From Eledone cirrhosa (lineage: Eukaryota): a stretch of 64,000 nt of DNA. This document shows, piece after piece, positions 1 to 64,000 of the stretch. How positions within the stretch are numbered: the stretch's first letter is position 1; each line of letters opens with the position of its first letter. The position numbers and the translations under genes are program-made. The notes beneath the pieces are model-generated. The model saw only the letters and a list, made by a program, of their open reading frames with translations. It did not search any database and was not told where the DNA came from. The stretch is from the NCBI GenBank assembly GCA_964016885.1, contig CAXHJY010001105.1, positions 124,001-188,000 on the forward strand, in the 5' to 3' direction.

Positions 1-3000
1 AAGTGGTCATGTAGGTGTCACAACAAAAAGTACCCAGTCCACTCTGTAGAATGGTCATGTAGGTGTCACAACAAAAAGTACCCAGTCCACACTGTAAAGT
101 GGTCATGTAGGTGTCATGACAAAAAACACCCAGTCCACACTGTAAAGTGGTCATGTAAGTGTCACAACAAAGAGTACCCAGTCCACACTGTAAAGTGGTC
201 ATATAGGTGTCACAACAAAATGTACCCAGTCCACACTGTAAAGTGGTCATGTAGGTGTCACAAACAAAATGTACCCAGTACACACTGTAAAGTGGTCATG
301 TAGGTGTCACAACAAAAAGTACCCAGTCCACAGTGTAAAGTGGTCATGTAGGTGTCACAACAAAAGTACCCAGTCCACACTGTAAAGTGGTCATGTAGGT
401 GTCACAACAAAAAGCACCCAGTCCACACTGTAAAGTGGTCATGTAGGTGTCATGACAAACAACACCCAGTCCACACTGTAAAGTGGTCATGTAGGTGTCA
501 TGACAAAACGTACCCAGTCCACACTATAAAGTGGTCATGTAGGTGTCACAACAAAACGTACCCAGTCCACACTGTAAACTGGTTATGTAGGTGTCACAAC
601 AAAAAGCACCCAGTCCACACTGTAAAGTGGTCATGTCAGTGTCACAACAAAAAGCACCCAGTCCACACTGTAAAGTAGTCATGTAGGTGTCACAACAAAA
701 AGTACCCAGTCCACACTGTTAAGTGGTCATGTAGGTGTCACAACCAAAAGTACCCAGTCCACACTGTAAAGTGGTCATGTAGGTGTCACAACAAAAAGTA
801 CCCAGTCCACACTGTAAAGTGGTCATGTAGGTGTCACAACAAACAACACCCAGTCCACACTGTAAAGTGGTCATGTAGGTGTCACAACAAAAAGTACCCA
901 GTCCACACTGTAAAGTGGTCATGTAGGTGTCACAACAAAAAGTAGCCAGTCCACACTGTAAAGTGGCCATGTAGGTGTCACAACAAAAAGTACCCAGTCC
1001 ACACTGTAAATTGGTCATGTAGGTGTCACAACAAAAAGTACCCAGTCCACACTGTAAAGTGGTCATGTAGGTGTCACAACAAAAAGTACCCAGTCCACTC
1101 TGTAAAGTGGTCATGTAGGTGTCACAACAAAAAGTAGCCAGTCCACACTGTAAAGTGGTCATGTAGGTGTCACAGCAAATAGTACCCAGTACACACTGTA
1201 AAGTGGTCATATAGGTGTGTTACAACTAAAAGTACCCAGTCTACACTGTAAAGTGGTCATGTAGGTGTCACAACAAAAAGTACCCAGTCCACACTGTAAA
1301 GTGGTCATGTAGGTGTCATGACAAACAACACCCAGTCCACACTGTAAAGTGGTCATGTAGGTGTCATGACAAAACGTACCCAGTCCACACTATAAAGTGG
1401 TCATGTAGGTGTCACAACAAAACGTACCCAGTCCACACTGTAAAGTGGTTATGTAGGTGTCACAACAAAAAGCACCCAGTCCACACTGTAAAGTGGTCAT
1501 GTCAGTGTCACAACAAAAAGCACCCAGTCCACACTGTAAAGTGGTCATGTAGGTGTCACAACAAAACGTACCCAGTCCACACTGTAAAGTAGTCATGTAG
1601 GTGTCACAACAAAAAGTACCCAGTCCACACTGTAAAGTGGTCATGTACGTGTCACAACCAAAAGTACCCAGTCCACACTGTAAAGTGGTCATGTAGGTGT
1701 CACAACAAAAAGTACCCAGTCCACACTGTAAAGTGGTCATGTAGGTCTCACAACAAAAAGTACCCAGTCCACACTGTAAAGTGGTCATGTAGGTGTCACA
1801 ACAAAAAGTACCCAGTCCTCACTGTAAAGTGGTCATGTAGGTGTCACAACAAAAAGTACCCAGTCCACACTGTAAAGTGGTCATGTAGGTGTCACAACAA
1901 AAAGTAGCCAGTCCACACTGTAAAGTGGTCATGTAGGTGTCACAACAAACAACACCCAGTCCACAGTGTAAAGTGGTCATGTAGGTGTCACAACAAAAAG
2001 TAGCCAGTCCACACTGTAAAGTGGTCATGTAGGTGTCACAATAAAAAGTACCCAGTCCACACTGTAAAGTGGTCATGTAGGTGTCACAACAAAAAGCACC
2101 CAGTCCACACTGTAAAGTGGTCATGTCAGTGTCACAACAAAAAGCACCCAGTCCAAACTGTAAAGTGGTCATGTAGGTGTCACAACAAAACGTACCCAGT
2201 CCACACTGTAAAGTAGTCATGTAGGTGTCACAACAAAAATTACCCAGTCCACACTGTAAAGTGGTCATGTAGGTGTCACAACCAAAAGTACCCAGTCCAC
2301 ACTGTAAAGTGGTCATGTAGCTGTCACAACAAAAAGTACCCTGTCCACACTGTAAAGTGGTCATGTAGGTGTCACAACAAAAAGTACCCAGTCCACACTG
2401 TAAAGTGGTCATGTAGGTCTCACAACAAAAAGTACCCAGTCCACACTGTAAAGTGGTCATGTAGGTGTCACAACAAAAAGTACCCAGTCCTCACTGTAAA
2501 GTGGTCATGTAGGTGTCACAACAAAAAGTACCCAGTCCACACTGTAAAGTGGTCATGTAGGTGTCACAACAAACAACACCCAGTCCACACTGTAAAGTGG
2601 TCATGTAGGTGTCACAACAAAAAGTACCCAGTCCACACTGTAAAGTGGTCATGTAGGTGTCACGACAAAAAGTACCCAGTACACACTGTAAAGTGGTCAT
2701 CTAGGTGTCACAACAAATAGTACCCAGTCCACACTGTAAAGTGGTCATCTAGGTGTCACAACAAATAGTACCCAGTCCACACTGTAAAGTGGTCATGTAG
2801 GTGTCACAACAAAAAGTACCCAGTCCACACTGTAAAGTGGTCATGTAGGTGTCATGACAAACAACACCCAGTCCACACTGTAAAGTGGTCATGTAGGTGT
2901 CACAACAAAAAGTACCCAGTCCACACTGTAAAGTGGTCATGTAGGTGTCACAACAAAAAGCACCCAGGCAAAACTGTGAAGTGGTCATGTCAGTGTCAAA

Positions 3001-6000
3001 ACAAAAAGCACCCAGTCCACACTGTAAAGTAGTCATGTAGGTGTCACAACAAAAAGTACCCAGTCCACACTGTAAAGTGGTCATGTAGGTGTCACAACCA
3101 AAAGTACCCAGTCCACACTGTAAAGTGGTCATGTAGGTGTCACAACAAAAAGTACCCAGTCCACACTGTAAAGTGGTCATGTAGGTGTCACAACAAAAAG
3201 TACCCAGTCCACACTGTAAAGTGGTCATGTAGGTGTCACAACAAAACGTACCCAGTCCACACTGTAAAGTGGTCATGTAGGTGTCACAACAAACAACACC
3301 CAGTCCACACTGTAAAGTGGTCATGTAGGTGTCACAACAAAAAGTACCCAGTCCACAGTGTAAAGTGGTCATGTAGGTGTCACAACAAAAAGTACCCAGT
3401 CCACACTGTAAAGTGGTCATGTAGGTGTCACAACAAAAAGTACCTAGTCCACACTGTAAAGTGGTCATGTAGGTGTCACAACAAACAACACCCAGTCCAC
3501 ACTGTAATGTGGTCATGTAGGTGTCACAACAAAAAGTACTCAGTCCACACTGTAAAGTGGTCATGCATGTGTCACAACAAAAAGTACCCAGTCCACACTG
3601 TAAAGTGGTCATGTAGGTATCACAACAAAAAGTACCCAGTCCACACTGTAAAGTGGTCATGTAGGTGTCACAACCAAATGTACCCAGTCCACACTGTAAA
3701 GTGGTCATATAGGTGTCACAACAAAAAGTACCCAGTCCACACTGTAAAGTGGTCATGTAGGTGTCACAACAAAAAGTACCCAGTCCACACTGTAAAGTGG
3801 TCATGTAGGTGTCACAACAAAAAGTACCCAGTCCACACTGTAAAGTGGTCATCTAGGTGTCACAACAAATAGTACCCAGTCCACACTGTAAAGTGGTCAT
3901 GTAGGTGTCACAACAAAAAGTACCCAGTCCACTCTGTAAAGTGGTCATGTAGGTGTCACAACAAAAAGTACCCAGTCTACACTGTAAAGTGGTCATGTAG
4001 GTGTGTTACAACAAAAAGTACCCAGTCTACACTGTAAAGTGGTCATGTAGGTGTCACAACAAAAAGTAGCCAGTCCACACTGTAAAGTGGTCATGTAGGT
4101 GTCACAGCAAATAGTACCCAGTACACACTGTAAAGTGGTCATCTAGGTGTCACAACAAAATGTACCCAGTCCACACTGTAAAGTGGTCATGTAGGTGTCA
4201 CAAACAAAATGTACCCAGTACACACTGTAAAGTGGTCATGTAGGTGTCACAACAAAAAGTACCCAGTCCACACTGTAAAGTGGTCATGTAGGTGTCACAA
4301 CAAAAAGTACCCAGTCCACACTGTAAAGTGGTCATGTAGGTCTAACAACAAAATTACCCAGTCCACACTGTAAAGTGGTCATGTAGGTGTCACAACAAAA
4401 AGTACCCAGTCCACACTGTAAAGTGGTCATGTAGGTGTCACAACAAAAAGTACCCAGTCCACACTGTAAAGTGGTCATGTAGGTGTCACGACAAAAAGTA
4501 CCCAGTACACACTGTAAAGTGGTCATCTAGGTGTCACAACAAATAGTACCCAGTCCACACTGTAAAGTGGTCATCTAGGTGTCACAACAAATAGTACCCA
4601 GTCCACACTGTAAAGTGGTCATGTAGGTGTCACAACAAAAAGTACCCAGTCCACACTGTAAAGTGGTCATGTAGGTGTCATGACAAACAACACCCAGTCC
4701 ACACTGTAAAGTGGTCATGTAGGTGTCACAACAAAAAGTACCCAGTCCACACTGTAAAGTGGTCATGTAGGTGTCACAACAAAAAGTACCCAGTCCACAC
4801 TGTAAAGTGGTCATGTAGGTGTCACAACAAAAAGCACCCAGTCCACACTGTAAAGTGGTCATGTAGGTGTCATGACAAACAACACCCAGTCCACACTGTA
4901 AAGTGGTCATGTAGGTGTCATGACAAAACGTACCCAGTCCACACTGTAAAGTGGTCATGTAGTTGTGTTACAACAAAAAGTACCCAGTCTACACTGTAAA
5001 GTGGTCATGTAGGTGTCACAACAAAAAGTACCCAGTCCACACTGTAAAGTGGTCATGTAGGTGTCATGACAAACAACACCCAGTCCACACTGTAAAGTGG
5101 TCATGTAGGTGTCATGACAAAACGTACCCAGTCCACACTATAAACTGGTCATGTAGGTGTCACAACAAAACGTACCCAGTCCACACTGTAAAGTGGTTAT
5201 GTAGGTGTCACAACAAAAAGCACCCAGTCCACACTGTAAAGTGGTCATGTAGGTGTCACAACAAAAAGCACCCAGTCCACACTGAAAAGTAGTCATGTAG
5301 GTGTCACAACAAAAAGTACCCAGTCCACACTGTAAAGTGGTCATGTAGGTGTCACAACAAACAACACCCAGTCCACAGTGTAAAGTGGTCATGTAGGTGT
5401 CACAACAAAAAGTAGCCAGTCCACACTGTAAAGTGGTCATGTAGGTGTCACAATAAAAAGTACCCAGTCCACACTGTAAAGTGGTCATGTAGGTGTCACA
5501 ACAAAAAGCACCCAGTCCACACTGTAAAGTGGTCATGTCAGTGTCACAACAAAAAGCACCCAGTCCAAACTGTAAAGTGGTCATGTAGGTGTCACAACAA
5601 AACGTACCCAGTCCACACTGTAAAGTAGTCATGTAGGTGTCACAACAAAAATTACCCAGTCCACACTGTAAAGTGGTCATGTAGGTGTCACAACCAAAAG
5701 TACCCAGTCCACACTGTAAAGTGGTCATGTAGCTGTCACAACAAAAAGTACCCTGTCCACACTGTAAAGTGGTCATGTAGGTGTCACAACAAAAAGTACC
5801 CAGTCCACACTGTAAAGTGGTCATGTAGGTCTCACAACAAAAAGTACCCAGTCCACACTGTAAAGTGGTCATGTAGGTGTCACAACAAAAAGTACCCAGT
5901 CCTCACTGTAAAGTGGTCATGTAGGTGTCACAACAAAAAGTACCCAGTCCACACTGTAAAGTGGTCATGTAGGTGTCACAACAAACAACACCCAGTCCAC

Positions 6001-9000
6001 ACTGTAAAGTGGTCATGTAGGTGTCACAACAAAAAGTACCCAGTCCACACTGTAAAGTGGTCATGTAGGTGTCACGACAAAAAGTACCCAGTACACACTG
6101 TAAAGTGGTCATCTAGGTGTCACAACAAATAGTACCCAGTCCACACTGTAAAGTGGTCATCTAGGTGTCACAACAAATAGTACCCAGTCCACACTGTAAA
6201 GTGGTCATGTAGGTGTCACAACAAAAAGTACCCAGTCCACACTGTAAAGTGGTCATGTAGGTGTCATGACAAACAACACCCAGTCCACACTGTAAAGTGG
6301 TCATGTAGGTGTCACAACAAAAAGTACCCAGTCCACACTGTAAAGTGGTCATGTAGGTGTCACAACAAAAAGCACCCAGGCAAAACTGTGAAGTGGTCAT
6401 GTCAGTGTCAAAACAAAAAGCACCCAGTCCACACTGTAAAGTAGTCATGTAGGTGTCACAACAAAAAGTACCCAGTCCACACTGTAAAGTGGTCATGTAG
6501 GTGTCACAACCAAAAGTACCCAGTCCACACTGTAAAGTGGTCATGTAGGTGTCACAACAAAAAGTACCCAGTCCACACTGTAAAGTGGTCATGTAGGTGT
6601 CACAACAAAAAGTACCCAGTCCACACTGTAAAGTGGTCATGTAGGTGTCACAACAAAACGTACCCAGTCCACACTGTAAAGTGGTCATGTAGGTGTCACA
6701 ACAAACAACACCCAGTCCACACTATAAAGTGGTCATGTAGGTGTCACAACAAAAAGTACCCAGTCCACAGTGTAAAGTGGTCATGTAGGTGTCACAACAA
6801 AAAGTACCCAGTCCACACTGTAAAGTGGTCATGTAGGTGTCACAACAAAAAGTACCTAGTCCACACTGTAAAGTGGTCATGTAGGTGTCACAACAAACAA
6901 CACCCAGTCCACACTGTAATGTGGTCATGTAGGTGTCACAACAAAAAGTACTCAGTCCACACTGTAAAGTGGTCATGCATGTGTCACAACAAAAAGTACC
7001 CAGTCCACACTGTAAAGTGGTCATGTAGGTATCACAACAAAAAGTACCCAGTCCACACTGTAAAGTGGTCATGTAGGTGTCACAACCAAATGTACCCAGT
7101 CCACACTGTAAAGTGGTCATATAGGTGTCACAACAAAAAGTACCCAGTCCACACTGTAAAGTGGTCATGTAGGTGTCACAACAAAAAGTACCCAGTCCAC
7201 ACTGTAAAGTGGTCATGTAGGTGTCACAACAAAAAGTACCCAGTCCACACTGTAAAGTGGTCATCTAGGTGTCACAACAAATAGTACCCAGTCCACACTG
7301 TAAAGTGGTCATGTAGGTGTCACAACAAAAAGTACCCAGTCCACTCTGTAAAGTGGTCATGTAGGTGTCACAACAAAAAGTACCCAGTCTACACTGTAAA
7401 GTGGTCATGTAGGTGTGTTACAACAAAAAGTACCCAGTCTACACTGTAAAGTGGTCATGTAGGTGTCACAACAAAAAGTAGCCAGTCCACACTGTAAAGT
7501 GGTCATGTAGGTGTCACAGCAAATAGTACCCAGTACACACTGTAAAGTGGTCATCTAGGTGTCACAACAAAATGTACCCAGTCCACACTGTAAAGTGGTC
7601 ATGTAGGTGTCACAAACAAAATGTACCCAGTACACACTGTAAAGTGGTCATGTAGGTGTCACAACAAAAAGTACCCAGTCCACACTGTAAAGTGGTCATG
7701 TAGGTGTCACAACAAAAAGTACCCAGTCCACACTGTAAAGTGGTCATGTAGGTCTAACAACAAAATTACCCAGTCCACACTGTAAAGTGGTCATGTAGGT
7801 GTCACAACAAAAAGTACCCAGTCCACACTGTAAAGTGGTCATGTAGGTGTCACAACAAAAAGTACCCAGTCCACACTGTAAAGTGGTCATGTAGGTGTCA
7901 CGACAAAAAGTACCCAGTACACACTGTAAAGTGGTCATCTAGGTGTCACAACAAATAGTACCCAGTCCACACTGTAAAGTGGTCATCTAGGTGTCACAAC
8001 AAATAGTACCCAGTCCACACTGTAAAGTGGTCATGTAGGTGTCACAACAAAAAGTACCCAGTCCACACTGTAAAGTGGTCATGTAGGTGTCATGACAAAC
8101 AACACCCAGTCCACACTGTAAAGTGGTCATGTAGGTGTCACAACAAAAAGTACCCAGTCCACACTGTAAAGTGGTCATGTAGGTGTCACAACAAAAAGTA
8201 CCCAGTCTACACTGTAAAGTGGTCATGTAGGTGTCACAACAAAAAGCACCCAGTCCACACTGTAAAGTGGTCATGTAGGTGTCATGACAAACAACACCCA
8301 GTCCACACTGTAAAGTGGTCATGTAGGTGTCATGACAAAACGTACCCAGTCCACACTGTAAAGTGGTCATGTAGTTGTGTTACAACAAAAAGTACCCAGT
8401 CTACACTGTAAAGTGGTCATGTAGGTGTCACAACAAAAAGTACCCAGTCCACACTGTAAAGTGGTCATGTAGGTGTCATGACAAACAACACCCAGTCCAC
8501 ACTGTAAAGTGGTCATGTAGGTGTCATGACAAAACGTACCCAGTCCACACTATAAACTGGTCATGTAGGTGTCACAACAAAACGTACCCAGTCCACACTG
8601 TAAAGTGGTTATGTAGGTGTCACAACAAAAAGCACCCAGTCCACACTGTAAAGTGGTCATGTAGGTGTCACAACAAAAAGCACCCAGTCCACACTGAAAA
8701 GTAGTCATGTAGGTGTCACAACAAAAAGTACCCAGTCCACACTGTAAAGTGGTCATGTAGGTGTCACAACCAAAAGTACCCAGTCCACACTGTAAAGTGG
8801 TCATGTAGGTGTCACAACAAAAAGTACCCAGTCCACACTGTAAAGTGGTCATGTAGGTGTCACAACAAAAAGTACCCAGTCCACACTGTAAAGTGGTCAT
8901 GTAGGTGTCACAACAAAAAGTACCCAGTCCACACTGTAAAGTGGTCATGTAGGTGTCACAACAAACAACACCCAGTCCACACTGTAAAGTGGTCATGTAG

Positions 9001-12000
9001 GTGTCACAACAAAAAGTACCCAGTCCACACTGTAAAGTGGTCATGTAGGTGTCACGACAAAAAGTACCCAGTACACACTGTAAAGTGGTCATCTAGGTGT
9101 CACAACAAATAGTACCCAGTCCACACTGTAAAGTGGTCATCTAGGTGTCACAACAAATAGTACCCAGTCCACACTGTAAAGTGGTCATGTAGGTGTCACA
9201 ACAAAAAGTACCCAGTCCACACTGTAAAGTGGTCATGTAGGTGTCATGACAAACAACACCCAGTCCACACTGTAAAGTGGTCATGTAGGTGTCACAACAA
9301 AAAGTACCCAGTCCACACTGTAAAGTGGTCATGTAGGTGTCACAACAAAAAGCACCCAGGCAAAACTGTGAAGTGGTCATGTCAGTGTCAAAACAAAAAG
9401 CACCCAGTCCACACTGTAAAGTAGTCATGTAGGTGTCACAACAAAAAGTACCCAGTCCACACTGTAAAGTGGTCATGTAGGTGTCACAACCAAAAGTACC
9501 CAGTCCACACTGTAAAGTGGTCATGTAGGTGTCACAACAAAAAGTACCCAGTCCACACTGTAAAGTGGTCATGTAGGTGTCACAACAAAAAGTACCCAGT
9601 CCACACTGTAAAGTGGTCATGTAGGTGTCACAACAAAACGTACCCAGTCCACACTGTAAAGTGGTCATGTAGGTGTCACAACAAACAACACCCAGTCCAC
9701 ACTGTAAAGTGGTCATGTAGGTGTCACAACAAAAAGTACCCAGTCCACAGTGTAAAGTGGTCATGTAGGTGTCACAACAAAAAGTACCCAGTCCACACTG
9801 TAAAGTGGTCATGTAGGTGTCACAACAAAAAGTACCTAGTCCACACTGTAAAGTGGTCATGTAGGTGTCACAACAAACAACACCCAGTCCACACTGTAAT
9901 GTGGTCATGTAGGTGTCACAACAAAAAGTACTCAGTCCACACTGTAAAGTGGTCATGCATGTGTCACAACAAAAAGTACCCAGTCCACACTGTAAAGTGG
10001 TCATGTAGGTATCACAACAAAAAGTACCCAGTCCACACTGTAAAGTGGTCATGTAGGTGTCACAACCAAAAGTACCCAGTCCACACTGTAAAGTGGTCAT
10101 ATAGGTGTCACAACAAAAAGTACCCAGTCCACACTGTAAAGTGGTCATGTAGGTGTCACAACAAAAAGTACCCAGTCCACACTGTAAAGTGGTCATGTAG
10201 GTGTCACAACAAAAAGTACCCAGTCCACACTGTAAAGTGGTCATCTAGGTGTCACAACAAATAGTACCCAGCCCACACTGTAAAGTGGTCATGTAGGTGT
10301 CACAACAAAAAGTACCCAGTCCACTCTGTAAAGTGGTCATGTAGGTGTCACAACAAAAAGTACCCAGTCTACACTGTAAAGTGGTCATGTAGGTGTGTTA
10401 CAACAAAAAGTACCCAGTCTACACTGTAAAGTGGTCATGTAGGTGTCACAACAAAAAGTAGCCAGTCCACACTGTAAAGTGGTCATGTAGGTGTCACAGC
10501 AAATAGTACCCAGTACACACTGTAAAGTGGTCATCTAGGTGTCACAACAAAATGTACCCAGTCCACACTGTAAAGTGGTCATGTAGGTGTCACAAACAAA
10601 ATGTACCCAGTACACACTGTAAAGTGGTCATGTAGGTGTCACAACAAAAAGTACCCAGTCCACACTGTAAAGTGGTCATGTAGGTGTCACAACAAAAAGT
10701 ACCCAGTCCACACTGTAAAGTGGTAATGTAGGTCTAACAACAAAAAGTACCCAGTCCACACTGTAAAGTGGTCATGTAGGTGTCACAACAAAAAGTACCC
10801 AGTCCACACTGTAAAGTGGTCATGTAGGTGTCACAGCAAAAAGTACCCAGTCCACACTGTAAAGTGGTCATGTAGGTGTCACGACAAAAAGTACCCAGTA
10901 CACACTGTAAAGTGGTCATCTAGGTGTCACAACAAATAGTACCCAGTCCACACTGTAAAGTGGTCATCTAGGTGTCACAACAAATAGTACCCAGTCCACA
11001 CTGTAAAGTGGTCATGTAGGTGTCATGACAAACAACACCCAGTCCACACTGTAAAGTGGTCATGTAGGTGTCACAACAAAAAGCACCCAGTCCACACTGT
11101 AAAGTGGTCATGTAGGTGTCATGACAAACAACACCCAGTCCACACTGTAAAGTGGTCATGTAGGTGTCACAACCAAAAGTACCCAGTCCACACTGTAAAG
11201 TGGTCATGTAGGTGTCACAACAAAAAGTACCCAGTCCACTCTGTAAAGTGGTCATGTAGGTGTCACAGCAAAAAGTACCCAGTCTACACTGTAAAGTGGT
11301 CATGTAGGTGTGTTACAACAAAAAGTACCCAGTCCACACTGTAAAGTGGTCATGTAGGTGTCACAACAAACAACACCCAGTCCACACTGTAAAGTGGTCA
11401 TGTAGGTGTCACAACAAAAAGTACCCAGTCCACACTGTAAAGTGGTCATGTAGGTGTCACAACAAAAAGTACCCAGTCCACACTGTAAAGTGGTCATGTA
11501 GGTGTCACAACAAAAAGTACCCAGTCCACACTGTAAAGTGGTCATGTAGGTGTCACAACAAACAACACCCAGTCCACACTGTAAAGTGGTCATGTAGGTG
11601 TCACAACCAAAAGTACCCAGTCCACACTGTAAAGTGGTCATGTAGGTGTCACAACAAAAAGTACCCAGTCCACACTGTAAAGTGGTCATGTAGGTGTCAC
11701 AACAAAAAGTACCCAGTCCACACTGTAAAGTGGTCATGTAGGTGTCACAACAAAACGTACCCAGTCCACACTGTAAAGTGGTCATGTAGGTGTCACAACA
11801 AACAACACCCAGTCCACACTGTAAAGTGGTCATGTAGGTGTCACAACAAAAAGTACCCAGTCCACACTGTAAAGTGGTCATGTAGGTGTCACAACAAAAA
11901 GTACCCAGTCCACACTGTAAAGTGGTCATGTAGGTGTCACAACAAACAACACCCAGTCCACACTGTAAAGTGGTCATGTAGGTGTCACAACAAAAAGTAC

Positions 12001-15000
12001 CCAGTCCACACTGTAAAGTGGTCATGTAGGTGTCACAACAAAAAGTACCCAGTCCACACTGTAAAGTGGTCATGTAGGTGTCACAACAAAAAGTACCCAG
12101 TCCACACTGTAAAGTGGTCATGTAGGTGTCACAACAAACAACACCGAGTCCACACTGTAAAGTGTTCATGTAGGTTTCACAACAAAAAGTACCCAGTCCA
12201 CACTGTAAAGTGGTCATGTATGTGTCACAACAAAAAGTACCCAGTCCACACTGTAAAGTGGTCATGTAGGTATCACAACAAAAAGTACCCAGTCCACACT
12301 GTAAAGTGGTCATGTAGGTGTCACAACAAACAACACCCAGTCCACACTGTAAAGTGGTCATGTAGGTGTCACAACAAAAAGTACCCAGTCCACACTGTAA
12401 AGTGGTCATGTAGGTGTCACAACAAAAAGTACCCAGTCCACACTGTAAAGTGGTCATCTAGGTGTCACAACAAATAGTACCCAGTCCACACTGTAAAGTG
12501 TTCATGTAGGTGTCACAACAAAAAGTACCCAGTCCACACTGTAAAGTGGTCATGTAGGTGTCACAACAAACAACACCCAGTCCACACTGTAAAGTGGTCA
12601 TGTAGGTGACACAACAAAAAGTACCCAGTCCACTCTGTAAAGTGGTCATGTAGGTGTCACAACAAAAAGTACCCAGTCCACTCTGTAAAGTGGTCATGTA
12701 GGTGTCACAACAAAAAGTACCCAGTCTACACTGTAAAGTGGTCATGTAGGTGTGTTACAACAAAAAGTACCCAGTCTACACTGTAAAGTGGTGATGTAGG
12801 TGTCACAACAAAAAGTAGCCAGTCCACACTGTAAAGTGGTCATGTAGGTGTCACAGCAAATAGTACCCAGTACACACTGTAAAGTGGTCATGTAGGTGTC
12901 ACAACAAAATGTTCCCAGTCCACACTGTAAAGTGGTCATGTGGGTGTCACAAACAAAATGTACCCAGTACACACTGTAAAGTGGTGATGTAGGTGTCACA
13001 ACAAAAAGTACCCAGTCCACACTGTAAAGTGGTCATGTAGGTGTCACAACAAAAAGTACCCAGTCCACACTGTAAAGTGGTCATGTAGGTGTCACAACAA
13101 AAAGCACCCGGTCCACACTGTAAAGTGGTCATGTAGGTGTCATGACAAACAACACCCAGTCCACACTGTAAAGTGGTCATGTAGGTGTCATGACAAAACG
13201 TACCCAGTCCACACTGTAAAGTGGTTATGTAGGTGTCACAACAAAAAGCACCCAGTCCACACTGTAAAGTGGTCATGTCAGTGTCTCAACAAAAAGCACC
13301 CAGTCCACACTGTAAAGTGGTCATGTAGGTGTCACAACAAAACATACCCAGTCCACACTGTAAAGTAGTCATGTAGGTGTCACAACAAAAAGTACCCAGT
13401 CCACACTGTAAAGTGGTCATGTAGGTGTCACAACAAAAAGTACCCAGTCCACACTGTAAAGTGGTCATGTAGGTGTCACAACAAACAACACCCAGTCCAC
13501 ACTGTAAAGTGGTCATGTAGGTTTCACAACAAAAAGTACCCAGTCCACACTGTAAAGTGGTCATGTATGTGTCACAACAAAAGGTACCCAGTCCACACTG
13601 TAAAGTGGTCATGTAGGTATCACAACAAAAAGTACCCAGTCCACACTGTAAAGTGGTCATGTAGGTGTCACAACAAACAACACCCAGTCCACACTGTAAA
13701 GTGGTCATGTAGGTGTCACAACAAAAAGTACCCAGTCCACACTGTAAAGTGGTCATGTAGGTGTCACAACAAAAAGTACCCAGTCCACACTGTAAAGTGG
13801 TCATGTAGGTGTCACAACAAAAAGTACCCAGTCCACACTGTAAAGTGGTCATCTAGGTGTCACAACAAATAGTACCCAGTCCACACTGTAAAGTGTTCAT
13901 GTAGGTGTCACAACAAAAAGTACCCAGTCCACACTGTAAAGTGGTCATGTAGGTGTCACAACAAACAACACCCAGTCCACACTGTAAAGTGGTCATGTAG
14001 GTGACACAACAAAAAGTACCCAGTCCACTCTGTAAAGTGGTCATGTAGGTGTCACAACAAAAAGTACCCAGTCCACTCTGTAAAGTGGTCATGTAGGTGT
14101 CACAACAAAAAGTACCCAGTCTACACTGTAAAGTGGTCATGTAGGTGTGTTACAACAAAAAGTACCCAGTCTACACTGTAAAGTGGTCATGTAGGTGTCA
14201 CAACAAAAAGTAGCCAGTCGACACTGTAAAGTGGTCATGTAGGTGTCACAACAAAATGTACCCAGTCCACACTGTAAAGTGGTCATGTAGGTGTCACAAA
14301 CAAAATGTACCCAGTACACACTGTAAAGTGGTGATGTAGGTGTCACAACAAAAAGTACCCAGTCCACACTGTAAAGTGGTCATGTAGGTGTCACAACAAA
14401 AAGTACCCAGTCCACACTGTAAAGTGGTCATGTAGGTGTCACAACAAAAAGCACCCGGTCCACACTGTAAAGTGGTCATGTAGGTGTCATGACAAACAAC
14501 ACCCAGTCCACACTATAAAGTGGTCATGTAGGTGTCATGACGAAACGTACCCAGTCCACACTGTAAAGTGGTTATGTAGGTGTCACAACAAAAAGCACCC
14601 AGTCCACACTGTAAAGTGGTCATGTCAGTGTCACAACAAAAAGCACCCAGTCCACACTGTAAAGTGGTCATGTAGGTGTCACAACAAAACATACCCAGTC
14701 CACACTGTAAAGTAGTCATGTAGGTGTCACAACAAAAAGTACCCAGTCCACACTGTAAAGTGGTCATGTAGGTGTCACAACAAAAAGTACCCAGTCCACA
14801 CTGTAAAGTGGTCATGTAGGTGTCACAACAAAAAGTACCCAGTCCACACTGTAAAGTGGTCATCTAGGTGTCACAACAAATAGTACCCAGTCCACACTGT
14901 AAAGTGTTCATGTAGGTGTCACAACAAAAAGTACCCAGTCCACACTGTAAAGTGGTCATGTAGGTGTCACAACAAACAACACCCAGTCCACACTGTAAAG

Positions 15001-18000
15001 TGGTCATGTAGGTGACACAACAAAAAGTACCCAGTCCACTCTGTAAAGTGGTCATGTAGGTGTCACAACAAAAAGTACCCAGTCCACTCTGTAAAGTGGT
15101 CATGTAGGTGTCACAACAAAAAGTACCCAGTCTACACTGTAAAGTGGTCATGTAGGTGTGTTACAACAAAAAGTACCCAGTCTACACTGTAAAGTGGTCA
15201 TGTAGGTGTCACAACAAAAATTAGCCAGTCCACACTGTAAAGTGGTCATGTAGGTGTCACTGCAAATAGTACCCAGTACACACTGTAAAGTGGTCATGTA
15301 GGTGTCACAACAAAATGTACCCAGTCCACACTGTAAAGTGGTCATGTAGGTGTCACAAACAAAATGTACCCAGTACACACTGTAAAGTGGTGATGTAGGT
15401 GTCACAACAAAAAGTACCCAGTCCACACTGTAAAGTGGTCATGTAGGTGTCACAACAAAAAGGACCCAGTCCACACTGTAAAGTGGTCATGTAGGTGTCA
15501 CAACAAAAAGCACCCGGTCCACACTGTAAAGTGGTCATGTAGGTGTCATGACAAACAACACTCAGTCCACACTGTAAAGTGGTCATGTAGGTGTCACAAC
15601 AAAAAGTACCCAGTCCACACTGTAAAGTGGTCATCTAGGTGTCACAACAAATAGTACCCAGTCCACACTGTAAAGTGTTCATGTAGGTGTCACAACAAAA
15701 AGTAGCCAGTCCACACTGTAAAGTGGTCATGTAGGTGTCACAACAAACAACACCCAGTCCACACTGTAAAGTGGTCATGTAGGTGACACAACAAAAAGTA
15801 CCCAGTCCACTCTGTAAAGTGGTCATGTAGGTGTCACAACAAAAAGTACCCAGTCCACTCTGTAAAGTGGTCATGTAGGTGTCACAACAAAAAGTACCCA
15901 GTCTACACTGTAAAGTGGTCATGTAGGTGTGTTACAACAAAAAGTACCCAGTCTACACTGTAAAGTGGTCATGTAGGTGTCACAACAAAAAGTAGCCAGT
16001 CCACACTGTAAAGTGGTCATGTAGGTGTCACAGCAAATAGTACCCAGTACACACTGTAAAGTGGTCATGTAGGTGTCACAACAAAATGTACCCAGTCCAC
16101 ACTGTAAAGTAGGTGTCACAAACAAAATGTACCCAGTACACACTGTAAAGTGGTGATGTAGGTGTCACAACAAAAAGTACCCAGTCCACACTGTAAAGTG
16201 GTCATGTAGGTGTCACAACAAAAAGCACCCGGTCCACACTGTAAAGTGGTCATGTAGGTGTCATGACAAACAACACCCAGTCCACACTGTAAAGTGGTCA
16301 TGTAGGTGTCATGACAAAACGTACCCAGTCCACACTGTAAAGTGGTTATGTAGGTGTCACAACAAAAAGCACCCAGTCCACACTGTAAAGTGGTCATGTC
16401 AGTGTCACAACAAAAAGCACCCAGTCCACACTGTAAAGTGGTCATGTAGGTGTCACAACAAAACATACCCAGTCCACACTGTAAAGTAGTCATGTAGGTG
16501 TCACAACAAAAAGTACCCAGTCCACACTGTAAAGTGGTCATGTAGGTGTCACAACAAAAAGTACCCAGTCCACACTGTAAAGTGGTCATGTAGGTGTCAC
16601 AACAAACAACGCCCAGTCCACACTGTAAAGTGGTCATGTAGGTTTCACAACAAAAAGTACCCAGTCCACACTGTAAAGTGGTCATGTATGTGTCACAACA
16701 AAAAGTACCCAGTCCACACTGTAAAGTGGTCATGTAGGTATCACAACAAAAAGTACCCAGTCCACACTGTAAAGTGGTCATGTAGGTGTCACAACAAACA
16801 ACACCCAGTCCACACTGTAAAGTGGTCATGTAGGTGTCACAACAAAAAGTACCCAGTCCACACTGTAAAGTGGTCATGTAGGTGTCACAACAAAAAGTAC
16901 CCAGTCCACACTGTAAAGTGGTCATGTAGGTGTCACAACAAAACGTACCCAGTCCACACTGTAAAGTGGTCATGTAGGTGTCACAACAAACAACACCCAG
17001 TCCACACTGTAAAGTGGTCATGTAGGTGTCACAACAAAAAGTACCCAGTCCACACTGTAAAGTGGTCATGTAGGTGTCACAACAAAAAGTACCCAGTCCA
17101 CACTGTAAAGTGGTCATGTAGGTGTCACAACAAACAACACCCAGTCCACACTGTAAAGTGGTCATGTAGGTGTCACAACAAAAAGTACCCAGTCCACACT
17201 GTAAAGTGGTCATGTAGGTGTCACAACAAAAAGTACCCAGTCCACACTGTAAAGTGGTCATGTAGGTGTCACAACAAAAAGTACCCAGTCCACACTGTAA
17301 AGTGGTCATGTAGGTGTCACAACAAACAACACCGAGTCCACACTGTAAAGTGTTCATGTAGGTTTCACAACAAAAAGTACCCAGTCCACACTGTAAAGTG
17401 GTCATGTATGTGTCACAACAAAAAGTACCCAGTCCACACTGTAAAGTGGTCATGTAGGTATCACAACAAAAAGTACCCAGTCCACACTGTAAAGTGGTCA
17501 TGTAGGTGTCACAACAAACAACACCCAGTCCACACTGTAAAGTGGTCATGTAGGTGTCACAACAAAAAGTACCCAGTCCACACTGTAAAGTGGTCATGTA
17601 GGTGTCACAACAAAAAGTACCCAGTCCACACTGTAAAGTGGTCATCTAGGTGTCACAACAAATAGTACCCAGTCCACACTGTAAAGTGTTCATGTAGGTG
17701 TCACAACAAAAAGTACCCAGTCCACACTGTAAAGTGGTCATGTAGGTGTCACAACAAACAACACCCAGTCCACACTGTAAAGTGGTCATGTAGGTGACAC
17801 AACAAAAAGTACCCAGTCCACTCTGTAAAGTGGTCATGTAGGTGTCACAACAAAAAGTACCCAGTCCACTCTGTAAAGTGGTCATGTAGGTGTCACAACA
17901 AAAAGTACCCAGTCTACACTGTAAAGTGGTCATGTAGGTGTGTTACAACAAAAAGTACCCAGTCTACACTGTAAAGTGGTGATGTAGGTGTCACAACAAA

Positions 18001-21000
18001 AAGTAGCCAGTCCACACTGTAAAGTGGTCATGTAGGTGTCACAGCAAATAGTACCCAGTACACACTGTAAAGTGGTCATGTAGGTGTCACAACAAAATGT
18101 TCCCAGTCCACACTGTAAAGTGGTCATGTGGGTGTCACAAACAAAATGTACCCAGTACACACTGTAAAGTGGTGATGTAGGTGTCACAACAAAAAGTACC
18201 CAGTCCACACTGTAAAGTGGTCATGTAGGTGTCACAACAAAAAGTACCCAGTCCACACTGTAAAGTGGTCATGTAGGTGTCACAACAAAAAGCACCCGGT
18301 CCACACTGTAAAGTGGTCATGTAGGTGTCATGACAAACAACACCCAGTCCACACTGTAAAGTGGTCATGTAGGTGTCATGACAAAACGTACCCAGTCCAC
18401 ACTGTAAAGTGGTTATGTAGGTGTCACAACAAAAAGCACCCAGTCCACACTGTAAAGTGGTCATGTCAGTGTCTCAACAAAAAGCACCCAGTCCACACTG
18501 TAAAGTGGTCATGTAGGTGTCACAACAAAACATACCCAGTCCACACTGTAAAGTAGTCATGTAGGTGTCACAACAAAAAGTACCCAGTCCACACTGTAAA
18601 GTGGTCATGTAGGTGTCACAACAAAAAGTACCCAGTCCACACTGTAAAGTGGTCATGTAGGTGTCACAACAAACAACACCCAGTCCACACTGTAAAGTGG
18701 TCATGTAGGTTTCACAACAAAAAGTACCCAGTCCACACTGTAAAGTGGTCATGTATGTGTCACAACAAAAGGTACCCAGTCCACACTGTAAAGTGGTCAT
18801 GTAGGTATCACAACAAAAAGTACCCAGTCCACACTGTAAAGTGGTCATGTAGGTGTCACAACAAACAACACCCAGTCCACACTGTAAAGTGGTCATGTAG
18901 GTGTCACAACAAAAAGTACCCAGTCCACACTGTAAAGTGGTCATGTAGGTGTCACAACAAAAAGTACCCAGTCCACACTGTAAAGTGGTCATGTAGGTGT
19001 CACAACAAAAAGTACCCAGTCCACACTGTAAAGTGGTCATCTAGGTGTCACAACAAATAGTACCCAGTCCACACTGTAAAGTGTTCATGTAGGTGTCACA
19101 ACAAAAAGTACCCAGTCCACACTGTAAAGTGGTCATGTAGGTGTCACAACAAACAACACCCAGTCCACACTGTAAAGTGGTCATGTAGGTGACACAACAA
19201 AAAGTACCCAGTCCACTCTGTAAAGTGGTCATGTAGGTGTCACAACAAAAAGTACCCAGTCCACTCTGTAAAGTGGTCATGTAGGTGTCACAACAAAAAG
19301 TACCCAGTCTACACTGTAAAGTGGTCATGTAGGTGTGTTACAACAAAAAGTACCCAGTCTACACTGTAAAGTGGTCATGTAGGTGTCACAACAAAAAGTA
19401 GCCAGTCGACACTGTAAAGTGGTCATGTAGGTGTCACAACAAAATGTACCCAGTCCACACTGTAAAGTGGTCATGTAGGTGTCACAAACAAAATGTACCC
19501 AGTACACACTGTAAAGTGGTGATGTAGGTGTCACAACAAAAAGTACCCAGTCCACACTGTAAAGTGGTCATGTAGGTGTCACAACAAAAAGTACCCAGTC
19601 CACACTGTAAAGTGGTCATGTAGGTGTCACAACAAAAAGCACCCGGTCCACACTGTAAAGTGGTCATGTAGGTGTCATGACAAACAACACCCAGTCCACA
19701 CTATAAAGTGGTCATGTAGGTGTCATGACGAAACGTACCCAGTCCACACTGTAAAGTGGTTATGTAGGTGTCACAACAAAAAGCACCCAGTCCACACTGT
19801 AAAGTGGTCATGTCAGTGTCACAACAAAAAGCACCCAGTCCACACTGTAAAGTGGTCATGTAGGTGTCACAACAAAACATACCCAGTCCACACTGTAAAG
19901 TAGTCATGTAGGTGTCACAACAAAAAGTACCCAGTCCACACTGTAAAGTGGTCATGTAGGTGTCACAACAAAAAGTACCCAGTCCACACTGTAAAGTGGT
20001 CATGTAGGTGTCACAACAAAAAGTACCCAGTCCACACTGTAAAGTGGTCATCTAGGTGTCACAACAAATAGTACCCAGTCCACACTGTAAAGTGTTCATG
20101 TAGGTGTCACAACAAAAAGTACCCAGTCCACACTGTAAAGTGGTCATGTAGGTGTCACAACAAACAACACCCAGTCCACACTGTAAAGTGGTCATGTAGG
20201 TGACACAACAAAAAGTACCCAGTCCACTCTGTAAAGTGGTCATGTAGGTGTCACAACAAAAAGTACCCAGTCCACTCTGTAAAGTGGTCATGTAGGTGTC
20301 ACAACAAAAAGTACCCAGTCTACACTGTAAAGTGGTCATGTAGGTGTGTTACAACAAAAAGTACCCAGTCTACACTGTAAAGTGGTCATGTAGGTGTCAC
20401 AACAAAAATTAGCCAGTCCACACTGTAAAGTGGTCATGTAGGTGTCACTGCAAATAGTACCCAGTACACACTGTAAAGTGGTCATGTAGGTGTCACAACA
20501 AAATGTACCCAGTCCACACTGTAAAGTGGTCATGTAGGTGTCACAAACAAAATGTACCCAGTACACACTGTAAAGTGGTGATGTAGGTGTCACAACAAAA
20601 AGTACCCAGTCCACACTGTAAAGTGGTCATGTAGGTGTCACAACAAAAAGGACCCAGTCCACACTGTAAAGTGGTCATGTAGGTGTCACAACAAAAAGCA
20701 CCCGGTCCACACTGTAAAGTGGTCATGTAGGTGTCATGACAAACAACACTCAGTCCACACTGTAAAGTGGTCATGTAGGTGTCACAACAAAAAGTACCCA
20801 GTCCACACTGTAAAGTGGTCATCTAGGTGTCACAACAAATAGTACCCAGTCCACACTGTAAAGTGTTCATGTAGGTGTCACAACAAAAAGTAGCCAGTCC
20901 ACACTGTAAAGTGGTCATGTAGGTGTCACAACAAACAACACCCAGTCCACACTGTAAAGTGGTCATGTAGGTGACACAACAAAAAGTACCCAGTCCACTC

Positions 21001-24000
21001 TGTAAAGTGGTCATGTAGGTGTCACAACAAAAAGTACCCAGTCCACTCTGTAAAGTGGTCATGTAGGTGTCACAACAAAAAGTACCCAGTCTACACTGTA
21101 AAGTGGTCATGTAGGTGTGTTACAACAAAAAGTACCCAGTCTACACTGTAAAGTGGTCATGTAGGTGTCACAACAAAAAGTAGCCAGTCCACACTGTAAA
21201 GTGGTCATGTAGGTGTCACAGCAAATAGTACCCAGTACACACTGTAAAGTGGTCATGTAGGTGTCACAACAAAATGTACCCAGTCCACACTGTAAAGTAG
21301 GTGTCACAAACAAAATGTACCCAGTACACACTGTAAAGTGGTGATGTAGGTGTCACAACAAAAAGTACCCAGTCCACACTGTAAAGTGGTCATGTAGGTG
21401 TCACAACAAAAAGCACCCGGTCCACACTGTAAAGTGGTCATGTAGGTGTCATGACAAACAACACCCAGTCCACACTGTAAAGTGGTCATGTAGGTGTCAT
21501 GACAAAACGTACCCAGTCCACACTGTAAAGTGGTTATGTAGGTGTCACAACAAAAAGCACCCAGTCCACACTGTAAAGTGGTCATGTCAGTGTCACAACA
21601 AAAAGCACCCAGTCCACACTGTAAAGTGGTCATGTAGGTGTCACAACAAAACATACCCAGTCCACACTGTAAAGTAGTCATGTAGGTGTCACAACAAAAA
21701 GTACCCAGTCCACACTGTAAAGTGGTCATGTAGGTGTCACAACAAAAAGTACCCAGTCCACACTGTAAAGTGGTCATGTAGGTGTCACAACAAACAACGC
21801 CCAGTCCACACTGTAAAGTGGTCATGTAGGTTTCACAACAAAAAGTACCCAGTCCACACTGTAAAGTGGTCATGTATGTGTCACAACAAAAAGTACCCAG
21901 TCCACACTGTAAAGTGGTCATGTAGGTATCACAACAAAAAGTACCCAGTCCACACTGTAAAGTGGTCATGTAGGTGTCACAACAAACAACACCCAGTCCA
22001 CACTGTAAAGTGGTCATGTAGGTGTCACAACAAAAAGTACCCAGTCCACACTGTAAAGTGGTCATGTAGGTGTCACAACAAAAAGTACCCAGTCCACACT
22101 GTAAAGTGGTCATGTAGGTGTCACAACAAAAAGTACCCAGTCCACACTGTAAAGTGGTCATCTAGGTGTCACAACAAATAGTACCCAGTCCACACTGTAA
22201 AGTGTTCATGTAGGTGTCACAACAAAAAGTACCCAGTCCACACTGTAAAGTGGTCATGTAGGTGTCACAACAAACAACACCCAGTCCACACTGTAAAGTG
22301 GTCATGTAGGTGACACAACAAAAAGTACCCAGTCCACTCTGTAAAGTGGTCATGTAGGTGTCACAACAAAAAGTACCCAGTCCACTCTGTAAAGTGGTCA
22401 TGTAGGTGTCACAACAAAAAGTACCCAGTCTACACTGTAAAGTGGTCATGTAGGTGTGTTACAACAAAAAGTACCCAGTCTACACTGTAAAGTGGTCATG
22501 TAGGTGTCACAACAAAAAGTAGCCAGTCCACACTGTAAAGTGGTCATGTAGGTGTCACAGCAAATAGTACCCAGTACACACTGTAAAGTGGTCATGTAGG
22601 TGTCACAACAAAATGTACCCAGTCCACACTGTAAAGTGGTCATGTAGGTGTCACAAACAAAATGTACCCAGTACACACTGTAAAGTGGTGATGTAGGTGT
22701 CACAACAAAAAGTACCCAGTCCACACTGTAAAGTGGTCATGTAGGTGTCACAACAAAAAGTACCCAGTCCACACTGTAAAGTGGTCATGTAGGTGTCACA
22801 ACAAAAAGCACCCGGTCCACACTGTAAAGTGGTCATGTAGGTGTCATGACAAACAACACCCAGTCCACACTATAAAGTGGTCATGTAGGTGTCATGACGA
22901 AACGTACCCAGTCCACACTGTAAAGTGGTTATGTAGGTGTCACAACAAAAAGCACCCAGTCCACACTGTAAAGTGGTCATGTCAGTGTCACAACAAAAAG
23001 CACCCAGTCCACACTGTAAAGTGGTCATGTAGGTGTCACAACAAAACATACCCAGTCCACACTGTAAAGTAGTCATGTAGGTGTCACAACAAAAAGTACC
23101 CAGTCCACACTGTAAAGTGGTCATGTAGGTGTCACAACAAAAAGTACCCAGTCCACACTGTAAAGTGGTCATGTAGGTGTCACAACAAAAAGTACCCAGT
23201 CCACACTGTAAAGTGGTCATCTAGGTGTCACAACAAATAGTACCCAGTCCACACTGTAAAGTGTTCATGTAGGTGTCACAACAAAAAGTACCCAGTCCAC
23301 ACTGTAAAGTGGTCATGTAGGTGTCACAACAAACAACACCCAGTCCACACTGTAAAGTGGTCATGTAGGTGACACAACAAAAAGTACCCAGTCCACTCTG
23401 TAAAGTGGTCATGTAGGTGTCACAACAAAAAGTACCCAGTCCACTCTGTAAAGTGGTCATGTAGGTGTCACAACAAAAAGTACCCAGTCTACACTGTAAA
23501 GTGGTCATGTAGGTGTGTTACAACAAAAAGTACCCAGTCTACACTGTAAAGTGGTCATGTAGGTGTCACAACAAAAATTAGCCAGTCCACACTGTAAAGT
23601 GGTCATGTAGGTGTCACTGCAAATAGTACCCAGTACACACTGTAAAGTGGTCATGTAGGTGTCACAACAAAATGTACCCAGTCCACACTGTAAAGTGGTC
23701 ATGTAGGTGTCACAAACAAAATGTACCCAGTACACACTGTAAAGTGGTGATGTAGGTGTCACAACAAAAAGTACCCAGTCCACACTGTAAAGTGGTCATG
23801 TAGGTGTCACAACAAAAAGGACCCAGTCCACACTGTAAAGTGGTCATGTAGGTGTCACAACAAAAAGCACCCGGTCCACACTGTAAAGTGGTCATGTAGG
23901 TGTCATGACAAACAACACTCAGTCCACACTGTAAAGTGGTCATGTAGGTGTCACAACAAAAAGTACCCAGTCCACACTGTAAAGTGGTCATCTAGGTGTC

Positions 24001-27000
24001 ACAACAAATAGTACCCAGTCCACACTGTAAAGTGTTCATGTAGGTGTCACAACAAAAAGTAGCCAGTCCACACTGTAAAGTGGTCATGTAGGTGTCACAA
24101 CAAACAACACCCAGTCCACACTGTAAAGTGGTCATGTAGGTGACACAACAAAAAGTACCCAGTCCACTCTGTAAAGTGGTCATGTAGGTGTCACAACAAA
24201 AAGTACCCAGTCCACTCTGTAAAGTGGTCATGTAGGTGTCACAACAAAAAGTACCCAGTCTACACTGTAAAGTGGTCATGTAGGTGTGTTACAACAAAAA
24301 GTACCCAGTCTACACTGTAAAGTGGTCATGTAGGTGTCACAACAAAAAGTAGCCAGTCCACACTGTAAAGTGGTCATGTAGGTGTCACAGCAAATAGTAC
24401 CCAGTACACACTGTAAAGTGGTCATGTAGGTGTCACAACAAAATGTACCCAGTCCACACTGTAAAGTAGGTGTCACAAACAAAATGTACCCAGTACACAC
24501 TGTAAAGTGGTGATGTAGGTGTCACAACAAAAAGTACCCAGTCCACACTGTAAAGTGGTCATGTAGGTGTCACAACAAAAAGCACCCGGTCCACACTGTA
24601 AAGTGGTCATGTAGGTGTCATGACAAACAACACCCAGTCCACACTGTAAAGTGGTCATGTAGGTGTCATGACAAAACGTACCCAGTCCACACTGTAAAGT
24701 GGTTATGTAGGTGTCACAACAAAAAGCACCCAGTCCACACTGTAAAGTGGTCATGTCAGTGTCACAACAAAAAGCACCCAGTCCACACTGTAAAGTGGTC
24801 ATGTAGGTGTCACAACAAAACATACCCAGTCCACACTGTAAAGTAGTCATGTAGGTGTCACAACAAAAAGTACCCAGTCCACACTGTAAAGTGGTCATGT
24901 AGGTGTCACAACAAAAAGTACCCAGTCCACACTGTAAAGTGGTCATGTAGGTGTCACAACAAACAACGCCCAGTCCACACTGTAAAGTGGTCATGTAGGT
25001 TTCACAACAAAAAGTACCCAGTCCACACTGTAAAGTGGTCATGTATGTGTCACAACAAAAAGTACCCAGTCCACACTGTAAAGTGGTCATGTAGGTATCA
25101 CAACAAAAAGTACCCAGTCCACACTGTAAAGTGGTCATGTAGGTGTCACAACAAACAACACACAGTCCACACTGTAAAGTGGTCATGTAGGTGTCACAAC
25201 AAAAAGTACCCAGTCCACACTGTAAAGTGGTCATGTAGGTGTCACAACAAAAAGTACCCAGTCCACACTGTAAAGTGGTCATGTAGGTGTCACAACAAAA
25301 AGTACCCAGTCCACACTGTAAAGTGGTCATCTAGGTGTCACAACAAATAGTACCCAGTCCACACTGTAAAGTGTTCATGTAGGTGTCACAACAAAAAGTA
25401 CCCAGTCCACACTGTAAAGTGGTCATGTAGGTGTCACAACAAACAACACCCAGTCCACACTGTAAAGTGGTCATGTAGGTGACACAACAAAAAGTACCCA
25501 GTCCACTCTGTAAAGTGGTCATGTAGGTGTCACAACAAAAAGTACCCAGTCCACTCTGTAAAGTGGTCATGTAGGTGTCACAACAAAAAGTACCCAGTCT
25601 ACACTGTAAAGTGGTCATGTAGGTGTGTTACAACAAAAAGTACCCAGTCTACACTGTAAAGTGGTCATGTAGGTGTCACAACAAAAAGTAGCCAGTCCAC
25701 ACTGTAAAGTGGTCATGTAGGTGTCACAGCAAATAGTACCCAGTACACACTGTAAAGTGGTCATGTAGGTGTCACAACAAAATGTACCCAGTCCACACTG
25801 TAAAGTGGTCATGTAGGTGTCACAAACAAAATGTACCCAGTACACACTGTAAAGTGGTGATGTAGGTGTCACAACAAAAAGTACCCAGTCCACACTGTAA
25901 AGTGGTCATGTAGGTGTCACAACAAAAAGGACCCAGTCCACACTGTAAAGTGGTCATGTAGGTGTCACAACAAAAAGCACCCGGTCAACACTGTAAAGTG
26001 GTCATGTAGGTGTCATGACAAACAACACCCAGTCCACACTGTAAAGTGGTCATGTAGGTGTCATGACAAAACGTACCCAGTCCACACTGTAAAGTGGTTA
26101 TGTAGGTGTCACAACAAAAAGCACCCAGTCCACACTGTAAAGTGGTCATGTCAGTGTCACAACAAAAAGCACCCAGTCCACACTGTAAAGTGGTCATGTA
26201 GGTGTCACAACAAAACATACCCAGTCCACACTGTAAAGTAGTCATGTAGGTGTCACAACAAAAAGTACCTAGTCCACACTGTAAAGTGGTCATGTAGGTG
26301 TCACAACCAAAAGTACCCAGTCCACACTGTAAAGTGGTCATGTAGGTGTCACAACAAAAAGTACCCAGTCCACACTGTAAAGTGGTCATGTAGGTGTCAC
26401 AACAAAAAGTACCCAGTCCACACTGTAAAGTGGTCATGTAGGTGTCACAACAAAAAGTACCCAGTCCACACTGTAAAGTGGTCATGTAGGTGTCACAACA
26501 AACAACACCCAGTCCACACTGTAAAGTGGTCATGTAGGTGTCACAACAAAAAGTACCCAGTCCACACTGTAAAGTGGTCATGTAGGTGTCACAACAAAAA
26601 GTACCCAGTACACACTGTAAAGTGGTCATCTAGGTGTCACAACAAATAGTACCCAGTCCACACTGTAAAGTGCTCATGTAGGTGTCATGACAAAAAGTAC
26701 CCAGTCCACACTGTAAAGTAGTCATGTAGGTGTCACAACAAAAAGTACCCAGTCCACACTGTAAAGTGGTCATGTAGGTGTCACAGCAAATAGTACTCAG
26801 TCCACACTGTAAAGTGGTCATATAGGTGTCACAACAAAAAGCACCCAGTCCACACTGTAAAGTGGTCATGTAGGTGTCATGACAAAATGTACCCAGTCCA
26901 CACTGTAAAGTGGTCATGTAGGTGTCATGACAGCAAGTACCCAGTCCACACTGTAAAGTAGTCATGTAGGTGTCACAACAAAAAGTACCCAGTCCACACT

Positions 27001-27412
27001 GTAAAGTGGTCATGTAGGTGTCACAGCAAATAGTACCCAGTCCACACTGTAAAGTGGTCATGTAGGTGTCACAACAAAAAGCACCCAGTCCACACTGTAA
27101 AGTGGTCATGTAGGTGTCATGACAAAAAGTACCCAGTCCACACTGTAAAGTGGTCATGTAGGTGTCATGACAAAAAACACCCAGTCCACACTGTAAAGTG
27201 GTCATGTAGGTGTCATGACAGAAAGTACCCAGTACACACTGTAAAGTGGTATAGTAGGTGTCATGACAAATAGTACCCAGTCTACACTGTAAAGTGGTAT
27301 AGTAGGTGTCATGACAAATAGTACCCAGTCTACACTGTAAAGTGGTCATGTAGGTGTCACAACAAAAAGTACCCAGTCCACACTGTAAAGTGGTCATGTA
27401 GGTGTCACAACA
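1..27412. repeat. 48-bp satellite array (~570 monomers, runs off the window start), consensus AAGTGGTCATGTAGGTGTCACAACAAAAAGTACCCAGTCCACACTGTA, with higher-order structure
   Basis: 48-nt period read directly (16-aa period in the ORF track). Diagnostic variants recur at 3412, 2980, 5188 and 3169 bp spacings. The array ends at ...GGTGTCACAACA|GATGGTC. Confidence 0.98.
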
Positions 27413-27656
27413 GATGGTCAAATCGACCCACGTTGAGCAATAAAAAATCGATATCAAAATTATCGGTAGCAAAATTGATGTAAGGGAGATAACCAACTTT
27501 ATTGACAATCCGTATAAAAAAGGGAGATAACCAAATTTATTGACAGAAATATAAACATCAGAATCATTTGAAGATAAATCACTAATATTATCGTTTGTTT
27601 CTTGTTTATTCTTTGTTGCATTTCAAACCCCTGGCAACGCCGAGTAGATCTGCTAG
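27413..27656 (+). mobile_element. Putative Helitron-like element 3' end (non-autonomous remnant)
   Basis: Imperfect GC-rich hairpin CCCTGGCAACGCCGAG about 10 nt upstream of TCTGCTAG|T (CTAG at 27653-27656, followed by T), which is the canonical Helitron 3' signature. Also a short internal duplication AAGGGAGATAACCAA(C/A)TTTATTGACA. Confidence 0.5.
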
Positions 27657-27732
27657 TATATAATAGAATAAATATGGTTTCATAAATATAGTTTCCATTT
27701 ATTAATATCATTTTAATATATATATATATATA

Positions 27733-27890
27733 TCATCATCATCATCCTTTAACGTCTCTCTTCCACGCTAGCATGGGTTTAGACGGGAGTTATCCCACTT
27801 GAGGCAAGATTGGTTGTCTTGCTCGTATAGGACTGTCTGGCAGGTTTTCTACGGCTGGATGCCCTTCCTAACACCAACCACATTTACATC
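27733..27890 (-). mobile_element. SINE fragment with (ATG)n tail
   Basis: Plus strand has (CAT)n then TTTAACGTC..TTCCACGCTAGCATGGG and TTTCTACGGCTGGATGCCCTTCCTAACACCAACCAC. The minus-strand GGTTGGTGTTAGGAAGGGCATCCAGCCGTAGAAA resembles a conserved SINE central domain (recognised from memory). Confidence 0.6.
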
Positions 27891-28089
27891 AGGAAGATAG
27901 AGAAAGAAGACAAAAAGAAGAAATAAAGCAATACTTTACTCACGGTGCATTGTAACTTCCCCAGTAGGTGGCGCTCTTCAGTCGTTGTGTCATGTCTCGG
28001 TACATTATGTAACCACTGGTAGAAGAGAGAAACAAGAGTTTATGGTTTATGAACATGGTCAACAATTTCGAACATTAAGGATTCTAAGG

Positions 28090-31000
28090 AGGGTTTGCTC
28101 CCTTCCGGACCCTCTTTGGGGTTTTGGGAGGATCTGCAACCGTTGTGCATCAATCCCACGTATCCCAGGATAGGTTGCAGGACCATTGCCAGTTTTTGCA
28201 GCATGAAATGGAGACTGCAATGACGGGTCTTTGGAGTAATATTACTTGGTAAAGTGTAGCCTGGAGATCAGAGACTCACTCCAGGTAGAACCTCTACTTC
28301 TCTGAATTGAGATATCACAACTCTGATACTACAGACATGTGGTTAGAATGTCTCAGGTAAGAATCTCTGGATTGAGAGACCACAGCTCTAATACTACAGG
28401 AATGTGGTTAGAATGTCTGAGGAAAGAATCTCTGAATTGAGAGATCACAGCTCTGATACTACAGACATGTGGTTAGAATGTCTCAGGAAAGAATCTCTGA
28501 ATTGAGAGATCACAGCTCTGATACTACAGACATGTGGTTAGAATGTCTCAGGAAAGAATCTCTGAATTGAAAGATCACAGCTCTGATACTACAGACATGT
28601 GGTTAGAATGTCTCAGGAAAGAATCTCTGAATTGAGAGATCACAGCTCTGATACTACAGACATGTGGTTAGAATGTCTGAGGAAAGAATCTCTGAATTGA
28701 GAGATCACAGCTCTGATACTACAGACATGTGGTTAGAATGTCTCAGGAAAGAATCTCTGAATTGAGAGATCACAGCTCTGATACTACAGATATGTGGTTA
28801 GAATGTCTCAGGAAAGAATCTCTGAATTGAGAGATCACAGCTCTGATACTACAGACATGTGGTTAGAATGTCTCAGGAAAGAATCTCTGAATTGAGAGAT
28901 CACAGCTCTGATACTACAGACATGTTGTTAGAATGTCTCAGGAAAGAATCTCTGAATTGAGAGATCACAGCTCTGATACTACAGACATGTGGTTAGAATG
29001 TCTCAGGAAAGAATCTCTGAATTGAGAGATCACAGCTCTGATACTACAGACATGTGGTTAGAATGTCTCAGGAAAGAATCTCTGAATTGAGAGATCACAG
29101 CTCTGATACTACAGATATGTGGTTAGAATGTCTCAGGAAAGAATCTCTGAATTGAGAGATCACAGCTCTGATACTACAGACATGTGGTTAGAATGTCTCA
29201 GGAAAGAATCTCTGAATTGAGAGATCACAGCTCTGATACTACAGACATGTGGTTAGAATGTCTCAGGAAAGAATCTCTGAATTGAGAGATCACAGCTCTG
29301 ATACTACAGACATGTGGTTAGAATGTCTCAGGAAAGAATCTCTGAATTGAGAGATCACAGCTCTGATACTACAGACATGTGGTTAGAATGTCTCAGGAAA
29401 GAATCTCTGAATTGAGAGATCACAGCTCTGATACTACAGACATGTGGTTAGAATGTCTGAGGAAAGAATCTCTGAATTGAGAGATCACAGCTCTGAAACT
29501 ACAGACATGTGGTTAGAATGTCTGAGGAAAGAATCTCTGAATTGAGAGATCACAGCTCTGATACTACAGACATGTGGTTAGAATGTCTGAGGAAAGAATC
29601 TCTGAATTGAGAGATCACAGCTCTGATACTACAGACATGTGGTTAGAATGTCTCAGGAAAGAATCTCTGAATTGAGAGATCACAGCTCTGATACTACAGA
29701 CATGTGGTTAGAATGTCTCAGGAAAGAATCTCTGAATTGAGAGATCACAGCTCTAATACTACAGATATGTGGTTAGAATATCTCAGGAAAGAATCTCTGA
29801 ATTGAGAGACCACAGCTCTGATACTACAGACATGTGGTTAGAATGTCTCAGGAAAGAATCTCTGAATTGAGAGATCACAGCTCTGATACTACAGACATGT
29901 GGTTAGAATGTCTCAGGAAAGAATCTCTGAATTGAGAGACCACAGATCTGATACTACAGACATGTGGTTAGAATGTCTCAGGAAAGAATCTCTGAATTGA
30001 GAGATCACAGCTCTGATACTACAGACATGTGGTTAGAATGTCTCAGGAAAGAATCTCTGAATTGAGAGATCACAGCTCTGATACTACAGACATGTGGTTA
30101 GAATGTCTCAGGAAAGAATCTTTGAATTGAGAGACCACAGCTCTGATACTACAGACATGTGGTTAGAATGTCTCAGGAAAGAATCTCTGAATTGAGAGAT
30201 CACAGCTCTGATACTACAGACATGTGGTTAGAATGTCTCAGGAAAGAATCTCTGAATTGAGAGACCACAGCTCTGATACTACAGACATGTGGTTAGAATG
30301 TCTCAGGAAAGAATCTCTGAATTGAGAGATCACAGCTCTGATACTACAGACATGTGGTCAGACTGTCTCAGGAGAGAATCTCTGGATTGAGAGATCACAG
30401 CTCTGATACTACAGACATGTGGTTAGAATGTCTCAGGAAAGAATTTCTGAATTGAGAGACCACAGCTCTGATACTACAGACATGTGGTTAGAATGTCTCA
30501 GGAAAGAATCTCTGAATTGAGAGACCACAGCTCTGATACTACAGACATGTGGTTAGAATGTCTCAGGAAAGAATCTCTGAATTGAGAGACCACAGCTCTG
30601 ATACTACAGACATGTGGTTAGAATGTCTCAGGAAAGAATCTCTGAATTGAGAGACCACAGCTCTGATACTACAGACATGTGGTTAGAATGTCTCAGGAAA
30701 GAATCTCTGAATTGAGAGATCACAGCTCTGATACTACAGACATGTGGTTAGAATGTCTCAGGAAAGAATCTCTGAATTGAGAGATCACAGCTCTGATACT
30801 ACAGACATGTGGTTAGAATGTCTCAGGAAAGAATCTCTGAATTGAGAGATCACAGCTCTGATACTACAGACATGTGGTTAGAATGTCTCAGGAAAGAATC
30901 TCTGGATGGAGAGATCACAGCTCTGATACTACAGACATGTGGTTAGAATGTCTCAGGAAAGAATCTCTGAATTGAGCGATCACAGCTCTGATACTACAGA

Positions 31001-31573
31001 CATGGGGTTAGAATGTCTGAGGAAAGAATCTCTGAATTGAGAGATCACAGCTCTGATACTACAGACATGTGGTTAGAATGTCTCAGGAAAGAATCTCTGG
31101 GTTGAGAGATCACAGCTCTGATACTACAGACATGTGGTTAGAATGTCTGAGGAAAGAATCTCTGGGTTGAGAGATCACAGCTCTGATACTACAGACATGT
31201 GGTTAGAATGTCTCAGGAAAGAATCTCTGGGTTGAGAGATCACAGCTCTGATACTACAGACATGTGGTTAGAATGTCTCAGGAAAGAATCTCTGGGTTGA
31301 GAGATCACAGCTCTGATACTACAGACATGTGGTTAGAATGTCACAGGAAAGAATCTCTGGACAGATTTTACAGGCAAAAACCAACCAACAAGAGACCCAG
31401 GGGTAGACCCCGAGCAAGATGGTTGGATAACATCCATGAGCTTGGCTGGTCTCGCTTGGGTGATTCAGCCGGATCAGTTGGAGACCGTTGTTTCTGACAG
31501 GACCCGCTGGAGGGAGTGTTTGAGGACCCTGCCTCCACATCCCTCTCAGGAATAAGTGGGAGAAGAAAAGAAG
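28090..31573 (+). mobile_element. Degenerate, internally deleted RTE-clade LINE remnant carrying the 65-bp array, with a 12-bp TSD
   Basis: With frameshifts and stops, the flanks translate as RVFGVILLGKV..LEIRDSLQVEPLLL*IEISQL*YYRHVVRMSQ on the left and ..QILQAKPTNKRPRGRPRARWLDNIHELGWSRLG..DRTRWRECL on the right, typical of the RTE RT C-terminus. AGA-rich tail. AGGATTCTAAGG is duplicated at 28078-28089 and 31574-31585. Confidence 0.8.
28299..31360. repeat. 65-bp tandem array (~47 copies), GAGATCACAGCTCTGATACTACAGACATGTGGTTAGAATGTCTCAGGAAAGAATCTCTGAATTGA
   Basis: Period of 65 read directly (e.g. GAGATCACAG at 28441, 28506 and 29221 = 28441 + 12x65). Confidence 0.97.
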
Positions 31574-31930
31574 AGGATTCTAAGGTGGGTGTTGGAAAGT
31601 TGAAAGCGGAATGACCCAAAGGGCTAGAGAAGCTAGGAGTTACCATCAAGGTGGGATTGGCTGATGGCTGTTTCTGTAGCTTGTTGATATCTGTCATAGC
31701 TGCTCTTGCACATGATCCACATTACAGGTGCAATGCGTCGGAACTCGGAAGAGCCGAACTCCCACTGTCATCAGCTCCATCTCTCTCGCCCTCCCCATCT
31801 CTCTGTATGGTGAGCAATTGGGGTCCCACGTGCTGGCCTCCCCACAGCCCCAGCAGACAGAATGGAGAAGATGGTAAGGGAGATGCGCTGGAAGAGCCAT
31901 TCCAGCTCGTGAGGCTCACACCTGCGGCTG

Positions 31931-34213
31931 GCCAGCTCAGTGCCTATGGTGGTGAGTAGGGAGGTAGCCCTAGGGCCAAGGACACCACAAGTCTCCACTG
32001 CTAGGGGTAGCCACCTCAGCGCCTATGGTGGTGAGTAGGGAGGTAGCCCTAGGGCCAAGGACACCACAAGTCTCCACTGCTAGGGGTAGCCAGGTCTGTA
32101 CCTATGGTGGTGAGTAGGGAGGTAGCCCTAGGGCCTAGCACACCACAAGTCTCCACTGCTAGGGGTAGCCAGCTCAGTGCCTATGGTGGTGAGTAGGGAG
32201 GTAGCCCTAGAGCCTAGCACACCACAAGTCTCCACTGCTAGGGGTAGCCACCTCAGCGCCTATGGTGGTGAGTAGGGAGGTAGCCCTAGAGCCTAGCACA
32301 CCACAAGTCTCCACTGCTAGGGGTAGCCACCTCAGCGCCTATGGTGGTGAGTAGGGAGGTAGCCCTAGAGCCTAGCACACCACAAGTCTCCACTGCTAGG
32401 GGTAGCCACCTCAGCGCCTATGGTGGTGAGTAGGGAGGTAGCCCTAGAGCCTAGCACACCACAAGTCTCCACTGCTAGGGGTAGCCAGGTCTGTACCTAT
32501 GGTGGTGAGTAGGGAGGTAGCCCTAGGGCCTAGCACACCACAAGTCTCCACTGCTAGGGGTAGCCAGCTCAGTGCCTATGGTGGTGAGTAGGGAGGTAGC
32601 CCTAGAGCCTAGCACACCACAAGTCTCCACTGCTAGGGGTAGCCAGCTCAGTGCCTATGGTGGTGAGTAAGGAGGTAGCCCTAGGGCCTAGCACACCACA
32701 AGTCTCCACTGCTAGGGGTAGCCAGCTCAGCACCTATGGTGGTGAGTAAGGAGGTAGCCTTAGGGCCTAGCACACCACAAGTCTCCACTGCTAGGGGTAG
32801 CCAGCTCAGTGCCTATGGTGGTGAGTAGGGAGGTAGCCCTAGGGCCTAGCACACCACAAGTCTCCACTGCTACAGGTAGCCAGGTCTGTACCTATGGTGG
32901 TGAGTAGGGAGGTAGCCCTGGGGCCTAGCACACCACAAGTCTCCACTGCTAGGGGTAGCCACCTCAGCGCCTATGGTGGTGAGTAGGGAGGTAGCCCTAG
33001 AGCCTAGCACACCACAAGTCTCCACTGCTAGGGGTAGCCACCTCAGCGCCTATGGTGGTAAGTAGGGAGGTAGCCCTAGAGCCTAGCACACCACAAGTCT
33101 CCACTGCTAGGGGTAGCCAGGTCTGTACCTATGGTGGTAAGTAGGGAGGTAGCCCTAGAGCCTAGCACACCACAAGTCTCCACTGCTAGGGGTAGCCAGG
33201 TCTGTACCTATGGTGGTAAGTAGGGAGGTAGCCCTAGAGCCTAGCACACCACAAGTCTCCACTGCTAGGGGTAGCTAGGTCTGTGCCTATGGTGGTAAGT
33301 AGGGAGGTAGCCCTAGGGCCAAGGACAGCAGAAGTCTCCACTGCTACAGGTAGCTAGGTCTGTGCCTATGGTGGTAAGTAGGGAGGTAGCCCTAGGGCCA
33401 AGGACAGCAGAAGTCTCCACTGCTACAGGTAGCCAGCTCAGCGCCTATGGTGGTGAGTAGGGAGGTAGCCCTAGAGCCTAGCACACCACAAGTCTCCACT
33501 GCTAGGGGTAGCCAGGTCTGTACCTATGGTGGTGAGTAGGGAGGTAGCCCTAGGGCCAAGGACACCACAAGTCTCCACTGCTACAGGTAGCCAGGTCTGT
33601 ACCTATGGTGGTGAGTAGGGAGGTAGCCCTAGAGCCTAGCACACCACAAGTCTCCACTGCTAGGGGTAGCCAGGTCTGTACCTATGGTGGTGAGTAGGGA
33701 GGTAGCCCTAGAGCCTAGCACACCACAAGTCTCCACTGCTAGGGGTAGCCAGGTCTGTACCTATGGTGGTGAGTAGGGAGGTAGCCCTAGAGCCTAGCAC
33801 ACCACAAGTCTCCACTGCTACAGGTAGCCAACTCAGCGTCTATGGTGGTGAGTAGGGAGGTAACCCTAGGGTCAAGGACACCAGAAGTCTCCACTGCTAG
33901 GGGTAGCCAGGTCTGTACCTATGGTGGTAAGTAGGGAGGTAGCCCTAGAGCCTAGCACACCACAAGTCTCCACTGCTAGGGGTAGCTAGGTCTGTGCCTA
34001 TGGTGGTAAGTAGGGAGGTAGCCCTAGGGCCAAGGACAGCAGAAGTCTCCACTGCTACAGGTAGCCAACTCAGCGTCTATGGTGGTGAGTAGGGAGGTAA
34101 CCCTAGGGTCAAGGACACCAGAAGTCTCCACTGCTTGGGGTAGCCAGGTCTGTACCTATGGTGGTAAGTAGGGAGGTAGCCCTAGGGCCAAGGACACCAG
34201 AAGTCTCCACTGC
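31931..34213. repeat. 79-bp GC-rich minisatellite (~29 copies)
   Basis: CCTATGGT at 31943 and 32022 (period 79). Unit GCCAGCTCAGTGCCTATGGTGGTGAGTAGGGAGGTAGCCCTAGGGCCAAGGACACCACAAGTCTCCACTGCTAGGGGTA, with block variants. Confidence 0.96.
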
Positions 34214-34735
34214 CAAGGGCACGACCGCAAACCTGTCAAAGAGCGATCGGTACTTGGAGACAGGGACCTCATTTGCCTTAAAACTGTGAGGGGGGACAAA
34301 CCAGCATTTGTTGGTCCTTAAAGGGGCTTGTTAGTATTGTTTAAGGTGCCTTTCCCGGACCCTATCACATAAGTAAAATTTTACACTAATTAAATTTTAT
34401 ATATTCAAAGGAAGTTCGGATATAAAAAAATAAACTTAAAAAGAATTTATTATATCAAATAAACAAAAAATAAAACATAGACGTTTGGAAAAGTTGGGTG
34501 GGGTGGGGGGGGGGATGTTCCCTGGTAACCCCTGAAAAAAAGCCCTTGCCTGGGGAGATGGGATTGTTGTAGAAAACAGCCTAGCTAGGGACAGCAAGGA
34601 TTGTAAGAAGGGTGTTGGAGAGTTGAAGGAGAAGGGATGACCCCCCCCCCCAAAAAAAAAGGACCTTTGGACACTGGTTCCAGCCCTCTTTTGGTGTAGT
34701 GTCGGTAGAGCATCTGTCAGGACAAAAGTGTTATG

Positions 34736-34880
34736 AATAATAATAATAATAATAATAAATGTTTCTACTTTAGGCACAAGGCCAGCAATTACCCCAGTGT
34801 ATTACTGGTACTTTATTTTATCAACCCCCGTACGGATGAAAGGCAAAGTTAACCTCGGACCGTAAAGGGCCGTAACTCTT
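34736..34880 (-). mobile_element. Truncated, internally deleted tRNA-SINE copy with (TTA)n tail
   Basis: Homologous to the adjacent copy (TTTCTAC..TAGGCACAAGGCCAGCAATT, ACTGGTACTTTATTTTATC, GGATGAAAGGCAAAG). (AAT)n on the plus strand at its 3' end. Confidence 0.7.
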
Positions 34881-34900
34881 TGCTTAAAGGGCTGCAATAA

Positions 34901-35115
34901 TTTCTACTATAGGCACAAGGCCAGCAATTTGGGGCAAGGGGAAATTCGATTAAATCGACTCCAGTGCGTGACTGGTACTTTATTTTATCGACCCCCCCCC
35001 CCCCCGTAAGGATGAAAGGCAAAGCTAACATCGGCGGGATTTGAACTCAGAACGTAAAGGGCCGTAACTCTATGCTACAAAGCATGGCGTCCGACCCTCT
35101 ACCGATTCTGCCAAT
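34901..35115 (-). mobile_element. tRNA-derived SINE with Pol III A and B boxes
   Basis: Minus strand has an A-box-like TGGCAGAATCGG (35113-35102) and a B-box GAGTTCAAATCC (35048-35037), then GCCTTTCATCC..GTCGATAAAATAAAGTACCAGT (CORE-like, recalled from cephalopod SINEs). Confidence 0.8.
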
Positions 35116-35385
35116 CTAATAATAATAAAGATGATAATACTGACGGCATTTGTTCAAGCACCAGGAGGAGGTCACTGTTAGGGAGTTCCTTGTTGCGCTG
35201 AAATTTGTTGTAGTCAAGAACCATCCATTGGTTATTGTAGCTGGTTAATAATAATAGTAATTTCTTTAATGACTACAAAGGGTTTACATTAAGGAAAACA
35301 TTATGACAGTACGAGATGGAAACATAGAGTGTGTGAATGTGTCGGTGAGGGTTTGCATGTAAACAAATTTCTACATTTATGTATA

Positions 35386-36693
35386 CAGGGTGTGGAGTAT
35401 ATTTGTTCGTAATTTTCAACTGCTAATTTTATGCAAATTTCTTTTACTTCCGTTGTCACTCTTGTCTTCATAAACACAGTGACTATATTTCCATTATTTA
35501 TTTTCCGAATAATTGAATATGAATAATTTTGAACCTCAAAAATTTGTGGAAGAGACACGGAGTTCTTCTTGAAATCCGCGCCGGGAGGACAAATAAGGAA
35601 ATTTCAGACTTTCTCAGCATCAGCAGGAGAATGGTGGAAAAGGTCAGAAAGGAATTGGAAGATTCAGGATTCGACTACGAAGCAACATCAGAGAGGAAAA
35701 CACATGATCGACGATCTGACGCCTTCAGAACGCCCAAGTTCGTCGCTGAAGTTCAGGATATCATCAACAATGAACCTAGCAAGTTGATGCGTGCCATTGC
35801 AAGGGAGAAAGGCATGGATGAAAAGCTCATTAGGCTGGTGGTACATGAAGACATTCGCTATGTTTCATACAAGATGAGGAAAGGACAATTTCTGTCAAAG
35901 GCGATGCAAGAAAAGCGACTGAAGCACGCAAAGAAGCTGATCAACAAGTTGAAACACCCACTGGAGCCAGACATGCTGTGGTTTTTCTCCGTCAAGAAAA
36001 ACTTCTGCCAAGACCAGAAGGTCAACTCCCAGAACAACAGGTGGCTCGCTGTCTCATCCAAAGACGTGCCCAGAGTCATGCAGACAAAGTTTCCAGCGAC
36101 AACATTGGTCTTAGGTGACGTCAGCAGTCAAGGTGACGTCATGCCACCTCACTTCTTCCCTGAGGGCCTCAAGCTGAACACCGATGGCTACATCCACGTT
36201 CTGAGAGAGGTAGTAAAGCCCTGAATCGACCAGGTAGCTGCAGGTAGGCCGTACGTGTGGCAGCAAGACTCAGCGCCCTGCCATACCAGCCGAAAGACCC
36301 AAGCCTTGCTGTCAGAGAACTTCGTCGACCACACTTCATCTGACATCTGGCCTCCCAGCTCGCCTGACTGCAACCCCCTCGACTTCTTTGTGTGGGGCGC
36401 AGTAGAATGAGACACCAACAGATCTAGCTGCAATACGAAAGACGATCTGAAGGCCAGGATCACAAGTGCCTTTAGGGGCCTAAGTTGGGGGACAGTGTCG
36501 AAGGCCTGTAGCTGGTTCCAAGGCCGCCTTGAGGCCATCATCAAAGCCAATGGCGGGTTTATGGAGTGAGATCGAAGGAACAAGTCATGAAGTCAAACTG
36601 ACCCAAGTTTGAGAAATATATCTTAAAAAATAAAACTACTGCGTTATTTTTTCCTAGACAGTAATCTTGCGAACAAATATCGTCCGCACCCTG
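35386..36693 (+). mobile_element. Tc1/mariner superfamily DNA transposon, DD37D (maT) type, full length but inactive
   Basis: 27-bp TIRs: CAGGGTGTGGAGTATATTTGTTCGTAA and (reverse complement) CAGGGTGCGGACGATATTTGTTCGCAA, 4 mismatches. TA TSDs at 35384-35385 and 36694-36695. About 1.3 kb. Confidence 0.93.
35529..36569 (+). pseudogene. DD37D transposase pseudogene
   Basis: HTH-like N-terminus; WFFSVKKNF (first catalytic D apparently lost, cf. FSDEK); in-frame stops at 36222-36224 and 36408-36410. Read-through gives WQQDSAPCH...WPPSSPDCNPLDFFVWG with 37 residues between the 2nd and 3rd Asp, ending IIKANGGFME*. Confidence 0.92.
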
Positions 36694-36749
36694 TATGTTG
36701 GCTGTCCTGGCTGGCGCCCGGCTACCATTGGCATGTTCTCTATATATAC

Positions 36750-39700
36750 ACTAGTATATATAGAGTAATGTAACTGTTATGTGAGATATTATGTGAGGTA
36801 AAGCCTTTACTGTGAAAATACACTAGTATATATAGAGTAATGTAACTGTTATGTGAGGTATTATGTGAGGTAAAGCCTTTACTGTGACAATACAATAGTA
36901 TATATAGAGTAATGTAAATGTTATGTGAGGTAAAGCCTTTACTGTGAAAATACAATAGTATATATAGAGTAATGTAAATGTTATGTGAGATATTATGTGA
37001 GGTAAAGCCTTTACTGTGACAATACAATAGTATATATAGAGTAATGTAAATGTTATGTGAGATATTATGTGAGGTAAAGCCTTTACTGTGAAAATACAAT
37101 AGTATATATAGAGTAATGTAAATGTTATGTGAGATATTATGTGAGGTAAAGCCTTTACTGTGAAAATACAATAGTATATATAGAGTAATGTAAATGTTAT
37201 GTGAGATATTATGTGAGGTAAAGCCTTTACTGTGACAATACACTAGTATATATAGAGTAATGTAAATGTTATGTGAGGTAAAGCCTTTACTGTGAAAATA
37301 CAATAGTATATATAGAGTAATGTAAATGTTATGTGAGGTAAAGCCTTTACTGTGAAAATACAATAGTATATATAGAGTAATGTAAATGTTATGTGAGGTA
37401 AAGCCTTTACTGTGAAAATACAATAGTATATATAGAGTAATGTAAATGTTATGTGAGATATTATGTGAGGTAAAGCCTTTACTGTGACAATACACTAGTA
37501 TATATAGAGTAATGTAACTGTTATGTGAGGTATTATGTGAGGTAAAGCCTTTACTGTGAAAATACAATAGTATATATAGAGTAATGTAAATGTTATGTGA
37601 GGTAAAGCCTTTACTGTGAAAATACAATAGTATATATAGAGTAATGTAAATGTTATGTGAGATATTATGTGAGGTAAAGCCTTTACTGTGACAATACAAT
37701 AGTATATATAGAGTAATGTAAATGTTATGTGAGATATTATGTGAGGTAAAGCCTCTACTGTGACAATACAATAGTATATATAGAGTAATGTAAATGTTAT
37801 GTGAGATATTATGTGAGGTAAAGCCTTTACTGTGACAATACAATAGTATATATAGAGTAATGTAAATGTTATGTGAGATATTATGTGAGGTAAAGCCTTT
37901 ACTGTGACAATACAATAGTATATATAGAGTAATGTAAATGTTATGTGAGATATTATGTGAGGTAAAGCCTTTACTGTGAAAATACAATAGTATATATAGA
38001 GTAATGTAAATGTTATGTGAGGTATTATGTGAGGTAAAGCCTTTACTGTGAAAATACAATAGTATATATAGAGTAATGTAAATGTTATGTGAGGTATTAT
38101 GTGAGGTAAAGCCTTTACTGTGACAATACAATAGTATATATAGAGTAATGTAACTGTTATGTGAGATATTATGTGAGGTAAAGCCTTTACTGTGACAATA
38201 CAATAGTATATATAGAGTAATGTAAATGTTATGTGAGATATTATGTGAGGTAAAGCCTTTACTGTGACAATACAATAGTATATATAGAGTAATGTAAATG
38301 TTATGTGAGATATTATGTGAGGTAAAGCCTTTACTGTGACAATACAATAGTATATATAGAGTAATGTAAATGTTATGCGAGATATTATGTGAGGTAAAGC
38401 CTTTACTGTGAAAATACACTAGTATATATAGAGTAATGTAACTGTTATGTGAGGTATTATGTGAGGTAAAGCCTTTACTGTGACAATACAATAGTATATA
38501 TAGAGTAATGTAAATGTTATGTGAGGTAAAGCCTTTACTGTGAAAATACAATAGTATATATAGAGTAATGTAAATGTTATGTGAGATATTATGTGAGGTA
38601 AAGCCTTTACTGTGACAATACAATAGTATATATAGAGTAATGTAAATGTTATGTGAGATATTATGTGAGGTAAAGCCTTTACTGTGAAAATACAATAGTA
38701 TATATAGAGTAATGTAAATGTTATGTGAGATATTATGTGAGGTAAAGCCTTTACTGTGAAAATACAATAGTATATATAGAGTAATGTAAATGTTATGTGA
38801 GATATTATGTGAGGTAAAGCCTTTACTGTGACAATACACTAGTATATATAGAGTAATGTAAATGTTATGTGAGGTAAAGCCTTTACTGTGAAAATACAAT
38901 AGTATATATAGAGTAATGTAAATGTTATGTGAGGTAAAGCCTTTACTGTGAAAATACAATAGTATATATAGAGTAATGTAAATGTTATGTGAGGTAAAGC
39001 CTTTACTGTGAAAATACAATAGTATATATAGAGTAATGTAAATGTTATGTGAGATATTATGTGAGGTAAAGCCTTTACTGTGACAATACACTAGTATATA
39101 TAGAGTAATGTAACTGTTATGTGAGGTATTATGTGAGGTAAAGCCTTTACTGTGAAAATACAATAGTATATATAGAGTAATGTAAATGTTATGTGAGGTA
39201 AAGCCTTTACTGTGAAAATACAATAGTATATATAGAGTAATGTAAATGTTATGTGAGATATTATGTGAGGTAAAGCCTTTACTGTGACAATACAATAGTA
39301 TATATAGAGTAATGTAAATGTTATGTGAGATATTATGTGAGGTAAAGCCTCTACTGTGACAATACAATAGTATATATAGAGTAATGTAAATGTTATGTGA
39401 GATATTATGTGAGGTAAAGCCTTTACTGTGACAATACAATAGTATATATAGAGTAATGTAAATGTTATGTGAGATATTATGTGAGGTAAAGCCTTTACTG
39501 TGACAATACAATAGTATATATAGAGTAATGTAAATGTTATGTGAGATATTATGTGAGGTAAAGCCTTTACTGTGAAAATACAATAGTATATATAGAGTAA
39601 TGTAAATGTTATGTGAGGTATTATGTGAGGTAAAGCCTTTACTGTGAAAATACAATAGTATATATAGAGTAATGTAAATGTTATGTGAGGTATTATGTGA

Positions 39701-40965
39701 GGTAAAGCCTTTACTGTGACAATACAATAGTATATATAGAGTAATGTAACTGTAATGTGAGATATTATGTGAGGTAAAGCCTTTACTGTGACAATACAAT
39801 AGTATATATAGAGTAATGTAAATGTTATGTGAGATATTATGTGAGGTAAAGCCTTTACTGTGACAATACAATAGTATATATAGAGTAATGTAAATGTTAT
39901 GTGAGATATTATGTGAGGTAAAGCCTTTACTGTGACAATACAATAGTATATATAGAGTAATGTAAATGTTATGCGAGATATTATGTGAGGTAAAGCCTTT
40001 ACTGTGAAAATACAATAGTATATATAGAGTAATGTAAATGTTATGTGAGGTATTATGTGAGGTAAAGCCTTTACTGTGAAAATACAATAGTATATATAGA
40101 GTAATGTAAATGTTATGTGAGGTATTATGTGAGGTAAAGCCTTTACTGTGACAATACAATAGTATATATAGAGTAATGTAAATGTTATGTGAGATATTAG
40201 TGAGGTAAAGCCTTTACTGTGAAAATACAATAGTATATATAGAGTAATGTAAATGTTATGTGAGATATTATGTGAGGTAAAGCCTTTACTGTGACAATAC
40301 AATAGTATATATAGAGTAATGTAACTGTTATGTGAGATATTATGTGAGGTAAAGCCTTTACTGTGACAATACAATAGTATATATAGAGTAATGTAACTGT
40401 TATGTGAGATATTATGTGAGGTAAAGCCTTTACTGTGACAATACAATAGTATATATAGAGTAATGTAAATGTTATGTGAGATATTATGTGAGGTAAAGCC
40501 TTTACTGTGACAATACAATAGTATATATAGAGTAATGTAACTGTTATGTGAGATATTATGTGAGGTAAAGACTTTACTGTGACAATACAATAGTATATAT
40601 AGAGTAATGTAACTGTTATGTGAGATATTATGTGAGGTAAAGCCTTTACTGTGACAATACAATAGTATATATAGAGTAATGTAAATGTTATGTGAGATAT
40701 TATGTGAGGTAAAGCCTTTACTGTGACAATACAATAGTATATATAGAGTAATGTAACTGTTATGTGAGATATTATGTGAGGTAAAGCCTTTACTGTGACA
40801 ATACAATAGTATATATAGAGTAATGTAACTGTTATGTGAGATATTATGTGAGGTAAAGCCTTTACTGTGACAATACAATAGTATATATAGAGTAATGTAA
40901 CTGTTATGTGAGATATTATGTGAGGTAAAGCCTTTACTGTGACAATACAATAGTATATATAGAGT
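36750..40965. repeat. 72-bp AT-rich satellite, left block (~60 monomers, includes 60-bp variants)
   Basis: Unit AATGTAAATGTTATGTGAGATATTATGTGAGGTAAAGCCTTTACTGTGACAATACAATAGTATATATAGAGT. The 60-bp variant lacks one copy of the internal 12-bp TTATGTGAG-containing duplication. 1596-bp higher-order duplication. Confidence 0.97.
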
Positions 40966-41202
40966 GGTTTCTTTATTTGCCACTAGGGCACAAAAGGTAG
41001 GGACAGATACAAGGGGGGAAGTTTACATATAATTAACGAGTACAAAAATATAACAATGAAATAACAACAACAAACGAAGTCCTCAATAGGGAGGGGGCAT
41101 TAACATGGGTCGCACACACCCCGGAAAAAATGTGTAACCCTTCTCCTCAGGAGCACAAAGAGTAGGTGCTTCCCTCGTCTCCTCTTTTTCCTCTTCTTTT
41201 AC

Positions 41203-44200
41203 CTACAGGCTGATATAGAGAGAAGACCCATTCACTCTGGCCATTCTCCCTACTTTCACCCACCTTTCATAAAACTTGCTGGGGTAGAGCACCTCTCTCT
41301 CCATTCTGATCCTTCTTTTAAAATGGTATTTGAAAAAGGGGACCAGTTGTTGGCCGGAGAGAAAGGTGTCTGACCTCAGCCCTTTCAGCCTCGTCCACCA
41401 TACAACTTCTTTAGCCATGGCTACCACACAGAGAAAAACCGCCTCTCCTTCGTTTTTGAAAGGGGGAGGCGGTTTGATCGTGACAATGGACTCGGTGGTC
41501 AACCGGATTGGTCCCACCCTCGACAGTAGTCGTTCCACATAGCCCCACAGGTCAGCAATGCCTGGGCAGTGTACGAATGCGTGCGCAACGGTTTCGCCAT
41601 CATGCACGCATCTCGGACAGATCTTATTCAAAGGATCTCTACCCAGGCTCCCATGCCTGTGGAGCTTGTCTCGAACGGGTAGAGCCCCTCGGTAGCACTG
41701 CCAAGCCAGGGACTTTTGGAAGTTGTCCATCGGTCCAGGGCCAAACGTCCTACCGAACAGACTGGCCAGTTCATCTTCCTCCATGCCTAGAGCTTCTCCG
41801 AGAGCATCGTCGCACCTGCTGCGTACCAACCCTCTATAGAATGTCGACGTGGAGTCTCCACTGATTGCCGGGTCCGCTTTCCAGAGGGCCGTGAGCGCCT
41901 GGGCACATTCAATGTGCCAGTCGCCCACTTTTCTCGGTCTTTGCTTGACCCAGGATTGCAGCTCGGTGAGCGAGACGAGTCTGGGAAAGGCTCGCCTCAC
42001 AAACGGGGCCCACACCGGTTGACCGGTGAGGAATACCTGGAGGTGCCGTAGCCTTAATGCGTGTTTACGCATCTGTAGCCACGGCATCCCCAGCCCTCCT
42101 TTCGAAGGGTGTTGACAGCAGATGGATCTCCTCACCAAAGGGGTCCGCTTGTTCCAAAGAAATTGGAACAGCGCGCACTCCATTTTGGCGAGTCTTTTCA
42201 CTGGGCAAGGCACGACGGTCAAGCGGTAGTAGATGACGGATGCTATATAAGTATTCGCCACCTCCGCTCGACCTTTCAGGGATAGTTTGCACTGGGCCCA
42301 CTTCTGGGTGAGTGCAAACACCCTGGCCGTTACCTCATTCCAGTTTTTCTCCACCTGGAGGTCTGGTCCGAACCAGACCCCAAGCAGCTTCACCGGGCCC
42401 TCCGTCCAGCGTCCGACGACGTCGTTGGAGGGCATCGGTTTGCCTCTCCATGTTCCGAGTTGCAAACCGACGGACTTGTCCCGGTTCAGCTTGGCTCCTG
42501 TAAACCTTTCATATTCCTCCAGTAAGGTGCCGATCTCACCGATTTGCGAGGTTTTCGACACCATTACTGTCACGTCATCGGCGTAGGCCGACGCCGCTTT
42601 CTGCAATCCCGGTTCCAAAGGGATGCCCTGCAACCGCTCCAACTTCCGCAGTAGTGGCTCAAGAGCCAGCACATACAGTAGGGAGGAGAGAGGGCATCCC
42701 TGTCGGATGGATCGCATGATTTGGAACGGCTCCGAGAGGTGGCCGTTCACCTTGACCCTTGAGCAGACGTTGCTGCTGTGCATCGCAGCAATCCAACCCC
42801 TGAAAACGGGTCCGAAGCCTGCCGCCGCGAGCACCGCATCCAGGTAACGATGGTCAACCCTATCGAAAGCTTTAGATTGATCCAAGTTGATCAGGGCCCC
42901 ACCAAAGCCGGGTTCATTCCCTACCCTCTCTATGATGTATCGCATAAGGTGGAGATTGTCGTGAATGGACCTGGACGGGATTGCGCATGTCTGCGCTTCT
43001 CCCACCAGGTTTCCAACGACAAGCGCCAACCTCTTCGCTAACACCTTGGCCAAAATCTTTAACTCTGTATTTAGCAGAGTTATGGGCCTGAAGTTACTTA
43101 TGTCATCCCCCTTGTTCTCATCCTTCCTCACCAGCGTAACTACGCCCTTGGTCACAGAACTGGGAATTCTCCCGTTCTGCTGCCAGTTGCAGTAGACCGC
43201 TTCGAGGATATCGGAGAACAAGTCCGGCATCGCTACATATAGCTCGTATGGTAGACCATCGAGACCCGGGGATTTGCGTTTGCCGCATTGGCTCAGCGCC
43301 GCCCCTATCTCAGCAGCTGAAATCGTCCTTTCGCAGGACTTCGCCTCCGCGTCCGAGAGGCGCGGCAGACCGTCGAGGTATGGATTGAAATCCATAGTCT
43401 CACCCGGCGCGCCGCCCCTCTCGAACAGTCGTGCAAAGTGCCGCTGAAAGGCCGCACACATCTGCCCAGGTTCAAGGATCACACGCCCATCCTGGTCCTT
43501 CAAAGACCGAATCGTGGACTTGTTCCCACTTTTTGCCTCTGTCACTCGGGCCCAGCTCACAGCTTTGGCTCCCTCATTACCCAGAGCACGTATTTTACTC
43601 CTGACAACGCAGCCTTCATGCTTCACCTCAAAGAACTGGTCTAAGGCCATTCTTGATGCCAGCACGCCGGCTACATTGCCACTCCTAATCGCCTCTTCTA
43701 CTCTATCTACTAATTCCCTTTCCGTCTTGTTCCTATCCCTTGCTAATTCCTGACTAAAACCTATCGATTCTATTCTAATTGCTCTCTTAAGAGAGCTCCA
43801 CCACCTGTTGTTGACAATTGCCCCTGTCAAACTCTGCTTAACTAACGTGCTAATCCGTTTACTGTAAGCTTTGCTTCTCGGTAAGGACAAGTTCAGCTTC
43901 CAGTAACCGGGTCCCTGTCTATGGGTTCTATCAAGGTTGGCTATGCAGGTCACTAACTTGTGATCCGAATAGTCAACCATGAACATTTTTGGACAGCTAA
44001 ATGTGTCCCTATCGTTCTCTCTAACTAGGACCCTATCTAGGTACGACCTAGATGTTCCACTGCGATTGGTCCACGTCCATAGTGGTACAGTCGGAAAATC
44101 TAGTCGATATCTATCGGCCAGGTCAAATCGGCCGATTAACCTTTTGAGGCTTTTACACCCCCCCCCCCTCTATTGGCACATGCCCCTACATAGTCCCAAC

Positions 44201-44645
44201 GTGCATCCAGGATACCATTCCAGTCCCCCACTAAAAGCAAGGAGCGGGACGTTCCCAGAAAAGTTTCCAGACGTTGGAAGTATTCCGGCCGCGCTGCCCA
44301 AAAAGGGGCGTACACAGCTATTAGTCTAAGGGCTCCACTTTCACTACTGCCGACGTCTAAAACCACCAGTCGACCCTCCGGGTCCAGGTGCACCTTCTGT
44401 ATGGCGAGGCCCAGGTGTTTTCGCAGCAGAACGACAACTCCACCCCCACCCCCCGGTTGACAGAGAGATGCGAAGATCTCAAAGTCGTCGAAGAGGGGCG
44501 CCAGTTGGTGCTCGCTGCTGATCCTGGACTCGCAAATAGCCATTACATCCATTCTATGCGACCTGAGATCGTTTAAAAGTTTGCCTTGTTTCCAAGACAG
44601 TCCCAGGCCACGTACATTCAGACACCCAACTCTTATATCAGCCAT
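41203..44645 (-). pseudogene. ORF2 (APE endonuclease + reverse transcriptase + C-terminal zinc finger) of copy 1, frameshifted at a G homopolymer
   Basis: Split into ORFs 44136-44645 and 41203-43986. The plus-strand C run at 44158-44168 is 11 nt, versus 6 and 9 in the intact copies. May be a homopolymer sequencing error. Confidence 0.85.
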
Positions 44646-44666
44646 GTTGGTTAAAAGAGGAAGGAC

Positions 44667-46409
44667 CTACCTGTTCGGCTCCTGAGGAGCAGGTTGCACA
44701 ATATCCATGGGCGTATTGGAGGGGTTGTTTGGTGGGGTGTTGTTCTGTGGTGGAGTGGGGGTGTTTGGTGAGGTGTGGGTGGGGAAACGTTTCAAGAGGA
44801 CGCGGTTATAGGGTCGAGTACATGTTTTCCCCACGTCCTCAGGAAAGTTCTCTCTTAGTTTTGCATAGGTGTCCATTGGGAGTCTTATCATTTTTAAATG
44901 CGGTTTGTTGGCCGCGCTTGCAAAGAATTGCCCTTCAGTTTCCACCAAAGGGTCTTTGTGTATTGTTTTTACTAGTTCTTTGTTATTTGTGTTAATGTAT
45001 GTATACTGTTTTATTTGTGTTGTGTTTGTTTGTTGTTCTTGTGTGTGCTTACGTTTTGTTGTATGTGTTATGTTTTGGGGTGGGGCGGATTTTGTTTGTT
45101 CTGTTTGTTTTGTTTTTGTTGGTGGTTGTGTGTTTGTTTCGTTTATGTTCGAGTGGTGCTTTCTTTTTTTCCTTTTTACAGGTTGGAAGGGTTCCCCCTC
45201 TTCGTCACTAGGTGCCGTTTCCACTGGGTCCTCGTCCGTGCTGTCGGGTAGTGGTGTATTTTGGGGTTTTGTTGTATTTGTGTGTGTTTTGGGAGTTGTT
45301 TTGGGTGGGGCCGTGTCTTGTGTTATTTTTCCCTGTTGTTTTTGTTGTTGTTGTGGTGGTGGTGGTGGAGGTGGTGGTGGTGGTGGTGGTGGCGGTGGTG
45401 GTGTGTGGGGTGTAGGCAAAAGAGCCTTTTTTTTTGTCAATTGAGGACAAGCAGCCCTTAGATGACCCCTGCTTGAACAGTAGTAACATATGGGCCTCCT
45501 ACCCTCGGCTGAAATATATATAAATGTTTCTCCATCGAGGGACACCCTCTGTGGTATTCTAGCTATTCGTTCTGGTCTCATTTGGACCAGAACCTCCACG
45601 CTCAAACCGCCGAAAACGTCTGTGGTGACTTCTCCTACTGAGAGGATTCCGTCCTCGTCTTCTAAAAATCCTGTTAGTACCCAGGAAATGCATGCATTTG
45701 GCCGGATTCCGGAGACCCTTATCTTCTGCGTTCTTTTCCCTAAATATGTGGGGAAAAATGTATGTAGCTTGGAAACAATTGGTGCCACAGAGTATTTCCT
45801 GGCCGTCAATTGATCCTTCATTAGGACCGTTATATTCCCATAGAGTGGCCCTTTTTGTATGAACGATATATCACTCCACACATTTTTTAGGACCAGCTCA
45901 ATCTCTTTTTGGGATAATTGAGTTGGTTTCCTTGTTATGTTGGAAATTGTTCTGAAAGATATCGTTCTTAGCGTCGTGTCTCTTTTGATTTCTTGTGGGG
46001 AGGTGATTGTGAAGTCTCCTCCTTCTTTGAAAGTTACATACTGTTTCGCTTCCTTCATCTTTTCTCTCAGAGTTGTAATGTCCAGTTGCTTGCAGGTTTG
46101 TGTTTTCCGGACCGCCTGTGCAAAGGAGGCACCAGTAGTGGGTTCGCTTTGTTTGGTGTTATCGTTATTTTTTCCTTGGTTGGTGTTGTGACTATTGCTG
46201 TTATTGTCGTTGTTGTTTTTGTCTGCGTTTATGTGACTTTCTGGGTTTTCACCCATTTTTACAAATTTTTCTTTTAATTCCGTGTTCCATGTTTCTTTTG
46301 CAGAAGTCAGGAGGGAAGACTTAGAGCCTTGTGCTTCTAGCTTCTCTGTATCACCTTTCTTAGGGGGCGTGGCTTTCACGTTAGGATGAGATGTGAAAAT
46401 TCCGTCCAT
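44667..46409 (-). CDS. ORF1 gag-like nucleic-acid-binding protein, copy 1 (580 aa from the first ATG)
   Basis: Zinc knuckle CYYCSSRGHLRAAC (CX2CX4HX4C), SFAQAV motif, poly-Pro tract, basic KRKKRKHH. First ATG (MDGIF) is at 46409; the ORF track starts upstream at a TTG (46502). Confidence 0.9.
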   Translation of the reverse strand: MDGIFTSHPNVKATPPKKGDTEKLEAQGSKSSLLTSAKETWNTELKEKFVKMGENPESHINADKNNNDNNSNSHNTNQGKNNDNTKQSEPTTGASFAQAVRKTQTCKQLDITTLREKMKEAKQYVTFKEGGDFTITSPQEIKRDTTLRTISFRTISNITRKPTQLSQKEIELVLKNVWSDISFIQKGPLYGNITVLMKDQLTARKYSVAPIVSKLHTFFPTYLGKRTQKIRVSGIRPNACISWVLTGFLEDEDGILSVGEVTTDVFGGLSVEVLVQMRPERIARIPQRVSLDGETFIYISAEGRRPICYYCSSRGHLRAACPQLTKKKALLPTPHTPPPPPPPPPPPPPPPPQQQQKQQGKITQDTAPPKTTPKTHTNTTKPQNTPLPDSTDEDPVETAPSDEEGEPFQPVKRKKRKHHSNINETNTQPPTKTKQTEQTKSAPPQNITHTTKRKHTQEQQTNTTQIKQYTYINTNNKELVKTIHKDPLVETEGQFFASAANKPHLKMIRLPMDTYAKLRENFPEDVGKTCTRPYNRVLLKRFPTHTSPNTPTPPQNNTPPNNPSNTPMDIVQPAPQEPNR

Positions 46410-46620
46410 TTCTATTAGTTTGCCGTAATAAATTTTTAACTGGAAAATTCGCCCCAAAAAGGGGCGAAAATAAATAAACTCAAAGTTTGACGACCAAGGC
46501 AAGGGGTTAACGTATATTACAGTATAAAAAAATTAATCAAAACTCACTTTTTGAGTAAGTAAATCCGACTCGGTAGCCGAGCTTGTTCACACACGTCAAC
46601 ACACGTCTCTCGTATACGAG

Positions 46621-47177
46621 ATGTTATGTGAGATATTATGTGAGGTAAAGCCTTTACTGTGACAATACAATAGTATATATAGAGTAATGTAAATGTTATG
46701 TGAGATATTATGTGAGGTAAAGCCTTTACTGTGACAATACAATAGTATATATAGAGTAATGTAACTGTTATGTGAGATATTATGTGAGGTAAAGCCTTTA
46801 CTGTGACAATACAATAGTATATATAGAGTAATGTAACTGTTATGTGAGATATTATGTGAGGTAAAGCCTTTACTGTGACAATACAATAGTATATATAGAG
46901 TAATGTAAATGTTATGTGAGATATTATGTGAGGTAAAGACTTTACTGTGACAATACAATAGTATATATAGAGTAATGTAACTGTTATGTGAGATATTATG
47001 TGAGGTAAAGCCTTTACTGTTACAATACAATAGTATATATAGAGTAATGTAACTGTTATGTGAGGTAAAGACTTTACTGTGACAATACAATAGTATATAT
47101 AGAGTAATGTAACTGTTATGTGAGATATTATGTGAGGTAAAGCCTTTACTGTGACAATACAATAGTATATATAGAGT
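46621..47177. repeat. 72-bp satellite spacer between LINE copies 1 and 2
   Basis: 557 bp = 7x72 + 60 - 7. Confidence 0.95.
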
Positions 47178-47414
47178 GGTTTCTTTATTTGCCACTAGGG
47201 CACAAAAGGTAGGGACAGATACAAGGGGGGAAGTTTACATATAATTAACGAGTACAAAAATATAACAATGAAATAACAACAACAAACGAAGTCCTCAATA
47301 GGGAGGGGGCATTAACATAGGTCGCACACACCCCGGAAAAAATGTGTAACCCTTCTCCTCAGGAGCACAAAGAGTAGGTGCTTCCCTCGTCTCCGCTTTT
47401 TCCTCTTCTTTCAC

Positions 47415-50400
47415 CTACAGGCTGATATAGAGAGAAGACCCATTCACTCTGGCCATTCTCCCTACTTTCACCCACCTTTCATAAAACTTGCTGGGGTAGA
47501 GCACCTCTCTCTCCATTCTGATCCTTCTTTTAAAATGGTATTTGAAAAAGGGGACCAGTTGTTGGCCGGAGAGAAAGGTGTCTGACCTCAGCCCTTTCAG
47601 CCTCGTCCACCATACAACTTCTTTAGCCATGGCTACCACACAGAGAAAAACCGCCTCTCCTTCGTTTTTGAAAGGGGGAGGCGGTTTGATCGTGACAATG
47701 GACTCGGTGGTCAACCGGATTGGTCCCACCCTCGACAGTAGTCGTTCCACATAGCCCCACAGGTCAGCAATGCCTGGGCAGTGTACGAATGCGTGCGCAA
47801 CGGTTTCGTCATCATGCACGCATCTCGGACAGATCTTATTCAAAGGATCTCTACCCAGGCTCCCATGCCTGTGGAGCTTGTCTCGAACGGGTAGAGCCCC
47901 TCGGTAGCACTGCCAAGCCAGGGACTTTTGGAAGTTGTCCATCGGTCCAGGGCCAAACGTCCTACCGAACAGACTGGCCAGTTCATCTTCCTCCATGCCT
48001 AGAGCTTCTCCGAGAGCATCGTCGCACCTGCTGCGTACCAACCCTCTATAGAATGTCGACGTGGAGTCTCCACTGATTGCCGGGTCCGCTTTCCAGAGGG
48101 CCGTGAGCGCCTGGGCACATTCAATGTGCCAGTCGCCCACTTTTCTCGGTCTTTGCTTGACCCAGGATTGCAGCTCGGTGAGCGAGACGAGTCTGGGAAA
48201 GGCTCGCCTCACAAACGGGGCCCACACCGGTTGACCGGTGAGGAATACCTGGAGGTGCCGTAGCCTTAATGCGTGTTTACGCATCTGTAGCCACGGCATC
48301 CCCAGCCCTCCTTTCGAAGGGTGTTGACAGCAGATGGATCTCCTCACCAAAGGGGTCCGCTTGTTCCAAAGAAATTGGAACAGCGCGCACTCCATTTTGG
48401 CGAGTCTTTTCACTGGGCAAGGCACGACGGTCAAGCGGTAGTAGATGACGGATGCTATATAAGTATTCGCCACCTCCGCTCGACCTTTCAGGGATAGTTT
48501 GCACTGGGCCCACTTCTGGGTGAGTGCAAACACCCTGGCCGTTACCTCGTTCCAGTTTTTCTCCACCTGGAGGTCTGGTCCGAACCAGACCCCAAGCAGC
48601 TTCACCGGGCCCTCCGTCCAGCGTCCGACGACGTCGTTGGAGGGCATCGGTTTGCCTCTCCATGTTCCGAGTTGCAAACCGACGGACTTGTCCCGGTTCA
48701 GCTTGGCTCCTGTAAACCTTTCATATTCCTCCAGTAAGGTGCCGATCTCACCGATTTGCGAGGTTTTCGACACCATTACTGTCACGTCATCGGCGTAGGC
48801 CGACGCCGCTTTCTGCAATCCCGGTTCCAAAGGGATGCCCTGCAACCGCTCCAACTTCCGCAGTAGTGGCTCAAGAGCCAGCACATACAGTAGGGAGGAG
48901 AGAGGGCATCCCTGTCGGATGGATCGCATGATTTGGAACGGCTCCGAGAGGTGGCCGTTCACCTTGACCCTTGAGCAGACGTTGCTGCTGTGCATCGCAG
49001 CAATCCAACCCCTGAAAACGGGTCCGAAGCCTGCCGCCGCGAGCACCGCATCCAGGTAACGATGGTCAACCCTATCGAAAGCTTTAGATTGATCCAAGTT
49101 GATCAGGGCCCCACCAAAGCCGGGTTCATTCCCTACCCTCTCTATGATGTATCGCATAAGGTGGAGATTGTCGTGAATGGACCTGGACGGGATTGCGCAT
49201 GTCTGCGCTTCTCCCACCAGGTTTCCAACGACAAGCGCCAACCTCTTCGCTAACACCTTGGCCAAAATCTTTAACTCTGTATTTAGCAGAGTTATGGGCC
49301 TGAAGTTACTTATGTCATCCCCCTTGTTCTCATCCTTCCTCACCAGCGTAACTACGCCCTTGGTCACAGAACTGGGAATTCTCCCGTTCTGCTGCCAGTT
49401 GCAGTAGACCGCTTCGAGGATATCGGAGAACAAGTCCGGCATCGCTACATATAGCTCGTATGGTAGACCATCGAGACCCGGGGATTTGCGTTTGCCGCAT
49501 TGGCTCAGCGCCGCCCCTATCTCAGCAGCTGAAATCGTCCTTTCGCAGGACTTCGCCTCCGCGTCCGAGAGGCGCGGCAGACCGTCGAGGTATGGATTGA
49601 AATCCATAGTCTCACCCGGCGCGCCGCCCCTCTCGAACAGTCGTGCAAAGTGCCGCTGAAAGGCCGCACACATCTGCCCAGGTTCAAGGATCACACGCCC
49701 ATCCTGGTCCTTCAAAGACCGAATCGTGGACTTGTTCCCACTTTTTGCCTCTGTCACTCGGGCCCAGCTTACAGCTTTGGCTCCCTCATTACCCAGAGCA
49801 CGTATTTTACTCCTGACAACGCAGCCTTCATGCTTCACCTCAAAGAACTGGTCTAAGGCCATTCTTGATGCCAGCACGCCGGCTACATTGCCACTCCTAA
49901 TCGCCTCTTCTACTCTATCTACTAATTCCCTTTCCGTCTTGTTCCTATCCCTTGCTAATTCCTGACTAAAACCTATCGATTCTATTCTAATTGCTCTCTT
50001 AAGAGAGCTCCACCACCTGTTGTTGACAATTGCCCCTGTCAAATTCTGCTTAACTAACGTGCTAATCCGTTTACTGTAAGCTTTGCTTCTCGGTAAGGAC
50101 AAGTTCAGCTTCCAGTAACCGGGTCCCTGTCTATGGGTTCTATCAAGGTTGGCTATGCAGGTCACTAACTTGTGATCCGAATAGTCAACCATGAACATTT
50201 TTGGACAGCTAAATGTGTCCCTATCGTTCTCTCTAACTAGGACCCTATCTAGGTACGACCTAGATGTTCCACTGCGATTGGTCCACGTCCATAGTGGTAC
50301 AGTCGGAAAATCTAGTCGATATCTATCGGCCAGGTCAAATCGGCCGATTAACCTTTTGAGGCTTTTACACCCCCCTCTATTGGCACATGCCCCTACATAG

Positions 50401-50852
50401 TCCCAACGTGCATCCAGGATACCATTCCAGTCCCCCACTAAAAGCAAGGAGCGGGACGTTCCCAGAAAAGTTTCCAGACGTTGGAAGTATTCCGGCCGCG
50501 CTGCCCAAAAAGGGGCGTACACAGCTATTAGTCTAAGGGCTCCACTTTCACTACTGCCGACGTCTAAAACCACCAGTCGACCCTCCGGGTCCAGGTGCAC
50601 CTTCTGTATTGCGAGGCCCAGGTGTTTTCGCAGCAGAACGACAACTCCACCCCCACCCCCCGGTTGACAGAGAGATGCGAAGATCTCAAAGTCGTCGAAG
50701 AGGGGCGCCAGTTGGTGCTCGCTGCTGATCCTGGACTCGCAAATAGCCATTACATCCATTCTATGTGACCTGAGATCGTTTAAAAGTTTGCCTTGTTTCC
50801 AAGACAGTCCCAGGCCACGTACATTCAGAAACCCAACTCTTATATCAGCCAT
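47415..50852 (-). CDS. ORF2: APE endonuclease + reverse transcriptase + zinc finger (1145 aa), copy 2
   Basis: APE motifs LNVRGL, ICES, VYAP, VGDWN, LDRV, SDH. RT motifs KSPGLDG, FRPITLLN, DQSKAFDRV, RQGCPLS, AYADD. C-terminal CPRC..ETVAHAFVHC. Confidence 0.96.
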   Translation of the reverse strand: MADIRVGFLNVRGLGLSWKQGKLLNDLRSHRMDVMAICESRISSEHQLAPLFDDFEIFASLCQPGGGGGVVVLLRKHLGLAIQKVHLDPEGRLVVLDVGSSESGALRLIAVYAPFWAARPEYFQRLETFLGTSRSLLLVGDWNGILDARWDYVGACANRGGCKSLKRLIGRFDLADRYRLDFPTVPLWTWTNRSGTSRSYLDRVLVRENDRDTFSCPKMFMVDYSDHKLVTCIANLDRTHRQGPGYWKLNLSLPRSKAYSKRISTLVKQNLTGAIVNNRWWSSLKRAIRIESIGFSQELARDRNKTERELVDRVEEAIRSGNVAGVLASRMALDQFFEVKHEGCVVRSKIRALGNEGAKAVSWARVTEAKSGNKSTIRSLKDQDGRVILEPGQMCAAFQRHFARLFERGGAPGETMDFNPYLDGLPRLSDAEAKSCERTISAAEIGAALSQCGKRKSPGLDGLPYELYVAMPDLFSDILEAVYCNWQQNGRIPSSVTKGVVTLVRKDENKGDDISNFRPITLLNTELKILAKVLAKRLALVVGNLVGEAQTCAIPSRSIHDNLHLMRYIIERVGNEPGFGGALINLDQSKAFDRVDHRYLDAVLAAAGFGPVFRGWIAAMHSSNVCSRVKVNGHLSEPFQIMRSIRQGCPLSSLLYVLALEPLLRKLERLQGIPLEPGLQKAASAYADDVTVMVSKTSQIGEIGTLLEEYERFTGAKLNRDKSVGLQLGTWRGKPMPSNDVVGRWTEGPVKLLGVWFGPDLQVEKNWNEVTARVFALTQKWAQCKLSLKGRAEVANTYIASVIYYRLTVVPCPVKRLAKMECALFQFLWNKRTPLVRRSICCQHPSKGGLGMPWLQMRKHALRLRHLQVFLTGQPVWAPFVRRAFPRLVSLTELQSWVKQRPRKVGDWHIECAQALTALWKADPAISGDSTSTFYRGLVRSRCDDALGEALGMEEDELASLFGRTFGPGPMDNFQKSLAWQCYRGALPVRDKLHRHGSLGRDPLNKICPRCVHDDETVAHAFVHCPGIADLWGYVERLLSRVGPIRLTTESIVTIKPPPPFKNEGEAVFLCVVAMAKEVVWWTRLKGLRSDTFLSGQQLVPFFKYHFKRRIRMEREVLYPSKFYERWVKVGRMARVNGSSLYISL

Positions 50853-50873
50853 GTTGGTTAAAAGAGGAAGGAC

Positions 50874-52616
50874 CTACCTGTTCGGCTCCTGAGGAGCAGG
50901 TTGCACAATATCCATGGGCGTATTGGAGGGGTTGTTTGGTGGGGTGTTGTTCTGTGGTGGAGTGGGGGTGTTTGGTGAGGTGTGGGTGGGGAAACGTTTC
51001 AAGAGGACGCGATTATAGGGTCGAGTACATGTTTTCCCCACGTCCTCAGGAAAGTTCTCTCTTAGTTTTGCATAGGTGTCCATTGGGAGTCTTATCATTT
51101 TTAAATGCGGTTTGTTGGCCGCGCTTGCAAAGAATTGCCCTTCAGTTTCCACCAAAGGGTCTTTGTGTATTGTTTTTACTAGTTCTTTGTTATTTGTGTT
51201 AATGTATGTATACTGTTTTATTTGTGTTGTGTTTGTTTGTTGTTCTTGTGTGTGCTTACGTTTTGTTGTATGTGTTATGTTTTGGGGTGGGGCGGATTTT
51301 GTTTGTTCTGTTTGTTTTGTTTTTGTTGGTGGTTGTGTGTTTGTTTCGTTTATGTTCGAGTGGTGCTTTCTTTTTTTCCTTTTTACAGGTTGGAAGGGTT
51401 CCCCCTCTTCGTCACTAGGTGCCGTGTCCGCTGGGTCCTCGTCCGTGCTGTCGGGTAGTGGTGTATTTTGGGGTTTTGTTGTATTTGTGTGTGTTTTGGG
51501 AGTTGTTTTGGGTGGGGCCGTGTCTTGTGTTATTTTTCCCTGTTGTTTTTGTTGTTGTTGTGGTGGTGGTGGTGGAGGTGGTGGTGGTGGTGGTGGTGGC
51601 GGTGGTGGTGTGTGGGGTGTAGGCAAAAGAGCCTTTTTTTTTGTCAATTGAGGACAAGCAGCCCTTAGATGACCCCTGCTTGAACAGTAGTAACATATGG
51701 GCCTCCTACCCTCGGCTGAAATATATATAAATGTTTCTCCATCGAGGGACACCCTCTGTGGTATTCTAGCGATTCGTTCTGGTCTCATTTGGACCAGAAC
51801 CTCCACGCTCAAACCGCCGAAAACGTCTGTGGTGACTTCTCCTACTGAGAGGATTCCGTCCTCGTCTTCTAAAAATCCTGTTAGTACCCAGGAAATGCAT
51901 GCATTTGGCCGGATTCCGGAGACCCTTATCTTCTGCGTTCTTTTCCCTAAATATGTGGGGAAAAATGTATATATCTTGGAAACAATTGGTGCCACAGAGT
52001 ATTTCCTGGCCGTCAATTGATCCTTCATTAGGACCGTTATATTCCCATAGAGTGGCCCTTTTTGTATGAACGATATATCACTCCACACATTTTTTAGGAC
52101 CAGCTCAATCTCTTTTTGGGATAATTGAGTTGGTTTCCTTGTTATGTTGGAAATTGTTCTGAAAGATATCGTTCTTAGCGTCGTGTCTCTTTTGATTTCT
52201 TGTGGGGAGGTGATTGTGAAGTCTCCTCCTTCTTTGAAAGTTACATACTGTTTCGCTTCCTTCATCTTTTCTCTCAGAGTTGTAATGTCCAGTTGCTTGC
52301 AGGTTTGTGTTTTCCGGACCGCCTGTGCAAAGGAGGTACCAGTAGTGGGTTCACTTTGTTTGGTGTTATCGTTATTTTTTCCTTGGTTGGTGTTGTGACT
52401 ATTGCTGTTATTGTCGTTGATGTTTTTGTCTGCGTTTATGTGACTTTCTGGGTTTTCACCCATTTCTACAAATTTTTCTTTTAATTCCGTGTTCCATGTT
52501 TCTTTTGCAGAAGTGAGGAGGGAAGACTTAGAGCCTTGTGCTTCTAGCTTCTCTGTATCACCTTTCTTAGGGGGCGTGGCTTTCACGTTAGGATGAGATG
52601 TGAAAATTCCGTCCAT
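50874..52616 (-). CDS. ORF1 gag-like CCHC protein, copy 2
   Basis: As copy 1. First ATG at 52616. Confidence 0.9.
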   Translation of the reverse strand: MDGIFTSHPNVKATPPKKGDTEKLEAQGSKSSLLTSAKETWNTELKEKFVEMGENPESHINADKNINDNNSNSHNTNQGKNNDNTKQSEPTTGTSFAQAVRKTQTCKQLDITTLREKMKEAKQYVTFKEGGDFTITSPQEIKRDTTLRTISFRTISNITRKPTQLSQKEIELVLKNVWSDISFIQKGPLYGNITVLMKDQLTARKYSVAPIVSKIYTFFPTYLGKRTQKIRVSGIRPNACISWVLTGFLEDEDGILSVGEVTTDVFGGLSVEVLVQMRPERIARIPQRVSLDGETFIYISAEGRRPICYYCSSRGHLRAACPQLTKKKALLPTPHTPPPPPPPPPPPPPPPPQQQQKQQGKITQDTAPPKTTPKTHTNTTKPQNTPLPDSTDEDPADTAPSDEEGEPFQPVKRKKRKHHSNINETNTQPPTKTKQTEQTKSAPPQNITHTTKRKHTQEQQTNTTQIKQYTYINTNNKELVKTIHKDPLVETEGQFFASAANKPHLKMIRLPMDTYAKLRENFPEDVGKTCTRPYNRVLLKRFPTHTSPNTPTPPQNNTPPNNPSNTPMDIVQPAPQEPNR

Positions 52617-52827
52617 TTCTATTAGTTTGCCGTAATAAATTTTTAACTGGAAAATTCGCCCCAAAAAGGGGCGAAAATAAATAAACTCAAAGTTTGACGA
52701 CCAAGGCAAGGGGTTAACGTATATTACAGTATAAAAAAATTAATCAAAACTCACTTTTTGAGTAAGTAAATCCGACTCGGTAGCCGAGCTTGTTCACACA
52801 CGTCAACACACGTCTCTCGTATACGAG

Positions 52828-52892
52828 ATGTTATGTGAGATATTATGTGAGGTAAAGCCTTTACTGTGACAATACAATAGTATATATAGAGT
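52828..52892. repeat. Single 72-bp satellite monomer minus 7 bp, between LINE copies 2 and 3
   Basis: 65 bp, ATGTTATGTGAG...TATATATAGAGT, which is the monomer lacking AATGTAA. Confidence 0.95.
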
Positions 52893-53129
52893 GGTTTCTT
52901 TATTTGCCACTAGGGCACAAAAGGTAGGGACAGATACAAGGGGGGAAGTTTACATATAATTAACGAGTACAAAAATAAAACAATGAAATAACAACAACAA
53001 ACGAAGTCCTCAATAGGGAGGGGGCATTAACATGGGTCGCACACACCCCGGAAAAAATGTGTAACCCTTCTCCTCAGGAGCACAAAGAGTAGGTGCTTCC
53101 CTCGTCTCCTCTTTTTCCTCTTCTTTCAC

Positions 53130-56100
53130 CTACAGGCTGATATAGAGAGAAGACCCATTCACTCTGGCCATTCTCCCTACTTTCACCCACCTTTCATAAA
53201 ACTTGCTGGGGTAGAGCACCTCTCTCTCCATTCTGATCCTTCTTTTAAAATGGTATTTGAAAAAGGGGACCAGTTGTTGGCCGGAGAGAAAGGTGTCTGA
53301 CCTCAGCCCTTTCAGCCTCGTCCACCATACAACTTCTTTAGCCATGGCTACCACACAGAGAAAAACCGCCTCTCCTTCGTTTTTGAAAGGGGGAGGCGGT
53401 TTGATCGTGACAATGGACTCGGTGGTCAACCGGATTGGTCCCACCCTCGACAGTAGTCGTTCCACATAGCCCCACAGGTCAGCAATGCCTGGGCAGTGTA
53501 CGAATGCGTGCGCAACGGTTTCGTCATCATGCACGCATCTCGGACAGATCTTATTCAAAGGATCTCTACCCAGGCTCCCATGCCTGTGGAGCTTGTCTCG
53601 AACGGGTAGAGCCCCTCGGTAGCACTGCCAAGCCAGGGACTTTTGGAAGTTGTCCATCGGTCCAGGGCCAAACGTCCTACCGAACAGACTGGCCAGTTCA
53701 TCTTCCTCCATGCCTAGAGCTTCTCCGAGAGCATCGTCGCACCTGCTGCGTACCAACCCTCTATAGAATGTCGACGTGGAGTCTCCACTGATTGCCGGGT
53801 CCGCTTTCCAGAGGGCCGTGAGCGCCTGGGCACATTCAATGTGCCAGTCGCCCACTTTTCTCGGTCTTTGCTTGACCCAGGATTGCAGCTCGGTGAGCGA
53901 GACGAGTCTGGGAAAGGCTCGCCTCACAAACGGGGCCCACACCGGTTGACCGGTGAGGAATACCTGGAGGTGCCGTAGCCTTAATGCGTGTTTACGCATC
54001 TGTAGCCACGGCATCCCCAGCCCTCCTTTCGAAGGGTGTTGACAGCAGATGGATCTCCTCACCAAAGGGGTCCGCTTGTTCCAAAGAAATTGGAACAGCG
54101 CGCACTCCATTTTGGCGAGTCTTTTCACTGGGCAAGGCACGACGGTCAAGCGGTAGTAGATGACGGATGCTATATAAGTATTCGCCACCTCCGCTCGACC
54201 TTTCAGGGATAGTTTGCACTGGGCCCACTTCTGGGTGAGTGCAAACACCCTGGCCGTTACCTCGTTCCAGTTTTTCTCCACCTGGAGGTCTGGTCCGAAC
54301 CAGACCCCAAGCAGCTTCACCGGGCCCTCCGTCCAGCGTCCGACGACGTCGTTGGAGGGCATCGGTTTGCCTCTCCATGTTCCGAGTTGCAAACCGACGG
54401 ACTTGTCCCGGTTCAGCTTGGCTCCTGTAAACCTTTCATATTCCTCCAGTAAGGTGCCGATCTCACCGATTTGCGAGGTTTTCGACACCATTACTGTCAC
54501 GTCATCGGCGTAGGCCGACGCCGCTTTCTGCAATCCCGGTTCCAAAGGGATGCCCTGCAACCGCTCCAACTTCCGCAGTAGTGGCTCAAGAGCCAGCACA
54601 TACAGTAGGGAGGAGAGAGGGCATCCCTGTCGGATGGATCGCATGATTTGGAACGGCTCCGAGAGGTGGCCGTTCACCTTGACCCTTGAGCAGACGTTGC
54701 TGCTGTGCATCGCAGCAATCCAACCCCTGAAAACGGGTCCGAAGCCTGCCGCCGCGAGCACCGCATCCAGGTAACGATGGTCAACCCTATCGAAAGCTTT
54801 AGATTGATCCAAGTTGATCAGGGCCCCACCAAAGCCGGGTTCATTCCCTACCCTCTCTATGATGTATCGCATAAGGTAGAGATTGTCGTGAATGGACCTG
54901 GACGGGATTGCGCATGTCTGCGCTTCTCCCACCAGGTTTCCAACGACAAGCGCCAACCTCTTCGCTAACACCTTGGCCAAAATCTTTAACTCTGTATTTA
55001 GCAGAGTTATGGGCCTGAAGTTACTTATGTCATCCCCCTTGTTCTCATCCTTCCTCACCAGCGTAACTACGCCCTTGGTCACAGAACTGGGAATTCTCCC
55101 GTTCTGCTGCCAGTTGCAGTAGACCGCTTCGAGGATATCGGAGAACAAGTCCGGCATCGCTACATATAGCTCGTATGGTAGACCATCGAGACCCGGGGAT
55201 TTGCGTTTGCCGCATTGGCTCAGCGCCGCCCCTATCTCAGCAGCTGAAATCGTCCTTTCGCAGGACTTCGCCTCCGCGTCCGAGAGGCGCGGCAGACCGT
55301 CGAGGTATGGATTGAAATCCATAGTCTCACCCGGCGCGCCGCCCCTCTCGAACAGTCGTGCAAAGTGCCGCTGAAAGGCCGCACACATCTGCCCAGGTTC
55401 AAGGATCACACGCCCATCCTGGTCCTTCAAAGACCGAATCGTGGACTTGTTCCCACTTTTTGCCTCTGTCACTCGGGCCCAGCTCACAGCTTTGGCTCCC
55501 TCATTACCCAGAGCACGTATTTTACTCCTGACAACGCAGCCTTCATGCTTCACCTCAAAGAACTGGTCTAAGGCCATTCTTGATGCCAGCACGCCGGCTA
55601 CATTGCCACTCCTAATCGCCTCTTCTACTCTATCTACTAATTCCCTTTCCGTCTTGTTCCTATCCCTTGCTAATTCCTGACTAAAACCTATCGATTCTAT
55701 TCTAATTGCTCTCTTAAGAGAGCTCCACCACCTGTTGTTGACAATTGCCCCTGTCAAACTCTGCTTAACTAACGTGCTAATCCGTTTACTGTAAGCTTTG
55801 CTTCTCGGTAAGGACAAGTTCAGCTTCCAGTAACCGGGTCCCTGTCTATGGGTTCTATCAAGGTTGGCTATGCAGGTCACTAACTTGTGATCCGAATAGT
55901 CAACCATGAACATTTTTGGACAGCTAAATGTGTCCCTATCGTTCTCTCTAACTAGGACCCTATCTAGGTACGACCTAGATGTTCCACTGCGATTGGTCCA
56001 CGTCCATAGTGGTACAGTCGGAAAATCTAGTCGATATCTATCGGCCAGGTCAAATCGGCCGATTAACCTTTTGAGGCTTTTACACCCCCCCCCTCTATTG

Positions 56101-56570
56101 GCACATGCCCCTACATAGTCCCAACGTGCATCCAGGATACCATTCCAGTCCCCCACTAAAAGCAAGGAGCGGGACGTTCCCAGAAAAGTTTCCAGACGTT
56201 GGAAGTATTCCGGCCGCGCTGCCCAAAAAGGGGCGTACACAGCTATTAGTCTAAGGGCTCCACTTTCACTACTGCCGACGTCTAAAACCACCAGTCGACC
56301 CTCCGGGTCCAGGTGCACCTTCTGTATTGCGAGGCCCAGGTGTTTTCGCAGCAGAACGACAACTCCACCCCCACCCCCCGGTTGACAGAGAGATGCGAAG
56401 ATCTCAAAGTCGTCGAAGAGGGGCGCCAGTTGGTGCTCGCTGCTGATCCTGGACTCGCAAATAGCCATTACATCCATTCTATGTGACCTGAGATCGTTTA
56501 AAAGTTTGCCTTGTTTCCAAGACAGTCCCAGGCCACGTACATTCAGACACCCAACTCTTATATCAGCCAT
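53130..56570 (-). CDS. ORF2: APE endonuclease + reverse transcriptase + zinc finger (1146 aa), copy 3
   Basis: Same motifs as copy 2, with one extra Gly from the 9-nt G run. Confidence 0.96.
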   Translation of the reverse strand: MADIRVGCLNVRGLGLSWKQGKLLNDLRSHRMDVMAICESRISSEHQLAPLFDDFEIFASLCQPGGGGGVVVLLRKHLGLAIQKVHLDPEGRLVVLDVGSSESGALRLIAVYAPFWAARPEYFQRLETFLGTSRSLLLVGDWNGILDARWDYVGACANRGGGCKSLKRLIGRFDLADRYRLDFPTVPLWTWTNRSGTSRSYLDRVLVRENDRDTFSCPKMFMVDYSDHKLVTCIANLDRTHRQGPGYWKLNLSLPRSKAYSKRISTLVKQSLTGAIVNNRWWSSLKRAIRIESIGFSQELARDRNKTERELVDRVEEAIRSGNVAGVLASRMALDQFFEVKHEGCVVRSKIRALGNEGAKAVSWARVTEAKSGNKSTIRSLKDQDGRVILEPGQMCAAFQRHFARLFERGGAPGETMDFNPYLDGLPRLSDAEAKSCERTISAAEIGAALSQCGKRKSPGLDGLPYELYVAMPDLFSDILEAVYCNWQQNGRIPSSVTKGVVTLVRKDENKGDDISNFRPITLLNTELKILAKVLAKRLALVVGNLVGEAQTCAIPSRSIHDNLYLMRYIIERVGNEPGFGGALINLDQSKAFDRVDHRYLDAVLAAAGFGPVFRGWIAAMHSSNVCSRVKVNGHLSEPFQIMRSIRQGCPLSSLLYVLALEPLLRKLERLQGIPLEPGLQKAASAYADDVTVMVSKTSQIGEIGTLLEEYERFTGAKLNRDKSVGLQLGTWRGKPMPSNDVVGRWTEGPVKLLGVWFGPDLQVEKNWNEVTARVFALTQKWAQCKLSLKGRAEVANTYIASVIYYRLTVVPCPVKRLAKMECALFQFLWNKRTPLVRRSICCQHPSKGGLGMPWLQMRKHALRLRHLQVFLTGQPVWAPFVRRAFPRLVSLTELQSWVKQRPRKVGDWHIECAQALTALWKADPAISGDSTSTFYRGLVRSRCDDALGEALGMEEDELASLFGRTFGPGPMDNFQKSLAWQCYRGALPVRDKLHRHGSLGRDPLNKICPRCVHDDETVAHAFVHCPGIADLWGYVERLLSRVGPIRLTTESIVTIKPPPPFKNEGEAVFLCVVAMAKEVVWWTRLKGLRSDTFLSGQQLVPFFKYHFKRRIRMEREVLYPSKFYERWVKVGRMARVNGSSLYISL

Positions 56571-56591
56571 GTTGGTTAAAAGAGGAAGGAC

Positions 56592-58334
56592 CTACCTGTT
56601 CGGCTCCTGAGGAGCAGGTTGCACAATATCCATGGGCGTATTGGAGGGGTTGTTTGGTGGGGTGTTGTTCTGTGGTGGAGTGGGGGTGTTTGGTGAGGTG
56701 TGGGTGGGAAAACGTTTCAAGAGGACGCGGTTATAGGGTCGAGTACATGTTTTCCCCACGTCCTCAGGAAAGTTCTCTCTTAGTTTTGCATAGGTGTCCA
56801 TTGGGAGTCTTATCATTTTTAAATGCGGTTTGTTGGCCGCGCTTGCAAAGAATTGCCCTTCAGTTTCCACCAAAGGGTCTTTGTGTATTGTTTTTACTAG
56901 TTCTTTGTTATTTGTGTTAATGTATGTATACTGTTTTATTTGTGTTGTGTTTGTTTGTTGTTCTTGTGTGTGCTTACGTTTTGTTGTATGTGTTATGTTT
57001 TGGGGTGGGGCGGATTTTGTTTGTTCTGTTTGTTTTGTTTTTGTTGGTGGTTGTGTGTTTGTTTCGTTTATGTTCGAGTGGTGCTTTCTTTTTTTCCTTT
57101 TTACAGGTTGGAAGGGTTCCCCCTCTTCGTCACTAGGTGCCGTTTCCGCTGGGTCCTCGTCCGTGCTGTCGGGTAGTGGTGTATTTTGGGGTTTTGTTGT
57201 ATTTGTGTGTGTTTTGGGAGTTGTTTTGGGTGGGGCCGTGTCTTGTGTTATTTTTCCCTGTTGTTTTTGTTGTTGTTGTGGTGGTGGTGGTGGAGGTGGT
57301 GGTGGTGGTGGTGGTGGCGGTGGTGGTGTGTGGGGTGTAGGCAAAAGAGCCTTTTTTTTTGTCAATTGAGGACAAGCAGCCCTTAGATGACCCCTGCTTG
57401 AACAGTAGTAACATATGGGCCTCCTACCCTCGGCTGAAATATATATAAATGTTTCTCCATCGAGGGACACCCTCTGTGGTATTCTAGCTATTCGTTCTGG
57501 TCTCATTTGGACCAGAACCTCCACGCTCAAACCGCCGAAAACGTCTGTGGTGACTTCTCCTACTGAGAGGATTCCGTCCTCGTCTTCTAAAAATCCTGTT
57601 AGTACCCAGGAAATGCATGCATTTGGCCGGATTCCGGAGACCCTTATCTTCTGCGTTCTTTTCCCTAAATATGTGGGGAAAAATGTATGTAGCTTGGAAA
57701 CAATTGGTGCCACAGAGTATTTCCTGGCCGTCAATTGATCCTTCATTAGGACCGTTATATTCCCATAGAGTGGCCCTTTTTGTATGAACGATATATCACT
57801 CCACACATTTTTTAGGACCAGCTCAATCTCTTTTTGGGATAATTGAGTTGGTTTCCTTGTTATGTTGGAAATTGTTCTGAAAGATATCGTTCTTAGCGTC
57901 GTGTCTCTTTTGATTTCTTGTGGGGAGGTGATTGTGAAGTCTCCTCCTTCTTTGAAAGTTACATACTGTTTCGCTTCCTTCATCTTTTCTCTCAGAGTTG
58001 TAATGTCCAGTTGCTTGCAGGTTTGTGTTTTCCGGACCGCCTGTGCAAAGGAGGCACCAGTAGTGGGTTCGCTTTGTTTGGTGTTATCGTTATTTTTTCC
58101 TTGGTTGGTGTTGTGACTATTGCTGTTATTGTCGTTGTTGTTTTTGTCTGCGTTTATGTGACTTTCTGGGTTTTCACCCATTTTTACAAATTTTTCTTTT
58201 AATTCCGTGTTCCATGTTTCTTTTGCAGAAGTCAGGAGGGAAGACTTAGAGCCTTGTGCTTCTAGCTTCTCTGTATCACCTTTCTTAGGGGGCGTGGCTT
58301 TCACGTTAGGATGAGATGTGAAAATTCCGTCCAT
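56592..58334 (-). CDS. ORF1 gag-like CCHC protein, copy 3
   Basis: As copy 1. First ATG at 58334. Confidence 0.9.
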   Translation of the reverse strand: MDGIFTSHPNVKATPPKKGDTEKLEAQGSKSSLLTSAKETWNTELKEKFVKMGENPESHINADKNNNDNNSNSHNTNQGKNNDNTKQSEPTTGASFAQAVRKTQTCKQLDITTLREKMKEAKQYVTFKEGGDFTITSPQEIKRDTTLRTISFRTISNITRKPTQLSQKEIELVLKNVWSDISFIQKGPLYGNITVLMKDQLTARKYSVAPIVSKLHTFFPTYLGKRTQKIRVSGIRPNACISWVLTGFLEDEDGILSVGEVTTDVFGGLSVEVLVQMRPERIARIPQRVSLDGETFIYISAEGRRPICYYCSSRGHLRAACPQLTKKKALLPTPHTPPPPPPPPPPPPPPPPQQQQKQQGKITQDTAPPKTTPKTHTNTTKPQNTPLPDSTDEDPAETAPSDEEGEPFQPVKRKKRKHHSNINETNTQPPTKTKQTEQTKSAPPQNITHTTKRKHTQEQQTNTTQIKQYTYINTNNKELVKTIHKDPLVETEGQFFASAANKPHLKMIRLPMDTYAKLRENFPEDVGKTCTRPYNRVLLKRFPTHTSPNTPTPPQNNTPPNNPSNTPMDIVQPAPQEPNR

Positions 58335-58548
58335 TTCTATTAGTTTGCCGTAATAAATTTTTAACTGGAAAATTCGCCCCAAAAAGGGGCGAAAATAAAT
58401 AAACTCAAAGTTTGACGACCAAGGCAAGGGGTTAACGTATATTACAGTATAAAAAAAAAATTAATCAAAACTCACTTTTTGAGTAAGTAAATCCGACTCG
58501 GTAGCCGAGCTTGTTCACACACGTCAACACACGTCTCTCGTATACGAG

Positions 58549-60714
58549 ATGTTATGTGAGATATTATGTGAGGTAAAGCCTTTACTGTGACAATACAATA
58601 GTATATATAGAGTAATGTAAATGTTATGTGAGATATTATGTGAGGTAAAGCCTTTACTGTGACAATACAATAGTATATAGAGAGTAATGTAAATGTTATG
58701 TGAGATATTATGTGAGGTAAAGCCTTTACTGTGACAATACAATAGTATATAGAGAGTAATGTAAATGTTATGTGAGATATTATGTGAGGTAAAGCCTTTA
58801 CTGTGACAATACAATAGTATATATAGAGTAATGTAAATGTTATGTGAGATATTATGTGAGGTAAAGCCTTTACTGTGACAATACAATAGTATATATAGAG
58901 TAATGTAACTGTTATGTGAGATATTATGTGAGGTAAAGCCTTTACTGTGACAATACAATAGTATATATAGAGTAATGTAACTGTTATGTGAGATATTATG
59001 TGAGGTAAAGCCTTTACTGTGACAATACAATAGTATATATAGAGTAATGTAACTGTTATGTGAGATATTATGTGAGGTAAAGCCTTTACTGTGACAATAC
59101 AATAGTATATATAGAGTAATGTAAATGTTATGTGAGATATTATGTGAGGTAAAGCCTTTACTGTGAAAATACAATAGTATATATAGAGTAATGTAAATGT
59201 TATGTGAGATATTATGTGAGGTAAAGACTTTACTGTGACAATACAATAGTATATATAGAGTAATGTAACTGTTATGTGAGATATTATGTGAGGTAAAGCC
59301 TTTACTGTGACAATACAATAGTATATATAGAGTAATGTAACTGTTATGTGAGATATTATGTGAGGTAAAGACTTTACTGTGACAATACAATAGTATATAT
59401 AGAGTAATGTAACTGTTATGTGAGATATTATGTGAGGTAAAGCCTTTACTGTGACAATACAATAGTATATATAGAGTAATGTAAATGTTATGTGAGATAT
59501 TATGTGAGGTAAAGCCTTTACTGTGACAATACAATAGTATATAGAGAGTAATGTAAATGTTATGTGAGATATTATGTGAGGTAAAGCCTTTACTGTGACA
59601 ATACAATAGTATATAGAGAGTAATGTAAATGTTATGTGAGATATTATGTGAGGTAAAGCCTTTACTGTGACAATACAATAGTATATAGAGAGTAATGTAA
59701 ATGTTATGTGAGATATTATGTGAGGTAAAGCCTTTACTGTGACAATACAATAGTATATATAGAGTAATGTAACTGTTATGTGAGATATTATGTGAGGTAA
59801 AGCCTTTACTGTGACAATACAATAGTATATATAGAGTAATGTAACTGTTATGTGAGATATTATGTGAGGTAAAGCCTTTACTGTGACAATACAATAGTAT
59901 ATATAGAGTAATGTAAATGTTATGTGAGATATTATGTGAGGTAAAGCCTTTACTGTGAAAATACAATAGTATATATAGAGTAATGTAAATGTTATGTGAG
60001 ATATTATGTGAGGTAAAGACTTTACTGTGACAATACAATAGTATATATAGAGTAATGTAACTGTTATGTGAGATATTATGTGAGGTAAAGCCTTTACTGT
60101 GACAATACAATAGTATATATAGAGTAATGTAACTGTTATGTGAGATATTATGTGAGGTAAAGACTTTACTGTGACAATACAATAGTATATATAGAGTAAT
60201 GTAACTGTTATGTGAGATATTATGTGAGGTAAAGCCTTTACTGTGACAATACAATAGTATATATAGAGTAATGTAAATGTTATGTGAGATATTATGTGAG
60301 GTAAAGCCTTTACTGTGACAATACAATAGTATATATAGAGTAATGTAACTGTTATGTGAGATATTATGTGAGGTAAAGCCTTTACTGTGACAATACAATA
60401 GTATATATAGAGTAATGTAAATGTTATGTGAGATATTATGTGAGGTAAAGCCTTTACTGTGACAATACAATAGTATATAGAGAGTAATGTAAATGTTATG
60501 TGAGATATTATGTGAGGTAAAGCCTTTACTGTGACAATACAATAGTATATATAGAGTAATGTAAATGTTATGTGAGATATTATGTGAGGTAAAGCCTTTA
60601 CTGTGACAATACAATAGTATATATAGAGTAATGTAAATGTTATGTGAGATATTATGTGAGGTAAAGCCTTTACTGTGACAATACAATAGTATATAGAGAG
60701 TAATGTAAATGTTA
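58549..60714. repeat. 72-bp satellite, right block (~30 monomers)
   Basis: Same unit, with a TATAGAGAGT variant. Variants recur 792 bp (11 monomers) apart. Confidence 0.97.
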
Positions 60715-60720
60715 AAGGGT

Positions 60721-60781
60721 TAAGGATGAAAGGCAAAGCTAACCTTGTCGGGAATTGAACTCAGAACATAAAGGGCCATAA
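60721..60781 (-). mobile_element. Fragment of the same tRNA-SINE family as 34901-35115
   Basis: TAAGGATGAAAGGCAAAGCTAACCTTGTCGGGAATTGAACTCAGAACATAAAGGGCCATAA aligns by eye with ~35007-35067. Confidence 0.8.
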
Positions 60782-60787
60782 CAAGAC

Positions 60788-61662
60788 AAACAACAACAAC
60801 AGTGACAACAACAGTAACAGCATCACCACTACCACCACCAACAACCATAACAACAACAACACCACCACCACCAACAACAACAACAGTAACAACACAGTAA
60901 CAAGATCAGCAGTAACACCAACACCAACAACAACAACAGTAACAACACCACCACCAACACCACCACCAACAACAACACCAACAACAACACCAACAGTAAC
61001 AACAACAACAACAACAACAACAGTAACAACACCACCAACAACAACAACACCAACAACACCAACAACAACACCAACAGTAACAACAACAACAACAACAGTA
61101 ACAACACCACCAACAACAACAACACCAACAACACCAACAACAACAGTAACACCACCACCAACAACAACAACAACAACACCAACAGTAACAACAACAACAA
61201 CAGTAACACCACCACCAACAACAACAACAACAACAACAACAGTAACAACAACAGTAACAACACCACCAACAACAACACCAACAACACCACCACCAACAAG
61301 AACAACAACAACACCAACAACAACAACACCAACAGTAACAACAACAACAGTAACAACAACACCAACAACAACAACACCAACAGTAACAACAACAACAACA
61401 ACACCACCAACAACAACACCAACAACACCAACAACAACACCAACAGTAACACCAACACCACCAACAACAACAACACCAACAGTAACAACACCACCACCAC
61501 CAACAACAACACCAACAGTAACAACAACACCACCACCAACAACAACAACACCACCAACAGTAACAACAACAACAGTAACAACACCACCACCAACAACAAC
61601 AACACCAACAACAACAACACCAACAGTAACACCACCACCACCAACAACAACAACAACAACAA
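60788..61662. repeat. Compound trinucleotide microsatellite (AAC/CAC with interspersed AGT)
   Basis: About 870 bp of in-phase AAC/ACC/AGT triplets. Confidence 0.95.
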
Positions 61663-61887
61663 ACAAGAATATGAAGCGCCACCTACGTGCCACTGTTGTA
61701 AGCTGAGAATATATCGGCCCATTGATGGATGTTTCTAGCGAGACGGTTGGCTGTCATCACCCTGATTGCCTCCAGTACACACCCTCTCGCTAATGTGCTC
61801 TCTTCGGAGATCTTTTGGTTGGTGTTCTCAATTGTAGTTTCCATAGCAACCTGTTGGTAGTCACGGTAACCAGTTAGTTATAATATA

Positions 61888-61925
61888 CTAGCAGAAAAAC
61901 CACCATTCGGGTGGTTTTCTGCTAG
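61888..61925 (-). other. Near-perfect 38-bp hairpin, also a Helitron-like 3' terminus on the minus strand
   Basis: CTAGCAGAAAA(A)CCACC-ATTCG-GGTGGTTTTCTGCTAG. The minus strand reads CCACC-CGAAT-GGTGG TTTTTCTGCTAG|T. Confidence 0.55.
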
Positions 61926-64000
61926 CATGTGTAGTGTGTATATTGGTATTATACACAAGTATATATACATGTAGATATGTTACATGTGTAGTGTGTATAT
62001 TGGTATTATACACAAGTATATATACATGTAGATATGATACATGTGTAGTGTGTATATTGGTATTATACACAAGTATATATACATGCTCACCGACATCCAG
62101 AGTTGACATTGCACTCAGTGCTCCTTTGGGAGCCCCTACATGGACACACTAGAAGAGGAAGACCAAGGTTAACATATGTTGATGCCCTAAGGACAGACAC
62201 TGGTCTGTTGGAGATGCAGGATATGGCAGCGATAATGAGGGACAGAGACCGCTGGAGAGAACTCGTCCATGGATCTTGGGAATTTTACCCGCCTTAGATA
62301 GATAGATATATACATGTAGATATGTTACATGTGTAGTGTGTATATTGGTATTATACGCAAGTATATATACATGTAGATATATTACATGTGTAGTGTGTAT
62401 ATTGGTGTTATACACAAGTATATATGATACATGTGTAGTGTGTATATTGATATTATACACAAGTATATATACATATAGATATGATACATGTGTAGTGTGT
62501 ATATTGGTATCATACACAAGTATATATACATGTAGATATGTTACATGTGTAGTGTGTATATTGATATTATACACAAGTATATATGCATATAGATATGATA
62601 CATGTGTAGTGTGTATATTGATATTATATGCAAGTATATATACATGTAGATATGATACATGTGTAGTGTGTATATTTATATTATACACAAGTATATATAC
62701 ATATAGATATGTTACATGTGTAGTGTGTATATTGATATTATACACAAGTATATATACATGTAGATATGATACATCTGTAGTGTGTATATTGATATTATAT
62801 GCAAGTATATATACATGTAGATGTGATACATGTGTAGTGTGTATATTGATATTATACGCAAGTATATATACATGTAGATATGATACATGTGTAGTGTGTA
62901 TATTGATATATACACAAGTATATATACATGTAGATATGTTACATGTGTAGTGTGTATATTGATATTATACACAAGTATATATACATGTAGATATGTTACA
63001 TGTGTAGTGTGTATATTGATATTATATGCAAGTATATATACATGTAGATGTGATACATGTGTAGTATGTATATTGATATTATACACAAGTATATATACAT
63101 GTAGATATGATACATGTGTAGTGTGTATATTGATATCATACACAAGTATATATACATGTAGATATGTTACATGTGTAGTGTGTATATTGATATTATATGC
63201 AAGTATATATACATGTAGATATGTTACATATGTAGTGTGTATATTGATATTATACACAAGTATATATACATGTAGATATGTTACATGTGTAGTATGTATA
63301 TTGATATTATACACAAGTATATATACATGTAGATATGATACATCTGTAGTGTGTATATTGATATTATATGCAAGTATATATACATGTAGATGTGATACAT
63401 GTGTAGTGTGTATATTGATATTATACGCATGTATATATACATGTAGATATGTTACATGTGTAGTGTGTATATTGATATTATACACAAGTATATATACATG
63501 TAGATGTTACATGTGTAGTGTGTATATTGATATTATACACAAGTATATATACATGTAGATATGTTACATGTGTAGTGTGTATATTGGTATTATACACAAG
63601 TATATATGATACATGTGTAGTGTGTATATTGATATTTTACACAAGTATATATGATACATGTGTAGTGTGTATATTTATATTATACACAAGTATATATGAT
63701 ACATGTGTAGTGTGTATATTGATATTATACACAAGTATATATGATACATGTGTAGTGTGTATACTGATATTATACACAAGTATATATGATACATGTGTAG
63801 TGTGTATATTGATATTATACACAAGTATATATACATGTAGATATGTTACATGTGTAAATTGATATATACACAAGTATATATACTTTTGTATACTGATATT
63901 ATACACAAGTATATATACATGTAGATATGTTACATGTGTAGTGTGTATATTGGTATTATACACAAGTATATATACATGTAAATGTGTTACATGTGTAGTG
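61926..64000. repeat. 57-bp AT-rich satellite with 45-bp variants, runs off the window end
   Basis: Unit CATGTGTAGTGTGTATATTG(G/A)TATTATACACAAGTATATATACATGTAGATATG(T/A)TA. 19-aa period in the ORF track. Confidence 0.95.
62086..62305 (+). mobile_element. 5'-truncated RTE/RTEX-type LINE inserted in the 57-bp satellite
   Basis: Open frame HRHPELTLHSVLLWEPLHGHTRRGRPRLTYVDALRTDTG..MRDRDRWRELV..*, a (GATA)n tail, and an 11-bp TSD ATATATACATG at 62075-62085 and 62306-62316. Confidence 0.88.

Follow-up and report, generated by a model that had tools for sequence, protein, structure and literature searches.

A family of two-ORF retrotransposons in the genome of Eledone cirrhosa is sequence-specific, genome-wide, for one base of a 72-bp repeat, a unit that recurs in tandem inside a dispersed non-autonomous piggyBac element and that has been expanded in the window (the whole stretch of 64,000 nucleotides analyzed here) into a long array. 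As judged from sequence comparisons, separate target-primed insertions have probably put this likely Tx1 element at that base at hundreds of loci, with full-length copies likely sealing their upstream junction by means of an arm carried on the element RNA. In the window, the long expanded array has taken insertions of this family at least twice independently.

Element copies and repeat array in the window

The window contains three copies on the minus strand, E1, E2 and E3 (5655, 5650 and 5656 bp, respectively), and their re-measurement (coordinates below) agrees with the initial annotation, which had described three same-orientation elements of about 5.65 kb with the same junctions, spaced by eight monomers and by one monomer, two of them retaining both ORFs intact.

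40966..46620, minus strand: E1, full length; ORF1 (44667-46409) open, ORF2 split
44136-44645 and 41203-43986, minus strand: the two pieces into which E1 ORF2 is split by a G-run frameshift near 44165
47178..52827, minus strand: E2; both ORFs open (ORF1 50874-52616, ORF2 47415-50852)
52893..58548, minus strand: E3; both ORFs open, 214-bp 5' UTR, 237-bp 3' UTR
56592..58334, minus strand: ORF1 of E3, 580 aa; one CCHC zinc knuckle (residues 308-321), low-complexity C-terminal half
53130..56570, minus strand: ORF2 of E3, 1146 aa; APE-type endonuclease (22-228), reverse transcriptase (513-757), C-terminal zinc-binding domain (977-1033)
36746..40965, minus strand: array downstream of E1, tandem 72-bp units and a 60-bp variant
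46621..47177, minus strand: array between E2 and E1, 557 bp
52828..52892, minus strand: partial unit of 65 bp separating E3 from E2
58549..60714, minus strand: array of some 30 units on the upstream side of E3
60707..60723, minus strand: left end of the array-holding non-autonomous piggyBac, with TTAA and the terminal inverted repeat, one mismatch to the family terminus
58549..58573, minus strand: putative 5' arm of E3, some 25 bases and no more than about 29, matching unit positions 41-65
52828..52852, minus strand: putative 5' arm of E2, within the 65-bp spacer between E3 and E2
46621..46645, minus strand: putative 5' arm of E1

The longer spacer comprises eight full or partial units, namely one 65-bp partial unit, six 72-bp units and one 60-bp unit. 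ORF1 encodes 580 aa in all three copies, while ORF2 encodes 1145 aa in E2 and is broken in E1 by a 2-base length change in the G-run. The 3' end of the element carries no poly(A) tail, and 7 bases of the unit are absent at each of the three insertions. The copies differ from one another by 9, 18 and 21 substitutions, the lowest value being that of the pair E1/E3, and E2 belongs to a different subfamily from the other two. The right end of the host piggyBac is absent from the array at 36746..40965.

Encoded proteins and clade placement

ORF2 contains the Exo_endo_phos, RVT_1 and zf-RVT domains, each above its cut-off, with the reverse transcriptase motif YADD at residue 687. The element has the layout of the L1/Tx1 group, i.e. 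two ORFs, the second combining an APE endonuclease, a reverse transcriptase and a C-terminal zinc domain without RNase H. The solved non-LTR relatives found for ORF2 were L1 and R2 only, of which human LINE-1 ORF2p is the closer (residues 4-858, E 2e-52, versus E 4e-23 for R2). L1 elements possess a poly(A) tail, an ORF1 of the coiled-coil type and a short, loose target; the mollusc element shares the domain order of human LINE-1 ORF2p, but has no tail, an ORF1 of the CCHC type and a single site. The zf-CCHC match of ORF1 (E 0.007) lies under the curated Pfam cut-off, the CCHC motif itself being present, and an RRM-type region is likely to precede this knuckle, the only leads to it coming from the atlas (0.90-0.92). 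A type I ORF1 (RRM plus CCHC knuckle) is consistent with Tx1 in non-mammalian animals according to the available text of PMC5203782. Membership of the Tx1 clade is likely; the homologues collected in two sets (39 and 56) and the listed cluster members all lack names.

The element is young; both ORFs are kept in 24 of 73 sampled copies, and the family is about 1% divergent. Its 5' UTR is predicted to fold into hairpins. A comparison of the 5'-end region (58200-58800) with Rfam revealed no known self-cleaving ribozyme, the three matches (E 2.4-4.2) being far below gathering scores, and an R2-type ribozyme-processed 5' end was dropped on this ground. A sister family, also present in this genome, has (ATT)n at its end.

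The piggyBac host and its internal repeat

The elements of the piggyBac superfamily are typified by flanking TTAA and by inverted termini of the form CCC...GGG. The host element carries a 19-base perfect inverted repeat, TTAA included, and a host terminus is visible at 67/112 array ends on the left and at 51/102 on the right, with TTAA outside it in 60/67 and 43/51 cases, respectively. Four of the five empty host elements with both ends in view possess TTAA and the inverted termini. The genome also encodes an autonomous partner family (2567 bp) with an intact 558-aa ORF for a DDE_Tnp_1_7 transposase, seven other copies of which are 97.3-99.9% identical. Host-like termini within two mismatches occur at both ends of 19 of 30 transposase loci; the host matches the autonomous element at 12 of 13 terminal bases on the left and at about 67% identity over 150 bp on the right. 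The 72-bp unit was sought in the autonomous element as its possible source and not found there (best E 0.15). The initial annotation had regarded the target as a satellite: the unit is the same 72-bp sequence, but it belongs to a dispersed transposon and is no free-standing satellite.

Target specificity across the genome

Collection of copies by the exact 3'-terminal 23-mer, a procedure leaving older or 3'-altered copies outside the count, yielded 260 copies across many chromosomes and contigs of the 3.0-Gb genome, of which 258 run into the same base, unit position 1, whereas a reversed-pattern control returned 0. The specialization on one base of the repeat that had been suggested from the window alone is thereby borne out. 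Chance placement is excluded, because the exact empty 27-base site occurs 31,111 times among about 6 billion strand positions, yet 258/260 of the 3' ends lie there. All fetched 3' flanks (30/30 and 30/30 in two sets) and 5' flanks (30/30) are in the unit; a separate search gave 4414 candidate matches, 40 of which were scored. In the available text of PMC4494074, Tx1 families are considered target-specific when more than 20% of their flanks are one repeat, and the present value is 258/260. Immediately past the 3' junction, unit positions 1-5 are changed in 0/68 units compared with 18/252 (p 0.017), and the first 8 bases are invariant; therefore a protein or an RNA reads the target sequence. Both kinds of copy that the initial annotation had proposed to look for exist, namely 5'-truncated copies sharing the 3' junction (starts 4705 and 4969-5611) and copies at the same unit base in other arrays on many contigs.

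Probable independent insertion

The initial annotation had offered as its alternative that unequal crossover had multiplied a single insertion together with the array. The common orientation and junctions, the mere 9 substitutions between E1 and E3, an allele common to E2 and E3 but present in 0/70 other copies (a sign of local exchange) and the tandem clusters on contigs C1 and C10 are in line with it. However, the 260 copies are distributed across many contigs and include truncated ones with the common 3' junction, E2 has its nearest kin (5 substitutions) on C2, C15 and C18 as against 18-21 to its window neighbors, and the smallest clade containing both E1 and E2 comprises 35 of 73 copies, the window trio forming no locus-specific clade. 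This explanation is consequently rejected as very improbable for the family; the most that it could explain is E1/E3 as a local duplicate pair. The patterns that the initial annotation had set against its own reading do not apply, as copies occupy the same site on many contigs and those of the window are no locus-specific clade.

Spread of one or a few insertions as a composite of host and retrotransposon by piggyBac transposase would agree with the piggyBac termini of the host, with the intact transposase family and with the 70 of 80 sampled copies that are full length with a single 5' junction, but it is rejected as equally improbable. Host right ends differ by a median of 14.5% and the retrotransposons by 1.4%, a tenfold difference without correlation (376 non-independent pairs from 28 loci, rho -0.03), and the 31 pairs with less than 0.5% element divergence still have a host-end divergence of 13.6%. 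The differing 5' truncations with a common 3' junction, and a uniform flank only 25 bases long, also argue against it. Occupied units lie anywhere from the first to the last in their arrays.

The least probable explanation, which we scarcely entertain, is that misassembly of a repeat-rich unplaced contig created the tandem arrangement. The window belongs to contig C1132 and has several satellites around it, the frameshift of E1 falls in a homopolymer, and the allele common to E2 and E3 may reflect read mixing; against this, the subfamily alleles of the window copies recur in 13-26 dispersed copies, and chromosome-scale contigs show the same junctions.

The 5' junction and a putative target-matching arm

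The 5' junctions were sampled at 80 of the first 100 listed loci (contigs C1-C19), chosen to avoid most tandem clusters. The 70 copies that reach element base 1 have the 7-bp target deletion, and 69 of these junctions are exact over the last 12 bases. In the upstream-adjacent unit, positions 41-65 are changed in 3/70 cases versus 142/250 in neighboring units (Fisher p 2e-17), while positions 6-36 exhibit no such effect (50/70 adjacent, 151/250 neighbors). Variants shared by both neighbors are carried in 24/30 cases at positions 13-35 but in 0/5 at positions 41-62, the latter test comprising five variants in four loci. Among the ten partial copies, six (starts 4969-5611) are truncated with the common 3' junction, as is the additional copy starting at 4705; three have no placeable upstream side, and one (start 3880) has a junction of the full-length type. 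The truncated copies show duplications of 1-18 bases in place of the 7-bp deletion, with 0-5 bases of microhomology at the joins, and the exact 41-65 sequence is missing upstream of five of the six short ones. Truncation, common 3' junction, duplications and microhomology together constitute the signature of target-primed insertion. In a 72-bp repeat, a target duplication of 65 bp would give the same length as a deletion of 7 bp; this reading was rejected, as the flanking 36 bases are identical in 15/68 cases, a proportion not exceeding that of other adjacent units (17/61, 25/65 and 19/55).

The element RNA is likely to carry a 5' target-matching arm of about 25-29 bases, because the 41-65 bases are near-invariant, local variants are absent there and 7 target bases are lost. 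The genomic footprint at the 5' junctions fits a 5' target arm of the R1A/R2 type. In the proposed mechanism, the ORF2 endonuclease would nick a single strand at unit position 1, with reverse transcription beginning at the untailed RNA 3' end; the RNA itself would have started within the preceding unit, some 25-29 bases before the apparent 5' end. A complete cDNA would end in an arm pairing with the upstream target, while incomplete cDNAs lacking it would join through 0-5 bases of microhomology. The host elements would have been spread earlier by piggyBac transposase, a step proposed because the host and the intact transposase family have termini in common, and repeat expansion would then have multiplied the sites.

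An unlikely reading, though a more probable one than the rival explanations discussed above, accepts the targeting but ascribes the invariant 25 bases to protein recognition for second-strand cleavage 7 bases upstream, with nothing RNA-borne. Such recognition also predicts the 7-bp deletion and a canonical upstream sequence, in full-length copies only, and the first 8 bases past the 3' junction are invariant too (positions 1-5, as given above). It does not agree with the failure of neighbor-shared variants to be carried at 41-62, and 25 contiguous bases would have to be read with no tolerated change or length variant, which is far beyond the known reach of endonucleases of this type. Off-target insertions of R1A, as presented in the available text of PMC2718515, moreover show an RNA-borne arm directly.

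A more ambitious form of the RNA-borne arm reading is unlikely as a whole, though slightly less so than protein recognition: the sequences would represent an active L1/Tx1-type element whose natural homology arm pairs with and overwrites the target, hence its mostly full-length copies, and whose junction, and perhaps site choice, might be redirected, the element being a parasite of a site-making piggyBac repeat.

Comparison with known systems

The site of Tx1L lies within the internal tandem repeats of Tx1D, and its insertion makes a 23-bp duplication. The mollusc family resembles Tx1L of Xenopus laevis in target arrangement, i.e. an endonuclease/reverse transcriptase element occupying a defined sequence within a non-autonomous piggyBac (PMC4494074), but differs in its mollusc host, its AT-rich 72-bp unit and the 7-bp deletion of its full-length copies. 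The Tx1L endonuclease is described as nicking almost only its target (PMC1950540, available text). The target had been considered unusual, a view that is not upheld, as Xenopus Tx1 has a non-autonomous piggyBac for its target according to PMC4494074, where satellites too figure among the targets known for Tx1. The paper also describes crocodilian Tx1-Mar and Tx1-9_AMi as preferring DNA transposons (Mariner-N4_AMi and Harbinger); these families are old (85-87% to consensus) with a region-level preference, whereas the mollusc family is about 1% divergent and single-base specific.

For R1A of the melanogaster type, a member of the R1 clade residing in 28S rDNA, the available text of PMC2718515 reports a precise 9-bp target deletion in full-length insertions and duplications in truncated ones, and proposes transcripts carrying 6-27 nt of upstream target. 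The mollusc element shares this deletion and duplication pattern but differs in clade, in target and in the size of its deletion (7 bp), and its polymorphic target allows on-target mapping of the arm. A search confined to open literature revealed no account of this family, nor any of a Tx1 element bearing a 5' arm.

Possible occurrence in other organisms and significance

Low-depth contigs from organisms B and C are 99% identical and extend 30 bases beyond the 5' junction, while a contig from organism B runs 22 bases past the 3' junction; all fall below the 31-base standard, may represent contamination and were left out of the counts. Organism E contains the empty site and the host terminus, together with relatives of the element that are about 87% identical.

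The arrangement of Tx1L in piggyBac is extended from frogs to a mollusc, and the two cases suggest that small DNA transposons repeatedly offer a safe target in their internal repeats. As the target is polymorphic, the length of upstream target replaced in each insertion is preserved in the genome, which uniform rDNA cannot do, and the priming of the second strand, of all steps in LINE insertion the least understood, becomes testable. With 24/73 copies intact, 99% specificity and 70/80 copies full length, the family is a candidate for work on site-specific insertion, a field that now appears to rest mainly on R2, and the sister family ending in (ATT)n provides a natural pair for the study of target change.

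Structure and coding capacity of the elements

The array of 72-bp units in the window is interrupted by three copies of a two-ORF retrotransposon (E1, E2 and E3), and the junctions, spacers and ORF states of these copies are as the initial annotation described them:

36746-60714, array of 72-bp tandem units, interrupted by three minus-strand elements
40966-46620, minus strand, element E1
47178-52827, minus strand, element E2
52893-58548, minus strand, element E3
about 60707-60723, left terminus of the piggyBac-type host of the array

The elements lack a poly(A) tail, and seven bases of the unit (positions 66-72, where position 1 is the base after the element 3′ junction) are missing at each insertion. 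The element begins with a perfect 12-base palindrome (58537-58548), which is followed by hairpins of the 5′ UTR. In the window, the array has expanded to about 97 units, and the right end of the host is missing. A 197-aa Tc1/mariner-like transposase fragment (35631-36224; weak HTH_Tnp_Tc3_2 match, E 0.06) lies next to the host array at its broken right end, and a long (AAC)n-type microsatellite (60789-61662) is found beside the left terminus. Further satellites with units of 48, 65, 79 and 57 bp occupy 1-27412, 28299-31359, 31931-34213 and 61926-64000, respectively, and the ORFs across the 48-bp array are repeat artefacts.

ORF2 contains an APE-type endonuclease, a reverse transcriptase and a zf-RVT domain, with intact catalytic motifs, and its best solved relative is human L1 ORF2p (E 2e-52; R2, E 4e-23). 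ORF1 possesses a CCHC knuckle and has weak look-alikes among RRM/CCHC proteins. An ORF1 of RRM/CCHC type is linked to Tx1 in PMC5203782, and Tx1 and R1 are the target-specific APE clades named in PMC4640811. The retrotransposon is likely a member of the Tx1 clade. Both ORFs are kept in 24 of 73 full-length copies (70 sampled plus the three of the window).

When the database homologue closest to the element ORF2 (70%) served as query, a sister family came to light at 79% identity and with open frames, 50 matches being scored; this family (L210-L221) has many copies with an open ORF2. All 12 copies fetched end in a motif resembling the element terminus, and this motif runs into (ATT)n, which may be either tail or target, and none matches the 72-bp unit; downstream sequences are common to four and to two of the 12.

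Target-site specificity

The sequence-specific targeting of this repeat proposed in the initial annotation is borne out genome-wide. The genome is molluscan, as judged from 39 matches to haemocyanin domains; a count of seven such units per gene would be in keeping with an octopod. An exact 23-mer of the element 3′ end, a query biased to young copies, occurs 260 times in the 3.0-Gb genome (reversed control, 0), and 258 of these 3′ ends run into the unit at one base with an identical six bases; one of the two exceptions (L059) also sits at this site and differs by one base. In the first DNA search, 40 of 4414 candidates were scored. The 3′ flanks continue as the unit in 30/30 copies of one fetched set and 30/30 of another, and unit position 65 precedes all 30 fetched 5′ ends. 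The first eight bases past the 3′ junction are invariant (68/68), which fits either endonuclease recognition or short 3′ read-through. Exact copies of the empty site number 31,111 genome-wide, so that less than 1% of sites carry an insertion.

Both flanks were obtained for 80 of the first 100 copies listed (contigs C1-C19, with most members of tandem clusters excluded). Of these copies, 70 extend to element base 1 and 10 fall short of it. Six of the latter begin at element positions 4969-5611, and their upstream target ends at unit positions 1-18, which amounts to short duplications, with microhomology of 0-5 bases; one begins at 3880, yet has a junction of the full-length type, and three are unplaceable upstream. 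With a further copy of 951 bp from a separate set of 30 fetched 3′ flanks, the 5′-truncated copies sharing the 3′ junction, which had been suggested as a check, number seven.

Nature of the target

Most short arrays are bounded by a common pair of ends. At the examined loci, a common terminus is present at 67 of 112 distinct left and 51 of 102 right array ends, the two host termini forming a perfect 19-base inverted repeat, TTAA included. TTAA lies outside 60/67 left and 43/51 right termini. Empty host elements with both ends in view (n = 5, drawn from 9 loci and 10 arrays) measure 210-752 bp, and four have TTAA on both sides. A search for piggyBac transposases yielded 125 matches; 19 of 30 fetched loci have termini at both ends that are at most 2 of 13 bases off the host terminus, and at the right end some are about 67% identical to the host across 150 bp. 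The partner piggyBac family is 2567 bp long and encodes a 558-aa transposase (seven other copies, 97.3-99.9% identical); the 72-bp unit, looked for in this family, is absent. The shared termini, the TTAA and the matching transposase family thus identify the satellite as a repeat internal to a non-autonomous piggyBac element. The 72-bp repeat stands as the insertion site, but not as a plain satellite. The partner family is young and intact (loci L171-L200, e.g. L174:511-3077; copies up to 99.9% identical), and another piggyBac family, whose termini differ, is also present.

The initial annotation regarded a satellite as an unusual target, but neither target type is unusual for Tx1: in PMC4494074, Xenopus Tx1 inserts in Tx1D, a non-autonomous piggyBac, Mariner and Harbinger elements hold crocodilian Tx1 families, and satellites are already listed among Tx1 targets.

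5′ junction

The 5′ junction is exact over the last 12 bases in 69 of 70 full-length copies. In the unit immediately preceding the element, positions 41-65 carry changes in 3/70 copies versus 142/250 neighbouring units (p 2e-17; two further upstream and two downstream per copy), with no such effect at positions 6-36 (50/70 versus 151/250). Variants common to both neighbour units are seen in the adjacent unit in 24/30 cases at positions 13-35 and in 0/5 at 41-62. A 65-bp target duplication is excluded, as the flanking bases are identical in 15/68 copies, which is no more than between other adjacent units. An Rfam search of the element 5′ end revealed no known ribozyme.

The simplest reading of the 41-65 invariance, judged from the sequences, would be an RNA-borne 5′ arm of about 25 target-matching bases. 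The element RNA would start 25-29 bases upstream of the apparent 5′ end, perhaps (as a guess) through an internal promoter initiating upstream, and the cDNA arm would pair with the upstream target and replace it, with the loss of seven bases. Among the six short truncated copies, five have no exact 41-65 sequence upstream, so that the first nick does not require it.

Independent insertion versus local amplification

Median divergence among the 73 full-length copies is 1.05%. Amplification of one insertion together with the array, the alternative raised initially, is contradicted by E2, which differs from copies on C2, C15 and C18 by 5 substitutions and from its neighbours E1 and E3 by 18-21, and by the smallest clade containing E1 and E2, which comprises 35/73 copies. 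The array in the window received at least two insertions independently. E1 is 8 substitutions from a C2 copy and 9 from E3, with which it could form a local pair. E3 (about 56330-56485) has two E2-type alleles; one is private to E2 and E3, being in none of the 70 other copies, and points to a short gene conversion within the locus or to mixing during assembly.

At 28 loci with the host right end visible, median divergence is 14.5% for host ends versus 1.4% for elements, uncorrelated (376 non-independent pairs), which rules out transport as a composite of host and retrotransposon. Window-like clusters spaced about 5.7-7 kb occur at C1:4228980-4259392 (six copies), C10:40723317-40746827 (five) and C10:41385135-41396665 (three). 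Listed copies on C1, C2 and C3, of the four largest contigs (C1-C4), are for the most part no more than about 30 Mb from a contig end, and copy density is higher on small contigs.

Comparison with known systems

The element is alike to Tx1L in target and to R1A in junction formation. Tx1L makes a 23-bp duplication, and Tx1D carries tandem repeats. The Tx1L endonuclease is reported in PMC1950540 to nick its target near-exclusively. In PMC2718515, full-length copies of melanogaster-type R1A show a precise 9-bp deletion and truncated ones duplications, and the RNA is proposed to bear 6-27 nt of upstream target. The available portions of PMC8967140 and PMC13282606 give counts of L1-Tx1 and piggyBac families in cephalopods, with targets undescribed there. 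A Tx1L-type target combined with an R1A-type junction in a young mollusc family was found nowhere in the literature searched (Repbase and subscription papers lying outside it). It is well supported that the element is real, its target class being already known from Tx1L and its junction mechanism from R1A.
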